Shown here: positions 1 through 64,000 of the stretch, in pieces
Numbering within the stretch: the first letter of the stretch is position 1
How the letters are laid out: each line of letters opens with the position of its first letter
From: an uncultured Gammaproteobacteria bacterium
Lineage (GTDB): Bacteria; Patescibacteriota; Patescibacteriia; 2-12-FULL-57-11
NCBI GenBank assembly: GCA_964648865.1
Contig: CAZYLV010000003.1
Location: forward strand, 33,731 to 97,730
Length of the DNA stretch: 64,000 nucleotides
Direction of reading: 5' to 3'
Made by a program: the position numbers and the translations under genes
Notes under the pieces: model-generated
What the model was told of the DNA's origin: nothing
The model's input: only the letters and a program-made list of their open reading frames with translations
The model's database searches: none

Positions 1-72
1 CGCGTCACGGCGGGAGACGTGGTCGTCGCGGGTACGGCCCGCGACCGGGCGCGACGCCTGTTCGTACCGTAA
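1..72 (+). CDS. 3' end of an unidentified plus-strand CDS, partial at the window edge (reads ...RVTAGDVVVAGTARDRARRLFVP*)
   Basis: Open frame from base 1 to TAA at ~70-72. Too short to identify. The ORF track lists no plus-strand call here. Confidence 0.2.
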   Translation, partial: RVTAGDVVVAGTARDRARRLFVP

Positions 73-102
73 AAAGAAAGGACGGACCACGCGTGGTCCG
101 TC
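73..102 (-). terminator. Rho-independent terminator for minus-strand gene 101..445
   Basis: Perfect 22-nt palindrome GACGGACCACG/CGTGGTCCGTC (~81-102) abutting the stop codon. On the minus strand it is followed by TTTCTTTTT. Coordinates approximate. Confidence 0.45.
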
Positions 103-445
103 AATCCTCCTGGAGGAAGTACCAGGAGAAGAATTCCGTCCGGGCGCTGTTGAGCAGCGTGACGCTGTCCGACAGGACGCCCAAGACGATCTCGTTCCTC
201 AGCTCCTCGGGAAGGCGGCCGACGTACGGCTTGACCCTCTTCTCGAGCGTGCTGAACGCTCCCATCCGCCGCGTGAACTCCGCGCGCCCTCCCTCGAGCG
301 CGTCCCAGCCCGTCTCGCGGATGACCTTGGAGAGCGCCTCGTGCTCGCGGAAGTACCGCAGCAGCATGTTCCACAACTCGTCCGGCTCCAGCCGCCGTTC
401 CGGGGGTATGGACCCGGAACCGATGCGATTCCTGCCCATAGACAC
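101..445 (-). CDS. hypothetical protein (114 aa), divergent from atpA
   Basis: Track ORF 101..445. Non-repetitive composition, unlike the S/R-rich overlapping plus ORF 93..452. A strong SD (AGGAGGTG) sits 4 nt upstream of the ATG on the minus strand. A terminator follows directly downstream. Confidence 0.55.
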   Translation of the reverse strand: MSMGRNRIGSGSIPPERRLEPDELWNMLLRYFREHEALSKVIRETGWDALEGGRAEFTRRMGAFSTLEKRVKPYVGRLPEELRNEIVLGVLSDSVTLLNSARTEFFSWYFLQED

Positions 446-486
446 CTCCTGAACGGAACAGGGGACCCTAGCCCACTATACGTGAT

Positions 487-1992
<1,506 letters not shown>

Positions 1993-2017
1993 TGCATCAC
2001 GCCCCTACGATCTGATT

Positions 2018-4383
<2,366 letters not shown>

Positions 4384-4384
4384 C

Positions 4385-4831
4385 ATGCCTCCCATCCGCT
4401 TCGAGATCACCTCGCCCGAGCGGCAGGTCGCCAAGATGGCGGTCGACCAGGTGTCGATCCCGACCGTGCTAGGCGAGATCACCGTGCTCCCGGGGCACCT
4501 GCCGCTGGTCACGGAGCTGGCGGCGGGCGAACTGCGCCTGCGCGTGGACGGCGAGACCCGTTCCTACGCGGTCGCCGGGGGTTTCGTGCAGGTCCGGCCG
4601 GGCGACCAGGTGGTCATCCTGGCCGACGCGGCAGAGCGAGACGATGAGCTGGACATCAAGGCCATCGAAGCGGCCGAGGAGCGGGCCCGCAAGGCGCTCA
4701 CGGAGCAGGTGCGCCTGGACGACTCGGCCTACGCCTCGGCCGTGGCCGCCCTGGAACATGAGATGGCCCGGTTGCGGGTGGCACGCAAACGCGCTCCGCG
4801 CAGCGCGCCGACGGTCCCCGGCGGCGGATGA
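4385..4831 (+). CDS. atpC: F0F1 ATP synthase subunit epsilon
   Basis: 148 aa. N-terminal beta-sandwich pattern (..VLPGHLPLVTELAAGELRL..) plus a C-terminal helical region. It follows atpD by 1 nt. Confidence 0.92.
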   Translation: MPPIRFEITSPERQVAKMAVDQVSIPTVLGEITVLPGHLPLVTELAAGELRLRVDGETRSYAVAGGFVQVRPGDQVVILADAAERDDELDIKAIEAAEERARKALTEQVRLDDSAYASAVAALEHEMARLRVARKRAPRSAPTVPGGG

Positions 4832-4858
4832 GCAAGACGGCCCTCGGGGCCGTCTTGC
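4832..4858 (+). terminator. Stem-loop immediately after atpC (GCAAGACGGCC-loop-GGCCGTCTTGC), no U-tract. A TTGACG-N17-TAGCCT promoter-like element follows at ~4863-4891.
   Basis: Perfect 11-bp inverted repeat seen in the sequence. The downstream -35/-10-like hexamers sit ahead of gene 4935..5441. Coordinates approximate. Confidence 0.35.
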
Positions 4859-4934
4859 GGTATTGACGCGTCGCCACGCGGCGGGTAGCCTCACGGGGCC
4901 GTCGGCGACGACCGCCGCGGCGGAGAGGAGACCC

Positions 4935-5441
4935 ATGTTCCTGAAGGACCCGACGCCTCGGGAGCGGCACGCCCTGAGCTGCGACATGATCGTGCTCATC
5001 TGCTGCGACTGGCGCATCTGGGAAGCGGAGCTCCGCAGCCACCTCGACCGGTGGCGCGCCGACCGGGCGCGCTACGACCTCCTGGCCGTCCCGGGGGGCA
5101 TCCATCGTCTGATCCACGGTCCGGAGCACCGCTCCAGGACGCTCCTGGAGGACCTCGACGGGCTGGTCGCGCAAGGCATGCCGGAGACCATCATCATGAT
5201 CCAGCACACGCACTGCGCGGTCTACCGCCAGGAGCGCCCGGAGATGGATGAGGGCGAAGAACAGGAGTGGCTGATCGACGACATCGGCGAGGCATGGGGG
5301 ATGCTGGACAGGCGTTACCCGCGGATTTCCGTGCAGGGCTACGTCGCCGAGATCGACGTGCATGCCGGCAAGATGCGCGGGCTCAAGCACACCCGCTACT
5401 CGATCCCGCCCGTCCCACCGGAGATGCCCTCGCGCGTCTGA
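4935..5441 (+). CDS. hypothetical protein (168 aa) with beta-carbonic-anhydrase-like Cys/His motifs (CCDWR ... HTHC)
   Basis: Internal ATG of track ORF 4644..5441, preceded by the SD GGAGAGGAG. The C-x-D-x-R and H-x-x-C motifs are spaced about 60 aa apart, as in beta-CAs. The protein is short and divergent. Confidence 0.55.
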   Translation: MFLKDPTPRERHALSCDMIVLICCDWRIWEAELRSHLDRWRADRARYDLLAVPGGIHRLIHGPEHRSRTLLEDLDGLVAQGMPETIIMIQHTHCAVYRQERPEMDEGEEQEWLIDDIGEAWGMLDRRYPRISVQGYVAEIDVHAGKMRGLKHTRYSIPPVPPEMPSRV

Positions 5442-5454
5442 GGACGGCAGGAAA

Positions 5455-5481
5455 CGGCACCCCGCGCGGTGCCGGTTTTTT
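5455..5481 (+). terminator. Rho-independent terminator after gene 4935..5441
   Basis: CGGCACC-ccgcgc-GGTGCCG stem followed by GTTTTTT. Coordinates approximate. Confidence 0.5.
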
Positions 5482-5520
5482 GTCCACGTCAATCCTCCGG
5501 AAAAAGAAAAACCGTCCCGA

Positions 5521-5913
5521 TCACGGGAGCGGCTGGCCGAGCTGGAGCAGCTCGTCGATGTGATTCTTGTACTCGACGCCCGGGGCGGGTTTGGCGACGG
5601 CCCGCGCGTCGGGGATGTCCGCCGCCGCCGGCGCCAGCGCCTCGTCGTTGCCCGAGGTCAGGATCACCGGCAGGCCCGGCCTGAGGATCCGCATCTCCCG
5701 CGCCACCTCGTCGCCGCGCATCCTGGGCGACTCGAGATCGGCGATGAGGATGTCCGGGAGCTGCGTCCGGCACGCCTCGAGCGCCTCGGATCCCCACCTG
5801 AACCACTCGAACCGCATGCGGACGCCGTAGAGCGCCTGCAGCGTCCGTTTCATCGCCCGTCCGACGAGCTCCTCGTCGTCGACGATGTAGCAGAGCTTCG
5901 TCTCGTCTCCCAC
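5521..5913 (-). CDS. single-domain response regulator (CheY-like receiver), orphan
   Basis: Receiver motifs: an acidic DD pair (IVDDEE), a phospho-acceptor Asp context (LIADLESP) and a T/S..K region. The probable start is GTG at 5913 with AGGAGG 5 nt upstream. The long N-terminal extension in the track ORF lacks any SD. Confidence 0.8.
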   Translation of the reverse strand: MGDETKLCYIVDDEELVGRAMKRTLQALYGVRMRFEWFRWGSEALEACRTQLPDILIADLESPRMRGDEVAREMRILRPGLPVILTSGNDEALAPAAADIPDARAVAKPAPGVEYKNHIDELLQLGQPLP

Positions 5914-5956
5914 GCTTGCCTCCTGGGTGAGGGAGATGGGAACATAGCACCCTCCG

Positions 5957-8884
5957 ATGCCGATGTCAATGCGCCCCGAGGACCTGCTCACCGACCTCAA
6001 CCCGGAGCAGCGGACGGCGGTCACCCACGACCGCGGCCCGTTGCTGATCGTGGCCGGGGCGGGGACCGGCAAGACCAGCGTCATCACCCGGCGCATCGGC
6101 TGGCTGATGGCCTCGGGCAAGGCGCCGGCCGAAGGGATCCTGGCGCTGACCTTCACGGACAAAGCGGCGGCCGAGATGGAGGAGCGGGTCGATCGGCTGC
6201 TGCCGCTCGGTTACGGCGACCTTTGGATGTCGACCTTCCACGGGTTCGGCGAGCGCGTGCTGCGCGAGCGGGGCCTGGAGATCGGCCTGCCCGGCGGCTT
6301 CCGCCTGCTCGACGAGACCGGCCAGTGGATGCTGCTGCGCCGCCACTGGGACGCGCTCAGGCTCGACTACTACCGGCCGCTCGGCAATCCCACCAAGTTC
6401 CTGCAGGCGCTCATCGCGCACTTCTCCCGCGTCCAGGACGAGCTGGTCGCGCCGGCGCAGTACCTGGAGTTCGCCAAGGCGCAGGCGCTGGACACCGACG
6501 CCGACGAGGCGCGCGACAGCGAGGCAAAGAGGCTGGCCGAGGTGGCCGAGACCTATCACGCCTACAAGCGCATCCTCCGCGACGAGGGCGCGCTCGACTT
6601 TTCCGACCTCATCAACGAGACGCTGCGGCTGTTGCGGGAGCGCCCGCAGGTGCTGGCCGAATTCCGGGCGCGCTTCCGGTACGTCCTGGTCGACGAGTTC
6701 CAGGACACCAACTGGGCGCAGTACGAACTGGTGAAGCTGCTGGCCGGGGACGCCAGGAACGTCACCGTGGTCGGCGACGATGACCAGTCCATCTACAAGT
6801 TCCGCGGCGCTTCCGTCTCCAACATCCTGGACTTCACGCGGGACTTCCCGGACGCGGCGCGCGTGGTGCTGACCCGCAACTACCGTTCGCGGCAGGAGAT
6901 CCTGGACTGCGCGCACGCCTTCATCCAACACAACAACCCGGACCGCCTCGAGGCCCGCATGGGTGAGGCGCTCTCCAAGAGGCTCGTCGCCGAGCGGGGG
7001 ACGGGCGGCGCCATCATCCGCCTGCATGGCAAGAGCCTGGGCGACGAGGCCCGGCTGGTGGCCGAGAAGATCCTTGAGCTGCACGAGAAGGACGGCGCCA
7101 GCTGGAACGACTTCGCCATCCTCAGCCGCGCCAACGACCACGCCGAGCCGTTCCTGCAGGCGCTCAGGGCGCGCGGCATCCCGCACGAGTTCGTGGCGGC
7201 GCGCGGGCTCTTCACCGACCCCATCGCCATCGACATCCTGGCCTACCTCCGGTGCCTCACGGACCCGAACGACAGCCCGTCCTTCTACCGGCTGCTGACG
7301 ACGCCGGTGGCGCCCATCGCCCATGACGCGCTGGTGGCGCTCACCCACCACGCGGCCAGGAAGGGCGTGACGCTGTTCGAGGCCGCCCGTCGCGCCGAGG
7401 CCGTGCCCGGGGTGGGGGAGGGGGCCGCCACGGCGTTGCGCACCCTGGTGGCGCTGCTGGAGCGGCATGGGCTCGAGGCGCGCCGCGCGCCGGTCGGACG
7501 CGTGCTGCTCGCCATGCTGCACGAGTCGGGCTACCTCAGGGCGCTGGCCAACCAGAGCGACGAGATGAGCCGCGAGGCCATGCGCGTGCTGCAGCAGTTC
7601 TGGAGGGCCGTCGAGGGCTTTTCCGCGGAGGAACCCGAGCCCACCGCCCAACGCTTCCTGCAACACGTGCGCATGCAGCTCGACGCCGGCGACTCCGGCT
7701 TCTTGCCGCCGGACCCGGAGGCCGGTCCGGAGCTCGTGCGTGTCATGACCTGCCATGCCGCCAAAGGGCTCGAGTTCGCCAACGTCTTCGTGGTCAATCT
7801 CGTGGACCGCCGCTTCCCGACGTCGGAACGCCGCGACGCGATTCCGGTGCCGGAGGCCTTCATCAAGGAACAGTTGCCCGAGGGCGACGCCCACCTCCAG
7901 GAGGAACGCCGCCTGTTCTACGTGGCCATGACGCGCGCCCGGGACCGGCTGTTCCTGACGTCGGCCGAAGACTACGGCGGCAGCCGCGCCAAAAAGCCCT
8001 CGCGCTTCCTGGAGGAGTCCGGCTTCGGGCCGGCGACCGCGGAGAGCCGCGAGCCGATCGTCGAGTTCGACCCGATGCCGCGTCCGGCCTTCGGCGCGCT
8101 GCCCATCCCGGAGCGGATGAGCTTCACGCAGTTCGCGGCCTTCGAGACGTGCCCGCTGCAGTACAAGTACGAGCACCTCCTGCGCATCCCCAAGCGCGGC
8201 AACGAGAACCAGAGCTTCGGACAGTCGGTGCACGGGACGCTGCAGGAGTTCTTCGAGCGTTACCGGGCCCGCGGGGCAGCGGCCGTGCCGACGCTCTTCG
8301 ACCAGGCGCCGGCCGCGGAGCGGAAGCCGGTCGGGCAGGTGGTGCCGCTCGACGAGCTGCTGGAGATCTATCGGGAGAAGTTCGTCGACGAGTGGTATGC
8401 GGATGCCGCGCGGCGCACCGAGCGTTATGAACGCGGCCGCGCGGCGCTCACCGCGTATTGGAACCGCATCGCCGGCGAGACGGTCGACATCGCGGGCATC
8501 GAGGTCGGGTTCACGCTCAAGTTCGGCGATGCCGTGGTCAAGGGCCGCATCGACCGCATCGACCGGCTCCCGGACGGGACGGTCCGCATCGTCGACTACA
8601 AGACCGGCAAACCCAAGGAGCGGCCGGACAAGGACCAGCTGTTCATCTACCAGCTGGCGGCACTGCGTGTCCTCGAGATGAGGCCGTCAGCGCTCACGTA
8701 CCACTATCTCGAGGGAGACGTGGAGACGTCGTTCCTCGGCACCGACGACGATCTCGCTGACCTTGAGGAGCGCATCAACGCGACCGTGGCCAAGATCCGG
8801 GCCAGCCGTTTCGACGCCACCCCCAACGTCTTGGCCTGCAGGTTCTGCGACTTCAAGGACATCTGCGAATCGCGCGTCGTCTAG
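5957..8884 (+). CDS. UvrD/PcrA-family DNA helicase fused to a C-terminal PD-(D/E)xK (RecB/Cas4-like) nuclease domain with a Cys cluster
   Basis: 975 aa. Walker A AGAGTGKTSV, helicase motifs (DEFQDTN, TFHGFG, ..QNYRS) and a C-terminal nuclease region (GRIDRIDR..VDYKTGKP ... CRFCDFKDIC). Ends with TAG. Confidence 0.9.
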   Translation: MPMSMRPEDLLTDLNPEQRTAVTHDRGPLLIVAGAGTGKTSVITRRIGWLMASGKAPAEGILALTFTDKAAAEMEERVDRLLPLGYGDLWMSTFHGFGERVLRERGLEIGLPGGFRLLDETGQWMLLRRHWDALRLDYYRPLGNPTKFLQALIAHFSRVQDELVAPAQYLEFAKAQALDTDADEARDSEAKRLAEVAETYHAYKRILRDEGALDFSDLINETLRLLRERPQVLAEFRARFRYVLVDEFQDTNWAQYELVKLLAGDARNVTVVGDDDQSIYKFRGASVSNILDFTRDFPDAARVVLTRNYRSRQEILDCAHAFIQHNNPDRLEARMGEALSKRLVAERGTGGAIIRLHGKSLGDEARLVAEKILELHEKDGASWNDFAILSRANDHAEPFLQALRARGIPHEFVAARGLFTDPIAIDILAYLRCLTDPNDSPSFYRLLTTPVAPIAHDALVALTHHAARKGVTLFEAARRAEAVPGVGEGAATALRTLVALLERHGLEARRAPVGRVLLAMLHESGYLRALANQSDEMSREAMRVLQQFWRAVEGFSAEEPEPTAQRFLQHVRMQLDAGDSGFLPPDPEAGPELVRVMTCHAAKGLEFANVFVVNLVDRRFPTSERRDAIPVPEAFIKEQLPEGDAHLQEERRLFYVAMTRARDRLFLTSAEDYGGSRAKKPSRFLEESGFGPATAESREPIVEFDPMPRPAFGALPIPERMSFTQFAAFETCPLQYKYEHLLRIPKRGNENQSFGQSVHGTLQEFFERYRARGAAAVPTLFDQAPAAERKPVGQVVPLDELLEIYREKFVDEWYADAARRTERYERGRAALTAYWNRIAGETVDIAGIEVGFTLKFGDAVVKGRIDRIDRLPDGTVRIVDYKTGKPKERPDKDQLFIYQLAALRVLEMRPSALTYHYLEGDVETSFLGTDDDLADLEERINATVAKIRASRFDATPNVLACRFCDFKDICESRVV

Positions 8885-8886
8885 CT

Positions 8887-9204
8887 ATGGCCATGGAACC
8901 GCTCGGCAAGCTGATCAAGAAGCAGATCGCCGCCAAGGCCGACTTGGCCGGGCCGTTGACCGCGGCGCGCATCGTCGCCGCAGCAGGGCAGGAGCTCGCC
9001 GACGCCTACCCGTCGCTCGCCAAGCGCGTCCGTGTGGTCTCCTTCCGCGACGGCATCCTCTCCGTGGCGACGGCCAGCGGCGCGGCGGCCGCGGAACTGC
9101 GGCTGCGCGAGGGCCGGTACCTTGCAGGCCTGCGCGCGCGTCTCGGCAGCGCCGTCCGTGCGTTGCGGTACGGTGTCGGCGCGCGGTACGATGGAGACGC
9201 ATGA
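8887..9204 (+). CDS. DUF721-like small protein (105 aa)
   Basis: Starts 2 nt after the helicase stop. Its pattern (LGKL..., VVSFRDGILSVATASGAAAAELRLRE..L) resembles the DUF721/DciA-like family. This assignment is from memory of the family profile. Confidence 0.45.
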   Translation: MAMEPLGKLIKKQIAAKADLAGPLTAARIVAAAGQELADAYPSLAKRVRVVSFRDGILSVATASGAAAAELRLREGRYLAGLRARLGSAVRALRYGVGARYDGDA

Positions 9205-9584
9205 CCTTCCGTCAGTACATCATGGCCATGGGTCTCGGGACGCTCATCGCCTGGGCGGCCTTCCTGCTGATCGTCGCGCTCGTCGACCCGACGAGCGCCG
9301 GCCTGCTCGGCCTGGCGTTCTTCTACGTCTCGCTGGCCGTGGCCACGTCCGGCACGTTGGCCTTGATCGGACTCTTCGTCCGCACGGTCGTGGTCCGCAC
9401 TCAGGACGTGCTCTCAAAGCAGGTCACCCATGCGTTCCGCGAGGGCATGCTGGTGGCGCTGCTGGTGGTCGTCGCCCTGGCGCTCCAGCGCAACGGGCTC
9501 CTGAACATCCTCAATACCACGCTGCTTCTCGCGGTTTTGGTGCTGACCGAGCTGTTTTTCCTCTCCTATCGGCCCCGCGCCTAG
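9201..9584 (+). CDS. small integral membrane protein (127 aa, ~4 TM helices)
   Basis: The ATG overlaps the upstream stop (ATGA). The protein is strongly hydrophobic with helix-length segments. Ends with TAG. Confidence 0.55.
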   Translation: MTFRQYIMAMGLGTLIAWAAFLLIVALVDPTSAGLLGLAFFYVSLAVATSGTLALIGLFVRTVVVRTQDVLSKQVTHAFREGMLVALLVVVALALQRNGLLNILNTTLLLAVLVLTELFFLSYRPRA

Positions 9585-9629
9585 CCGGCTTGCCAGGCCG
9601 GAGGGGGGTCGGTACACTTTTTCGGCTAT

Positions 9630-10691
9630 ATGCTGAAGCGGTTTTTCGGGGCTTTCTCCCGCGACATCGGCATCGACCTGGGGACGGCCAACACCCTGGT
9701 CTATGCCAAGGATAAGGGGCTCGTCATCAACGAGCCCTCGGTCGTCGCCGTCAACACGCGGACCGGCCAGATCCTCGCCGTCGGCCGCGAGGCCAAGGAG
9801 ATGGCCGGCAAGACGCCGGCCCACATCGTCGTGGTGCGGCCGTTGCTCAAGGGCGTCATCTCGGACTTCGAGGTCACCGAGAAGATGCTCAAGCACTTCA
9901 TCCAGAAGGTCCATGCCGACCGCTCCATGCTCGCGCCGGCGCCGCGCGTCGTCGTCGGCGTGCCGCTCGAGATCACCGAGGTGGAGCGCAAGGCGGTGGA
10001 GGACGCCGTGCTCTCGGCCGGCGCGCGCGAGGTCTACCTCATCGAGGAGCCCATGGCCGCCGCGATCGGCGCCCGACTCCCCATCGAGGACGCCATCGGC
10101 AACATGATCGTCGACATTGGCGGCGGCACCACGGAGATCGCCGTCATCTCGCTGGGCGGCGTGGTCACCTGGAAGTCGCTGCACGTGGCCGGCGACGAGC
10201 TGACCCGCAACATCGTCCAGTACGCCCGCGACGTCTTCTCCATCCTGTTGGGCGAGCGCAACGCGGAACAGGTCAAGATCCGCATCGGCTCCGCGGCCGA
10301 GCTCGACGAGCCGTTGGAGATGGCCTTGCGCGGCCGCGACCTCATCTCCGGCTTGCCCAAGGAGATCGTCGTCACCGACGGGCAGATCCGCGAGGCCCTG
10401 GCGCGTTCCGTGAAGACCGTCATCGAGAACGTCAAGGCGACGCTCGAGAACACGCCGCCGGAGCTCGTCGCCGACATCTACGAGCGCGGCATCGTGCTGA
10501 CCGGCGGCGGCGCCTTGCTCAAGGGCATCGACAAGGCCATCGCCCGGACCGCGCAGATCCCGGTGCGCGTCGCCGACGACCCGCTGACGTGCGTGGTCCG
10601 CGGCACCGGCGTGCTGCTCGAGAACCCCGCCCTGCTCAAGATCATCGCCGTGCCGTCGGCGCGTGACGACCGCGGCCCGGCCGTCGGGTGA
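9630..10691 (+). CDS. mreB: rod shape-determining protein MreB
   Basis: 353 aa. Actin-fold motifs (IGIDLGTANT, LIEEPMAAAIGA, DIGGGTTE). Confidence 0.96.
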   Translation: MLKRFFGAFSRDIGIDLGTANTLVYAKDKGLVINEPSVVAVNTRTGQILAVGREAKEMAGKTPAHIVVVRPLLKGVISDFEVTEKMLKHFIQKVHADRSMLAPAPRVVVGVPLEITEVERKAVEDAVLSAGAREVYLIEEPMAAAIGARLPIEDAIGNMIVDIGGGTTEIAVISLGGVVTWKSLHVAGDELTRNIVQYARDVFSILLGERNAEQVKIRIGSAAELDEPLEMALRGRDLISGLPKEIVVTDGQIREALARSVKTVIENVKATLENTPPELVADIYERGIVLTGGGALLKGIDKAIARTAQIPVRVADDPLTCVVRGTGVLLENPALLKIIAVPSARDDRGPAVG

Positions 10692-10692
10692 C

Positions 10693-11496
10693 ATGCGCCT
10701 GCGCGTCCGCCCCGCGCCCGTCCTCGCCGCCGTCGGCATCCTCGCCGGCGGCGTCGCGCTTGCCGCGCTGCCCGCGGCCGCGCCGGTGCGCGACGGCGCG
10801 GCGCGCCTGCTGTTGGCTCCCGGTGCGGCCCTCGGCGCCGCCGCCCGCGGCCTGGCGACCGGCTGGCGTCAGGCACCCGATGCGGACAGCGCGCGGCTCC
10901 GCGAGGAGCGCGACGCGCTCGTGCTCGAGAACGCCAGGCTGCGCGGCACCGCCCAGGAGGCCGAGGAGCTGCGGGCGTTGCTCGCATACCGGGAGCGGAG
11001 CGGTCAGGAACCGGTCGCCGCGCGCGTCATCGGACGCACCAGCGACCTCGGTCTGGACGGCCTGCTCATCGACCGCGGCACGGACGACGGCGTGGGGGAG
11101 GGGATGGCCGTCATCGCCGGCGACGGCTTCTACCTCGGCCTGGTGCGCCAGGCCGGACCGACGACCGCCGTGGTGCTGCTCGGTACCGACAGCCGCCACC
11201 GCGTCGCGGCCATGCTCCAGAACGGCACGCGCAGCATCGGCTACGTGGAAGGCGGGCGCGGACTCGGCATGGCCATGCGGCTCATCCCGCAGGATGAGCG
11301 CGTCGATGCCGGACAGCTCGTCGTGACGTCCGGGTTGGATCCTGCCATCCCCCGCGGACTGGTCATCGGCCGCGTGGAGCGGGTGACGCGCGCGCCGCAG
11401 GAACCGTTCCAGACGGCGGTCGTCAGCCCGATGGTCGCCGCGGACCGGCAGTCCTTCGTGGCCGTGGTCCGCGTCACGACCCCGGACGCCCTATGA
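10693..11496 (+). CDS. mreC: rod shape-determining protein MreC
   Basis: The ATG lies 2 nt after the mreB stop. It has an N-terminal TM segment, a coiled-coil region (LREERDALVLENARLRG) and a C-terminal beta-rich domain. Its position between mreB and mreD supports the call. Confidence 0.85.
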   Translation: MRLRVRPAPVLAAVGILAGGVALAALPAAAPVRDGAARLLLAPGAALGAAARGLATGWRQAPDADSARLREERDALVLENARLRGTAQEAEELRALLAYRERSGQEPVAARVIGRTSDLGLDGLLIDRGTDDGVGEGMAVIAGDGFYLGLVRQAGPTTAVVLLGTDSRHRVAAMLQNGTRSIGYVEGGRGLGMAMRLIPQDERVDAGQLVVTSGLDPAIPRGLVIGRVERVTRAPQEPFQTAVVSPMVAADRQSFVAVVRVTTPDAL

Positions 11497-11999
11497 TCCT
11501 CGGGTTCCTCCTCCGCCTGACGGCGATCGCCGCCTCGTTTTGGATGGACGTCTTCGTCCTGCCGGCGTTCGGCGTGCCGGAGGCGTTCTGGATCACCGCC
11601 GCCAGCCTGGCCTTCCTGGCACGCGGCCTGCCGCACGGCCGCGCCGCCGCGCTCGGGGCGGCGGCCGGGACGCTCTTTTCGCTGGTCGGCAGCTTGCCGG
11701 CCGTCGCCTATCTCGCCGCGGGGATCGTCGCGGGGTGGGGGACGGCCTGGGTGAGCCGGATGTACCTCAGCCAACGCTCGCTGGTCTCCATGGCCGGGCT
11801 GGCCTTCCTGTGCGCCGCGGCGTTCTGGTCCCCGGCGCTGATCCGCGCCTTCCTCGACGCCGCGCGCGGTGCCGACCCCGGCGCCTTCGCCGCGGCCATG
11901 CGTGCGGTGCTGCTCCAGGCGGCCGCCACCGCGGCGCTTTCCGTGCCGCTGGTGCTCGTCCGGCGCGCCGCCGACGTGCGTATCCATCGCCTGCGCTGA
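11493..11999 (+). CDS. mreD: rod shape-determining protein MreD (polytopic membrane protein)
   Basis: 168 aa, all hydrophobic helices. Overlaps the mreC stop by 4 nt. The canonical mreBCD order supports the call. Confidence 0.7.
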   Translation: MILGFLLRLTAIAASFWMDVFVLPAFGVPEAFWITAASLAFLARGLPHGRAAALGAAAGTLFSLVGSLPAVAYLAAGIVAGWGTAWVSRMYLSQRSLVSMAGLAFLCAAAFWSPALIRAFLDAARGADPGAFAAAMRAVLLQAAATAALSVPLVLVRRAADVRIHRLR

Positions 12000-12000
12000 T

Positions 12001-13959
12001 ATGGACGACGTCCGTACGCCCTTGGGCATGACCGTCCGTCGCAGCGACGAGCGCTGGGACGTGACCGATGCCGCAGCGACCGAGAAGCGTCCCGAGACGT
12101 CGGCCCGCGCACAGTATCTCGGCGTCGCCGTGAGCCGTCGCCGGCTCATCGCCCTCATCGGCGTGCTGATGGCCGCCTTCGGCATCCTCACGGCGCGTGC
12201 GGCCCAACTCCAGGTCTTCTCCGGCGAGGAGCACCGCAGCCAAGCCGACCGCAACCGCGTACGGGTGCTGCCGACGCGCGCCGTGCGCGGCGTCTTCTTC
12301 GACCGCGCCGGCACGCCGCTCGTGACCAACGTCCCGACGTTCGCCCTGATGCTGACCTACGCCGACCTGCCCGTCGACGACCCGCAGCGCATCGCCGTCA
12401 TCGCCGACGCGGCGCGGCTCTCCGGCGTGCCGGTCGAGGAGCTTGCCATGGCCGTCGGCGAGGCCCGCCGTACGCCCTTCGTCCCATACGCCGCGGCCAC
12501 GGACATCCCGTACGACAACGCCTTGCGCGTGGAGGTGGCCGCGGAACGGCTGCCCGGGGTGAGCGTCGTCGTGGATACCGTCCGGCAGTATGCCGGGGGC
12601 GCCGAGGCGCAGTCCCTTGGCCATCTCTTCGGCTACGTCGGGAAGATCACCGAGGGGCTCTATGCGGCCGCGACGCCCGGCACGTACCTGCTCAACGACC
12701 GCGTCGGCCGGGCCGGCATCGAGGCCGCGCTCGAGCCGCTGCTGCGCGGCAGCTACGGCACCCGGCAGGTGGAGGTCGACGCCCTCGGTCGGGAACGGCG
12801 CGTCATCGCCGAGGAGCCGCCCGAGGACGGCGCCAGCGTGCGGTTGACGGTCGACCTCGCCGCGCAGGAGAAGCTCGAGCAGGTGCTGACGGCCGCCATG
12901 CGCCGCATCGGCCGGACGCGGGCCGCGGCCGTGGCCCTGGATCCGCGCGACGGGGGCGTCATCGCTCTCGTCTCGCTGCCGGGCTACGGCCAGAACCTCT
13001 TCTCCGGCGGCGTGGCCTCGAGCACCTACCGCGCCCTGGCCGAGGATCCCGACGCTCCGCTCTTCCCGCGCGCCGTCTCCGGCACCTACCCGTCCGGCTC
13101 GACCATCAAGCCGCTGGTCGCCGCGGCGGCGTTGGAAGAAGGCATCGTCGGCGAGCGGACCACGGTGCTCTCCACCGGCGGCGTGCGCTACGGGGAGTGG
13201 TTCTTCCCGGACTGGCGCACCGGCGGCCACGGCTCGACCGACGTCAAGAAGGCCATCGCCGACTCGGTCAACACGTTCTTCTACATGGTCGGCGGCGGCA
13301 CCGACAGCTTCCCGGGGCTGGGCATCGACCGGCTCGCGCAGTGGTTCCGCCGCTTCGGCCTCGGCGAGGCGACGGGCGTCGAGCTGCCGGGTGAGGCTGC
13401 GGGCCTCGTGCCGACGCCGGACTGGAAGGAACGCACCAAGCGGCAGTCGTGGTTCATCGGCGACACCTATCACGTCTCCATCGGGCAGGGCGACGTGCTG
13501 GTGACGCCGCTGCAGATGGCCACGGTGACCCAGGCCTTCGCCAACGGCGGCACGGTCTACGGGCCGCGGCTGGTGGCCGCGCACGTCGCCGAGGGCACGG
13601 AGACGATCGAGCCGGCCCGCGTGCTGGCGGACGGCTTCCTGGACGCCGAGACGCTGCGCATCGTCCGCGAGGGCATGCGCCAGACCGTCCTTGCGGGCAG
13701 CGCGCCCTCGCTGCAGCTCGTGCCGGTCCCCGTGGCCGGCAAGACCGGCACCGCGCAGTGGCGCGACGGCCGGCCGACGCACGCCTGGTTCACCGGCTTC
13801 GCGCCTTACGACCGCCCGGAAATCGTCGTCGCCATCCTCATCGAGGAAGGCGGCGAGGGTTCGTCGGTGGCCGTGCCTGTGGCACGGGAGTTCCTCAGCT
13901 GGTATTTCGGCGCCCGTCTGTCCACACCGTCGCTTGACGGCGCCGCGGCCGGCCGGTAG
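12001..13959 (+). CDS. mrdA: penicillin-binding protein 2 (peptidoglycan D,D-transpeptidase)
   Basis: Internal ATG of track ORF 11869..13959, 2 nt after the mreD stop. Motifs: STIKP (SxxK), a SGN-like region and KTGTA (KTG), plus an N-terminal TM anchor. Ends with TAG. Confidence 0.9.
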   Translation: MDDVRTPLGMTVRRSDERWDVTDAAATEKRPETSARAQYLGVAVSRRRLIALIGVLMAAFGILTARAAQLQVFSGEEHRSQADRNRVRVLPTRAVRGVFFDRAGTPLVTNVPTFALMLTYADLPVDDPQRIAVIADAARLSGVPVEELAMAVGEARRTPFVPYAAATDIPYDNALRVEVAAERLPGVSVVVDTVRQYAGGAEAQSLGHLFGYVGKITEGLYAAATPGTYLLNDRVGRAGIEAALEPLLRGSYGTRQVEVDALGRERRVIAEEPPEDGASVRLTVDLAAQEKLEQVLTAAMRRIGRTRAAAVALDPRDGGVIALVSLPGYGQNLFSGGVASSTYRALAEDPDAPLFPRAVSGTYPSGSTIKPLVAAAALEEGIVGERTTVLSTGGVRYGEWFFPDWRTGGHGSTDVKKAIADSVNTFFYMVGGGTDSFPGLGIDRLAQWFRRFGLGEATGVELPGEAAGLVPTPDWKERTKRQSWFIGDTYHVSIGQGDVLVTPLQMATVTQAFANGGTVYGPRLVAAHVAEGTETIEPARVLADGFLDAETLRIVREGMRQTVLAGSAPSLQLVPVPVAGKTGTAQWRDGRPTHAWFTGFAPYDRPEIVVAILIEEGGEGSSVAVPVAREFLSWYFGARLSTPSLDGAAAGR

Positions 13960-13986
13960 CGTGAGAGGCGACAACCGAACCATTCC

Positions 13987-14014
13987 GCTGACCCCGTCCG
14001 GGGTCAGCTTTCTT
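13987..14014 (+). terminator. Rho-independent terminator after mrdA
   Basis: GCTGACCCCG-tcc-CGGGGTCAGC perfect stem followed by TTTCTT. Confidence 0.6.
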
Positions 14015-14022
14015 CGTACGAT

Positions 14023-14481
14023 ATGAACGAATACGTCTACGTCACCCCCGCGGGGCTCGAAAAACTCAAGAAGGAGCTCCATGAGCTCAAGACGGTCCGC
14101 AAGCGTGAGGTCGCGGACCGGATCGAGAAGGCCAAGGAGCTCGGCGACCTCTCCGAGAACGCCGAGTACGCGGACGCCAAGGACGAGATGGCCTTCATCG
14201 AGGGACGCATCATGGAACTCGAGGATGCGGTCAACCGCTCCAAGGTCATCGAGAGCGCCGGTACCGAGACCGTCTCCATCGGCCATACGGTGGAGGTCGA
14301 GGTCGGCGGCAAGGCGCGGACCTACACCATCGTCGGCTCGAGCGAGGCCGATCCGGCCGCCGGCCGCATCTCCAACGAGACGCCGCTGGCCCACGCGCTG
14401 CTCGGCAAGAAGGTCGGCGACAGCATCGAGGTCACCTTGCCCGCCGGCAAGACGACCTACGTCATCCGCTCCATTTCCTGA
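14023..14481 (+). CDS. greA: transcription elongation factor GreA
   Basis: 152 aa. An N-terminal coiled-coil with the conserved acidic tip (..DLSENAEY..) and a C-terminal FKBP-like domain. Confidence 0.93.
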   Translation: MNEYVYVTPAGLEKLKKELHELKTVRKREVADRIEKAKELGDLSENAEYADAKDEMAFIEGRIMELEDAVNRSKVIESAGTETVSIGHTVEVEVGGKARTYTIVGSSEADPAAGRISNETPLAHALLGKKVGDSIEVTLPAGKTTYVIRSIS

Positions 14482-14510
14482 AGGTCCGGGGCGCGCTATA
14501 CTGCGTCGAT

Positions 14511-15986
14511 ATGGCCGAAGAGACCGTCGCACGCCGCGAGAAGCTCGAGGCCCTCCGCCAAGAGGGAATCGAGGCCTATCCGCCGGACCCGCTGCGCACC
14601 GCCACGGTGGGCGAGCTGCTGGCATCGTTCGCGGAGCGCGAGAGGGGCGGCGACAACGTCACGATCACCGGTCGGCTGATGACCGTCCGCGTCCATGGCG
14701 CCCTGCTGTTCGCCGACCTGCGGGACGCGACCGGCCGCATCCAGCTGATGCTCAAGGAAGACCAGGTCGGCGCGACGTCCTTCGCCCGCTTCCGGGACCG
14801 CATGGACCCGGGCGACATCGTGGAGGCCACCGGCGCCGCGTTCACCACCAAGCGCGGCGAGCAGTCGCTGCTCGTGGCCGCGTGGCGCCCGCTGGCCAAA
14901 GCCCTCCTCCCCCTGCCCGAGAAGTGGCACGGACTCACGGACGTGGAGACGCGTTTCCGTGAGCGCGAGATCGACCTGCTGGCCAACGACGTCGTCCGTG
15001 AGCGCTTCCTGTTGCGCTCACGGGCCATCCACGCGGTCCGCGCCTTCCTGCACGAGCGCGGGTTCCTGGAAGTGGAGACGCCGATGCTGCACCCCATCGC
15101 CGGCGGTGCCAGCGCCCGGCCGTTCGTCACCCACCACAACGCGCTCGGCGTGGACCTTTTCTTGCGCATCGCCCCGGAGCTGTACCTCAAGCGGCTGCTC
15201 GTGGGCGGCTTCGAGCGCATCTTCGAGCTGGGACGCTGCTTCCGCAACGAGGGCATCGATTACTCGCACAACCCCGAGTTCACGATGCTCGAGCTGTACT
15301 GGGCCTACGCCGAGAAGGACGCCTTCCTGGCCATGCTCGAGGAGATGCTCGGCCGCGTGCTCACCGAGACGGTCGGCGGCACCGTGCTCGAGTACGAAGG
15401 CGAGCGGCTCGACTTCGCCGCGCCCTGGCCGCGCACGACGTTCCGCCAGGCCGTCCTCGACGCCACTGGCATCGACATCGACGAGGCCCGGAACCCCGAG
15501 GCGCTCGCCGCGGCCGCGGCGCGCAAGAGGGTCGCGGTCGACTTCGGCGGCTGCGTGGGCCTCGGCGAGTGCTATGACGAACTCTGGAAGCGCGCCGCAC
15601 GGCCGCGCATCGTCCGGCCCACCTGGGTCCTGGACTACCCGGTGGAGATGAAGCCGCTGACGCGCCGTCATCCGGAGGATCCCGCCAAGAGCGCCTCGGC
15701 GCAGCTCGTGGTGCGCGGCGCCGAGATCATCAACGCCTTCTACCACGAGCTCAACGACCCGCTCGACCAGCGGGCGCGCTTCGAGGAGCAGCAGCGGCTC
15801 AGGGAGCAGGGGAGCGCGGAAGCGCAGCCCATGGATGAGGGCTTCCTGCGCGCGCTCGAGCACGGCATGCCCCCCGCGGCGGGCATGGGCATGGGCATCG
15901 ATCGCCTGGTGTTGCTGCTCACCGGCACGCACAACATCAAGGAGACCATCCTCTTCCCGACGCTGCGGCCCGAGCACCCCGTATGA
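14511..15986 (+). CDS. lysS: lysine--tRNA ligase (class II)
   Basis: 491 aa. An OB anticodon-binding N-terminus and class II motifs (..FRNEG.., ..GMGIDRL..). Confidence 0.95.
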
Positions 15987-16417
15987 AGCGGCGCGTCGTG
16001 GTCTTCGGCACGTTCGACCTGCTCCATCCGGGGCACGCCGCGTTCCTGCGGCGGGCGCGCCGGTTGGGCGACGAGCTGGTCGTGGTGGTGGCCCGGGACG
16101 CCCGCGTGCGCCGGGAGAAGGGCAAGGCGCCCGTCTTCCGCGAACGCGAGCGGCTCGCGCTCGTCGCAGCCCTGCGCTGGGTGGATAAGGCCGTACTCGG
16201 CGACGCCGCCGGCCGCTGGGGCGCGGTACGACGGTTGCGCCCGCGCGTCATCGCCCTGGGGCACGACCAGACCGCCGCGCGGCCCGAGGTCGTCCGCCAG
16301 CTCGCCGACCTCCGCCCGCGCCCACGGCTCGTCCCGCTGCCGCGCATCGGTCCACCCCATCACGCCTCGTCCCGGTTGAAAGCCCGCATCTATGATCGAC
16401 AGAAAACTCGTCCGTGA
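15983..16417 (+). CDS. cytidylyltransferase-fold nucleotidyltransferase, archaeal RibL-like FAD synthase / TagD-like
   Basis: 144 aa. The HxGH motif (GTFDLLHPGH) and the ..ELVVVVARD.. ..VDKAVLG.. pattern match RibL-type FMN adenylyltransferases and glycerol-3-P cytidylyltransferases. The ATG overlaps the lysS stop by 4 nt. The 3' end overlaps serS by 26 nt. Confidence 0.7.
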   Translation: MKRRVVVFGTFDLLHPGHAAFLRRARRLGDELVVVVARDARVRREKGKAPVFRERERLALVAALRWVDKAVLGDAAGRWGAVRRLRPRVIALGHDQTAARPEVVRQLADLRPRPRLVPLPRIGPPHHASSRLKARIYDRQKTRP

Positions 16418-17705
16418 GCGTCCGGACATCCTCAAGAAGGCGGTCGCCGACCGTCGGCTGAAGGTCGACGTGGACGCCATCGTGAAGATGGAAGGACAGC
16501 GGCTCGACGTGCTGCGCAAGGTCGAGGACTTCCGCGCCCTGAAGCGCAAGGCCTCAGACAAGATCGCCAAGGCACCGCCGGCGGAGAAGAAGGCCCTCAT
16601 CGCCGAGATGAAGGACTTCGACAAGGACGCCGACAAGCTGGAGAAGAAGCTGGCCAAGCTCGAGGGAGAGCTCGATGCGCTGCTCAAGCAGCTGCCCAAC
16701 ATCCCGCTGCCTGAGGTGCCGGTGGGTCCGGACGAGAGCGGCAACGTGGAGATCCGCCGCGTCGGCGAACCGCCGACATTCGGTTTCGCCCCCAAGGACC
16801 ACATGGCGCTCGGCACCGCGCTGGGCATCATCGATCAGGAACGCGCCGCCCGCGTCTCCGGCGCACGCTTCACGTATCTCCTCGGCGATCTGGTGCGCCT
16901 CCAGCAGTCGCTGGGCCAGTTCGTCTTCGACCTTCTGACGGACCGTGCGGCCTTGGGCGCGCTCATCAAGAAGGCCGAGCTCGACGTGCCGGACACGCCG
17001 TTCATCCCGGTCGTGCCGCCGCTCATGATCACGCCCGGCGTCTTCGAGCGGATGGGGCGCCTCGAGCCCAAGGACGAGCGCTACCGCATGGATGCCGACG
17101 ACCTGTATCTCATCGGCAGCGCCGAGCACACCCTCGGGCCGTTGCACATGGACGAGATCCTGGCCGAGGCCGACCTGCCGCTGCGCTACGTGGCCCTGAC
17201 CCCGGCCTTCCGCCGCGAGGCGGGCAGCTACGGCAAGGACACGCGCGGCATCCTGCGGCTTCACCAGTTCGACAAGATGGAGATGGAATCCTTCGCGCTG
17301 CCCGAGCGGGCCGTGGCCGAGCAGGACCTCTTCGTGGCCATCCAGGAACATGTCGTCGCTGCGCTGGGCATCCCGTATCGCGTCATGGCGATCTGCACGG
17401 GCGACATGGGCACGCCGGACGCGCGCCAGATCGACATCGAGTGCTGGATGCCGGGGCAGGACACCTACCGCGAGACGCACACCGCGGACCTGATGACCGA
17501 TTTCCAGGCGCGTCGGCTCAATACCCGCGTCAGGCGCGCCGACGGCAGCACGCAGTTCGTCCACATGAACGACGCCACGGCCGTGGCCATGGGGCGCATG
17601 CTCATCGCCATCCTCGAGAATTTCCAACGGGAGGACGGCAGCATCGATGTCCCCGTGGTCCTGCATCCGTACATGCGCGGCGTGACGAGACTCACGCCCC
17701 GCTGA
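16392..17705 (+). CDS. serS: serine--tRNA ligase
   Basis: 437 aa. An N-terminal coiled-coil arm and class II catalytic motifs (..FRREAGS.., ..GDMG..). Confidence 0.95.
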   Translation: MIDRKLVRERPDILKKAVADRRLKVDVDAIVKMEGQRLDVLRKVEDFRALKRKASDKIAKAPPAEKKALIAEMKDFDKDADKLEKKLAKLEGELDALLKQLPNIPLPEVPVGPDESGNVEIRRVGEPPTFGFAPKDHMALGTALGIIDQERAARVSGARFTYLLGDLVRLQQSLGQFVFDLLTDRAALGALIKKAELDVPDTPFIPVVPPLMITPGVFERMGRLEPKDERYRMDADDLYLIGSAEHTLGPLHMDEILAEADLPLRYVALTPAFRREAGSYGKDTRGILRLHQFDKMEMESFALPERAVAEQDLFVAIQEHVVAALGIPYRVMAICTGDMGTPDARQIDIECWMPGQDTYRETHTADLMTDFQARRLNTRVRRADGSTQFVHMNDATAVAMGRMLIAILENFQREDGSIDVPVVLHPYMRGVTRLTPR

Positions 17706-17712
17706 TCCGCCC

Positions 17713-18840
17713 ATGCGCCTGGCGCCGAAAACCTGGGTCGAGGTTTCGCGGGCCGCGCTCCGGCACAACGCGCAGGAGTTCCGCCACGCGCTCGGGCCAG
17801 CCGCGGCCCTCATGGCGGTCGTCAAGAGCAACGCGTACGGCCATGGTCTCACTGAGACCGTCCAGGCCTTGAAAGGCCGTGTCCCGTGGTTCGGTGTCGA
17901 TAGTGTCCCCGAGGCCATCTCGGGACTCCAAAGCGCTCCCCAGGCCCGTTTTTTGGCTCTGGGCGCGTTCCTGCCGGAGTGGTTGGCTCCCGCGGCCAAG
18001 AAGGGCATCCGGCTGAGCGTCTCCAGCCCCGAGGCCGCTGCCGTCCTGGCCCGCAAGGCACCCCGAGCCACCGTCCACCTGGAGGTCGAGACAGGCCTGA
18101 CACGGCAGGGGATCGGGGAGAAGGACCTGCCGTCGACGCTGCGTCTGCTCCGACGCGCCGGGGTGCGCGTCGAGGGGCTGTTCACGCACTACGCCAACAT
18201 CGAGGATACGACCGAGCACAGCTACGCCCGTGGCCAACTGACGCGCTTCCGCAAGGCGTTGTCCATCGCGGAGAAGGTCCTGGGCACGCCGGTGCCGCTG
18301 CCGCACACGGCATGCTCCGCCGCGGCCATCCTCTTTCCGCAGACGCACTTCGCGCTGTCCCGCGTCGGCATCTCCCTCTATGGCCTCTGGCCGAGCAAGG
18401 AGACGCTCGTCTCGGCACGCGCCGCGGGCAAGCCCATCGACCTGCGGCCGGCGCTCGCATGGAAGACGACCGTCGCCCAAGTCAAGCGCGTGCGCGCCGG
18501 GACACCGGTGAGTTACGGCCTCACGGAGCGCATGGCGCGCACCGGCAGGGTCGCCGTGCTGCCGGTGGGATACTGGGACGGCTACGCTCGCGGACTCTCG
18601 TCCGTCGGACAGGCGCTCATCCGCGGGCGGCGCGCAAAGGTGCTCGGCCGCGTCTGCATGAACATGATGATGGTCGACGTCACGGGCGTCCCCGGCGTCC
18701 GCCCGGGCGACGAGGTCGTCCTCCTCGGCCGGCAGGGGAGGGGAGCGGTCAGCGCCGAGGATCTCGCCGCGAAGCTCGGCACCATCAACTACGAAGTCGT
18801 GACGCGCATCAACCCGACGTTGCCGCGTATCCTGGTATGA
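17713..18840 (+). CDS. alr: alanine racemase
   Basis: 375 aa. The PLP-lysine motif (AVVKSNAYGHG) near the N-terminus. Confidence 0.92.
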   Translation: MRLAPKTWVEVSRAALRHNAQEFRHALGPAAALMAVVKSNAYGHGLTETVQALKGRVPWFGVDSVPEAISGLQSAPQARFLALGAFLPEWLAPAAKKGIRLSVSSPEAAAVLARKAPRATVHLEVETGLTRQGIGEKDLPSTLRLLRRAGVRVEGLFTHYANIEDTTEHSYARGQLTRFRKALSIAEKVLGTPVPLPHTACSAAAILFPQTHFALSRVGISLYGLWPSKETLVSARAAGKPIDLRPALAWKTTVAQVKRVRAGTPVSYGLTERMARTGRVAVLPVGYWDGYARGLSSVGQALIRGRRAKVLGRVCMNMMMVDVTGVPGVRPGDEVVLLGRQGRGAVSAEDLAAKLGTINYEVVTRINPTLPRILV

Positions 18841-19946
18841 AGAAACTCCGCATCGGCGTCATCTTCGGCGGCAGGAGCGGCGAGCACGAGGTGAGCTGCG
18901 CGTCGGCACGCAACGTGCTGGCCGCGTTCGACCAGGCGCGCTACGAGGCCGTACCGGTGCTCGTGGCCAAGGACGGCACCTGGCACCGCGGCGAGGCGGC
19001 CGCGCACTATCTGGCGCACGGTTCATTTCCGGAAATCGATGTCCGTGTAGGGGCGCAGCATGCGGCGCCCCTACAGCCGGTACCGGATGCCGGCCGGCCG
19101 TTCGACGTCATCTTCCCGCTCATCCACGGCACCAACGGCGAGGATGGGACGCTGCAGGGTCTCCTGGAGCTCGCCGACGTGCCTTATGTGGGCTGCGGCG
19201 TGCTCGGATCGGCCGTCGGCATGGACAAGATCGCGCAAAAGGCGATGCTGCGTGATGCCGGCATCCCTGTCGCGCCCGCCGTGGCGACCGATGCCGTCGA
19301 GGTCGCCGGTGACTGGCCCGGCGTCGCCGCCCACGCCGCTGCGCTTGACCTGCCGCTGTTCGTGAAGCCGGCCAACGCCGGATCGTCCGTCGGCGTCAGC
19401 AAGGTCAAGACCGCCGATGCGTTGCGCGCCGCGGTGGACGAGGCGTTGCGCCACGACCGCCGGGTGCTCATCGAGGCGGCCGTGCCGGCGGCGCGAGAGC
19501 TGGAGATCGCCGTGCTCGGCAACGAGGCGCCTCGGGCCTCGGTCATCGGCGAGATCGTCCCGTCCGGCGAGTTCTACGACTACGACGCCAAATACGTCGA
19601 CGGCGCCTCGCGTTCCGTCGTGCCGGCCTCGCTCGAACCTGCCGTCGCGGAGCGCGTCACGCGGCTGGCCCTGCACGCCTTCCGCGCCCTGGATCTGGCA
19701 GGCATGGCACGCGTCGACTTCCTGCTCTCCCGGGAGACGGACCAGCTCGTCCTCAACGAGGTCAACACCATCCCGGGGTTCACGGACATCAGCATGTACC
19801 CGACGCTCTGGAAGGCCAGCGGCCTGCCGCAGCCGGCGCTGCTCGACGAGCTGGTGCGTCTGGCCCAGGAGCGGCACGCCGCACGCCGCGCCTTGCTGCG
19901 TTCGCATGCCACCGGCGGCTGGTGGATCGCCGGAACGGGTCCCTGA
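18837..19946 (+). CDS. ddl: D-alanine--D-alanine ligase
   Basis: Internal ATG of track ORF 17979..19946, overlapping the alr stop (ATGA). Motifs MKKLRIGVIFGGRSGEHEVS and an ATP-grasp region. Confidence 0.93.
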   Translation: MKKLRIGVIFGGRSGEHEVSCASARNVLAAFDQARYEAVPVLVAKDGTWHRGEAAAHYLAHGSFPEIDVRVGAQHAAPLQPVPDAGRPFDVIFPLIHGTNGEDGTLQGLLELADVPYVGCGVLGSAVGMDKIAQKAMLRDAGIPVAPAVATDAVEVAGDWPGVAAHAAALDLPLFVKPANAGSSVGVSKVKTADALRAAVDEALRHDRRVLIEAAVPAARELEIAVLGNEAPRASVIGEIVPSGEFYDYDAKYVDGASRSVVPASLEPAVAERVTRLALHAFRALDLAGMARVDFLLSRETDQLVLNEVNTIPGFTDISMYPTLWKASGLPQPALLDELVRLAQERHAARRALLRSHATGGWWIAGTGP

Positions 19947-19948
19947 CC

Positions 19949-20929
19949 ATGCGCCTGCCTTTCTTGCGCCGCGGACCGCGACCGCCGGCGGGCCGCAAGG
20001 TCTACCGCTTGCCGCGCTCCACGCGCGGCCCCTCGGAGAACCCCTACTTCAACCGTCGCGTCCAACGGCGCATGGTACGCGTCCTGCCGCTCGTGACGAC
20101 ATGCGGCGCGGCGCTCGCGCTCGGCGTCGCGGCGATCCTCGGGCTGACGCTGCCCGGCCTCGCCATCGGCCAGATCAGCGTCACGGGACATGGGCGTGTC
20201 GGCCGCGAGGAGATCGACGCCGCCATCCGGGAGGAGTACGACGTCCGGTTCCTCGGCATCTTCCCGCGACGCAACTACTTCCTCTTCCGCGCCGCCGCGC
20301 TGCGCGGGCGCCTGGAAGCGCACCCTTCCATCGCCGCGGCGGACGTCTCCAAGGCCTTCCCGGACCGTCTGAGCGTGCGCGTCGTGGAACGCGAGGCGGA
20401 GTTCCAGGTCCTGACCACCGACGCGCGGGCGCTGGTCGACGACGAGGGCATCGCCTTCGAGGTCTTCCTGGGGGAGGGGGGAGGCCGTCCGCCGACCGTC
20501 ACGCCGCCCCTCGGCTCCACCAGCACGCCGCTCTTCGCGACGTCCACCTGGAAGCTCCCTGATCTCGTGCGCATCGTGCAGCAGCGTGCGACGACGACCT
20601 ATCCGACATTGTACGACACATCAGAGACGGCCTTCCTCAGGGGGGAGGCGATCGTCCCACCGGCCATCGTCGACACGGTGCGGAGGGTCTCCGGGCTCCT
20701 CAACGAGACCGACAGCTCGCTGAACGCCGTCGGCGCCATCTACGACCGCGACCGACGGCATGAGATGAACGTCGTCACGTCCGAGGGCTGGCGTGTGCTC
20801 TTGGACCCCGGGCTCGGTCTGGAGGCGCCGCTCGAGGCGCTGCGTGCCGTCCTGCAGGAGCAGATCACGGACCGCGGCACGCTGGAGTACGTGGACGTGC
20901 GATACCAGGATCGCGTGTACTACAAGTAG
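19949..20929 (+). CDS. ftsQ: cell division protein FtsQ/DivIB-like (POTRA domain)
   Basis: ATG 2 nt after the ddl stop. A basic N-terminus, one TM helix and a POTRA-like region (..RVVEREAEFQV..). The position after ddl is canonical. Ends with TAG. Confidence 0.75.
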   Translation: MRLPFLRRGPRPPAGRKVYRLPRSTRGPSENPYFNRRVQRRMVRVLPLVTTCGAALALGVAAILGLTLPGLAIGQISVTGHGRVGREEIDAAIREEYDVRFLGIFPRRNYFLFRAAALRGRLEAHPSIAAADVSKAFPDRLSVRVVEREAEFQVLTTDARALVDDEGIAFEVFLGEGGGRPPTVTPPLGSTSTPLFATSTWKLPDLVRIVQQRATTTYPTLYDTSETAFLRGEAIVPPAIVDTVRRVSGLLNETDSSLNAVGAIYDRDRRHEMNVVTSEGWRVLLDPGLGLEAPLEALRAVLQEQITDRGTLEYVDVRYQDRVYYK

Positions 20930-21073
20930 GGCCCTACAGAGGCTCACACGAAGAGGCCTATCCCGGGCATTTCCGCAACCTAGCGTCGCATAAGATACAT
21001 TGGGCGACACTAGTAACGCTCTATCGCCTAGCGTCATTTCGAGGAGCGAAGTGACGGTAAATCCCAGGCGTCC

Positions 21074-22375
21074 CTACTTCAGCAGATAATCCAGCGGATT
21101 GACCGGGATGCCGTTCAAACGCGTCTCGAAGTGCAGGTGCGGGCCCGTGGTGAGGTTGCCGGCGCCGGGCGTGCCCGGGGTGCCTCCAGAGAGCGCGATG
21201 ACCTGTCCCCGCTCCACGAACTCCCCTTCCGAGACCATGATGCGCGAGACGTGGCCGTAGACGGTTGAGATGCCGTTGTCGTGGATGAGCATCACGTAGC
21301 TGTAGCCCAAGCCGGCGTTCTTGGCGCGGGCCACGTAGCCGGGCGCGGCGGCGCCGATGCGCGTCCCCTGGTAGGCGCGGACGTCGATTGCCGGATGCTC
21401 GAAGACGTGGCGGAACGGGTAATCCGGATCGTGGAAGTAGGCCGTGATGCCGCGTGACGGGTCGACGGGCCAGGAAAGGACCGTGGAATCGCCCGTCAGG
21501 TTGCGCAGCTTGTCCTGGGACTCGAGCTTGCGCCGCAGCGTGTTCTCGAGCGTCACGATGTCGCTGTCGACCGTCTGCTGCTGCGACCGCAGCGTGGCCA
21601 GGTTCTGTTGCAGCCCCTGCGTCTCCTGCTCCAACGTCTCGGCCAGCTTCTGTTTGCCGGTGCGCGACTCCTCGAGCTCGGCCTGGGAGATCTCCAAGCG
21701 TTTCTTGAGGTCTGAGAGCTTCTGCCGTTGCGCTTCCTTGTCGTCCTGCTGGCCCTCGAGCGTCGTCTTGAGCGCCACGACCTCCTCCAACGCGCGCTGC
21801 AGGTCCTTGCCGATCTCCTCGGAGGTCTTGAGGCGATCGTAGAATTCCGAGAAGGACTCGTTCATCAGCAGCACCTCGAGCGCGCTCCGGTCGCTGGCCC
21901 GGGCGATGGTCCGCAGGAACTCGGAGAGGTATGCCTTCCGCCGTTCGATCTGCGCGCTGCGCTCACCGATATGCAGGTCGAGCGCGGCGATCTCCAGGTT
22001 GACCTGCTCGATCTCGGCCTCGGTCTGCTGGATGTCCAGTTCGGTCTTGGCCAGGCGGTTCTCGAGCAGTCCCAGCTGGTTCTGGAGCGAGACCGTCTGG
22101 CTGCGGCGGTTGGCGATGGTGCCCTGGAGCGTGCCGATGCGCTGCTGCAGGTCTGAGACGGCTTGCTTCTTGCGGGCCACGGCGTCATTGAGCCGCAGGA
22201 TCTCCTCGCGCGTGGCCTCCGAGTACTCTTCCTCGCCTGGTGTCTCCGCGCTCTCCGTCGGCGCCTCCTCCTCAGCGAACGCCTGGTAGACCTGCCAGCC
22301 GGAATATGCCACGAAGAGGCTCAGCGCGATCGCCGCGAGCCCCAGCACGCCGATCCGGTTTTTCGGGTGTTCCAT
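21074..22375 (-). CDS. M23 family metallopeptidase with an N-terminal TM anchor and long coiled-coil (EnvC-like murein hydrolase activator/peptidase)
   Basis: The internal Met (MEHPKN..., aa 131 of track ORF 21074..22765) gives a TM anchor, a ~250-aa coiled-coil and a C-terminal M23 domain (..HDNGISTVYGHVS.. ..GPHLHFE..). The upstream part of the ORF is R/A-rich junk overlapping gltX. Confidence 0.85.
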   Translation of the reverse strand: MEHPKNRIGVLGLAAIALSLFVAYSGWQVYQAFAEEEAPTESAETPGEEEYSEATREEILRLNDAVARKKQAVSDLQQRIGTLQGTIANRRSQTVSLQNQLGLLENRLAKTELDIQQTEAEIEQVNLEIAALDLHIGERSAQIERRKAYLSEFLRTIARASDRSALEVLLMNESFSEFYDRLKTSEEIGKDLQRALEEVVALKTTLEGQQDDKEAQRQKLSDLKKRLEISQAELEESRTGKQKLAETLEQETQGLQQNLATLRSQQQTVDSDIVTLENTLRRKLESQDKLRNLTGDSTVLSWPVDPSRGITAYFHDPDYPFRHVFEHPAIDVRAYQGTRIGAAAPGYVARAKNAGLGYSYVMLIHDNGISTVYGHVSRIMVSEGEFVERGQVIALSGGTPGTPGAGNLTTGPHLHFETRLNGIPVNPLDYLLK

Positions 22376-23817
22376 CACAAGCGCGAGCGGGCTTGTCTGA
22401 TGCGTCGCACGACGTCGTCCCGCGACAGCAACGGAGCGATCTCGAAGGGTCCCGGTGAGGCAGGCAGCCCTGTGAGCGCCACGCGCAACGGCCACAACAC
22501 GTCGCCGTTCTGGAGCCCTTCTGCGGCGATCCAGGCCTTGAGTCCCCCCTCGATCGCTGCGGCGCTCCACTCCCCCGCGTAGGTCTCGAACCAGGCGGCC
22601 AGGCCATCGAGCGCCGCTTGGGTACGCGCGAGGTCCGACTTCTTCCAGATGAGCAGCGACGGATCGTGCTCGGCCGGCCCGCGGAAGAGGAACGAGACGA
22701 GCTCCGGCAGCTGCGGCATGCGCACCAACCGGTCCTTGGCCAATGCTACCACGCCGGCGAGCCACTGCGCATCATCAAGACGGCCGTCGCAGCCCGCTTT
22801 CCTGAGCTCCTCCGCGGCCATCTCGGCAAGCCGATCCTCCGGCAAGGCCCGCAGGTACTGGGCGTTCAGCCAGTCCAGCTTCTCGAAGTTGACGACCGCG
22901 CCCGACGGGTTGACCTTGGCGAGATCGAAACGCTGCGCAAGCTCATCGACCGCGTATATCTCCCGCTCCCCCGTCGGATTCCAGCCGAGCAGCGCGACGA
23001 AGTTGATGAGCGCCTCCGGCAGGTAACCCTTGGCGAGATAGTCCTCCACGGCCACGTCGCCCTGGCGCTTGGACAGCTTGCTGCGGTCGGCGTTGAGCAG
23101 GAGCGGCAGGTGCGCGAAGACCGGCGGCGTCCAGCCGAAGGCCTCGTAGAGCAGCACGTGTTTGGGGGTCGAGGAGATCCACTCCTCGCCGCGGATGACG
23201 TGGCTGATGCGCATGTCATGGTCGTCGACGACGTTGGCCAGGTGATACGTGGGGAATCCGTCGCTCTTGGAGAGCACGGCGTCGTCGATGGAGGACGTCG
23301 GGAAGCGGATGTCGCCGCGGATCGCGTCCGTGAAGGCGACCTCGGCGCGGTCGCGCGGCACGGCGAGGCGGATGACGTGCGGCGTGCCGGCGCCGATGCG
23401 GGCGGTCCGTTGGTCGGCCGTGAGCCTCCGGCAACGGCCGTCGTACATCGGCGGCTCCTTGCGCGCGGCCTGGTGCTGGCGCATGGCCTCGAGTTCCTTC
23501 GACGTGCAGAAGCACGGGTAAGCCTTCCCGGCATCGACGAGCCGCTTCAGGTGCTCGTCATAGAGCGCCAGCCGCTCGCTCTGCACCACGGGCCCTTCGT
23601 CCCAGGTGAGACCCATGGTCGTGAGCGTCTCCATGAGCCTTTCCGCCGCGCCGGGCACGAGCCGGCTGCGGTCCGTGTCCTCGATGCGCAGGGCGAAGAC
23701 GCCGCCATGCTTGCGGGCGAAGAGCGCGTTGTAGAGCGCCGTGCGCAGCCCGCCGATGTGGAGGTATCCCGTGGGACTGGGCGCGAATCGAACACGGATG
23801 GTGTTCGACGATGGCAT
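22375..23817 (-). CDS. gltX: glutamate--tRNA ligase
   Basis: 480 aa from the internal Met of track ORF 22375..24696. HIGH motif (PTGYLHIGG) and KMSKS motif (KLSKRQG). Confidence 0.93.
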   Translation of the reverse strand: MPSSNTIRVRFAPSPTGYLHIGGLRTALYNALFARKHGGVFALRIEDTDRSRLVPGAAERLMETLTTMGLTWDEGPVVQSERLALYDEHLKRLVDAGKAYPCFCTSKELEAMRQHQAARKEPPMYDGRCRRLTADQRTARIGAGTPHVIRLAVPRDRAEVAFTDAIRGDIRFPTSSIDDAVLSKSDGFPTYHLANVVDDHDMRISHVIRGEEWISSTPKHVLLYEAFGWTPPVFAHLPLLLNADRSKLSKRQGDVAVEDYLAKGYLPEALINFVALLGWNPTGEREIYAVDELAQRFDLAKVNPSGAVVNFEKLDWLNAQYLRALPEDRLAEMAAEELRKAGCDGRLDDAQWLAGVVALAKDRLVRMPQLPELVSFLFRGPAEHDPSLLIWKKSDLARTQAALDGLAAWFETYAGEWSAAAIEGGLKAWIAAEGLQNGDVLWPLRVALTGLPASPGPFEIAPLLSRDDVVRRIRQARSRL

Positions 23818-24525
23818 AGGCGGTTTCCGAGAAGAAAACAGGACAGTCAGCGGGAAAATGATAACAGCGCGGACGATGCGCCACAACCGCCGTGGCTGAA
23901 GGACGAGCCGCCACAGCCACTCCAGGCCGAGGCGCTGCATCAGACGTGGCGCGCGCGGTACGCGCCCGGTGAGGAAGTCCAGGCCGCCGCCCACGGCCAT
24001 CAGCAGCCGCGCCTTGGGATACGCCGCGCCGAACCGCGCGATCCAGCGCTCCTGGTGCGGCGCGCCGAAGTTGACGATGATGACCTCCTCATCTCCCCCG
24101 TCCGCACCCACGGAGCGCCGTTCCTCCACGGCGAAGCGGAGCGCCGGCCAACGGGCACGGACCGCGGTGGAGATGTCCGCGGCACCGCTCAACCCGCCAT
24201 GCCGGATGACGAAACGTACCGTGAGCCCCCGGGCGGCCGCTTCGTCCAGGACCGACTCCATCATGTCCGCGCCCGGTACGCGCTCCGCGGCGAGGCCGCG
24301 CAGGAGCAGCGCCCAGACCACGCCGGTGCCGTCAGGCAGCAGCAGTACGGCACGCGCGAGGGCCTCCGCGAGCGCCGGGTCGCGCCTGGCCGCCAGGACG
24401 ATCTCCGGATTCACGGAGAGCGCCGTCACGCCGCGTCCCGTGCGGAGCGCCTCCCGCAACGCCGCTTCGGCGCCGGTGCGGGTCAGCGCGTCCACCGGAG
24501 CGCCGGCGACGGTCGTGCGTATCAT
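23818..24525 (-). CDS. WecB/TagA/CpsF-family glycosyltransferase (N-acetylmannosaminyltransferase-like), in-frame with gltX with no stop between them
   Basis: A ~236-aa region (MIRTTVAG ... VNPEIVL ... NFGAPHQERWIA ... LDFLTGRVPRAP.. EWLWRL) matches the WecG/TagA family. It reads straight into the GluRS Met (..FSSRKPPMPSSN..). Confidence 0.7.
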
Positions 24526-25076
24526 ACGCCGAGCGGGTAGCCGTGGAGCTCGGTATAGCGCGCGCCGCCGCGGCCGATGTCGCTTCGGTAGAGACCGAAT
24601 CGGTCGACGAGGAAGCGCGTCTCCGCTACGTGCGCGCGGAAGGCATCCGCCGGCACCGGCGCCTCGAGCCGGGCCACGGTGAGATGCGGCGCCCAAGGAC
24701 GATGGTCGACGTCGATCCGCAGGCGCTCCAGCTCCTTGCCGACATCCTCGCGCAACGAGGCGACGGCCGATCCGTGCGGCTCGGCGACCCCCACCCAGAC
24801 GACGCGCGGGTGCACCGCGTCCGGGAAGAACCCGACCTCGGTGAGCCGGACCTCGGTCGGGCGATACCGTGCCGCGATGGGCGCCATGGCGGCGTGCACG
24901 GCCGCGACGCTCCCCTCCTCGAGATGCCCGAGGAAATGCAGGGTCATGTGGATGCTCTCGGGCGGCGCCCAGCGCACGCGCGGCCGCACCGAGCGACGCA
25001 TCTGTCGCATCACGTCATCAAGCACCTGCCGGACGCCGGCGGGAATCGGGATGGCCAAGAAGAGGCGCAAGGACAT
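24522..25076 (-). CDS. thpR: RNA 2',3'-cyclic phosphodiesterase (2H family, ThpR/LigT)
   Basis: 184 aa. Two H-x-T/S-x motifs (HMTLHFLG and HLTVARL). Overlaps the WecG-like start by 4 nt. Confidence 0.8.
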   Translation of the reverse strand: MSLRLFLAIPIPAGVRQVLDDVMRQMRRSVRPRVRWAPPESIHMTLHFLGHLEEGSVAAVHAAMAPIAARYRPTEVRLTEVGFFPDAVHPRVVWVGVAEPHGSAVASLREDVGKELERLRIDVDHRPWAPHLTVARLEAPVPADAFRAHVAETRFLVDRFGLYRSDIGRGGARYTELHGYPLGV

Positions 25077-25114
25077 GGCGGAATCGTAAGGAAATCCACG
25101 GCTTCCGTCCACCC

Positions 25115-25142
25115 TTGACGCTCCTCTCCATGATGGTATGCT
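25115..25142 (+). promoter_or_regulatory. sigma70-like promoter for clpB (TTGACG-N16-TATGCT)
   Basis: The hexamers and spacing are visible in the sequence. They are followed by the CIRCE element and the SD GGAGG. Coordinates approximate. Confidence 0.45.
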
Positions 25143-25144
25143 GG

Positions 25145-25171
25145 TTAGCAGTCAAGCATCGAGAGTGCTAA
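25145..25171 (+). promoter_or_regulatory. CIRCE element (HrcA operator) upstream of clpB
   Basis: TTAGCAGTC-N9-GAGTGCTAA versus the consensus TTAGCACTC-N9-GAGTGCTAA (one mismatch). It lies between the -10 and the RBS. Confidence 0.65.
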
Positions 25172-25183
25172 CCGGAGGACCCT

Positions 25184-27823
25184 ATGGCAAACGACCGTTT
25201 CACCAAGAAGGGCGACGAGGCCGTTCGCGCCGCGCGCGAGATCGCCGAGCGGCACCGGCACCGCGCCATCGACGACATGCATCTGCTCTCCGCGCTGGTC
25301 AGCCAGCCGGACGGGTTGGTCCCCGGCGTCCTGGAGCGCATCGGCGTCGATGTCGATGCGTTGCTCGAGGAGACCGACGAGCTCATCCACGAGGGCATGC
25401 CCCCGGGCGAGATCGTCTTCGGTACGACGCGCCGCCTGATCGACGCGCTCTCCGCCGCGGAGACGCTCTCCCAGGAGATGGGCGACCCGGTGGTCGGCAC
25501 CGAACACATGTTCCTCGGGCTGCTCGATAAGGGCGAGCGCCTCATTCCCCTCTTCCAGGACCACGGGGTGGACCGCAAGAGCTTCGAGGCGGCGCTCAAG
25601 GACGCCCGCGAGGCCGGGACGGGGCGAGCCCCGGAGCGCGAGGCGCCCAAGGTGCTCGAGAAGTACGGCCGCAACCTCACGGCACTGGCGCGGCAAAAGA
25701 AGCTCGATCCGGTCATCGGTCGCGACGACGAGATCCGCCGCGTCATCCAGGTGCTCAGCCGCCGCACCAAGAACAACCCGGTGCTGGTGGGCGAGGCCGG
25801 GGTCGGCAAGACGGCCATCGTCGAGGGCCTGGCCCAGCGCATCGCCTCAGGCGACGTACCCGAGTCGCTGGTCGACCGCGACGTCGTGGCGCTGGACCTC
25901 GGCGCCCTCGTGGCCGGCACCAAGTTCCGCGGCGAGTTCGAGGAGCGCCTCTAGGCCGTCATGAAGGAGATCGAGAAATCGAACGGCGGCATCATCCTCT
26001 TCATCGACGAGCTCCACACGCTCGTCGGCGCCGGCGGAGCCGACGGCGGCTCGCTGGACGCCTCCAACATCCTCAAGCCTGCGCTGGCCCGCGGCGAGCT
26101 GCACGCGATCGGCGCCACGACGCTGCGCGAGTTCCAGAAGCATATCGAGAAGGACCCCGCGCTGGAGCGGCGCTTCCAGCCGGTCATGGTCCATGAGCCG
26201 ACGGTCGAGGACACCATCGCCATGCTCCGCGGCATCAAGGAGAAATACGAGGTCCACCACGGCGTCAAGATCACCGACGCCGCCATCGTCGCCGCTGCCG
26301 AGCTCAGCCACCGTTACATCAACGACCGCTCCCTGCCGGACAAGGCCGTCGACCTCGTGGACGAGGCCGCCGCCGCGCTGCGCATGGACGTCGACAGCCA
26401 GCCCGTGGAGATCGAGCGCCTGCGCCGCGACGCCACGCGCCTGGAGATCGAGAAGCGCGCCCTGGAGGCCGAGGACGACCCGGCACAGGCCGAGCGCAAG
26501 ACCCAGGTCGGCCGCGAGCTGGTCGAGCTCAACGAACGCATCGCCGCGCTGGCCGCCAAGTGGACCAAGGAGAAGGAGATCGTCGGCGCGCTGCGCACGG
26601 CCCAAAAGGAGCTGGAACGCCTGCGCACCGAGAGCGACATCGCCGAGCGCCGCGGCGAGCTCGAGCAGGTCGCCGAGATCCGCTACGGCCGCATCCCGGC
26701 GCAGGAAAAGGCCATGGCCGCGCTCGAGGAGAAGCATCGCACCCAGAAGGGCGAACGCTTCATCAAGGACAAGGTCGGCGCCGAGGAGATCGCCGCGGTC
26801 GTCTCGCGCTGGACCGGCATCCCGGTCACCAAGATGCTCGAGACGGAACGGGAGAAGCTCCTGCAGCTCGAGGCCGGACTCGGCAAGCGCGTCGTCGGCC
26901 AGCCCGAGGCCATCGCCGCCGTGGCCAACGCGCTCCGCCGCAACCGCGCCGGGGTGAGCGAGGGCGAACGGCCCATCGGCTCGTTCCTCTTCCTGGGCCC
27001 AACGGGCGTCGGCAAGACGGAGCTGGCCCGCGCGCTGGCCGCCTATCTCTTCAACGACGAGACGGCCATGATCCGGGTGGACATGTCCGAGTTCATGGAA
27101 CGCCACGAGACGGCCAAGCTGATCGGTTCGCCGCCCGGCTACGTCGGCCACGACGAGGGCGGCCAGCTCACCGAGAAGGTCCGCCGCCGGCCGTACAGCG
27201 TGGTGCTCTTCGACGAGGTCGAGAAGGCCCATCCGGACGTCTTCAACCTGCTGTTGCAGATCCTCGACGACGGCCGGCTGACGGACGCCAAGGGCCGCCG
27301 CGTGAACTTCAAGAACACCGTCATCATCATGACCTCCAATGTCGGAAGCCGCTCGCTCAGCCAGGTCACGACCGGCGCGGCGTTGGGCTTCGCCGACGGC
27401 GACGGCGGGCAGGAACCGGAGCAGCGCATGCGCGAGAAGATCCGCGAGGAGCTCGAGGAGCGCTTCCGGCCGGAGTTCCTCAACCGCGTCGACGAGATCA
27501 TCACCTTCCATCCGCTCACGAGGACGCATATCGCCGACATCGTCGACGTGCAGCTCTCGCGGCTCGCCGAGCGGCTCAAGGAGCGCCGCGTCGCCGTGGA
27601 GGTGAGCGACGCCGCCAAGGCCTACCTGGCCGAGAAGGGCTACTCGCCGAGCTTCGGCGCCCGCCCGCTCAAGCGGCTCATCCAGACGGAGGTCGGCAAC
27701 CGCCTGGCCGAGGCATTGCTCAAGGGCGACATCGCCGAGGGCGACACGGCCGCGGTCGACGTCAAGAAGGACGCGCTGACCGTCAACCGCGCCCGCCGCA
27801 AGGTCAAGGCCGCCGTGGCCTGA
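25184..27823 (+). pseudogene. clpB: ClpB disaggregase, interrupted by a single in-frame TAG at 25952-25954 (conserved Lys position of ..[10 protein letters not shown]-..); otherwise intact
   Basis: Track ORFs 25184..25954 and 25961..27823 are contiguous ClpB in one frame. It carries an N-domain, NBD1 Walker A GEAGVGKT, a coiled-coil M-domain, NBD2 Walker A GPTGVGKTE and a sensor-2 region. TAG is a genuine stop elsewhere in this window. Confidence 0.85.
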
Positions 27824-27827
27824 TCCC

Positions 27828-27855
27828 AAAAGACCCCGCCGCGGCGGGGTCTTTT
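27828..27855 (+). terminator. Rho-independent terminator after clpB
   Basis: AAAAGACCCCGCC / GGCGGGGTCTTTT palindrome directly after the TGA stop. Confidence 0.6.
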
Positions 27856-27873
27856 GCTGTAGAATGGACGCGT

Positions 27874-28341
27874 ATGCTACGTGTCCCCTGGTTCCGACAA
27901 TCCCCCGGCCGCTGCGGACCGACGGTCCTGCGGATGGTGCTGGCCTATCATGGCATTTCTGCCTCCGAGCGTCTGCTCGCCAAACTCACCGGCTGCAAAC
28001 CGGTCTGGCATCCGGAAGGCACCTCGGCGGAAGGCATCATCCGCGGCGCCGAACGCTTCGGGCTGCGCGGACGCGTCCTGGACCGAAGCAGCATCCCGGC
28101 GCTGCGCCGGCTGGTCCGTCGCGGCGTCCCGCCCATCGTCGATTGGTTTTCCGTGGACGAAGGCCACTACTCCGTGGTCGTCGACGTGACGGCGGACCGC
28201 GTGGTCCTGCGCGACCCCTCCGTCCCCGGCTTCGTGCGCCTCCCGCACGACACCTTCCTCCGCGTCTGGTTCGACTTCCACGGCGCAGCGCGCTCGCCGA
28301 AGGCGCTCATCGTGCGGCGCGCCATCGTGGTCTCGCTGTGA
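27874..28341 (+). CDS. peptidase C39-like domain protein (papain-fold Cys peptidase-like, 155 aa)
   Basis: Only the last 155 aa of track ORF 26560..28341 are taken as real. The pattern (..WFRQSPGRCGPTVLRMVLAYHG.. ..GHYSVVVD..) matches C39-like peptidases, with a Q/C ... H arrangement. The upstream part of that ORF overlaps clpB out of frame. Confidence 0.55.
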   Translation: MLRVPWFRQSPGRCGPTVLRMVLAYHGISASERLLAKLTGCKPVWHPEGTSAEGIIRGAERFGLRGRVLDRSSIPALRRLVRRGVPPIVDWFSVDEGHYSVVVDVTADRVVLRDPSVPGFVRLPHDTFLRVWFDFHGAARSPKALIVRRAIVVSL

Positions 28342-29777
28342 TGCGCGTGGTATACTCTGCGGGTATGGCATGGCTCAAGAAAGCCATGGGAATCGTGTTG
28401 TCCGGCGCGCTCCTCGCGTCGGGCATGGCCCCGCTTGCCGCCCGCGCCACGGTCGACCCGGAGAACCTCTTCCCGGACAGCGAGCTGGAGCGCGCCGACG
28501 CCATGACCCCCGGGCAGATCGCCGCCTTCCTCGCCAACAAGGGCGGCTTGGGGCAGCTGTCGTTCCAGGACGTCGACGGCGCCACGCGCTCCGCCGCGGA
28601 GATCATCTGGCGCGTCGCCCAGGACTACCGCATCAACCCCAAGTTCCTGCTGGCGCTCCTGCAGCGCGAGCAATCCTTGGTCGAAGCCACGCGGCCCAAC
28701 CAGTACCAGCTCGACTGGGCCGTCGGCTACGCCCGCTGCGACAGTTGCGACGTGGACCATCCGCTGGTCGCCGCCTATCGCGGGTTCGCCCGGCAGCTCG
28801 AGGGCGCCGCCGCACGCATCCGCGACCACTACCTGGCCGATCTGGCGCGCACCGGCGCCACGCAGACCGGCTGGGGGCCGGGCATCACCAAGGTCGTCGA
28901 CGGTCTGGCGGTGACGCCGCTCAACCGCGCCACGGCCATCCTCTACACGTACACCCCGCACCTCAACGGCAACCTCAACTTCGCCCGTATCCTCAAGCGC
29001 TGGTTCGAGAAGGAGATCCCCGACGGGACGGTGGTCCGCTCCGAGGACGGCAAACGGTTCTGGCTGATCTCCGGCGGCCAGCGCCGACCGTTCGGCTCGA
29101 TGACCGCCTACCTCTCCCGGTATTCCACGACGCAGGCCGTGACCATCCGCGACGCCGAGCTCGACGACTACGAGGAGGGCGCGCCCATCCGTTTCCCCAA
29201 CTACTCGCTGCTGCATGAGCCGGACGGCGCCATCTGGCTGCTCGACGGCGACACGCTGCGCCATATCAGCTCGATGGAGGTCTTCCGCAAGATCGGCTTC
29301 TCGCTCGACGAGCTGCTCGAGGTGGAACGGGTCGACCTCGAGGCCTACGCCGTCGGCGAACCGGTGACGCTCGCCTCGGCATACCCCACCGGGGCGCTGC
29401 TGCAGGACAACACCACCGGCGGCGTCTGGTGGGTCAAGGACGGTCGGCGCGCGCCCATCGTCTCGCGTGAGATCATGCTGGCCTCATTCCCGGGCCGACG
29501 CGTCCTGCCGGTCTCGCCGAGAACCCTGGAGGGCTACGAGATGGCGCCGCCGCTGACCTTCAAGGACGGCACGCTGGTCGGAGCGGCCGGCGACCCCTCG
29601 GTCTACGTGGTCTCCAAAGGCAAGCGTCGGCCGATCGTCTCCGAGGACGCCTTCCGCGTCTACGGCTGGGACTTCAGGAACGTCATCTGGACCAACCGCG
29701 CCGCGCTCGCCGTGCATCCGCTCGGCGAGGCGGTCGACGTCAAACCGACGCCGGAGGTGCTGACCGCCGGTTTCTGA
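28341..29777 (+). CDS. secreted protein with a signal peptide and four ~45-aa repeats (consensus DG..W.(I/V)..G.RRPI.S...F...G(F/W))
   Basis: The ATG overlaps the upstream TGA (TGATG). An alternative start at 28365 gives a cleaner signal peptide (MAWLKKAMGIVLSGALLASGMAPLAARA|TVD). The repeats are visible in the sequence. Confidence 0.6.
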   Translation: MRVVYSAGMAWLKKAMGIVLSGALLASGMAPLAARATVDPENLFPDSELERADAMTPGQIAAFLANKGGLGQLSFQDVDGATRSAAEIIWRVAQDYRINPKFLLALLQREQSLVEATRPNQYQLDWAVGYARCDSCDVDHPLVAAYRGFARQLEGAAARIRDHYLADLARTGATQTGWGPGITKVVDGLAVTPLNRATAILYTYTPHLNGNLNFARILKRWFEKEIPDGTVVRSEDGKRFWLISGGQRRPFGSMTAYLSRYSTTQAVTIRDAELDDYEEGAPIRFPNYSLLHEPDGAIWLLDGDTLRHISSMEVFRKIGFSLDELLEVERVDLEAYAVGEPVTLASAYPTGALLQDNTTGGVWWVKDGRRAPIVSREIMLASFPGRRVLPVSPRTLEGYEMAPPLTFKDGTLVGAAGDPSVYVVSKGKRRPIVSEDAFRVYGWDFRNVIWTNRAALAVHPLGEAVDVKPTPEVLTAGF

Positions 29778-29782
29778 CCCCT

Positions 29783-30571
29783 ATGATCGTCTTCGGCGCC
29801 ATCATCCCCCACTCCCCGCTGCTCATCCCCGAGATCGGCAAGACGCACGCCAAGAAGCTGGCCAAGACCGTCGCCGCGGTGACGGACATCGAGCAGCGTC
29901 TGTACGTGACGCGTCCCGACACGCTGCTCATCATCTCGCCGCACGGCGACGTCATGCCGGACGCCTTCGGCATCAACCTCTCGGCGTCGTACAGGACGTC
30001 CTTCAAGGATTTCGGCAACTTCCGCGCGACCAAGACGTTCCGCTCGGACTTCATGCTCATCGACAAGATCCAGCGTTCCATCCGCAAGGACATCCCCCTG
30101 GCCCTGCACAGCGCCGAGACGCTGGACTACGGCTTCGGCGTGCCGCTGCATCTCCTCACCGAGCACATCCCCAACCCGGCCGTGGTCCCGGTGACCACCT
30201 CCGGCCTCGACCTCAGGACGCATTTCGAGTTCGGCCGCGCCATGCGCGAGGAGATCCTCACGTCCAACAAGCGCGTCGCGGTGATCGCCTCAGGCGACCT
30301 CGCGCACACCCTCAAGAACGACGCGCCGGGCGGCTTCTCGCCCAGGGGCGCCGAGTTCGATGCCAAGGTCCAGGAGCTGCTCGCCCAGCGCAACGTCGCG
30401 GCCCTGCTGCAGCTCGACCCGGGACTCTGCGAGGAGGCCAAGGAATGCGGCCTGCGCGGCATCCTCACGGCGCTCGGCGTCCTCGACGGCATCGATTACA
30501 CGCCGCGCATCCTCTCCTACGAGGGGCCGCTCGGCATCGGCTACCTGGTGGGCCACCTGCAGTTCTCCTGA
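29783..30571 (+). CDS. class III extradiol dioxygenase (LigB/YgiD)-fold protein, Memo-like
   Basis: 262 aa. A His-containing motif series (IIPHSP, ISPHGD, SGDLAHT) matches the LigB-fold pattern (HGSP, SAHW, GSGNxxHN). Confidence 0.6.
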   Translation: MIVFGAIIPHSPLLIPEIGKTHAKKLAKTVAAVTDIEQRLYVTRPDTLLIISPHGDVMPDAFGINLSASYRTSFKDFGNFRATKTFRSDFMLIDKIQRSIRKDIPLALHSAETLDYGFGVPLHLLTEHIPNPAVVPVTTSGLDLRTHFEFGRAMREEILTSNKRVAVIASGDLAHTLKNDAPGGFSPRGAEFDAKVQELLAQRNVAALLQLDPGLCEEAKECGLRGILTALGVLDGIDYTPRILSYEGPLGIGYLVGHLQFS

Positions 30572-32382
30572 TGCGCATCGTCCGCGCCGTCCCCGCCTTG
30601 CGCCTGCCGCCGCGCATCGGCTGGCTGGATTATGCGTGCCCGGACGACGCGGCCGTGGCGCCGGGCGACGTGGTCTGGGTGCCGTTCCGCCGCCGGCAGG
30701 TGGCCGCGCTCCTGCTTGAGGAAGCGCGGACGAGCGCGGTGCCGACGGTCAAGCTCGCCGTCCTGCCCGAGGCGCTGCGTCCGCTCTCGCGTCTCGAGGC
30801 GCCGACGCTCCAGGCCTTCCGCGAGACGGCCGCGCTCTTCCATGCGCCCTTGCCCTGGCTGCTGGCCTCGACCCTGCCGACGGTCCCCCGCCGCGCGCTG
30901 CCGCTGCCGGAGAGCCTGCGGTCGGCCGAGCTTGGTGCCGGCTCCACTGGTGCGCTCGTGCGCCATCGCGGCGACGTCGTCGAACGCTACCTCGACGTGA
31001 TCCGGGAGACCGGCGCGGCCGCACGGCAGACGCTCATCGTGGTTCCGGACATCCTGCGCGGGACGGATCTGTGGGAGGCGTTTTCCCGGGCGCGGTTGTG
31101 CGTGGCCTTTTGTCATCACGAGCTCGCCGCCGGCGCGCGCTGGAAGGCGTGGAATGCGCTGGCCCGCCAGGAGGCGGACGCGCTGATCGTCACCAAGTCC
31201 GGAGTCTTCGCGCCTGCGCCGCTGCTCGGCCAGGTCATCGTCGACGGCGAGGACGACGCCGACCATGTGCAACGCGACGCCTTCCCCTACCTGGACGCAC
31301 GGGACGCCGCCGAGCGCCGCGCACGCCTGTCCCGCGCCGCGCTGCTGCTCGCCTCGGAGACGCCGCGCTTCGCGACGGCCTGGCGGGCGCGGGAGTCGCG
31401 GTGGGAGTCCACGGCGCCGCCCCCGGCACCGCCGGAGACGCGCTTGGTCCCGCTCCGGCAGGAGCCGATGGGATTCCGCCGGAGCCTGCTCTCCGGCGCC
31501 CTCCTGGACGCGGCCCGCGAGGCTGGACAGAGCGGAAAAAACGTGGTAGCGTTGCTCAACCGTACGGCCAACGCACGGAGCGTCTCCTGCGCCGATTGCG
31601 GCCTCGTCCTGCGCTGTCCCACGTGCGGACTGGCGCAGGCCGTGCGCGACGGTCGATTGGCCTGCGGCCGCTGCGCGACGCGCGTCGCCATGCCCGGATC
31701 CTGCCCGCGTTGCGGCGGCCAGCGGCTCACCGAGCGCGGCCCAGGCATCGATGCCGTGCGCACGGCGTTGGCCAGGGCGTTGCCGGAACTGCCGGTGCAT
31801 GCGCTGACCCGGGATCGCGACGTCCCTGCCGACGACGCGCCCGCGGTGTTCCTGACCACGGAGACGCTCTTCAAGAACGCCCGCGGCATCCTCTCCCGCC
31901 CCCTGGGCCTGGTGGCTGCGCTGGAAGCCGACACCGGCCTGCGTCTGCCCGAGTATCGAGCGGCAGAGCAGGCTTGGGCGCTCCTGGAGCGTCTGGCGAA
32001 CGTGGCCCGCCGCGCCGAGGCCCCGCTGCTGCTCCAGGCCTGGGAGCCGGACCATCCGGTGCTTGCGGCAGTGCAGAGCGGCAACCCTGCCGCGCTCGTC
32101 GCACAGGAACTGACGGACCGCAAAGCCTACGGTTATCCGCCGTTCGCCGCGCTCTGGACCCTCTACCCGACCTCGACCGCCGATGCGGCGGCTGCGACGC
32201 TGCGCCGCGCGCTCCCCGATGCCGACGTCTTCCCGATCGAACGCGCGGAGGGACGGCGCGCGGTCCGCGGACGTCCGGCGCTGCGCCTGCGCACCGCGGC
32301 TGCGGAACAAGACGTGCGTCGCGCCTTCGCGGCGCTGCCGCCGGACTGGATCGTCGAGCCCGAACCCGAACGGTTTTCCTGA
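30571..32382 (+). CDS. priA: PriA-like primosomal protein with degenerate helicase ATPase motifs
   Basis: 603 aa from the Met at a TGATG overlap. An N-terminal 3'-DNA-binding-domain-like region (GDVVWVPFRRRQVAALL) and the PriA Cys-rich Zn region (CADCG...CPTCG...CGRC...CPRCGG). Walker A is replaced by HRGDVVERYL and DEEH by DGEDDADH. Confidence 0.7.
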   Translation: MRIVRAVPALRLPPRIGWLDYACPDDAAVAPGDVVWVPFRRRQVAALLLEEARTSAVPTVKLAVLPEALRPLSRLEAPTLQAFRETAALFHAPLPWLLASTLPTVPRRALPLPESLRSAELGAGSTGALVRHRGDVVERYLDVIRETGAAARQTLIVVPDILRGTDLWEAFSRARLCVAFCHHELAAGARWKAWNALARQEADALIVTKSGVFAPAPLLGQVIVDGEDDADHVQRDAFPYLDARDAAERRARLSRAALLLASETPRFATAWRARESRWESTAPPPAPPETRLVPLRQEPMGFRRSLLSGALLDAAREAGQSGKNVVALLNRTANARSVSCADCGLVLRCPTCGLAQAVRDGRLACGRCATRVAMPGSCPRCGGQRLTERGPGIDAVRTALARALPELPVHALTRDRDVPADDAPAVFLTTETLFKNARGILSRPLGLVAALEADTGLRLPEYRAAEQAWALLERLANVARRAEAPLLLQAWEPDHPVLAAVQSGNPAALVAQELTDRKAYGYPPFAALWTLYPTSTADAAAATLRRALPDADVFPIERAEGRRAVRGRPALRLRTAAAEQDVRRAFAALPPDWIVEPEPERFS

Positions 32383-32383
32383 C

Positions 32384-32866
32384 ATGCCCAAGCGTCTGCC
32401 CATCATCGCGCTGCCGAACCCTGTCCTCCGCAAGAGGACGGCTTCGGTTCGTCCGGAGGAGATCGTCACGCCGGAGTTCCAGGCGTTCCTCGAGGACATG
32501 ACCAAGACGATGTTCGAGGCCGACGGCGTGGGGCTCGCCGCCAATCAAGTGGCCGTCTCCAGGCAGGTCACGGTCATCTCCACCAAGGACGGCCCGTTGG
32601 CGCTCATCAATCCGCGCGTCACCCGCATGTCCAAGAAGACGGAACGCGGCGAGGAGGGCTGCCTGTCCGTGCCCGGCGTCTGGGGACTCGTGGACCGCTC
32701 GGTGGAGCTCGACGTGGAGGCCCTCGGCCGTGACGGCACGCCGCTGTCCTTCACGGCCAAGGGCTTCTTCGCCCGCGTCATCCAGCACGAGACCGACCAC
32801 CTCAACGGGACGCTGTTCATCGACCGCGCGGTCGAGGTCCACGAGGCCGAGCCGCGCGACGCCTGA
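32384..32866 (+). CDS. def: peptide deformylase
   Basis: 160 aa. Motifs GVGLAANQV, EGCLSVPG and QHETDHLNG. Confidence 0.94.
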   Translation: MPKRLPIIALPNPVLRKRTASVRPEEIVTPEFQAFLEDMTKTMFEADGVGLAANQVAVSRQVTVISTKDGPLALINPRVTRMSKKTERGEEGCLSVPGVWGLVDRSVELDVEALGRDGTPLSFTAKGFFARVIQHETDHLNGTLFIDRAVEVHEAEPRDA

Positions 32867-32869
32867 GCC

Positions 32870-33805
32870 ATGCGCATCGTCTTTTGGGGGACCTCGACCT
32901 TCGCCGTCCCGGCCTTGCGCGCGCTGCACGCCGCTGATGGCGTCGAGCTCGTCGCCGTGGTCACCCAACCGGACAAGCCGCACGGCCGTCATGGCGACAT
33001 CCTGCCGGGCCCCGTGGCCGCCGCCGCGCGAGAGCTCGGCCTGACGCTGCTCCAGCCGGAGACCGTGAGGGACGAGACGCTCCGGCAGACGCTCGAGGAT
33101 GCGGCGCCCGACGTCGCGGTCGTGGCCGCCTACGGCCGCATCATCCCGGAGGCGCTGCTGGCGATCCCGCGGCTGGGCACGCTCAACATCCACCCGTCAT
33201 TGCTGCCCCGCTGGCGCGGTCCCTCACCCATCCAGGCGGCCATCGCGCACGGCGACGCCGAGACCGGGGTGAGCATCATGCTGCTCGACGCCGAGATGGA
33301 CCACGGTCCCCTGCTCGCGCAGCGCCGCGTCCCGCTCTCCGGGACCGAACGGTACCCCACGCTCGAGACGCACCTTGCCGAGGTCGGGGCCGCGCTGCTC
33401 TTGGAGACGGTCCCGCGGTACGTCTCAGGCGGACTGCGACCCGTGTCGCAGGACCACGACCAGGCCGTCTTCTGCGGCATGCTGGACCGGGACAGCGGCC
33501 GCGTGGACTGGAGCGCGTCCGCCGTCTCCATCGCCCGTCTCGACCGTGCCTACGATCCGTGGCCCGGCATCTGGACCGAGTGGACCGACGGCACGGCGAC
33601 GCTGCGCGTCAAGCTCTTCGATGCGCGCGTCGAGGACGTGGTCGCCGACTTGGGAGCCCTGTCGCAGCGGCAGGACCGGCTCCTCGTGGGAGCCCATGCG
33701 GAATCCGTGTCCTTCGGCGAACTGCAGGTCGAAGGCAAGAAGCGCCTGACCCTCACGGAGCTGCTGCGCGGGATGCCGATGTTCCTGGACGGACGGTTCC
33801 GCTGA
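32870..33805 (+). CDS. fmt: methionyl-tRNA formyltransferase
   Basis: 311 aa. An N-terminal formyltransferase domain (..LNIHPSLLPRWRG..) and a C-terminal domain. The def-fmt order supports the call. Confidence 0.93.
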   Translation: MRIVFWGTSTFAVPALRALHAADGVELVAVVTQPDKPHGRHGDILPGPVAAAARELGLTLLQPETVRDETLRQTLEDAAPDVAVVAAYGRIIPEALLAIPRLGTLNIHPSLLPRWRGPSPIQAAIAHGDAETGVSIMLLDAEMDHGPLLAQRRVPLSGTERYPTLETHLAEVGAALLLETVPRYVSGGLRPVSQDHDQAVFCGMLDRDSGRVDWSASAVSIARLDRAYDPWPGIWTEWTDGTATLRVKLFDARVEDVVADLGALSQRQDRLLVGAHAESVSFGELQVEGKKRLTLTELLRGMPMFLDGRFR

Positions 33806-35243
33806 TCCCGTACGCCAACAGCAGCACGCCTATCCCCAACGGATGGTTGAGCCACGGCGAGAGCAGATGCGCTCCCGCGGTGCCGAGCACGGCCAGGCCC
33901 AAACCGATATGCAGCCACGGACCGTCAGGGTCCGTTTTTGCCGCCTGCCAGGAGCGCCATAAGACCACGCAAAGGAAGAAGGCGAAGGCGATCGGACCGA
34001 CGAGACCCATCTTCAACCAGAAGTCCAGCCAGCCCCACTCGAAGGCGCTGGTCGTGTAATTGCCGTCAGGGAAATACGCGAGCAGACGCGGGTCACGCGT
34101 CACGTACGTCAGCTCCTTGCCGAAGCCGTGGCCGAGCAGCGGCTGCTCACGGATCGCCGGCCACATCACCCGCAGCAGGTTCATGCGGCTGTCGGCCGCG
34201 GGCTCGCCGGCGACCGCGCCGACGCGAGAGAACGCCGCGCCGCTCACCGAGCGCGAGAGCAGGAACGGCAACCCGATGCCCAACGCGGCGAACACGAGCA
34301 GGGCGAGCAGGTACGCGCCGAGCTTGGGACGCGTGACATGCCATGCGGCGACGGTCAGCGCGCCGAGCGCGGCGGCGACGGCGGCCGCGAGCCAGAAGGT
34401 CCGCGAGAAGGAGACGAAGACCACGGCGGCCGCGAGGATGCCCGAGACCTCGATGATGAGGCGGTTCGGCAGCGTCGGATCGCCTGGCGCCGCGCGGTCA
34501 CGCTCGGTGCGGGCGGCGACGTACAGCGCCGGTGCCATCAGGAACACGGCGAAGGTCCAGAGATGCGCCTGGAAGAAGACACGATAGAACCCGCCGGGCG
34601 CGCGCGTGATTTCCCCGAAGCCGAAATCGCGGATCCAGACGTACGAGGCGCGCAGCACCGGCTCCGGCGTCGCGTGGGTGTAGAGGAAGAACAGCAGCAG
34701 CGTCTGCACGGCACCGGCGGCGACCGCGCCGAGGACCGCGGAGAGGAGCATGGCGCGATCTTTGGCGTTCCGCAGCGCCAAGACGTACGTCGGCAGGAGC
34801 AGCAGGTACAGGTAGGCGTTGAGGTCCGAGAACACCCGGCCGAACGGCCGCTGCGTGAGGCCCCACGTCGCGCCCCAGGCCACGGCTGCGGCAAGCAGGA
34901 GCGTGGCCGGATGACGCAGGACGGGCGTGAGATGCCGCCGCAGGTCGGGGCGGCGCAGCTCCCAGGCCGTTGCCGCGAGCGCGACCGCGAACAGCACCAT
35001 GCGGACCGAGAGCCCTCCCCAGGGAAGGACGAAGCTCCGGCCCAAGGACCCTGCCGCGAGCTCCACGAGGACGACGGCCGTCCCGAGCGCGAATGACCGA
35101 CGGTACAGGAGCGCGGCCACGCCGGCCACGACGACGACGCCCACCGGCTCCAGCCCCCGCGCCTGCGAAGCGCCGAAGGAGGCGAGAAGCGCGAGGGACG
35201 TCGCCCCGAACGCGAGGAGATAGGGTCGCAGGGGAACCGTCAT
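33753..35243 (-). CDS. O-antigen ligase (Wzy_C) family polytopic membrane protein
   Basis: Internal Met of track ORF 33753..35285. About 12 TM segments and a Wzy_C-like loop (..RMNLLRVMWPAIREQPLLGHGFG..). Confidence 0.75.
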   Translation of the reverse strand: MTVPLRPYLLAFGATSLALLASFGASQARGLEPVGVVVVAGVAALLYRRSFALGTAVVLVELAAGSLGRSFVLPWGGLSVRMVLFAVALAATAWELRRPDLRRHLTPVLRHPATLLLAAAVAWGATWGLTQRPFGRVFSDLNAYLYLLLLPTYVLALRNAKDRAMLLSAVLGAVAAGAVQTLLLFFLYTHATPEPVLRASYVWIRDFGFGEITRAPGGFYRVFFQAHLWTFAVFLMAPALYVAARTERDRAAPGDPTLPNRLIIEVSGILAAAVVFVSFSRTFWLAAAVAAALGALTVAAWHVTRPKLGAYLLALLVFAALGIGLPFLLSRSVSGAAFSRVGAVAGEPAADSRMNLLRVMWPAIREQPLLGHGFGKELTYVTRDPRLLAYFPDGNYTTSAFEWGWLDFWLKMGLVGPIAFAFFLCVVLWRSWQAAKTDPDGPWLHIGLGLAVLGTAGAHLLSPWLNHPLGIGVLLLAYGISGTVRPGTSASRAAAP

Positions 35244-36109
35244 GCGTAGGTGGAACGCTTCATGCCGAGCATGCCGATGCCCCAAGCCAGAAGCATTGCC
35301 ACGGGGTGCAGGAGACGGACCAGGGCCCAGGCGAACGGTCCGTGATGCTTGCGCATGTACGCGGCCAGGCTCGCGTCATAGAAGCGTTGGCGCTGCGGCG
35401 CGAAGACCTGGGCGAAGCTCTGCCCGCCATGATGGATGACGGCCGTCTCCGCGTCGTACCAGACCTCCAGTCCGGCGTCGACCGCTTGCTTGCACCAGTC
35501 GACTTCCTCGAACCAGATGAAGTAGCGCTCATCCAGGGGCCCCAGGCGGTCCAGGCCGACGCGCGTCATCAGGAAGGCCGCGCCGATGACCTGCTCGGCC
35601 CGTTGCGTCTTGGCGTAGTCGAAGCCGTCGCGGAAATACCGCCGCAGGAACGGGAGGGAACGCGAGACGTGCTGCAGCTTGAGCATGATCATGGCCTGAT
35701 CGGCGGGGCGCGGGAAGTCCAGCACCGATCGCTGCGTGCTGCGGTCCGCGTTGAGCACGTGGCAGCCGACCACGGCGGCCTGCGGATGCGCGTCCGCGAA
35801 CCGTACCAGCGCGGCCGGCGCATCCTCGATGAGCTCGGTGTCCGGATTGAGGAGCAGCACGTGGCGGCCGGACGCCGTGCGGATGCCTTGGTTGCATGCG
35901 GCGGCGAATCCCCTGTTTTCGGCGTTGCCGATGAAGCGGACCTCAGGGAACGAGCGGCGCAGTTCGTCGCCGAGACCGTCGCCGCTGGCGTTGTCGATGA
36001 CCAGGGTCTCATGCGGGACACGCACATGCGCACGGATGGAGGCCAACAGCCGCAACACCAACGGCTTGACCCTGTAATTGACGATGACGATGGAGACCTC
36101 AGGCGTCAT
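35240..36109 (-). CDS. family 2 glycosyltransferase
   Basis: 289 aa from the internal Met (MTPEVSIVIVNYR). GT2 motifs (VIDNASGDG, DTE...). A 4-nt overlap with the ligase gene. Confidence 0.8.
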   Translation of the reverse strand: MTPEVSIVIVNYRVKPLVLRLLASIRAHVRVPHETLVIDNASGDGLGDELRRSFPEVRFIGNAENRGFAAACNQGIRTASGRHVLLLNPDTELIEDAPAALVRFADAHPQAAVVGCHVLNADRSTQRSVLDFPRPADQAMIMLKLQHVSRSLPFLRRYFRDGFDYAKTQRAEQVIGAAFLMTRVGLDRLGPLDERYFIWFEEVDWCKQAVDAGLEVWYDAETAVIHHGGQSFAQVFAPQRQRFYDASLAAYMRKHHGPFAWALVRLLHPVAMLLAWGIGMLGMKRSTYA

Positions 36110-36801
36110 AGGCGTCCGGCCCGCAGGGATTCCTTGAACGCCAACCAGACGTCCGAGACGCGCCAGGGCAGCCGGTGCTTGCGGCGGATGCGCGCCGTGG
36201 CCCTGAGCCGCGAGAGGCCGCCGCGTCGGCTCATGGTCCCCTCGCTCCGCACGCGGAACAGCACCTCCGGCACGCCGACGCCGACCTTCCCCTGCCCAAT
36301 CATGGTCAGCCACAGGTCCCAGTCCTGGAAACGTTCGAGCGACGCGTCGAATCCCGGGAAGTCGCGGCGACGGATGAGCGACATGGTGCTGATGAAGTTG
36401 TTGCGTCGCACCGCCGCCGCATCGAAGGGCCGCATGCCGAAGGCCTTGCCGCCCCACTCGAAGCCGCAGTACGCGAAGGCGGCCTCCGGATGCGCGGCGA
36501 GCGCCGCCGTGAGCCGCTCCAGCAGGCGCGGGTCGAGGGCCAGGTCGGCGTCGCAGAAGAAGAGCAGCTCTCCCGTCGCCATGCCGGCGCCGACGTTGCG
36601 TGCCGCGGCCGCGCCGCAGTGCGGCACGCTGCGCACCGCGGCACCGGCAGCGCGCGCGATGTCGGGCGTGCCGTCGGTGGAACCGTCGTCGACGACGATG
36701 ACCTCGTCGGCCCGTCGCGTCTGCGCCTGGACGCTCGCCAAGCAGGCGCCGAGCGTCTCCGCGGCGTCATGGGCCGGCACGATCACGCTGATGCGCTCCA
36801 T
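36106..36801 (-). CDS. family 2 glycosyltransferase
   Basis: 231 aa from the internal Met (MERISVIVPAHD). A DDGSTDGT motif and an FFCDADL (DxD-like) motif. Confidence 0.8.
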   Translation of the reverse strand: MERISVIVPAHDAAETLGACLASVQAQTRRADEVIVVDDGSTDGTPDIARAAGAAVRSVPHCGAAAARNVGAGMATGELLFFCDADLALDPRLLERLTAALAAHPEAAFAYCGFEWGGKAFGMRPFDAAAVRRNNFISTMSLIRRRDFPGFDASLERFQDWDLWLTMIGQGKVGVGVPEVLFRVRSEGTMSRRGGLSRLRATARIRRKHRLPWRVSDVWLAFKESLRAGRL

Positions 36802-37886
36802 AGCCGGTTCCAGGCGTCGACGAGCGGTTGGATGGCGTGGATGTAGCGGAAGCGCTCGGCGACGCGGCGGCGCCCCGTCTCGCCGAGCAGCGCGGCGTAG
36901 GCAGGGTCGCGCCACAGCGCGAGCAGGGCCTGGGCGATGGCGTTGGGGTCCTTGCCGTCAACGAGCAGGCCGGTCTCCTTGTCGAGCACCGCCTCGCCCA
37001 CCCCACCGCCGACGCCGGCGACCACGGCCTTGCCGAAGCCCGCCGCCTCGATGAACACGATGCCGAAGCCCTCGGGGTCGGCATCCGAGCTCTGCGTGGG
37101 AAGCGCGAAGAAGGCGCACTGCGCGAAGAGCGTCCGCAGCTCGTCGTCCGTCGCCGAACGGACCTCGACCGCGTCCTCAAGCCCGAGATGCGCACGGTCG
37201 TCGAGCACCTCGGCGCGTTCCGGACCGTCGCCGACCATGACCAGCCGGAAGTCCGGCGCCTCCGCGCGGAGCTGCGCCACGGCCCGCAGCAGCGTGCGGA
37301 AGCCCTTGCGCGGCACCATGCGGCCGGCCGCGAGCACGAAGCGTCGCGCCGGCGGCGGCTCGTCGCCCTTGGGATCCACGGCCGGACAGGGATAGACGAC
37401 GACGCCGTCCTTGAGCGGAGCCAGCGCCTTGGCCCGGGAGAGCGTGTACTCGCTGTTGGCGACGACGATGTCGGCGTCGCCGAGCACCCGGGCCGCCAGG
37501 GAGCGCTTGCGCGGCTGCAGCTCGGCACGGGCGATGTCCAGCCCGTGCACGAAGACCACGGTCTTCTTCTTGGAGAGGCGCGACGCCAGCCAGGCGGCGG
37601 TACCGTACGGCAAGAGGTGGCTGGCGGCGTAGGCGTCGCCGGAGACGTCCGCTTGGAGACGCAGGAGCGCGGGGACCAGCCCGATCCAGCGCGGCACCAG
37701 CCACCGGCTGCGGAACGGCGCGGGCACGACCGGGAACGGCGCCACAGCCTTCTCCGCCAGGTCCGGCGGCGCCAGAAGGCGGACGTCGGCGTACGTGCAG
37801 AAGGCCTCCAAGACGCCGTGCAGGTAGTTGGCGACGCCGCCGCGCACCGGAGGGTATTCGTCGCTGATGACGAGGAGACGCTTCAT
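36783..37886 (-). CDS. family 4 (GT-B) glycosyltransferase
   Basis: 367 aa from the Met (MKRLLVISDEYPP). C-terminal GT4 signature (..EGFGIVFIEAAGFGKAVVAG..). Confidence 0.85.
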   Translation of the reverse strand: MKRLLVISDEYPPVRGGVANYLHGVLEAFCTYADVRLLAPPDLAEKAVAPFPVVPAPFRSRWLVPRWIGLVPALLRLQADVSGDAYAASHLLPYGTAAWLASRLSKKKTVVFVHGLDIARAELQPRKRSLAARVLGDADIVVANSEYTLSRAKALAPLKDGVVVYPCPAVDPKGDEPPPARRFVLAAGRMVPRKGFRTLLRAVAQLRAEAPDFRLVMVGDGPERAEVLDDRAHLGLEDAVEVRSATDDELRTLFAQCAFFALPTQSSDADPEGFGIVFIEAAGFGKAVVAGVGGGVGEAVLDKETGLLVDGKDPNAIAQALLALWRDPAYAALLGETGRRRVAERFRYIHAIQPLVDAWNRLWSASA

Positions 37887-39346
37887 AGGGGCTGGGTCGG
37901 CTCGCCGGTCCGGCGGACGCTGCGCAGGAAGGCGGCCCAATCGTCCCCGGTGACGACACGCAGCACCCGGACGCAGAGCGCGTAGGCGGCCGCGCCGAGG
38001 ACGACCGAGAGCGGCAGCGGCAACGCACCGGACGTGAGCGTGACGAGAAGCCCCATGGCCGCGGCGGCCAGCGCGATGCGCGCCACGAGCGACGGCAGGG
38101 CATGGAGCGCCTTGCCCAGGTAGCGTGCCGTGGCCAGGAAGTCCATGAGGAACAAGGCGGCGTTCGAGGCGGCGAAGGCCAGGGCCGCGCCGACCACGCC
38201 GAAGCGCGGGATGAGCGCGACGTTGAGCGCGACGTTGAGGGCGGTCGTGACCCCTCGGTGCACGGAGCTGCGCTTCTCCATGCCGATGGCGTTCAAGAGC
38301 GATCCGGTGGGATACGAAAGGAAGACCACCGGCAGCGCCGCGACCATGATCAGGAAGGGCATGCGCGCGTCCCCGTACTGCGGCCAGATCGTCGTCAGGA
38401 TGTCGTCGGTGAGCACGAAGAGCCCAACGGCCATCGGCAACACGACCATGAGCAGATAGGCGAAGCTCCGCTCGAAGAGCGCGGCCAACCGCTCACGGGC
38501 ATGCGCCGCGTAGTTGGACATCGAGGGGTAGATGGCCGTGGCGAAGGCGCCGGGCACCAGCGTCTGCAGTGCCGTCGTGACCTTCGCCGGGATGGCGTAG
38601 ATGCCGACGTCGCGCTCCGTGGCGAGGAAGAGCAGCAGCACCGAGTCGGCCACGTTGTAGACCTTCTGGAAGACGTTCGAGGCGGCGAAGGCCGGGAGCA
38701 TGCGCAGCAGGTGCCGGGCGCGCGCCGGGTGGAAGTCCGGATGCACGACGGTGCCGAACTGCCGCGCGCCCATCGAGAACAGGAAGACGGCGTTGACGCC
38801 GCTCGCGGCGGCCAGCGCGCACATCAGCCAGAAGGGATCGCGCGTGGCAAGGAGCGCCGTCGTCCCGAGGGCCAGCGTCACGCTCTGGAAGAACAGCAGC
38901 GCAAGGGCCTCGACCCAGACCATCTGCCGCGCCCGGAAGAGCGCGTAGAAGACCATGGCGACGGCGTCGAACAGCAGGATGGCCGATGCCGGCGCCAGGA
39001 TGCGCAGCAGCTCCGGCGAGCTGCCCCGCCCGAGCATCACCAGCCAAAGCACGATGAGCGTGACCACGACCAGCGGGAGCTTGACGGCCAAGGCGGTGCG
39101 CACCAGGGGGACGGCCTCCTGCTCATGCTTGGCGGCCTCGCGGGTCAGGAGCGGCAGGAGCCCGAGGTCGGTGCCGACCTGCGCCAGGGAGACCACGGAG
39201 AGGACCCCGATGTAGGCGCCGAGCGTCTCCGGCGGCAGCTGGCTCGAAAGCAGCCAAAAGTAGCCGAAGGAGATGACCTTCTGGCCGACGACGGCCCCGG
39301 TGTACCAGAGCGTGTTGCGCACGATGCTGCCGGCGGAATGGGCCAT
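37883..39346 (-). CDS. Wzx-type oligosaccharide flippase (MOP superfamily polysaccharide biosynthesis protein)
   Basis: About 487 aa from the Met (MAHSAG..RNTLWY.. is a typical Wzx N-terminus). About 12-14 TM helices. Overlaps the GT4 start by 4 nt. Confidence 0.8.
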   Translation of the reverse strand: MAHSAGSIVRNTLWYTGAVVGQKVISFGYFWLLSSQLPPETLGAYIGVLSVVSLAQVGTDLGLLPLLTREAAKHEQEAVPLVRTALAVKLPLVVVTLIVLWLVMLGRGSSPELLRILAPASAILLFDAVAMVFYALFRARQMVWVEALALLFFQSVTLALGTTALLATRDPFWLMCALAAASGVNAVFLFSMGARQFGTVVHPDFHPARARHLLRMLPAFAASNVFQKVYNVADSVLLLFLATERDVGIYAIPAKVTTALQTLVPGAFATAIYPSMSNYAAHARERLAALFERSFAYLLMVVLPMAVGLFVLTDDILTTIWPQYGDARMPFLIMVAALPVVFLSYPTGSLLNAIGMEKRSSVHRGVTTALNVALNVALIPRFGVVGAALAFAASNAALFLMDFLATARYLGKALHALPSLVARIALAAAAMGLLVTLTSGALPLPLSVVLGAAAYALCVRVLRVVTGDDWAAFLRSVRRTGEPTQPL

Positions 39347-39435
39347 TGGGGAGGCGGGTTTCCCGATGATTTTCGCAGATTGCGGCGGCATTGACAAACG
39401 CGGCCCGAGCAGGTAGGACGTGTCCGAGGAGAAGC

Positions 39436-39645
39436 ATGAAGAGGACTGCGATCCCGCTCGAGGTCAGCATCCGGTTCCGCTGCCGCGCCGGCACGGGATG
39501 CCCGGTCGAGAAGGCGACCACCGACGCGCGAGACGAGCACGACCTGCTCACCGTCATCGCCGAAGCGCGGCGGCTCCGTCTGTTCTGCGGCCACTGCGGC
39601 TGCCAGGACATCGAGAACGAGATCACCATCCGACGAAAGTCGTGA
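39436..39645 (+). CDS. small Cys-rich (CxxxxxC ... CxxC) zinc-ribbon-like protein, 69 aa, divergent from wzx
   Basis: Internal ATG of track ORF 39391..39645 with GAGGAG 6 nt upstream. A consensus -35 TTGACA sits at ~39391-39396. A stem-loop plus T-run follows the stop. No family recognised. Confidence 0.35.
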   Translation: MKRTAIPLEVSIRFRCRAGTGCPVEKATTDARDEHDLLTVIAEARRLRLFCGHCGCQDIENEITIRRKS

Positions 39646-39693
39646 CGCGGACGCGAAAGCCGCTCCCCTCCCGGGAAGCGGCTCTTTTCTTTC

Positions 39694-40218
39694 CTAGCGC
39701 TTGGAGAACTGCGGAGCGCGGCGGGCGGACTTGAGCCCGTACTTCTTGCGTTCCTTGACGCGCGCATCGCGCGTGAGGTAGCCCATCTTGCGCATCGTCG
39801 GCCGGAGCGCGTCGCTCATCTCCGTGAGCGCGCGGGCGATGCCGAGACGCACCGCCTCGGCCTGGCCGCGGATGCCGCCGCCCTTGACCAGCACGGAGAC
39901 GTCGAGGTTGGCGTCCTGGGCAGCCGCCTTGAGCGGGCCGAGCACGGTCCACTGCAGCTCCTCGACCGTGAAATAGCCCTCGTACGGCTTGCCGTTGACG
40001 ACGATCTTGCCCGTCCCCTTGCCGACGCGGACCTGGGCGACGGCCTCCTTGCGGCGGCCGATGGCACGGACGGTACCTTCCGCCGTGAGGACGACCGGGG
40101 CGGCCTCCTGCTCGGTCTTCGGCGCCTCGACCTTCTTTGTCACGGCAGGCTTCTTGGCCGCGCGCGGCGCGACGGCCTTCCTCGCCGCGGGCTTCTTGGC
40201 TGCGGTCTTCTTTTCCAT
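39694..40218 (-). CDS. rpsI: 30S ribosomal protein S9 with a ~55-aa Lys/Ala/Pro-rich N-terminal extension
   Basis: The C-terminus (..GGGIRGQAEAVRLGIARAL.. ..KKYGLKSARRAPQFSKR) is canonical S9. The extension is visible in the sequence. Confidence 0.93.
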   Translation of the reverse strand: MEKKTAAKKPAARKAVAPRAAKKPAVTKKVEAPKTEQEAAPVVLTAEGTVRAIGRRKEAVAQVRVGKGTGKIVVNGKPYEGYFTVEELQWTVLGPLKAAAQDANLDVSVLVKGGGIRGQAEAVRLGIARALTEMSDALRPTMRKMGYLTRDARVKERKKYGLKSARRAPQFSKR

Positions 40219-40220
40219 AA

Positions 40221-40580
40221 TCAGGCGCTGATCTTCAACCGCTTCATGCGGGGTGCGCGCAGCTTGTTGTGCGGCAGCATGTTGAGCACGGCCTTGCGCA
40301 CGACCTCGGTCGGCTTCTGGGCCATGAGGCGCGCGTAGGGCGTCTCTTTGAGCCCGCCCTGATAGCCGGTGTAGTGCTTGTAGACCTTCTGGTCGGCCTT
40401 CTTGCCGGTGACGCGGACCTTGGCGGCGTTGGTCACCTCGACGATGTCGCCGCCGTCGACGTGCGGGGCATAGCCCGGCTTGTGCTTGCCGATGAGCAGC
40501 GTGGCGATGCGGGTGGCCATGCGGCCGAGCGTCTGGCCGGAGGCGTCGATGGTGTGGGTGGCGCGGACGATCTTCTGCAT
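40221..40580 (-). CDS. rplM: 50S ribosomal protein L13 (short, 119 aa)
   Basis: Internal Met of track ORF 40221..40808. L13 motifs (..GRMATRIA..GKHKP.YAPH.D.GD..). Confidence 0.9.
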   Translation of the reverse strand: MQKIVRATHTIDASGQTLGRMATRIATLLIGKHKPGYAPHVDGGDIVEVTNAAKVRVTGKKADQKVYKHYTGYQGGLKETPYARLMAQKPTEVVRKAVLNMLPHNKLRAPRMKRLKISA

Positions 40581-40581
40581 A

Positions 40582-40932
40582 TCAGACCAATTCGAGCATG
40601 ACCATCTCCGCGGCATCGCCCTGGCGGCGGCCGATCTTGGTGATGCGGGTGTAGCCTCCGGCGCGCGCCTGGTAGCGCGGACCGAGCACCTCGAGCACCT
40701 TCTTGACGGCGCCCTCGGTGTAGAGCTGCTCGGCCAGGCGGCGGCGCGTGGCCACCGAGCTCTCCTTTCCGGTGGTGATGAGGCGCTCCACCAGCGGCTG
40801 CACGGCATGCGCCTTGGCCTTGGTGGTACGGACCCGCTCGTAGAGCACGACGCTCGTGGCCAGCCCGCGGAGCAACGCCTCGCGGGGGCCTTTCACGCGT
40901 CCCAGGATTTTTCCGGTCTTCCGGTGCCGCAT
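40582..40932 (-). CDS. rplQ: 50S ribosomal protein L17
   Basis: 116 aa. Begins MRHRKTGKILGR as L17 does. The upstream R-rich part of the track ORF is excluded. Confidence 0.92.
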   Translation of the reverse strand: MRHRKTGKILGRVKGPREALLRGLATSVVLYERVRTTKAKAHAVQPLVERLITTGKESSVATRRRLAEQLYTEGAVKKVLEVLGPRYQARAGGYTRITKIGRRQGDAAEMVMLELV

Positions 40933-40933
40933 A

Positions 40934-41773
40934 TCAGGAGGACTTCTTCTTGGCCTTCTTCTTGGGCGCCTCCTCGCCCGCTTCCTCGACCTCGGCGGTC
41001 TCCTCGGCCGGCGCCTCCTCAAGCTCCGGCGCCTGGGCCATCATGGTGTCGTCGGCGACGATGTCCGTGGAGCCGTCGCCGGCGCCTTCCAGCCCGTTGA
41101 GCAGGCTGAAGTGGCGCAGCAGGATCTTGTTGGCCTCGAGCACGGCGTCCTTGGGCGTGATGGTGCCGTCGGTCTCGATGGTCATCATCAGCTTGTCGTA
41201 GTTGGTGATGTCGCCGACGCGGGTGTTCTCCACCTGGAAGCCGACGGTGCGGACCGGGGAGAACAGGGCGTCCACGGCGATCGTGCCGAGCTCCATCTTC
41301 TCCTTGTCGCGCTCCTCGGTGGGACGCCAACCGCGGCCGCGCTCGACGGTCACCTCCATCTCGAGCGAGCCCTTCTTGTCCGTGATGGTGCACAGGTGCA
41401 GGTCCGGATTGGCGATCTCGACCTGGGCATCCTTGGAGAAGTCTCCGGCCGTGACGTCGCGTTCGCCGTCCACGGAGAGGGTCAGCTTGACCGGCTCCTC
41501 GGAGAAGGACGAGATGCGCACCTGCTTGAGGTTGAGGATGAGCTCGAGCACGTCCTCCTTGACGTCGGGGATGGCCGAAAACTCGTGCTGCACGCCCTTG
41601 ATGCGCACCGCGGTGATGGCGGCACCGGGCAAGGAGGACAGCAGGGCACGGCGCAGGGCGTTGCCGATGGTCGTGCCGTAGCCCTGGGTGAACGGTTCCA
41701 CGACGAGCATGGCCTCGTTGGCGTGGCTCCCGGGGCGCAGCTCGATCTTGGACGGGTAGAGGATGTCCTCCAT
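40934..41773 (-). CDS. rpoA: DNA-directed RNA polymerase subunit alpha, N-terminal domain only (no alpha-CTD)
   Basis: 279 aa. Alpha-NTD motifs (..EPFTQGYGTTIGNALRR..). It ends in an acidic/Lys-rich tail (..EEAPAEETAEVEEAGEEAPKKKAKKKSS). No helix-hairpin-helix CTD is encoded. Confidence 0.9.
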   Translation of the reverse strand: MEDILYPSKIELRPGSHANEAMLVVEPFTQGYGTTIGNALRRALLSSLPGAAITAVRIKGVQHEFSAIPDVKEDVLELILNLKQVRISSFSEEPVKLTLSVDGERDVTAGDFSKDAQVEIANPDLHLCTITDKKGSLEMEVTVERGRGWRPTEERDKEKMELGTIAVDALFSPVRTVGFQVENTRVGDITNYDKLMMTIETDGTITPKDAVLEANKILLRHFSLLNGLEGAGDGSTDIVADDTMMAQAPELEEAPAEETAEVEEAGEEAPKKKAKKKSS

Positions 41774-41774
41774 A

Positions 41775-42386
41775 TTAGCGGCTATAGAATTCGACGATGA
41801 CCTTGGGGTCGAACGGCTGGCGGAGCTCCTCGCCTGCCGGTTCGGCGACGACCTTGCCGGAGAAGGCGGCGGCGTCCAGCGAGAGCCAGCTCGGGAGCTG
41901 GGCGTCCTTGATCCGCTCCGTGAGGTCGCCGAACAGCGGCGACTTCCGGATGCGCTCGCGCACCGAGACGACGTCGCCGACGCGCACCTGCGCGCTCGGG
42001 ACGTCCACGCGCGTGCCGTTCACCTCGAAGTGCCCGTGCGAGACCATCTGGCGGGCCTGGCGGCGGTTGGCGGCGAAGCCCAGGCGGAAGACCACGTTGT
42101 CCAGGCGCATCTCGAGCATCCGGACGATCATCTCGGCGGTGTTGCCACGGGTCTTGGAGGCCTTCTTGAAATAGTTGAAGAACTGGCGCTCGTTGACGCC
42201 GAAGATGTGCTTGGCCATCTGCTTCTCGCGCAGCTGGAGCGCGAAGGGGGTCAGACGCGGACGGCGGCTCGGCCCGTGGGCGCCCGGCGGGAAGCTGCGG
42301 CGCAGCGCGGCGCACTTCTTGCGTCCGCAGAGCGAGACGCCGGCGCGGCGGCAAGGTTTGCAGGTGTTGGCGAGGGTGCGCGGCAT
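41775..42386 (-). CDS. rpsD: 30S ribosomal protein S4
   Basis: 203 aa. An N-terminal Cys4 zinc finger (CKPCRR...CGRKKC) and an S4 domain. Confidence 0.95.
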   Translation of the reverse strand: MPRTLANTCKPCRRAGVSLCGRKKCAALRRSFPPGAHGPSRRPRLTPFALQLREKQMAKHIFGVNERQFFNYFKKASKTRGNTAEMIVRMLEMRLDNVVFRLGFAANRRQARQMVSHGHFEVNGTRVDVPSAQVRVGDVVSVRERIRKSPLFGDLTERIKDAQLPSWLSLDAAAFSGKVVAEPAGEELRQPFDPKVIVEFYSR

Positions 42387-42390
42387 AGGA

Positions 42391-42861
42391 TCAGATGCGG
42401 CGGGCGCCCGGCGCGCGGCAGCCGTTATGCGGGATCGGCGTGACGTCCTTGATGGAGGTCACGGTCAGCCCGTTGGCGTTGAGGGCGCGCACCGCGCCTT
42501 CGCGGCCGGCGCCGATGCCCTTGACGAAGACCGAGACCTCGCGCAGCCCGACGTCCTTGAGGCGGTCGCAGACGTCCTTGACCGTGACGGAGGCGGCGTA
42601 CGGCGTGGCCTTCTTGGGGCCGGTGAAGCCCATCTTCCCGGAGGACGACCAGCCCAGCACGTTGCCGTTGGCGTCGGCCAGGGTGACGATGGTGTTGTTG
42701 TAGGTGGCCTGGATGTAGGCGCGGCCGATCGGGACCGTGCGCACGGCCTTCTTGCGCCGCGCGCGCGGCGCGGCCTTCTCCTTCTTGGCGCCCGTGCCCT
42801 CCGTGGCGGGGGTCTCGGCGGCGGGCGCGGCGGTGGTCGTCTCGAGTTCGTCCATAGTCAT
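42391..42861 (-). CDS. rpsK: 30S ribosomal protein S11
   Basis: 156 aa. Conserved S11 core (..GIAHIQATYNNTIVT-like, ..TPIPHNGCR.. C-terminus). Confidence 0.95.
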   Translation of the reverse strand: MTMDELETTTAAPAAETPATEGTGAKKEKAAPRARRKKAVRTVPIGRAYIQATYNNTIVTLADANGNVLGWSSSGKMGFTGPKKATPYAASVTVKDVCDRLKDVGLREVSVFVKGIGAGREGAVRALNANGLTVTSIKDVTPIPHNGCRAPGARRI

Positions 42862-43256
42862 CAGGTCTTGAGGCCGGCCTTGACGCGACCGCTGCCCATC
42901 GTCTTGCGGACGTTGCCGCGCACGGTGCGGGAGTTGGTCTTGGTGCGCTGGCCACGGACCGGCAGGCGCTTGATGTGGCGCGTGCCGCGCCAGCTGCCGA
43001 TCTCCTTGAGCCGCTTGATGTTGCTGAGCGTCTCACGGCGCAGCTCGCCCTCCACACGGAAGGTCTTCTCGATGAACTCACGCAGACGGTTGACCTCGTC
43101 CTCGGTCAGCGTCTGGACGCGCTTGGTGCCGTCGATCTTGGTCTTGTCCAAGGCTTCGGCGGCTCGATGCGCCCCGACGCCGTGGATGTACTGCAAGGCG
43201 ACCAAGGTGCGCTTGTTCTGCGGGAGCGTGATACCGGCGATGCGTGCGACAGCCAT
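42861..43256 (-). CDS. rpsM: 30S ribosomal protein S13
   Basis: 131 aa. Begins MAVARIAGI (third Met of the track ORF), as S13 does. Confidence 0.93.
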   Translation of the reverse strand: MAVARIAGITLPQNKRTLVALQYIHGVGAHRAAEALDKTKIDGTKRVQTLTEDEVNRLREFIEKTFRVEGELRRETLSNIKRLKEIGSWRGTRHIKRLPVRGQRTKTNSRTVRGNVRKTMGSGRVKAGLKT

Positions 43257-43272
43257 AATCAAGAGATGCGGC

Positions 43273-43386
43273 TCAACCCTGCCGCTGCTTGTGCTTCGGG
43301 GTCTTGCAGACGACCATCAGCCGACGGTTGCGGCGGATGACCTTGCAGTCCCGGCAGATCTTTTTCACCGACGAGCGGACTTTCAT
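43273..43386 (-). CDS. rpmJ: 50S ribosomal protein L36
   Basis: Not in the ORF track. Reverse-complement translation gives [37 protein letters not shown], 37 aa with a Cys3His Zn ribbon, between infA and rpsM. Coordinates +/-2 nt. Confidence 0.85.
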
Positions 43387-43388
43387 GC

Positions 43389-43619
43389 TCAGTACCGATA
43401 GATGATGCGGCCTTTGGTGAGGTCGTACGGCGTGAGTTCGACTTTCACCTCATCGCCCGGAAGGATGCGGATGCGATGCATGCGCATGCGACCCGAGAGG
43501 TGGCCGATGATGGTGTGTCCGTTCTCCAACGTGATCTTGAACGCCGCCGCGGGCAGCATCTCGATCACTTTGCCGCGGACCTCGATGAAGTCCTTGGACG
43601 GACTCTGCTGTTCACCCAT
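43389..43619 (-). CDS. infA: translation initiation factor IF-1
   Basis: 76 aa. An S1-like OB fold (..[26 protein letters not shown]..). Confidence 0.95.
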
Positions 43620-43708
43620 GTGCGGGAGAATCTAACACAACAGAAAAGCTCGGGCAACCCCCCTGGACACGGGGGCAGGGACGCCCAGACGACGTCGAAA
43701 CTGGCGAA

Positions 43709-43737
43709 ACTATACCGGTTGCCGGAAATCCCGTCAA
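43709..43737 (-). promoter_or_regulatory. sigma70-like promoter for the infA-rpmJ-rpsMKD-rpoA-rplQ operon (TTGACG-N17-TATAGT on the minus strand)
   Basis: Near-consensus hexamers about 90 nt upstream of infA. The 5' leader contains a G/C-rich stem (CCCCC..GGGGGG). Coordinates approximate. Confidence 0.5.
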
Positions 43738-43781
43738 TAGAGCCAGTGTGGACGGAATCGCCCGCGCAACAGAGCGCAAAA

Positions 43782-45635
43782 TCATGCTCCGGAGGGACCC
43801 GCCACGGTGGCCTTGATGCGTCGGATTCCGGCGGCCACGGCTTCTTCCTTCTGGATCCTGAAGCTCCCCAGCTCCCCGGTGTGGGTGACGTGCGGTCCGC
43901 CGCAGATCTCCACGGAGTAGTAACCCTTCTCCGGGCTGCCGGCGCGGTAGACCTTCACCTTGCCGCCGATTTGGGCGTACTTGTCGTCGAAGTAACCGAT
44001 GGCTCCGGCGGCCTTGGCCTCCTCCGTGGTCATCTCCACGTATCCCATCGGCAGGTCGTCGGCGATGGCTTTGTTGACCATGTCCTCGACGGCCTTGATC
44101 TCCTCAGGCGTCATCTTCTGCGGGTGCGTGAAGTCGAACCGCAGCCGCTCGGCGGTGATGTTGCTCCCCTTCTGCTGCACGTGCTCGCCGAGCACGTTCT
44201 TGAGCGCGCGGTGCAGGAGGTGGGTCGCGGTGTGCAGGCGCGTCGTCTCCGCGGAGCTGTCGGCCAGCCCGCCCTTGAAGACGCCGGCCGCCGCACGCGA
44301 CTTCTCCTGGTGCGCACGGAACTCGTCCCAAAAACCAGGCTCGTCCACGCCGCGCCCGCGCTCCTTGGCCAGCTCGACGGTCATCTCGAGCGGGAATCCG
44401 TAGCTCTGGAAGAGGTCGAAGGCGTCCTTGCCGGCGATCGTCTCGGTCGCGCTGGACTCCTCGGCGAGCCGCTCGAACGCCGCGAGCCCGCGCTCGATGG
44501 TCCGTTCGAACTTCTCCTCCTCCTTGCTGAATTCGGCCAGGATGGCGTCCCGCTTCTCCCGCAAGTTGGGATACGCGTCGCCGTAGAGGTCGATGACCAC
44601 GTCGAGCAGTCCCGCCAGACGGTTCTGCCCGAAGCCGAGCGTGCGGCCGTACCGGATGGCGCGGCGGATGAGCCGGCGCAGGATGTAACCGCGGTCGACG
44701 TTGGTCGGCACGACGCCATCGGAGAGCATGAAGCAGGCCGTGCGCACGTGGTCGGCCACGATGCGCTCGGCGCGGTCGTCGCGGCTCCCCGCCTCCCGGG
44801 CGATCCAGTCCATGAGCGGCGAAAAGAGATCCGTCCCGAAGACCGTGCGCTTGCCCTGCATGACCATGGCGATGCGCTCCAGCCCCATGCCGGTGTCGAC
44901 GTTCTTCTGGGTCAGCGGCTCGAAGCGCCCGTCCTCCGTCTTGCGGTACTCCATGAAGACGTCGTTCCAGACCTCAATGAAGCGTCCGCAGTCGCAGTTG
45001 GGATGGCAGCGCTCGCCGAAGGCCGCGTCGTGCGGCGTCCCCAAATCGATGAACATCTCGGTGTCCGGACCGCACGGGCCGGTCTGCCCGGCCGGACCCC
45101 ACCAGTTCTTGCTCTTGCCGTAGGGATAGATGCGCGCACCGCTGCCGATATCCGGTGCGGCGGCGTCCCCTACCGTGGCGTCGATGCCGACGGAGCGGAA
45201 GCGCTCCTGCCAGACGCGGATGGACTCCTCGTCCTTGGGCGCGTCCTCGTCGCCCGAAAAGACGGAGACATACAGACGCTGCGGGTCGATGCCGAGCCAC
45301 TCCGTGCCGGTGAGGAAGGTGAAGCTCCACTCGATGGCTTCCTTCTTGAAGTAATCGCCCAATGACCAGTTGCCGAGCATCTCGAAGAACGTGTCGTGGC
45401 GGTTGTCACCGACCTCGTCGATGTCCTGCGTGCGGACGCACTTCTGGACGTTGGCAAGCCGCTTGCCGCCCGGGTGCGGCTCGCCGAGCAGGTACGGGAC
45501 AAGCGGATGCATCCCGGCCGTGGTGAACAGCACGGTCGGGTCGTTCTCGGGCACCAGCGAGGCGCTCGGGATGATGGTATGGCCGCGCTCCTCGAAGAAG
45601 CGCAGGAACAGCTGGCGAAGTTCGGCACCGGTCAT
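43782..45635 (-). CDS. alaS: alanine--tRNA ligase, short form (catalytic, tRNA-recognition and editing domains; no C-Ala domain)
   Basis: 617 aa. N-terminal class II AlaRS motifs. Editing-site motifs HTATHLLH and CGGPH. Confidence 0.92.
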   Translation of the reverse strand: MTGAELRQLFLRFFEERGHTIIPSASLVPENDPTVLFTTAGMHPLVPYLLGEPHPGGKRLANVQKCVRTQDIDEVGDNRHDTFFEMLGNWSLGDYFKKEAIEWSFTFLTGTEWLGIDPQRLYVSVFSGDEDAPKDEESIRVWQERFRSVGIDATVGDAAAPDIGSGARIYPYGKSKNWWGPAGQTGPCGPDTEMFIDLGTPHDAAFGERCHPNCDCGRFIEVWNDVFMEYRKTEDGRFEPLTQKNVDTGMGLERIAMVMQGKRTVFGTDLFSPLMDWIAREAGSRDDRAERIVADHVRTACFMLSDGVVPTNVDRGYILRRLIRRAIRYGRTLGFGQNRLAGLLDVVIDLYGDAYPNLREKRDAILAEFSKEEEKFERTIERGLAAFERLAEESSATETIAGKDAFDLFQSYGFPLEMTVELAKERGRGVDEPGFWDEFRAHQEKSRAAAGVFKGGLADSSAETTRLHTATHLLHRALKNVLGEHVQQKGSNITAERLRFDFTHPQKMTPEEIKAVEDMVNKAIADDLPMGYVEMTTEEAKAAGAIGYFDDKYAQIGGKVKVYRAGSPEKGYYSVEICGGPHVTHTGELGSFRIQKEEAVAAGIRRIKATVAGPSGA

Positions 45636-45669
45636 AAGAGGAGGACTCTACCGGAAACGACCGGACCTG

Positions 45670-46209
45670 TCACCGGCACTCCCCGCTCTGATCCTGGTAA
45701 CACCGCCATTTCTGCGTGGAACCCTCGATCCGGATCTCCGGCACGGAACCCAGCGTCATCTCCGCGGTCTTCTCGACCATCTCCTTGATCCGCGGATCGT
45801 CGCAGGTGCCGGCGGAGATGGGATACGGCGCGATGTCGACGACGGTCTTACCGTCCTCCTCGGTGACCGTCGCCCGGACGTCCTGGGCGCCGAGCGGGTT
45901 GTACAGCCCGAGCAGCTCGGCCTCGGCGTGCCGCACGGCGAACATGGTGTTGAGGTTGGTCTCGAGCGCCGGACGGTCGCTGCGCGGCACGGCCGTGCGC
46001 TGCAGGGTCAAGCGGTCGCCGCAGCCGAAGGTCGTCGGGACCGGCGCACGGTCGTAGGCGGTGGTGTCGTTGACGGCCACCAGGAAGTAGACGGCCTCGA
46101 CGGTCGTGGACGGCGCGGGAGCGGGACCGGGCGCGATCCCCTCCCGGGCGCAGCCGGCACCGATGAGGACGATGGCGGCGGCGATGATGGACAGGTTCTT
46201 ACCAGACAT
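45670..46209 (-). CDS. putative lipoprotein (179 aa), possibly GerMN-like
   Basis: Internal Met (MSGKNLSIIAAAIVLIGAGCA) gives a lipobox LIGAGC. Resemblance to the GerM domain is weak. Confidence 0.45.
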   Translation of the reverse strand: MSGKNLSIIAAAIVLIGAGCAREGIAPGPAPAPSTTVEAVYFLVAVNDTTAYDRAPVPTTFGCGDRLTLQRTAVPRSDRPALETNLNTMFAVRHAEAELLGLYNPLGAQDVRATVTEEDGKTVVDIAPYPISAGTCDDPRIKEMVEKTAEMTLGSVPEIRIEGSTQKWRCYQDQSGECR

Positions 46210-47071
46210 AGTTCTTGAAGGCCCAGTGCGCGAGCGCCTTGGTTTCATCAAAGGATCCCTCCCGCGTCTCCGCACCCAACGTGACGACGATGACCTCACG
46301 GCCGTTCTGCCGGGCACGGATGGCGAGGTTATAGCGGGATTCGTCCAGGTAGCCGGTCTTGCCGCCGGTGATGTAGATGTCAGGATCGACGACCAGGAGC
46401 CGGTTGGTGTTCTTGACGTCCTTCCGCTCGGCGCCCGGCGCGTAGGCCGTGAAGCGGTACGTGAAGGTCGTGGTGTAGCGGCGGATGTTGTCGTTGGCGA
46501 AGGCGTAGCGCGCAAGCGCCGCGACGTCGCGGGCGGAGGTCATGTTGCGCACGTCCATGCCCGAGGGGTCGACGTACCGGGTCTGCGTCATCCCGAGCGT
46601 CGCCGCGCGGATGTTCATCTCGCGCAGGAACGCCGCCTCGGACAGCCCGGAGACGCGCATCAGGAGCATCGCGGCGTTGTTGGCGGAGCCCACCAGCGTG
46701 CTGGCGAAGGCGTCGCGCCAGGTGAAGCGCGCGCCCTCCGGCAGGCGCAAGCGCCCGCCGCCGACTTCGTCCGCGGCAGCGAGCGTCACCGTGCGGTTCC
46801 AGGAGGGCTTCTGCTCCAGGGCGATGACCGCGGTCATCAGCTTGGTGAGCGAGGCGGCCACGTGCGGATCGTCCGCCCGCTGGCTGAAGAGTTCCTCACC
46901 GGTCGCGGCGTCGATGACGATGGCGGACCGGGTGGTCAGCGTCTCGCGCGGGAACTTGGCATAGTCCGCCTTGAGCGTCGGCGGCCTTGGCGGCACATGC
47001 GCGGCCAGTGCGGCCTGCGGCAGCACAAGCGCGGCGAGAGCCGTCAAGACAATGGCGTATCGGGACGTCAT
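46199..47071 (-). CDS. D-alanyl-D-alanine carboxypeptidase (S11 family, PBP5/6-like)
   Basis: 290 aa from the internal Met with a signal peptide (MTSRYAIVLTALAALVLPQAALA). Motifs SxxK (ASLTKLM), SGN-like and KTG (GGKTGY). Confidence 0.8.
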   Translation of the reverse strand: MTSRYAIVLTALAALVLPQAALAAHVPPRPPTLKADYAKFPRETLTTRSAIVIDAATGEELFSQRADDPHVAASLTKLMTAVIALEQKPSWNRTVTLAAADEVGGGRLRLPEGARFTWRDAFASTLVGSANNAAMLLMRVSGLSEAAFLREMNIRAATLGMTQTRYVDPSGMDVRNMTSARDVAALARYAFANDNIRRYTTTFTYRFTAYAPGAERKDVKNTNRLLVVDPDIYITGGKTGYLDESRYNLAIRARQNGREVIVVTLGAETREGSFDETKALAHWAFKNYVW

Positions 47072-47174
47072 GTCCCTACCGTACCAGATTCCCGCGCCTG
47101 TGGAAAGATGCGTTTGACCGCGGACGAGAGGCTGTGGTACGCCGGAAACAGAACCCTTCACCGCAGGAGACCTA

Positions 47175-47527
47175 TGTCCGGCATCGCCGACATCATCTCT
47201 GCCTGCGGCTACGCGCTCGCCGACAAGCACGGCGCAGCGCTCGGGCAGATCTGGCGCGAGATGCGCCACTACGCGATCCTCAAGGAGGAACGCCGCGCGC
47301 ACGGGCGGCTCCTCCGGCTGTTGCGGCACCGGCGCCGACGCCGGCTGCTCATCGCCCGGCTCAGCGAACAGGGCGGTTTCTGGCTGCTCGGCGTCTACGG
47401 ACGCCGCTTCGTGCCGGAGATGGAGGAACTGGCGGCGCGGCTCGCCGCCGAGGCCCGGGTGCGCTGCGAGGTCCGGCTCTCCAACGAGGGCCCGCACTTC
47501 GAGTCGCTCCCGGATTTCACGTGCTGA
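47175..47527 (+). CDS. hypothetical protein (117 aa)
   Basis: ATG with AGGAGA 5 nt upstream, inside the antisense track ORF 46106..47527. An R-rich middle and a ..GGFWLLGVYGRRFVPEME.. segment. No family recognised. Confidence 0.4.
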
Positions 47528-47528
47528 A

Positions 47529-47553
47529 CAAAAAGACCGTCACGGGGTGACGG
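47529..47553 (-). terminator. Terminator hairpin (CCGTCAC-ggg-GTGACGG) between the convergent genes 47175..47527 (+) and 47554..47994 (-), with a U-tract on the minus-strand side
   Basis: Perfect 7-bp inverted repeat. The A-run on the plus side gives a U-tract for the minus transcript. Confidence 0.45.
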
Positions 47554-47994
47554 CTAGGCCTGGAAGTCAGCGAGCGTCAGCTCGCCAGACCCGATACGTC
47601 GGAGGAGATGGCGCACCGGTTGCACGTCCTCCTCGAAGGACAGCAGGCCTTTCATCCTCCCATGGCGATGCTGCGCCACCACCGACTCGATCGTGAACAC
47701 CGCATCCCGGATCCCCTCTGCGTTGGCGCGCAGGAACGGATACAGGAGCTTGGCGTAGACGTCGAGATGCGGGATCCGCCTGGGAATCCGCGTGGCGAGC
47801 CGCGAGCATGAGATCCACCCGACGACGTCGCAGAGCACCTGGTGCGTCTTCTCGACGTCGAGGCCGAGGGGGTTGTCCTCCGCGAACCACTCGGGGTGCG
47901 CCCGCCAGTTCTCGATGGGCCAGGTGCCGATATCGATCACGTTGAGCGCAAGGAGCAGCTGATCGCCACGGATGGTGGCTTCGGTCTTTGGCAT
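47554..47994 (-). CDS. hypothetical protein (146 aa)
   Basis: Internal Met of track ORF 47554..48342 with a strong SD (GCAGGAGGT) 6 nt upstream. No family recognised. Confidence 0.55.
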   Translation of the reverse strand: MPKTEATIRGDQLLLALNVIDIGTWPIENWRAHPEWFAEDNPLGLDVEKTHQVLCDVVGWISCSRLATRIPRRIPHLDVYAKLLYPFLRANAEGIRDAVFTIESVVAQHRHGRMKGLLSFEEDVQPVRHLLRRIGSGELTLADFQA

Positions 47995-48035
47995 GGTACC
48001 TCCTGCGTGCATTGAAGATCCGCCGGCGCGCGCCA

Positions 48036-48332
48036 TCAACCCCCGGCGATGTCCGAGAAGAAAGCCTCGACCGATGCGCGGTCGGCCTTCCGGGCCAGGA
48101 GCCGAGCGACCGTGTCGACCTCGAAGACGGCAGAGACGATGCCCTCCCTGGCAGGCCCCAAGGTCAGGCGCATCCTCTCGAGCTCGGCGCGCTCGAAGTA
48201 GACCAGGCGTGTCGGACGATACAGGTGCCGGATCCGCGCGAGCACCCTCGGCTCGATGGGCTCCATGCATGCCTGGAGCATGTCGAGGGCGAACACGAGA
48301 CGCGCACCGGTGATGATCCTTGTCTCCATCAT
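48036..48332 (-). CDS. hypothetical protein (98 aa)
   Basis: Track ORF with GAGGAGG upstream of the ATG. It sits directly upstream of the 146-aa gene as a probable two-gene unit. Confidence 0.5.
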   Translation of the reverse strand: MMETRIITGARLVFALDMLQACMEPIEPRVLARIRHLYRPTRLVYFERAELERMRLTLGPAREGIVSAVFEVDTVARLLARKADRASVEAFFSDIAGG

Positions 48333-48372
48333 TCCTCCTCACGGAGGAGCTAACCCGATGCGGAGAGGGCCG

Positions 48373-49449
48373 TCAAGCGCCGGCGATCGTCCCGCCGCCG
48401 AGGCAGACCTCGCCGTCGTAGAAGACCGCGGCCTGACCGGGGGTCACGGCGCGCACCGGCTGGGCGAAACGCACCGCAAGCCCATGCTCGCCTGCGGCGA
48501 CCTGTGCGGGGACGATCTCTTGCCGATGCCTGATGCGGACCCCGAGCGTCGCCGGCAGCGGGGGGGCGGCGCCGATCCAATGCGCGTCGACGACCGTGGC
48601 GCGCCCGCTCTCGAGAAGCCCCTCGTCCTGCGCCACGACCACGTGCCGCGTCGCGGGCTGCGTGGCCACGACGTACCACGGCTCCCCGCCGCCGACGCCA
48701 AGCCCGTGCCGCTGGCCGACGGTGAAACGGTGCACGCCCTGATGCCTTCCCACGACCTCCCCGGACACGGTGACGATGTCGCCCGGCGCGTCCGGGATGC
48801 GCTGCCGCAGGAACTCGGGCAGGGAGATCTTGCCGACGAAGCAGATGCCCATGCTCTCCGCCTTGTCCGCCGTCGGCAGGCCGCGGCCGCGCGCCGCCGC
48901 GCGCACCTGCGCCTTGGTGAGATGGCCGATCGGAAAGAGCGTGCGACGCAAGAGCCGCTGCGGCAACCGGTTGAGGAAGTACGTCTGGTCCTTGTCGACG
49001 TCGACCGCCTGCAGCAACGCGCTCCCGTCCGCGCCGTGGCGGACCTGGGCGTAGTGGCCGGTGGCGATCCAGCGGCAGCCAAGCCGGTCGGCCGCGGCGG
49101 CCAACGCCGGGAACTTGACGTGTTCGTTGCAGCGCACGTCCGGATTGGGCGTGCGACCGGCGGCGTACTCGGCATAGAGCGGATCGACGACCGCGGCGCG
49201 GAAGGCCGCCTCGGCGTCCACCGTGACCAGGGGGACCCCCAAACGCGCGGCCACGGCCAGGGCATCGCGCCGTTCGCTCTTCCAGGCGCACTCCCCCTTC
49301 TCATCCTTGGTGTCCGACCAGTTCTTGAGGAAGCAGCCGACCACGTCGAAACCCGCGGCGACGAGCAGCGCCGCGGCGGACGAGGAATCCACCCCGCCGG
49401 ACATGCCGACGAGGACGCGCCCCTCCTGCTGGGTGTGGGATGTCGTCAT
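48373..49449 (-). CDS. mnmA: tRNA-specific 2-thiouridylase MnmA
   Basis: 358 aa. PP-loop SGGVDSS and the catalytic Cys context (..ATGHYA.. ..MGICFVG..). Confidence 0.93.
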   Translation of the reverse strand: MTTSHTQQEGRVLVGMSGGVDSSSAAALLVAAGFDVVGCFLKNWSDTKDEKGECAWKSERRDALAVAARLGVPLVTVDAEAAFRAAVVDPLYAEYAAGRTPNPDVRCNEHVKFPALAAAADRLGCRWIATGHYAQVRHGADGSALLQAVDVDKDQTYFLNRLPQRLLRRTLFPIGHLTKAQVRAAARGRGLPTADKAESMGICFVGKISLPEFLRQRIPDAPGDIVTVSGEVVGRHQGVHRFTVGQRHGLGVGGGEPWYVVATQPATRHVVVAQDEGLLESGRATVVDAHWIGAAPPLPATLGVRIRHRQEIVPAQVAAGEHGLAVRFAQPVRAVTPGQAAVFYDGEVCLGGGTIAGA

Positions 49450-49483
49450 CTCAGAAAAAAGAGGGGCGCGCAGGCGGCCCCTT

Positions 49484-49963
49484 TCATCGGCCGTCGACCT
49501 GGCCGAGCAGCTTGCGGTATCGCCGCAGCAGGTTGATGGTCGTGTACCGGAAGTCTCCGGTCAGCTCTTCCGCCGCCCAGGGCGGGATCTCCAAGGTCTC
49601 ATCCCCGGCCACCTCCACGAAGCCGAGCGCCAGGCCGCAGTCGGGCTTGGTGATGCGGTCGACCGTCCAGACGCGTCCCCGGCCTTCACGGAGGTCCGTC
49701 TCGGCGCGGCTGACGACGATGTGGAACGTGTCCTCCCGCTTCTCGATGGCGCCGCGGATCGTCTCCACGGACCACTCGATGCTGCGGATCTCCTCGTCGC
49801 CCTCGTAGATGCGGACCAGGCCCGTAGGCCGGGTCCAGTCGTACTCGGCCGTCGTGTCCTCCGAGAACAACGCGAAGGTGATGATCTCTTGCGCCGCCAG
49901 GGTCGTGTCGATCCGCCCTGGGAGCACGCGGAAGACCCGGAATGTCCTTTGGGTTTCGTCCAT
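49484..49963 (-). CDS. hypothetical protein (159 aa)
   Basis: Internal Met with a strong SD (GGGAGGAAGG). No family recognised. Confidence 0.5.
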   Translation of the reverse strand: MDETQRTFRVFRVLPGRIDTTLAAQEIITFALFSEDTTAEYDWTRPTGLVRIYEGDEEIRSIEWSVETIRGAIEKREDTFHIVVSRAETDLREGRGRVWTVDRITKPDCGLALGFVEVAGDETLEIPPWAAEELTGDFRYTTINLLRRYRKLLGQVDGR

Positions 49964-50023
49964 GCTTCCTTCCTCCCAGGAAGAAAAGACCCTACCAGCG
50001 GATACGCATGTCGTCAACCCTGG

Positions 50024-50692
50024 TTACGCGAGGCGCGCCGCGATCCAGTCGGCGATTTCCTCGAGGAAATCGGGGTATGCCTCGAACATGCGCGTGCCAT
50101 GGCCGGCGTCCGCGAATCGCTTGACGTCCGTCCGCGCGAGCGAACGTTCCGCCAGCTTCTCCACCGCCGGACCGGAGATCTCGTCATCGGAACTGCTCGC
50201 CAGATACACGTGCCTATCACGTGTCAACGACTGGATGAGCGGCATGGTCGCGACGTCGCGGTAATTCAGGCCCGGGGACAGCGCGACGATGCCAGGCACC
50301 TCGGCATGCGCCGCGCCGTACTGGATCGCAAGGTTCGCGCCGATCGATGCGCCGACCAACACCAGCCGCGTGGTCGTGGCGCCATAGGCACGCTCCAGGA
50401 AAGCGACGGCCGCCTCGATATCCTTGATCTTCGCCTGATGTTCCGGATGCGTGAACGTCTGATAATCGAGCGTGCGCCCGTCCTTGGTGCGGCGGCTGCC
50501 TCCATGGCCGCGGAAGTCGATGGCCAGTGAGGAGACGCCGCGCGCCGCGAGCGCCTCCTGAAGGGGACCGTACGATTCCTTCGTGGCCGGCATCATGTGC
50601 AGCAACAGGGCCCAACGGCTCCCGTCCCCGACCTCGCGCACCAGGCCGTGGATGTCGACGCCGTCTTCCGTGGAAAACGAGACAGGTTTCAT
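50024..50692 (-). CDS. alpha/beta-hydrolase fold protein (dienelactone hydrolase/S9-like)
   Basis: 222 aa. Nucleophile elbow GASIG and an oxyanion HMMP region. Confidence 0.75.
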   Translation of the reverse strand: MKPVSFSTEDGVDIHGLVREVGDGSRWALLLHMMPATKESYGPLQEALAARGVSSLAIDFRGHGGSRRTKDGRTLDYQTFTHPEHQAKIKDIEAAVAFLERAYGATTTRLVLVGASIGANLAIQYGAAHAEVPGIVALSPGLNYRDVATMPLIQSLTRDRHVYLASSSDDEISGPAVEKLAERSLARTDVKRFADAGHGTRMFEAYPDFLEEIADWIAARLA

Positions 50693-50709
50693 AACGAGAC
50701 AGGTTTCAT
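50676..50709. repeat. Perfect 17-bp tandem direct repeat (AACGAGACAGGTTTCAT x2) spanning the hydrolase start codon
   Basis: On the minus strand this gives two ATGAAACCTGTCTCG copies. The upstream copy is out of frame and terminates after 6 codons. Confidence 0.8.
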
Positions 50710-50730
50710 GGCGACGGGACAGGATGCATC

Positions 50731-52938
50731 TCACTCCACAGGTTCGGCGGGCGTCGACGTGGCACCCTGCAGACGGTCGATACGCGCGCGCAGCTCGCGG
50801 TTGTCCGGAGCCAGGGCGGCGGCGGCCTCGTACCAGCGCTGCGCGGCCGCGTTCTCCCCTTTCTGCTCCAACAGCTCGGCGATGCGGATGAGCGGCGTGG
50901 GATCCCCGCCGAGGAGCTGCGCGGCGCGGCGGGCAAGCGTCTCGGCCGCGGCCAGGTCGCCGTCCGCGCCCCGGCCGGTGAGCACGCCGGCGAGCAGGGT
51001 GAGCGGCGCGGCGTCGAGCGGCGCGGCCCGCACGCCGTCCTCGGCTGCGGCCACGGCCTCGTCCGTGCGGCCGGTCTCGATGAGCAGGGCCACGAGCCGC
51101 GCCCGTGCCGGGAAGACGGCCGGCGCCAGACCGACCGCCGCGCGGTAGGCCTCCTCCGCGCCGGCGGCGTCGCCGCGCAGGGAGCGCAGGTCGCCGAGGG
51201 CGATGGGGAACGTGGGGTTGGCGGGTTCCGCGGCGCGGGCGGCGGCGATCCAGGCGTCGAGCTCCGGGACGTCGCGGCCGGCGCGCACGGCCTGCATGCC
51301 GACGGTCACGGCGGCCTCGAGCAACGAGGCGCGGCCGGAGGACGCCGCCAGCCGGGCGCGGACAAGCGCCGCATCCAACGCGACGGTCGGGTCTTCCGCG
51401 GCGGCGGCGCGCTCCAGGGCGACCAGCGCGCCGACGGCATGGATCTCCGGCGGCGGGGTCCGGCCGAGCGCGGCGGCGTAGGCGGCTTCGGCATCGTCCG
51501 GCGTCCGCGACCGCAGGACGGCACCGAAGGCCCGGCCCGCGACGCAGGACCAGACGGTCGCGGCCAGGGCGATGGCCGCCAGCACGAGCAGCGCGGTACC
51601 GGTCCAGCCGAGCAGCAAGGCACGACGCCCGTCCTCGGTCTTCGCGGGCTTCTCCGTCTCAGGACGCGCACCGAGCAGCCAACCGACGCCGAGGGCGGAC
51701 ACGAACAGCCCGGCGGGGGGCACCATGCTCCAGGCGGCAGCGGCGACCAACGCGACGACGAGCGCGGCCATGCCGGCCGCCGCAAGACCGACATCGTCCG
51801 CGGGCGCGGTACGGCGGGCGAAGGCGCGCCGCACGCCACGCGCCGCCGGCACGGCCGCCGAGGTGCGGACCACGGAGACCAGCGACACGCCGACGAGCAC
51901 GAGGGACGCCGCGAGTCCCGCCAGGCCGAGGTCGTACAGCCATTGCAGGAGCACGTTCGGCGCCACCGGGAACCGCACGTTCCAGATGGCCGGACCGTTG
52001 AGCGATGCGGGCCGGACGCGGCCGAAGGCGTCGAGGAAGGTCCCCGGGCCGCTGCCGAAGACGGCGGCGAGCGGATCCTGACGCCAGAGGCCGGGGGCGG
52101 CGGCGAGCACGTCCATGGGGCGCAGATCCACCTCCGCCGGAACCGTGGCGACCAGCGGCGCAGGGAGACGCACCACGGCGAGCAGCAACGACACCGCGGC
52201 CAGCGCGAAGACGGCATTCGCCCCCGGCCGCCAGAGTCCGCCGAAGCGGCGCAACGCGGCGGCGAGCAGGACCACCAGCCCCAGGCACAGCACGCCCCAG
52301 ACGAGGCCGCGGTCCACGCGCACCAGGACGGCCAGGTGCAGCAGCGCCGACGCGACCCAGAGGGCGCGGGACGCGGGGGGCTGGCCGGCGCGGACGAGCG
52401 CGGCGGCGGCGATCACGATCGCCGGGAGGGAAAGCAGCGCGGCATGCGTCGGGACGGCCGCGGCGAAGGACAGCACGTCGCCGGAGGGCAGCGGCCACGA
52501 CGGGAAGAAGGTATGCAGCAGGAGCGACGCCTGGTGGAGACTCAGCGACGCGACGATCCCGACCGGGAGCGTGCGCCGTGCCGCAGGGACGCCGGCCGCC
52601 GGGACGGCCGCGGCCAGGGCGAGCAGCAGTGAGCCGGAGGCCGTCCAGAACACCGGACGGCCCCAGAACGCGGCCAGGACATCGCCCGAACGCAGGACCG
52701 AGACGAGCGTCACCAGAACGAAGGCGCCCAAGGCCGCTGCGGCGATCCGCGACGGTGGCCGCGCGGCGACGACCGGCAGGGCGCCCCACAGCGCGAGCAG
52801 GGACAACGTCAGGACGGCTGCGGCGCGCGCGGCGCCGATGTCGGCGGAGCCGGGGCCTACCCAGAACAACGCGGCGGCCAGTGCCGACAGGAGGAAGACG
52901 CCGGGCAGGTGCGGACGCGCGTCGGACAGGCGTTTCAT
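50731..52938 (-). CDS. Wzy_C (O-antigen ligase / O-oligosaccharyltransferase-like) polytopic membrane domain fused to a long C-terminal TPR array (735 aa)
   Basis: Internal Met of track ORF 50731..53481. About 10-12 TM helices containing the ..AVFGSGPGTFLDAF.. Wzy_C-type loop. The last ~300 aa are Ala-rich TPR-like repeats (..AEEAYRAAVGLAP.. ..AQRWYEAAAALAP..). Confidence 0.7.
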   Translation of the reverse strand: MKRLSDARPHLPGVFLLSALAAALFWVGPGSADIGAARAAAVLTLSLLALWGALPVVAARPPSRIAAAALGAFVLVTLVSVLRSGDVLAAFWGRPVFWTASGSLLLALAAAVPAAGVPAARRTLPVGIVASLSLHQASLLLHTFFPSWPLPSGDVLSFAAAVPTHAALLSLPAIVIAAAALVRAGQPPASRALWVASALLHLAVLVRVDRGLVWGVLCLGLVVLLAAALRRFGGLWRPGANAVFALAAVSLLLAVVRLPAPLVATVPAEVDLRPMDVLAAAPGLWRQDPLAAVFGSGPGTFLDAFGRVRPASLNGPAIWNVRFPVAPNVLLQWLYDLGLAGLAASLVLVGVSLVSVVRTSAAVPAARGVRRAFARRTAPADDVGLAAAGMAALVVALVAAAAWSMVPPAGLFVSALGVGWLLGARPETEKPAKTEDGRRALLLGWTGTALLVLAAIALAATVWSCVAGRAFGAVLRSRTPDDAEAAYAAALGRTPPPEIHAVGALVALERAAAAEDPTVALDAALVRARLAASSGRASLLEAAVTVGMQAVRAGRDVPELDAWIAAARAAEPANPTFPIALGDLRSLRGDAAGAEEAYRAAVGLAPAVFPARARLVALLIETGRTDEAVAAAEDGVRAAPLDAAPLTLLAGVLTGRGADGDLAAAETLARRAAQLLGGDPTPLIRIAELLEQKGENAAAQRWYEAAAALAPDNRELRARIDRLQGATSTPAEPVE

Positions 52939-53384
52939 GGGCGGCTGAGGTTCTCGGAAATCAGGGACTCGATGTCGTCGACCCAACGGGCGTCGCCCGG
53001 CGTCGGCTCCTCGTCTTGCCGAGGAGCGGCCGGGGGGAGTGCCCGCGCATCGGACCGCGGCAGGGATGGCCGTGCGAAGGCACCGCGGATGAAGGCGGCC
53101 GCGGCGCGGTCGGCGGCGTCGGCGACCTCGATGCTGCCGAGCGCCACTCTCCCCCACCACAACGCCGCCGTCTCGGAGACGCGGAAGGCGAACTCGTCCC
53201 AGGCGGCGACGCCTCGGGTGAGTGCGCTGCGCGCATCGGCCAGCGGGTGCCAGCGGGAGACGGTCTGGACCGCGCGCCACGGCGCGGCCGCCACGTCGAT
53301 GCGCAGGTCCTCGAAGCCGCGCGCCGCGACAGGTGCGGGCAGGAGCACGGCGGCAAGCAGTACGGCGACGACGACCCCCCTCAT
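52935..53384 (-). CDS. small secreted protein (149 aa, signal peptide MRGVVVAVLLAAVLLPAPVAARG)
   Basis: Internal Met of track ORF 52935..53867. Its ATG overlaps the upstream ATPase stop (ATGA) and its stop overlaps the next gene's start by 4 nt. Confidence 0.5.
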   Translation of the reverse strand: MRGVVVAVLLAAVLLPAPVAARGFEDLRIDVAAAPWRAVQTVSRWHPLADARSALTRGVAAWDEFAFRVSETAALWWGRVALGSIEVADAADRAAAAFIRGAFARPSLPRSDARALPPAAPRQDEEPTPGDARWVDDIESLISENLSRP

Positions 53385-55150
53385 GGCTGCGGCGGTCCGT
53401 CGAATTCGACCACTTCGCCCGGCGCCGGGCGGCCGCTCTTGGCCGAGAACGGCACCGGCTCCTGCTCCTTGAGCGCGGCAAGCGGCGCCGGCGGCTGCGC
53501 GGCCTCCTCGACGCGCTTGCGCTCGTCCTTGACGATCTTGAAGCAGTCGTCGCAGTAGTACGGGCGGCTGGGGTCCGGCTGGAAGGTCAGCTGGAGCTTC
53601 TTGCCGCAGCGTGCGCATGTGGCGTCGTGGAGCTTCTTGGCTTGCTTCGCCGGGGCGGGCGCCGACTTCTCGCCAGCGGGCGCCGGCTGGGGCGCGGGCG
53701 CTGCGGGCCTCGGGGCAGGCCGGGCAGGCGACGCGCTGCGGGGCGGCATCCGCCGCGCGGGAGCGGCGGATGCGGCACGCGGCGCCGGTCGCGGCGCGGC
53801 GCCCGTACGCGCGGGGGACGCGGCCGGCGTGCTGACGAAGGTCTCCCCGCCCGCCAGCCCGGACCACTGCAGGATCTTCTCCTCGATGACGGCGCGCGGC
53901 GTGGCGTAGCGCTCCCGCGACACCTTGATGACCTTGTCCGTGCTGCCGGTGCGGACGTTGATGGGCGGCAGCGTATTGGCGGAGAAGATCTCCGAGGCCA
54001 CGCCGTCGATCATCAGTTTGACGTAGACCTCGAACTTGGTGAGGTTGACAAGGTCCTCCGGCAGGAAACGCGGCGCCACCTCCTGCTCCAGGAACAGGGC
54101 GTCCGAGGCGCCGACGCGGAAGAAGACCATCGTGCCGACGTTGCCGAAGACGGCCGGCCGCACGTAGTCCTCGTCGAGCTGCTCGATGTACTGGTGGGCG
54201 ATGACCAGGTTGAGCCGGTACTTGCGCGCCTCGGAGAGGATGTTGGCGAAGCTGGCCGTGGCGAAGTTCTGGAACTCGTCGACGTACAGGTAGAAGTCGC
54301 GGCGGTCCTCCTCCGGCATGTCGACGCGCTCCATGGCGGCGAGCTGCAGCTTGGTGATGAGCATGCCGCCGAGCAGGCGCGAGGAGTCCTCGCCGATGCG
54401 GCCTTTGGCCAGGTTGATGATTAGGATCTTGCCCTCGTCCATGACCTGCCGCATGTCGATGGTCGACTTCACCTGGGCCACGATGTTGCGGATGATGGTC
54501 GCCGCCAGGAACTGTCCGACCTTGTTCTGGATCGGGGCGATGGCCTCGTTGCGGAAGCGGTCCTCCCAGCGCGCGTACTCGTCCTGCCAGAAGGCCTTGA
54601 CCACCGGATCCCTGACCACCGCGAGCACGCGCTTGCGGAACTCCTTGTCCACGAGGATGCGGTTGATGCCGAGCAACGTCGAGCCGGGGTACTCGAGCAG
54701 CGTCAGGATGCAGTTGTTGAGGATGTGCTCCATCCGCGGGCTCCAGACGTCGGGCCAGATCTTCTTGAAGACGCCCATCAGGCCCTGGGCCGCGAGCGGC
54801 CGGGTGCGCTCGTCCACGGCCTCGAGCACGTTGAAGCCGATCGGGAAGTCGAGGTCGGCCGGGTTGAAGTAGACGACGTCGTTGATGCGGTGCGCCGGGA
54901 TGAAATCCAGGAGCTTCTCGGCGGTGTCGCCGTGCGGGTCGACGTAGGCCACGCCATGCCCCGCGGCGATGTCGTTGAGGATCATGTTCTCGAGCAGGGT
55001 CGTCTTGCCCATGCCCGTCTTGCCGAGCACGTAGACGTGCCGGCGGCGGTCGTCGGTCTTGATGCCGAACTTCCGCCGGGCGTTGCGGAAGTTGGTCTCG
55101 GCGAAGAAGTTGATCTCGCTGTCGTGGTCGTGGTCGTACTGCAGCGCCAT
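53381..55150 (-). CDS. type IV secretion coupling-protein-like ATPase (VirD4/TraG/TraD family, soluble) with a Pro/Ala-rich linker and C-terminal C4 zinc ribbon
   Basis: 589 aa. Walker A LGKTGMGKTTL and Walker B LYVDEFQNF. A T4CP C-terminal signature (..IAHQY.. ..FGNVGTMVFFRVG..). A C-terminal zinc ribbon CARCGKK...CDDC. No N-terminal TM helices. Confidence 0.75.
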   Translation of the reverse strand: MALQYDHDHDSEINFFAETNFRNARRKFGIKTDDRRRHVYVLGKTGMGKTTLLENMILNDIAAGHGVAYVDPHGDTAEKLLDFIPAHRINDVVYFNPADLDFPIGFNVLEAVDERTRPLAAQGLMGVFKKIWPDVWSPRMEHILNNCILTLLEYPGSTLLGINRILVDKEFRKRVLAVVRDPVVKAFWQDEYARWEDRFRNEAIAPIQNKVGQFLAATIIRNIVAQVKSTIDMRQVMDEGKILIINLAKGRIGEDSSRLLGGMLITKLQLAAMERVDMPEEDRRDFYLYVDEFQNFATASFANILSEARKYRLNLVIAHQYIEQLDEDYVRPAVFGNVGTMVFFRVGASDALFLEQEVAPRFLPEDLVNLTKFEVYVKLMIDGVASEIFSANTLPPINVRTGSTDKVIKVSRERYATPRAVIEEKILQWSGLAGGETFVSTPAASPARTGAAPRPAPRAASAAPARRMPPRSASPARPAPRPAAPAPQPAPAGEKSAPAPAKQAKKLHDATCARCGKKLQLTFQPDPSRPYYCDDCFKIVKDERKRVEEAAQPPAPLAALKEQEPVPFSAKSGRPAPGEVVEFDGPPQP

Positions 55151-55153
55151 ACG

Positions 55154-56635
55154 CTAGACCGGAAGGTTCTCGGGCGGCGCGCCGGTGCCGGCCTGGGAGG
55201 GCGCCGGCTGCTGCTTGGGGCGGATCGGCGGGGCCGCGGGCTCCACGGGCAGACGCAGCGGCGGCTCGGCGCGCTTGGACTCGGCCTTCTTGACGGTCGG
55301 GGTCTTCACCAGGAGCGACGGGAAGTGCCAGAGCGACGCCAGCTCCTCGGTCGACAGGATGTAGGGCGTGGCGCCGCGGAAGTTATGCCGGTACTTGTAC
55401 GCCCAGAAGATGGACTTGATGCGCTCGTTGGTCGTCTTGTAGAACGTGCCGGACAGGTAGAAGAAGATCGGATTGAGCTGCCAGAAGTAATCGTACTTGG
55501 TGGTCACCGGGCCGTAGAAGCCGAGCTTGTTGAGGTTGAGGGTGGTGAACTGCTGCAGCGCGCCGCGCACGAAGGAGATGATCGTGCCGGTGCGGAAGTT
55601 CTTCTTGGGGGCGATGTAGATGAAGCGGATCTTGGTCTTGAGCCCGATCTTGGAGAGCTTCTGCTCGACGCGCTCCACGACGAACCGCTCGCCCGGGGAG
55701 AGGTGCAGCATCTGGGAGCGCGGCTCCTCCTTCTTCTGCTGCGGTTTGGCCGGCTCGCCGCCGATCAGCCCGGAGACGCCGATGTCCAGCGCTTGGAGCG
55801 GCAGGTCCATGGCCTTGTCGAGCGCCGTCACCTTGGGCGCGACCTTGGCGCCGATGAGCTTCTTGACCAAGGTCTCGCCGGCGTCCTTCCAGTCCTGGCT
55901 GCAGGTCGTCACCAGGATCTGCAGCCAGACCTGCTCGCCCGCGCCCAGCTTGGCCAAGCCCTCGAGCAGACCGGCCATGGGATCCTTGAACTCGCCCGAG
56001 ATGGGATCGCTGAAATCGAGGTAGGTCTTGATGGGGTAGAACTCCGGCTTGCTCGGCACGAACTCCGAGCCGAAGAAACCCCACTCCTTGTTCGGCCAGG
56101 GCCACTGCTGCGGCACGTTGAGCACGTAGTCCTCGACCTCGGTGATCTCCGCCTCGGGATACTGCGCGTAGATGGTGGCCTCGACGAGGTCGCGGTACTT
56201 CTCCCAGACGCGCACCAGGAACTGCACGTACCCTTCGATGGAGACGATCTCGAAGCTGAAGACGGGCGGCATCTTGCCGTCCCAGAACCGCTCCTTGCGC
56301 GTGAAGCTGGAGTGCGCGCCGAGGAGTTGGGCGAAGATGTTCTCGACGGCCTTGGGTGTCTGCTCCGTGGACTTGGGCACGTCGACCGCCAAGAGCACCG
56401 GGTTGACCGAGTTGATGAACAGGAACTGGCGCTCGTTGATCCAGATCCACCAGAAACCGCGCAGGAAGACGATGAGTACGGGGATCCAGCCGCCGGCGCG
56501 GAACAGCTCCCACATGACGATCACCGGATGCTGGGCGCCGAGCCAGTCGATATACGCCAGAAAGGCACCGACGTCGATGGAGATCATCGGCATATGCGCA
56601 ACCAGTATAACACAGGAAAGACAAAGGAGGGGCAT
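55154..56635 (-). CDS. membrane protein (493 aa): N-terminal TM helices plus a large soluble domain; partner of the T4CP-like ATPase
   Basis: Track ORF. A hydrophobic N-terminus (..WIPVLIVFLRGFWWIWI..). No family recognised. Separated from the ATPase gene by 3 nt. Confidence 0.6.
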   Translation of the reverse strand: MPLLCLSCVILVAHMPMISIDVGAFLAYIDWLGAQHPVIVMWELFRAGGWIPVLIVFLRGFWWIWINERQFLFINSVNPVLLAVDVPKSTEQTPKAVENIFAQLLGAHSSFTRKERFWDGKMPPVFSFEIVSIEGYVQFLVRVWEKYRDLVEATIYAQYPEAEITEVEDYVLNVPQQWPWPNKEWGFFGSEFVPSKPEFYPIKTYLDFSDPISGEFKDPMAGLLEGLAKLGAGEQVWLQILVTTCSQDWKDAGETLVKKLIGAKVAPKVTALDKAMDLPLQALDIGVSGLIGGEPAKPQQKKEEPRSQMLHLSPGERFVVERVEQKLSKIGLKTKIRFIYIAPKKNFRTGTIISFVRGALQQFTTLNLNKLGFYGPVTTKYDYFWQLNPIFFYLSGTFYKTTNERIKSIFWAYKYRHNFRGATPYILSTEELASLWHFPSLLVKTPTVKKAESKRAEPPLRLPVEPAAPPIRPKQQPAPSQAGTGAPPENLPV

Positions 56636-56665
56636 GGTCCGCCATGCCCCTCCCGGTATGGATGC

Positions 56666-57562
56666 CTAGCGTCTGGCGGACCAGCGCTGCCAGGTCACGA
56701 GCAGCGGTGACGCCAGGAACATGGAGGAATAAGTGCCGACGCTGATGCCGATGATGAGCGCCAGGACGAACATCCGGGTGGACGCGCCGCCGAAGAGCGC
56801 CACGGCGGCCAGGACCAGCAGGGTCGTGAGCGAGGTGTTGAGCGAGCGGACGAAGGTCTGCCGCACGGAATCGGCGACCACCTGCTCGAAGTCGCCGGCA
56901 CCGCGGCGCCGCAGGTTCTCCCGGACGCGGTCGAAGACCACGATGGTGTCATGGACCGAGAAGCCGAGCACGGTCAGCAGCGCCGTGACGAAGAGCACGT
57001 CGACCTCGACCCCGGCGAAGGTCCCCAGCGCGGCGAAGACGCCGGTCGGGATGAGGACGTCGTGGATGAGCGCGACGATGGCCACGAGGCCGTACTTCCA
57101 GGAGGCCACCGGCTTGGAGACGTGGCGGAAGACGAAGGCGATGTACAGCACGATGGCGAGCACCACCAGCGCGATGGCACGCAGCGAGCGGCCGCGCAGC
57201 TCCGAGCCCACCGACGGTCCCACGGTCTGGTAGGACAGCTCGGCGACGGCGGCCTCGTCTTCGCCGCGCAGCGCCGCGAGCAGCGCCTTGCGGCTGGCGT
57301 CGTCCGTGGCCTGGTAGCGCAGGTTGGCCTCGCGCTCCCCCACCGGCTGCACCAGCACCGTGCCGATGCCCGCGCCGGCGGCCGCGGCCTCGATCTCCTG
57401 CACCGCAGGGCGGCCGTGCGCGAACTCCACCTGCAGCAGCGAGCCGCCGGTGAAGTCGATGCCCAAGCGCAGCCCCCAGACGCCGATCGCCAGGAGCGAC
57501 GCGGCCACCAGGATGCCGGAGATGGCGTACCAGAGCTTCCTCAATCGGATGATGTTCGGCAT
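56666..57562 (-). CDS. secF: protein translocase subunit SecF
   Basis: 298 aa. Motif ..GIDFTGGSLLQVEF.. and six TM helices. Confidence 0.93.
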   Translation of the reverse strand: MPNIIRLRKLWYAISGILVAASLLAIGVWGLRLGIDFTGGSLLQVEFAHGRPAVQEIEAAAAGAGIGTVLVQPVGEREANLRYQATDDASRKALLAALRGEDEAAVAELSYQTVGPSVGSELRGRSLRAIALVVLAIVLYIAFVFRHVSKPVASWKYGLVAIVALIHDVLIPTGVFAALGTFAGVEVDVLFVTALLTVLGFSVHDTIVVFDRVRENLRRRGAGDFEQVVADSVRQTFVRSLNTSLTTLLVLAAVALFGGASTRMFVLALIIGISVGTYSSMFLASPLLVTWQRWSARR

Positions 57563-57572
57563 AGGGATGGCG

Positions 57573-59321
57573 TCAGCCCTTCCGGACGCCCACGAGCCAG
57601 GCGTGCTTCTCCATCCACGGCCCGGCGATCGACAGCAGGAAGCCGCGCGTCACGAGGATGGCCGTGAACATGGACACCAGGATGCCGATGGCCAGCGTCA
57701 CGGCGAAGCCCTTGACCAGCGAGGTGCCGAGCCAGACCAGGATGGCGCAGGTGATGAGCGAGGAGACGTTGGAGTCGCGGATGGACAGCCAGGCGCGGCG
57801 GAAGCCCTCCTCGATGGCCTCGCGCACCGGCTTGCCGGACCGCAGCTCCTCCTTGAACCGCTCGAAGATGAGGATGTTGGCGTCCACGGCCATGCCGATG
57901 GACAGGATGAACCCGGCGATGCCCGCGAGCGTCAGCGTGACGTCGATACCCTTGAAGACCGCCAGGGTGAGCGCCGCGTAGACGGCCAGCGCCAGCGAGG
58001 CCACGAGCCCCAGGAAGCGGTAGAAGACGAGCATGAAGGCCACGACCAGCGCGAAGCCGATGAGCCCTGCCATGAGCGACTTCTCGAGCGAGGCGGCGCC
58101 GAGCGTCGGGCCGACGGTCTGCTGGGTGATGAGCGAGATGGGCACGGGGAGCGCGCCGGCGTTGAGGTTGCGCACCATCTGCTTGGCCTCGGGGATGGTG
58201 AAGGTGCCGGTGATCTGCGCCTCGCCGCCGAGGATCTCCTGCTGGACGATGGGGTCGGAGAGCTTGACGCCGTCCAGGAAGATGGCCAGCGGCCGGCCGA
58301 CGTTGCGCTTGGTGATGTCGGCGAACAGCTGGGCGCCCTCGGCGTCGAACTGCAGGCCGATCTGCACCGCACCCGTCTGCTGGTCGAAGAGCACGTTGGC
58401 GCGCTTGAGGTTCTTGCCGGTCAGGCCGCTGCCCTTCCATTCCTCGGGCGGGACGATGTCCGTCTCCGCGAGCTTGCCGATGAGGATGTGGCTGGCCTGC
58501 CATTCCGGCACGGTCGAGCCGAGGGTCTCGCCCTCCGTCGTCTCGACCTCAGGTCCTGCGACCTCGCGCTCGTCGGTCTTGAGGATGACGTGGTACCCGA
58601 ACTCCGTGGCCACCGGCGTCTTGGTGTATGCGCCCTTCTCGAGCCCGTCGACGGCCTGCTGGAACGCCGGAATCATCGCGCCTTGGCCGAACCAGCCCAG
58701 GTCGCCGCCCTGCTCCTTGCTGCCCGGGTCGTCCGAGAGTTCCTTGGCGAGCGCGGCGAAGTCCTCGCCCGCGTCGAGACGCGCGATGACCTCCTCGGCC
58801 TTCTTCTTGGCATCGGCGTCGCTCTCGGCGAGCTGCTGCCGCTCCTCTTCCGTGAGGGCGCGCGACGGCTCGGTGCTGACTTCCTTGAATTCCAGGAGCG
58901 GCGTCTCGCCGATCTTGCGGATGGCCTCCTCGACGTCCAGGATGCCGGCCAGGTCCACGATCAGCCGGTGGTCGTCGCCGACGATGGCCGTCTGCACCAG
59001 CGGCTCGGAGACGCCGAAGGCGTTGACCCGGCGCTCGATGACCTCACGGAGCCCGTTCAACTGCTCGCGCCGCTCGCCCTCGATGATGCCGGACATGTCG
59101 GCCTGGTAGACGAGATGCGAGCCGCCCTGCAGGTCGAGCCCGAGGCGGAACGGTTTGCTCGGGAAGCCGGCCACCGGGTACGCGAAGAGCGCGGCCAGGA
59201 CGCCGAACAGGATGACGCCCGCGGACAGCGCGCGGAAGCGCAGCGCGCCGCCGCGGAAGAACGAGGCCAACGGCGGACCGGATTTCCTGGAGGACTGGGG
59301 ATTCGCCATATCGCGCGGCAT
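57573..59321 (-). CDS. secD: protein translocase subunit SecD
   Basis: The start is taken at the Met (MPRDMANPQ...) of track ORF 57573..59465. Motif ..LGLDLQGGSHLVY.., a periplasmic domain and C-terminal TM helices. Confidence 0.9.
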   Translation of the reverse strand: MPRDMANPQSSRKSGPPLASFFRGGALRFRALSAGVILFGVLAALFAYPVAGFPSKPFRLGLDLQGGSHLVYQADMSGIIEGERREQLNGLREVIERRVNAFGVSEPLVQTAIVGDDHRLIVDLAGILDVEEAIRKIGETPLLEFKEVSTEPSRALTEEERQQLAESDADAKKKAEEVIARLDAGEDFAALAKELSDDPGSKEQGGDLGWFGQGAMIPAFQQAVDGLEKGAYTKTPVATEFGYHVILKTDEREVAGPEVETTEGETLGSTVPEWQASHILIGKLAETDIVPPEEWKGSGLTGKNLKRANVLFDQQTGAVQIGLQFDAEGAQLFADITKRNVGRPLAIFLDGVKLSDPIVQQEILGGEAQITGTFTIPEAKQMVRNLNAGALPVPISLITQQTVGPTLGAASLEKSLMAGLIGFALVVAFMLVFYRFLGLVASLALAVYAALTLAVFKGIDVTLTLAGIAGFILSIGMAVDANILIFERFKEELRSGKPVREAIEEGFRRAWLSIRDSNVSSLITCAILVWLGTSLVKGFAVTLAIGILVSMFTAILVTRGFLLSIAGPWMEKHAWLVGVRKG

Positions 59322-59500
59322 GGTAACGGATGCCGCGGCATCCCTGCAAGCTTGGGCACTTGCCAAGCCCTGGAGGCGTGGTAGGTTGGGAGTGGTCACG
59401 GCATGCCCCGCCCCACCCCAACTACCCCGGGGTTCGCCGCGACCCCGCCGCTTCCGGTCTCGCAACCCTCCCCCCGAGAGACCGTGGAACGGCGGTTTTT

Positions 59501-60097
59501 CTATTTCCTACCGACGACCTGGATCCATATCCCTGCGTGGTCGGCGTGAACGATGCGGAAGCCGGCGTCGGAGACGAACTGCCGCATCTCGTCCAGCGTG
59601 TGATAGCTGAAGAAGCGGGTATACGCATACCCATAGTCGTCCTCGGTCTTCTGTTCCTCCTCCGCCTGTCCCGGACGGATGTGTTTGACGGTCACGGAGA
59701 TCAGACCGCCGGGGTTCAGGCGGTCGCGACAGGCGCGCAGGACCCCCAGGACCTCGGACTTCTTGAGGTGCAGGAAGGACGCCCACGCCGTGATGGCGTC
59801 GTACGTCTCAGGCAGCGTCCCGACGTCCCGCATGTCCAGGACCTGGAACGCGATGCCCGGATACTCGCGCTGCGCGATCTCGATCATCTTCTCCGAGATG
59901 TCGACGCCGGTGACGGAAAACCCGCGGTCAGCGAGCCACCGCGCCTTGGTGCCGCCGCCGCAACCGACGTCGAGGACGCGCGCGCCGTCGGGCAGCAGGC
60001 CGACGAGCTTCTCGGCCCAGGCAAACCACCAGTCGTCCTTGAGGTGGTCGCGGTGCCAGTCCTCGGCGATGCGGTCGTAGGTGTCCTTAAGATCCAT
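59501..60097 (-). CDS. class I SAM-dependent methyltransferase (198 aa)
   Basis: Internal Met (MDLKDTYDRIAEDW..). Motif I VLDVGCGGG and acidic motif II. The upstream part of track ORF 59501..60424 is antisense junk. Confidence 0.75.
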   Translation of the reverse strand: MDLKDTYDRIAEDWHRDHLKDDWWFAWAEKLVGLLPDGARVLDVGCGGGTKARWLADRGFSVTGVDISEKMIEIAQREYPGIAFQVLDMRDVGTLPETYDAITAWASFLHLKKSEVLGVLRACRDRLNPGGLISVTVKHIRPGQAEEEQKTEDDYGYAYTRFFSYHTLDEMRQFVSDAGFRIVHADHAGIWIQVVGRK

Positions 60098-60101
60098 ATC
60101 G

Positions 60102-60698
60102 TCACTTGCCGAAGTAATGGGCGTGGCGTTCCTGCACCTGCGCCGCCAACTGCTCGAGGTACGCGAGGAGCTGAGGGTGCCCGGCCATCCTTTCGCGTTT
60201 GTGGGCGAGGAGCCGCTCCAGGGTGAGGCCGTGCTTGCGCCAGATGCGCCCGCCGTCGGCCTCCACGGCCAGCATCGGCTCGAGCTTGTCGAGCGCGTAG
60301 ATGAAGCGGCTCTCGTCGTCGGCGCGCGCCTCGTAGGCGGCGATGGCCTCGTGCAGCTCGGGGAACTCCGCGAACTCCGCACGCAAGCGCGCGGCGGCGG
60401 CATGTTCGCGGTCGGCCTTGGCATCCAACGCGGCGGTGTCTGTGGTGAATGCGAAGACGTCGCCGGCGTAGACCTCCACCAGATCGTGCACCAAGGCGTA
60501 GCGCATCAGCTTGTCCTGGCTGAGCGGGGGCTTGAGCGTCGCGGCCACGTACCATGCGAGCATGGCCAGCGCGTAACTGTGCTCGACGTCGTTCTCCATG
60601 CGCTCCTCGCCGACGACGTAGAGCTCGCGGACCACGCGACGGTACTCCGTGAGCATCCGATAGAAACGCTGGAGCTGCGGCAACCCGACCATAGTCAT
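60102..60698 (-). CDS. HD-domain phosphohydrolase (YfbR-like 5'-deoxynucleotidase family)
   Basis: 199 aa from the internal Met. An H...HD...D pattern (..VEHSYALAMLAWY.. ..HDLVEVYAGD..). Confidence 0.75.
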   Translation of the reverse strand: MTMVGLPQLQRFYRMLTEYRRVVRELYVVGEERMENDVEHSYALAMLAWYVAATLKPPLSQDKLMRYALVHDLVEVYAGDVFAFTTDTAALDAKADREHAAAARLRAEFAEFPELHEAIAAYEARADDESRFIYALDKLEPMLAVEADGGRIWRKHGLTLERLLAHKRERMAGHPQLLAYLEQLAAQVQERHAHYFGK

Positions 60699-60949
60699 GC
60701 TTCCCGCAGCCAGGTGAATCGCGGTCCACGGTACTCGCCCAAGGCGACGTCCTCCAAGAACATCCCGAGCGGCCGGATCCAATAGAGTCCCGGATCGACC
60801 AACGACTGATAGACGACGAACTCCTGTGCCGCATCTTCGCTGCTGCGCCCGACGAAGCGCGCGTGATACATGCCGCCTTTGTAGTGGCGGTAGATGCCGG
60901 GACGGAAGTTTTGAGCGGCCTCGGAAAGCGGCGGAAGCGGCAGCATCAT
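60695..60949 (-). CDS. DUF1653 family small protein (84 aa)
   Basis: Signature ..YRHYKGGMY.. Its stop overlaps the HD gene start (ATGA). Confidence 0.6.
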   Translation of the reverse strand: MMLPLPPLSEAAQNFRPGIYRHYKGGMYHARFVGRSSEDAAQEFVVYQSLVDPGLYWIRPLGMFLEDVALGEYRGPRFTWLREA

Positions 60950-60956
60950 GGTTCTT

Positions 60957-61958
60957 TCATTTCCCCTCGCACGTGAAAGCCGCGTGCCAGGCCTCCGTCT
61001 GCAGACCCGCGTCCTTGAAGACCGAATACGGATACCGGTCAGGCAATCGCGCCAAGAGCGCATTATCGTTCTCCTTGAAGAACCATGCGATCGATTTCAC
61101 GTTCGGTATGGAGAGCAAGGATCCGATCAGGCGACCCTGCTCGTCCGACCGGATACCGGATTCCGCGATGAAGATCGGCGCGTCGCCCACGGGGATGCCG
61201 TATCCCTGGAAGCCGTATCCTTCGGGAACGTCGCGGATTTCCGGATACGTGGAGAACGCGAACCCATCCCCCAGCTCGCCCCACTGCGCGACCATCGACT
61301 CCATCATCTCCCTGTCGCCATGGAGCCACGCGTCCTTATAGAACTCCCATTGGATGGTCGGTCCCGCGGAACTCCTGATGTCCTTGAGCAAGGAGATCAG
61401 GTTGCCGAAGTCGTCGGGCGCGGCGGCCGCATACATGTTGATCTCGATCCCCTGCGAGAAGGAATCGGGCGACAGCTTCTTCTGCACGAAAGCGGCCCAG
61501 CGCCTGTACCCCTCGCGTATGGCCTCGTCCGCGAACGTCCGTGCGGGTGCCGGCGTACCGTCCCAATCGGTCGCGATCCCGTCACGGCCGTTGTTCAGCG
61601 GGCTGATCGAGACATGGACCTTACCCGGGAAGTCCCGCGCGTGGACGGCAAGCTGGTCCATCGTCGCCTTGAGATCGGCGTCGGCATCGCAGGCGTCGAG
61701 ATCGGCGCACGCCCGGAGCGCCGACCACGGCACCTTGTCGCCGAAGTGCAGGAGCATGAGGTCGGCGTCCTGGCCGTACGTGGCGATGAACCGCTGGGGG
61801 TCGTTGCTGATGACGGCACCGGGGTAGAACGCGAATCCCATGGCGGGACGCCCGCAGGAGAGCGGCAGGTCCCGATCGTCTCGGGAAAAGGAAAAGGACG
61901 CGACGGCAACGAGCAACGCCACCGCGGATCCCGCGATGAGGAGCGATTTCCTGTTCAT
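60957..61958 (-). CDS. secreted hydrolase-like protein (333 aa), possibly a GH-A-clan TIM-barrel glycoside hydrolase
   Basis: Signal peptide MNRKSLLIAGSAVALLVAVASFSFS. Candidate catalytic Glu motifs (..GIEINMY.. and ..IFIAESGI..). The family assignment is tentative. Confidence 0.45.
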   Translation of the reverse strand: MNRKSLLIAGSAVALLVAVASFSFSRDDRDLPLSCGRPAMGFAFYPGAVISNDPQRFIATYGQDADLMLLHFGDKVPWSALRACADLDACDADADLKATMDQLAVHARDFPGKVHVSISPLNNGRDGIATDWDGTPAPARTFADEAIREGYRRWAAFVQKKLSPDSFSQGIEINMYAAAAPDDFGNLISLLKDIRSSAGPTIQWEFYKDAWLHGDREMMESMVAQWGELGDGFAFSTYPEIRDVPEGYGFQGYGIPVGDAPIFIAESGIRSDEQGRLIGSLLSIPNVKSIAWFFKENDNALLARLPDRYPYSVFKDAGLQTEAWHAAFTCEGK

Positions 61959-61968
61959 GCGACAGGGT

Positions 61969-62550
61969 TCATGCGACTCGGTCGGCGACAACATCATGCA
62001 TCAACCTCCCGAGAAGCGCGAGCGGAAGGCCCGATGTGCTGTCTTCCGTCCCCTCCAACCTGCTCACGAACGCGCGCAGCGGAGGATCCTCATTCCGCAT
62101 CGCGCCTGCACACTCGAGGACACGTCCGATGGCGATCGCCTCCTCGATGACCTCTTCCGGGATGGGGCGGAAGTGAATCCGCGCGACGTCGACGCCTCCC
62201 GCCCTTTTCCTCGTCGCGACATCGGTCACGACCACCGCGCTTACGGTCTCGAGCGGATGCCTCGCGTAGGAGCGGATGAACTCCCTTGCCTGGTCCGCAT
62301 CCTTGGGCTTGCCGCGTATCGCGCCGTCGCAGACGACGACCTGGTCGGCGGTGATGAGCAGCGCCGGCTCCGTGATGCGCCCGAGGAGCGCATCGGCTTT
62401 GGCGTGCGCGACGCGCAAGGCGAGCCGGATGGGATCGGATCCGAGGATCGCCTCTTCTTCGATGTCAGCCGTCACCACCTCAAAACCGTAACCCGCTTCC
62501 CTGAGCACGGACTGCCGCCCCTTCGAACTGGAGCCGAGGACAAGCTTCAT
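61969..62550 (-). CDS. maf: Maf-like nucleoside triphosphate pyrophosphatase
   Basis: 193 aa from the Met (MKLVLGSSSKGRQSVL.. matches the Maf SxxR motif) with AGGAAAG upstream. ..ITADQVVVCDG.. and ..KPKD.. motifs. Confidence 0.85.
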   Translation of the reverse strand: MKLVLGSSSKGRQSVLREAGYGFEVVTADIEEEAILGSDPIRLALRVAHAKADALLGRITEPALLITADQVVVCDGAIRGKPKDADQAREFIRSYARHPLETVSAVVVTDVATRKRAGGVDVARIHFRPIPEEVIEEAIAIGRVLECAGAMRNEDPPLRAFVSRLEGTEDSTSGLPLALLGRLMHDVVADRVA

Positions 62551-62770
62551 GTCTTTCCTGGATTCCGGCCACCGCGGGGATGACACGGCACGGATGCCTC
62601 TCGAAGTCGCTCCAAGCGACCTGCCAAGTTCCGACACGCCCCGAAGCGTACCCGGTGCAAGCTCGTGATGCAACGGGACGATCGTCGTGGCCCTCCGGCC
62701 GTCATCCGATGTCCGCAGGATGTTTGTCATCCTGGACGGCGGCGAAGAATCGTGCAAAACGGATCCAAGC

Positions 62771-63199
62771 TCATCGCGCGAGCCGGATGTCGGCGATGTC
62801 CGGCACGGTCAGCCAGGCGTTGGCGTTACCGAAGCCGCGCTTGTCGATGACAAACGGCGGCACGGACTGCGGATCCGCGAGCCGGACGAGCACGGCGTAC
62901 GTGGGCACGGTCGACCAGGTGCGTGCATCCGGGTTCTTGAAACCGATCTCTCCGCCGTACCGTTTGGCGATGGCATCGACCTCCTCCACGTCCTTGAAGG
63001 TGAACTGGAACACCTCGGTGACGGTCGCTTTCGCGGTCACCGGCTTGGCGGCATCCTTGAACCAGACCGTATCCCCTGCCGCGATGCGGTCCCACGGCGT
63101 GCGGCGCGTTTGGTACCAGCGGCTCTCGATGGTCTTCTCGCCCGAGAGGATCTTCGGGATCAGCCGCCAGCGGGGGTTCATGATGGCGACGTGGTGCAT
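62771..63199 (-). CDS. ASCH-domain (PUA-like fold) protein
   Basis: 142 aa. ..ILSGEKTIESRW.. and the downstream pattern match the ASCH domain. Confidence 0.65.
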   Translation of the reverse strand: MHHVAIMNPRWRLIPKILSGEKTIESRWYQTRRTPWDRIAAGDTVWFKDAAKPVTAKATVTEVFQFTFKDVEEVDAIAKRYGGEIGFKNPDARTWSTVPTYAVLVRLADPQSVPPFVIDKRGFGNANAWLTVPDIADIRLAR

Positions 63200-63214
63200 A
63201 GCCGCACGACATCT

Positions 63215-63706
63215 TTACTTGCGCACGGACTCCAGCCACTCGTTGAACGCGCGGTAGAAGGCGCCGTTCTTCTCCAGGTCCGCGCGGATCTCGTCGGCGT
63301 CGCCCGCCTTATCCATGATTTCCGCGCTCTTCTCGAGCGAGTACGTCTCGCGCACCGGAACGGCGATGGTCGTGTCGGAAACGCCGTCCCAATCGTTGAC
63401 CGCGAAGATGCTCCGCAGTCCAGAATCCCAGGTTGGGTCGACGATCTTCCACGCATCTCCGACCTTCACTTCGAGATAGACATGTGTGGATTCATCCTCG
63501 TGCGGAACAGCTGCGACCGACTCGGGCAACTTCACATCGCTCCAGCGGAACGTGACGACGCGATAACGCGCCTCGACCCCGGCCGCCTTTAACGCCTCAA
63601 GCAGCCGCTTCGCTTTGCCCGAGCAGCAGTCATCCGGTTCCGCCACGGCCAGCGGGATGCGGTATGGGATGTCGCGAATTTCCCGGAACGACAAAACCGT
63701 GTCCAT
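63215..63706 (-). CDS. transglutaminase-like Cys-protease-fold protein (163 aa)
   Basis: Internal Met. A C...H...D arrangement (..DCCSGKAKRLLEALKAAGVEARYV.. ..HVYLEVKVGDAWKIVDPTWD..). Confidence 0.55.
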   Translation of the reverse strand: MDTVLSFREIRDIPYRIPLAVAEPDDCCSGKAKRLLEALKAAGVEARYRVVTFRWSDVKLPESVAAVPHEDESTHVYLEVKVGDAWKIVDPTWDSGLRSIFAVNDWDGVSDTTIAVPVRETYSLEKSAEIMDKAGDADEIRADLEKNGAFYRAFNEWLESVRK

Positions 63707-63708
63707 GT

Positions 63709-64000
63709 TCACGACAGGATACCCGCCTCGACCAGCTTCTGTTTCATCGCGACATATCCGAGATAGCGGTACGAGAGCGTGCTCATCTTGCCCGCGCCCA
63801 TCTCGGCGTAGGTCAGCTCGTGTCCGTCCGGGATGAAGTACGGATCGAACCCCCACGACTCCATCCGTTTGGGGACGAGGGTCCCATGGACGACGCCTTC
63901 CGTGTAGAGAGTCCGTCCGCCGTCACAAAAACCGACGCCGCAGCGGAGGGTAGCGCGCCGGTCCCCCATCTTCATGGCGATGTCGACGGCGCGGTCGTAG
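63709..64000 (-). CDS. rdgB: RdgB/HAM1-family non-canonical purine NTP pyrophosphatase, C-terminal part (gene continues beyond the window)
   Basis: ..GFDPYFIPDGHELTYAEMGAGKMSTLSYR.. matches the HAM1 C-terminal signature. The frame stays open to base 64000. Confidence 0.75.
   Translation of the reverse strand, partial: YDRAVDIAMKMGDRRATLRCGVGFCDGGRTLYTEGVVHGTLVPKRMESWGFDPYFIPDGHELTYAEMGAGKMSTLSYRYLGYVAMKQKLVEAGILS

Follow-up and report, generated by a model that had tools for sequence, protein, structure and literature searches.

A widespread, unannotated family of Patescibacteria membrane proteins with a predicted WaaL-like fold and an outer TPR domain as candidate surface-glycosylation enzymes

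The 64,000-nucleotide stretch of DNA analysed here (the window) encodes a 735-aa membrane protein with a C-terminal TPR domain, and since this protein belongs to a large, unstudied family in Patescibacteria we regard it as a plausible candidate for a surface-glycosylation enzyme rather than as part of a special two-gene module. On balance we judge it probable that the protein is an extracytoplasmic transferase of lipid-linked glycans, combining a WaaL fold, an outer TPR domain and a non-canonical active site, and that the small secreted protein encoded next to it is an addition of its close clade. We infer the transferase role, as the most likely one, from fold, topology, conservation and gene context taken together. 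The host was placed among the Patescibacteria by a contig-level search for relatives, which found one related Patescibacteria MAG, and the features of the locus are as follows.

50731..52938, minus strand: target gene, 735-aa membrane protein with a predicted WaaL fold and a C-terminal TPR domain (ORF with an ATG start)
51529..52938, minus strand: membrane domain, aa 1-470, 13 TM helices, WaaL-like predicted fold (Foldseek and hhalign; no Pfam match)
51955..52173, minus strand: large loop, aa 256-328, predicted to be extracytoplasmic (conservation in 129 representatives and topology prediction)
52036..52056, minus strand: GSGPGTF motif, aa 295-301 (conservation across 129 representatives)
50764..51501, minus strand: TPR solenoid, aa about 480-725, predicted to be extracytoplasmic (Pfam TPR matches, AlphaFold helical hairpins, Foldseek)
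50734..50763, minus strand: C-terminal tail ATSTPAEPVE of the 735-aa protein (sequences of P0001-P0006)
52935..53384, minus strand: 149-aa secreted or anchored small protein, coupled on both sides (ATGA overlaps, 11 homologues)
53381..55150, minus strand: orphan VirD4/TraG-like coupling ATPase, T4CP (Pfam TrwB_AAD_bind, TraG-D_C, DUF87, zf_Tbcl_2)
55154..56635, minus strand: 493-aa DUF8128 membrane protein, the usual T4CP partner (precomputed PF26449 match on orthologues, synteny)
50024..50692, minus strand: alpha/beta hydrolase, immediately downstream of the target (Pfam Hydrolase_4, Abhydrolase_6)

An earlier note on this DNA had described a 149-aa protein encoded immediately upstream of the target with a 4-nt overlap, and this agrees with our gene models, in which the 735-aa and 149-aa ORFs overlap by ATGA. 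A 916-aa ORF with a TTG start was rejected as the target gene because the orthologues begin at the ATG after the small ORF. Entries identical to the 735-aa protein are present in NCBI and Logan records, and the ATSTPA core of its C-terminal tail, or a near variant, recurs among its clade relatives. The downstream hydrolase gene, which judging by the junction sequence probably starts at the ATG at 50692, is conserved in the clade and at locus L018 of the wider family.

The membrane domain is remotely homologous to WaaL/Wzy_C, and this is evident only by profile-profile and fold comparison. Pfam Wzy_C (PF04932) matched neither the full 735-aa protein nor aa 1-513 even at E<=10, and apart from the TPR families Pfam gave nothing for the protein at this threshold, PglL_A (PF15864) and the PMT and ArnT families included; NCBIfam produced no ligase match and left the membrane domain blank, also at E<=10. 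Of the matches from the search of representatives, 9 (P0003-P0009, P0011, P0014, P0024) were scanned, and none of them matched Pfam Wzy_C. Against PDB sequences the family profile returned noise only, the Wzy_C+TPR protein P0154 found no match for its membrane domain, and no usable signal came from aligning the family by hhalign with E. coli WaaL or with the second Wzy_C protein of the window (33753..35285). Word-indexed protein searches, limited by low-complexity composition, returned only 2 and 8 matches. When the family profile A5 was aligned by hhalign with P0154, which is a bona fide Wzy_C+TPR protein with Pfam Wzy_C at aa 248-398, a probability of 96.7% and an E-value of 3.7e-10 were obtained over 338 aligned columns (columns 13-365), and a search with profile A2 retrieved five Wzy_C-positive proteins with E-values from 3e-15 to 1e-6.

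The AlphaFold model of the 735-aa protein has a pLDDT of 92.8. Because a full-length Foldseek search was swamped by TPR matches, the N-terminal domain was modelled separately, again with high confidence, and the sole significant PDB match of this model was WaaL (7tpg_B, E 5.7e-4, prob 1.0, TM 0.49/0.56). Matches to the membrane glycosyltransferases AftA and AglB were not significant (prob 0.14-0.38, TM <=0.25), which together with the missing PMT and ArnT matches sets the protein apart from the ArnT/PMT/TfpW type of fold. The modelling thus supports a fold of the WaaL type (O-antigen ligase / Wzy_C superfamily) for the membrane domain. The Wzy_C label given in the earlier note stands as a profile homology and a WaaL fold (7TPG), and not as a Pfam Wzy_C or NCBIfam ligase assignment.

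The AlphaFold model contains 13 TM helices, predicted to run from an N-terminus on the inside, with 16 K+R residues in the short inner loops against 4 in the outer ones. The RGVRRAFARR loop (aa 367-376) is then predicted to lie inside, and the loop 256-328 and the TPR domain outside. Loop and TPR domain are accordingly predicted to share the outer face of the membrane, the topology required of an extracytoplasmic glycan transferase, and a topology prediction proposed earlier as a check of exactly this arrangement came out in its favour. The TPR array itself is real: Pfam TPR families match aa 550-713 (TPR_15 8e-9, TPR_8 6e-7, TPR_19 2e-6), AlphaFold predicts a solenoid of helical-hairpin repeats, and Foldseek pairs the region with the TPR domain of OGT and with consensus TPR proteins. 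Since the solenoid spans about aa 480 to 723, the array measures about 250 aa and not about 300 as first estimated.

The family is widespread in Patescibacteria, and its membrane domain is annotated by neither Pfam nor NCBIfam. It comprises 489 clusters at 50% identity, mostly of proteins of about 770 aa, and the target is a divergent, high-GC member of it. A literature search on the family, or on Wzy_C+TPR proteins in Patescibacteria, found no characterisation. Given 489 representative clusters, TPR-bearing WaaL-like proteins are common, and Pfam-positive Wzy_C+TPR proteins were found besides; the view that a TPR array is unusual for a Wzy_C-type protein did not survive this result. Such proteins proving common, and being tied to ordinary O-antigen ligation, had been named in advance as the finding that would speak against a protein-glycosylation reading, and it is the commonness that we observe. 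A monoderm host should be without a lipid A-core. The host group is regarded as monoderm (PMC12102498), and classical O-antigen ligation to LPS is therefore unlikely.

Conservation was analysed in 129 representatives of the family. No other motif of the family is as strongly conserved as the GSGPGTF loop motif already pointed out from the sequence (G295 and G297 in 128/129 and P298 in 120/129 representatives), and by hhalign this motif aligns with a GxGPxxY/F motif within the Pfam Wzy_C region of P0154. Invariant in the family on the outer loop are P267, E269, G295-S-G-P-x-T-F301, R309, N314, W319 and R322, and the invariant set of the family's own consists of K/R38, E269, R/K309, N314, W319 and R322. 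The near-invariance of polar residues on the outer loop argues for a ligand-binding or catalytic site there rather than a decayed domain.

The catalytic residues common to WaaL and PglL are R215, R288 and H338 in E. coli, equivalent to R224, R298 and H349 in N. meningitidis (PMC3643930). This Arg-Arg-His set is not conserved in the family when mapped by motif context and hhalign, a remote alignment without residue-level superposition. R215 falls on position 210, where the target and 6/129 representatives have R and most of the family has F/Y; R288 falls on position 273, with R in the target but S/G/N in the family; and H338 falls on Pro327 of the target, where the family has S/A/Y/F/N. A His-rich column (at least 25% His) was not found in aa 1-480 of the family alignment. 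Several observations speak against a transferase, namely the absence of Pfam Wzy_C and PglL_A, of any sequence link to E. coli WaaL or to the window's own Wzy_C protein, the Foldseek TM of about 0.5, and the mostly F/Y, S/G and S/A residues at the positions aligned with the catalytic triad.

According to the transferase reading, the target protein would take up an outward-flipped, polyprenyl-diphosphate-linked glycan and hand it on to an acceptor, either an exported protein or another envelope component, that the TPR domain holds in place. In the active site, E269, R/K309, N314, W319 and R322 would stand in for the Arg-Arg-His residues known from WaaL and PglL. The small secreted protein, an addition of the close clade, may act as a partner or be one of the acceptors.

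A possible source of the lipid-linked glycan is a cluster 15 kb away from the target gene, given here with its Pfam-based coordinates.

33753..39397, minus strand: glycan cluster with Wzy_C 33753..35285, two GT2 about 35240..36915, GT4 36783..37940 and Wzx 37883..39397 (Pfam)

Here a true Pfam Wzy_C match was obtained (E 4e-12), confirming the earlier description of a second Wzy_C protein beside GT2, GT2, GT4 and Wzx genes, with its upper coordinate now placed at 35285. A WecG/TagA-type GT domain is also encoded in the window, and the target gene stands outside any glycan cluster.

These surroundings bear on a reading that we hold to be unlikely, in which the target would serve a non-protein acceptor as ligase or polymerase, either TacL/WaaL-like (attaching to a glycolipid or wall polymer) or Wzy-like (polymerising repeat units), with the TPR domain as a scaffold for polymer handling or partner proteins. 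The WecG/TagA-type domain would fit such a role, as would the precedent of TacL, which has a Wzy_C domain and produces the lipoteichoic acid of a monoderm (PMC5727136). Some family loci adjoin FemAB, FtsW/RodA or GT4 genes, and the best NCBIfam matches of the TPR region are the polysaccharide-system TPR proteins PrsT and PgaA, though far below the cut-offs. However, the Wzx/GT cluster already holds a canonical Wzy_C protein for this role and does not include the target gene, the WaaL catalytic residues are not conserved, and the best-documented acceptors of TPR-fused membrane glycosyltransferases are proteins (bioRxiv 10.1101/2020.04.19.049825).

The target gene is the last in a packed run formed by the genes for DUF8128, the orphan VirD4-like ATPase, the small protein and the WaaL-like/TPR protein. 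The ATPase, which has no TM segment and carries a treble-clef zinc finger at its C-terminus, is usually preceded by DUF8128 and is a more widely conserved neighbour than the small protein; this linkage did not feature in the earlier reading of the sequence. In 11 metagenome loci, and in those close-clade loci whose sequence reaches further upstream, the T4CP gene comes immediately before the WaaL-like gene; in most loci with this arrangement the two genes overlap or are <=127 bp apart. Synteny of T4CP and DUF8128 with the family gene spans loci of 37-70% GC. Since SecDF and MnmA genes, which are unrelated, share in this synteny, some of it may reflect inherited gene order and not function. One relative carries pilin/pilus genes after MnmA. 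Family members are also found away from the T4CP gene. The surroundings of the fetched family loci are housekeeping or envelope genes, and those loci without a T4CP gene have mixed neighbours (ParB, FemAB, YqeY, GT4, FtsW/RodA, PheT), among which no consistent neighbour was found.

The linkage lends some weight to the idea that the target is a catalytically inactive WaaL-fold scaffold in a DUF8128/VirD4-like-ATPase envelope machine, for instance a device for substrate export or uptake. The loss of the canonical His and Arg residues would agree with this, as would the close T4CP junction, and thousands of T4CP homologues in Patescibacteria are not near virB4 and may be exapted (PMC12102498). 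Against it stand the near-invariant E269, R/K309, N314, W319 and R322, the Gly-rich motif that active Wzy_C proteins also have, the family members away from a T4CP gene and the unrelated genes in the synteny, and we consider an inactive scaffold improbable.

The 149-aa ORF overlaps by ATGA not only the target gene but also the stop of the VirD4-like gene upstream. The N-terminus of its product resembles a signal peptide and includes a conserved (V/A)xA|R site, as expected from the signal peptide proposed before; the protein has no Pfam match, N_methyl included, and is not a pilin. The 11 homologues found (143-159 aa) are confined to the close clade, where the small gene lies directly upstream of the target homologue in every context examined and follows the VirD4-like gene wherever upstream sequence was available. 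In 10 wider-family loci the small gene is missing, the T4CP gene abutting the WaaL-like gene directly, and only L018 has an analogue, which is doubtful; the small protein is therefore not the general acceptor of the family. An Ala/Pro-rich linker (e.g. AAIGTAAPP) contains at least 1 Ser/Thr in 11/11 homologues, but no Ser/Thr is invariant across them. Pilin or pilus genes that could provide other acceptors were not found in the 64-kb window.

The idea that the two genes form a module dedicated to protein O-glycosylation, with the 149-aa protein as the acceptor of the WaaL-like/TPR enzyme, draws on the ATGA coupling and constancy of the gene pair in the close clade, on the signal peptide and a Ser/Thr-bearing linker that recalls the low-complexity sites at which PglL acts (PMC3643930), and on O-OTase genes often lying beside the gene of their substrate (PMC3643930; bioRxiv 10.1101/2020.04.19.049825). 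We find it quite improbable, for Ser/Thr residues are expected by chance in a 30-residue low-complexity linker, the gene is absent from the wider family, and both the catalytic residues of PglL/WaaL and the PglL_A motif are missing. What remains of the proposed module is the WaaL fold, the outer loop and TPR domain and the TfpW and pglL precedents; its catalytic residues, PglL_A and a general acceptor do not. Without an invariant Ser/Thr and absent from the wider family, the small protein is a weak candidate acceptor whose gene coupling and signal peptide are in its favour, and the acceptor claim at this locus is likewise weak.

As a long shot, DUF8128, the orphan VirD4-like ATPase and the His-less WaaL-fold/TPR protein might form a Patescibacteria-specific envelope machine, in which a T4CP-derived, ATP-driven translocase would deliver a substrate that the WaaL-like enzyme, with a new active-site constellation, would glycosylate or anchor on the outer face, the small protein being an added subunit or substrate in its clade; if true, this would be a secretion-coupled glycosylation system without a described counterpart.

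Patescibacteria account for a large part of bacterial diversity, many are attached to host cells, and their envelope biochemistry is almost unknown. The target family, with our preferred transferase reading, points to a concrete candidate for glycosylating the surface or attaching polymers in this group and defines E269, R/K309, N314, W319 and R322 as residues for mutation. It is also tied to the thousands of orphan VirD4-like ATPases of open role in Patescibacteria (PMC12102498).

Among known systems, WaaL (Cupriavidus metallidurans, 7TPG, and E. coli) resembles the target in its multi-TM core and large outer loop, and in both a Gly-rich motif occupies an equivalent position, ahead of a helix that ends in GxxG. 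In contrast to WaaL the target has 13 TM helices instead of 12, adds the C-terminal outer TPR domain, lacks similarity at the sequence level and belongs to a family without conserved equivalents of R215, R288 and H338. Enzymes of the Wzy_C family transfer Und-PP-glycans onto lipid A-core, protein or glycolipid acceptors (PMC3643930, PMC5727136). Of these, PglL, PilO(TfpO), PglS and TfpM would share the fold superfamily with the target, and the frequent position of pglL genes beside pilin genes (PMC3643930) is paralleled in the close clade by the small exported-protein gene, a neighbour that is not a pilin. Unlike the PglL type, the target has no Wzy_C or PglL_A match, and R224, R298 and H349 have no conserved equivalents in its family; no TPR domain is described for the characterised PglL-family enzymes in the literature surveyed. 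TacL, the lipoteichoic acid ligase of S. pneumoniae, is a Wzy_C-family enzyme of a monoderm and transfers an Und-PP-linked polymer to a glycolipid (PMC5727136); it differs from the target in having 397 aa, no described TPR domain and a positive Pfam Wzy_C match.

The overall architecture of the target is shared by the Pfam-positive Wzy_C+TPR proteins (P0153, P0154-P0157), the first of which is named "O-antigen ligase/tetratricopeptide (TPR) repeat protein" in its source. They are uncharacterised like the target family, and in contrast to it they retain SRG, RxxxW and HN motifs. TPR domains also occur in known membrane glycosyltransferases, among them the eukaryotic TMTC O-mannosyltransferases. 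TfpW, the pilin arabinosyltransferase/OTase of P. aeruginosa, has an outward C-terminal TPR domain that is proposed to engage its protein acceptor, and its gene adjoins that of the substrate, pilA (bioRxiv 10.1101/2020.04.19.049825). TfpW was modelled on ArnT and carries a DDx motif (bioRxiv 10.1101/2020.04.19.049825), whereas the predicted fold of the target matches WaaL.

The gene for the target, a 735-aa membrane protein, is part of a tightly packed chain that starts with a DUF8128 gene and is arranged as follows:

55154..56635 (-), DUF8128 membrane protein, first gene of the chain
53381..55150 (-), VirD4/TraG-like ATPase with a C-terminal zinc finger
52935..53384 (-), small protein, 149-aa ORF
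50731..52938 (-), target, 735 aa
about 50024..50692 (-), alpha/beta hydrolase

ATGA overlaps are found at both the ATPase/149-aa ORF and the 149-aa ORF/target junctions, and the ATG 38 nt past the stop of the target is the probable start of the hydrolase. SecD and SecF are encoded upstream from the DUF8128-to-target chain, while a conserved 177-aa ORF, MnmA, a D-Ala-D-Ala carboxypeptidase, AlaRS and ribosomal protein genes follow downstream. The G+C content of the window is about 70%, and its closest related genomes are Patescibacteria MAGs.

Several other features of the window deserve mention. The 177-aa ORF (49484..50017, minus strand), located between the hydrolase and MnmA, had no match in a Pfam scan and is kept in clade relatives, with tblastn matches in the related loci L001 and L003; in L067-L069 the corresponding position is taken by an ORF of 157-163 aa. 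SecD (57573..59465, minus strand) carries a PPIC-type peptidyl-prolyl isomerase (rotamase) domain inserted at aa 211-298 between the P1 subdomains, and the same rotamase-insert architecture was called in the orthologue from L067. ClpB is apparently split between the adjacent ORFs 25184..25954 (+), which has Clp_N and runs into the first ATPase domain, and 25961..27823 (+), with AAA_lid_9, AAA_2 and D2-small. The gene may be genuinely split, or a frameshift or an error of the assembly may have broken it. The long ORF that follows at 27864..29777 (+) is without a Pfam match; translation likely begins at an internal Met, which gives the product an N-terminus resembling a signal peptide (MRVVYSAGMAWLKKAMGIVLSGALLASGMAPLAARA).

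An earlier note had labelled the target a Wzy_C protein, and direct searches gave no support for this label: the membrane domain had no Pfam match even at E<=10, NCBIfam gave no ligase match, the family profile found nothing among PDB sequences, and Pfam Wzy_C was detected in none of nine scanned family matches. Neither E. coli WaaL nor the canonical Wzy_C protein of the window itself (33753..35285, Pfam E 4e-12) gave anything useful when aligned to the family with hhalign. The relationship does hold, however, at the level of profiles and fold. A 14-sequence family profile recovers Pfam Wzy_C proteins, most of them with TPRs and one carrying the source name "O-antigen ligase/tetratricopeptide (TPR) repeat protein", and hhalign of the family against the homologue P0154 (Wzy_C at aa 248-398) gave 96.7% probability over 338 columns, covering the entire membrane domain. 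When aa 1-478 were modelled separately (pLDDT 88.3), the sole significant Foldseek match in the PDB was WaaL (7TPG; E 5.7e-4, prob 1.0, TM 0.49/0.56). From these three results we conclude that the target is WaaL-fold, yet not covered by the present Pfam model of the family.

The proposed C-terminal TPR array is confirmed by matches of Pfam TPR families to aa 550-713 and by the AlphaFold model of the target (pLDDT 92.8, pTM 0.92), where a helical-repeat solenoid extends from about aa 480 to 723. The model has 13 TM helices, and with the N-terminus inside, the short loops contain 16 Lys+Arg residues on the inner side versus 4 on the outer side. In this predicted topology the RGVRRAFARR segment (aa 367-376) lies inside and the TPR domain outside, together with the large conserved loop (aa 256-328); loop and TPRs on one side is what the earlier note had proposed to check. 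The outward-facing tail of the target (50734..50763, minus strand) ends in an ATSTPA motif conserved in the close clade (P0002-P0006), a possible linker, sorting signal or site of self-glycosylation; tails in the wider family are Pro/Thr/Ser/Ala-rich.

An exhaustive HMMER search at E<=1e-3 gave a family of 489 representative clusters (50% identity), only five of which are close relatives. Most representatives are 750-800 aa with C-terminal TPRs, and since this architecture is common, the TPR domain is not the unusual feature it had been taken for. Some short representatives, P0024 (458 aa), P0035 (486 aa) and P0047 (450 aa), are apparently without a TPR domain, either because their gene calls are truncated or because the family includes true members that lack it. 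Among 129 representatives, the conserved membrane-domain positions are K/R38, S84, G93, W214, P267 and E269, the motif G295-S-G-P-x-T-F301 followed by F305, and R/K309, N314, W319, R/K322, F323, G338 and G341, and the target retains every one of them. WaaL and PglL have in common E. coli R215, R288 and H338, equivalent to N. meningitidis R224, R298 and H349 (PMC3643930), which we mapped through their motif contexts (TQTR/SRG, GARxxxY/RxxxW, HLHN/PHN) and an hhalign alignment. At position 210, Arg is confined to the small clade of the target, and the rest of the family has F/Y; at position 273 the target has Arg and the family S/G/N. In place of the mapped His, the target has Pro327 and the family S/A/Y/F/N, and no column within aa 1-480 is His-rich. 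As the WaaL/PglL residues are not conserved at the mapped positions, the family appears from its sequences to be a separate branch of the superfamily that lacks the His and has conserved outer-loop residues of its own. A literature search found no published characterisation of it.

A metagenome scan of the family gave 61 loci, roughly 29 of which were judged from the hit table to have enough upstream sequence. In 11 of these an orphan VirD4-like ATPase (T4CP) gene lies immediately upstream of the WaaL-like gene, with an overlap or a gap of at most 127 bp in nine, a gap of about 300 bp in L007 and a small intervening ORF in L018. In L042 the T4CP and WaaL-like/TPR genes are separated by a further 740-aa ORF (5726..7948), and in L010 and L012 the ATPase is further downstream. 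DUF8128 was detected beside the ATPase in L007, L009, L018, L031 and L042, and this pair is kept across many Patescibacteria loci. The block is flanked by SecDF in L018, L031 and L042 and by MnmA in several loci; the other loci have mixed housekeeping and envelope neighbours (ParB, FemAB, YqeY, GT4, FtsW/RodA, PheT). The G+C content of the loci with this ATPase is 37 to 56%, versus about 70% for the window. The synteny of the ATPase and WaaL-like genes suggests co-transcription, although the gene order may in part have been inherited, since the unrelated SecDF and MnmA are also syntenic. In Patescibacteria, 5,713 VirD4-type T4CP homologues have been reported, only 148 of them near virB4, and the authors suggested a possible exaptation of those away from virB4 (PMC12102498). 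The ATPase of the window lacks a TM segment and contains a linker rich in Pro and Ala together with a treble-clef zinc finger (CxxC-x17-CxxC); the DUF8128 protein has hydrophobic helices at its N-terminus and may supply the membrane anchor.

The earlier note had proposed the small protein as a possible acceptor in a candidate O-glycosylation module. Its 11 homologues (143-159 aa) are encoded directly upstream of the target homologue in every context examined, and after the VirD4-like gene wherever upstream sequence existed. They share a signal peptide whose (V/A)xA|R site is conserved, as are the core and the C-terminal RWVDDVERLF helix; the Ala/Pro-rich linker varies. The small protein matched no Pfam family. 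While this gene coupling in the close clade favours the module, the small protein has no invariant Ser or Thr, and 10 wider-family loci have the ATPase and WaaL-like genes directly side by side, without any ORF between them; L018 alone carries an intervening ORF (187 aa), of doubtful similarity. The small protein is thus an addition specific to the clade, and the enzyme family can do without it; a role as partner or as one of the acceptors is possible, and the acceptor module is weakly supported. L067 (GCA_004297205.1, SCUL01000002.1) has prepilin (N_methyl), T2SSE and T2SSF pilus genes directly after MnmA (14007..16972), where the window has the carboxypeptidase and AlaRS, and pilins would be an obvious alternative acceptor candidate.

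The best-supported reading is that the target would transfer a polyprenyl-PP-linked glycan on the outer face to an acceptor that the TPR domain would hold in place and that could be a protein, a glycolipid or a wall polymer. It builds on the WaaL fold, on the predicted outer location of a strongly conserved polar loop, on the Wzx/GT cluster and the WecG/TagA-type GT domain in the window, and on analogy with WaaL, PglL and TacL (PMC3643930, PMC5727136) and the TPR-bearing pilin glycosyltransferase TfpW (bioRxiv 10.1101/2020.04.19.049825). The TagA-type domain also suggests that the host makes Und-PP-linked polymers. This WecG/TagA/CpsF glycosyltransferase domain occupies aa 117-274 of a 773-aa ORF (22375..24696, minus strand) in which aa 300-769 make up a complete GluRS; the two may be fused, or the ORF may be over-long and span two separate genes. 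Alternatively, the WaaL-fold domain may have turned into a non-catalytic scaffold of a putative DUF8128/T4CP machine.

Compared with known systems, we rejected the locus as a classical O-antigen ligase, and it is not recognisable as a PglL-type O-OTase. What sets it apart from an ordinary "O-antigen ligase family protein" is the spread across the phylum of a family with an unannotated membrane domain, and the conserved link of this family to orphan T4CPs.
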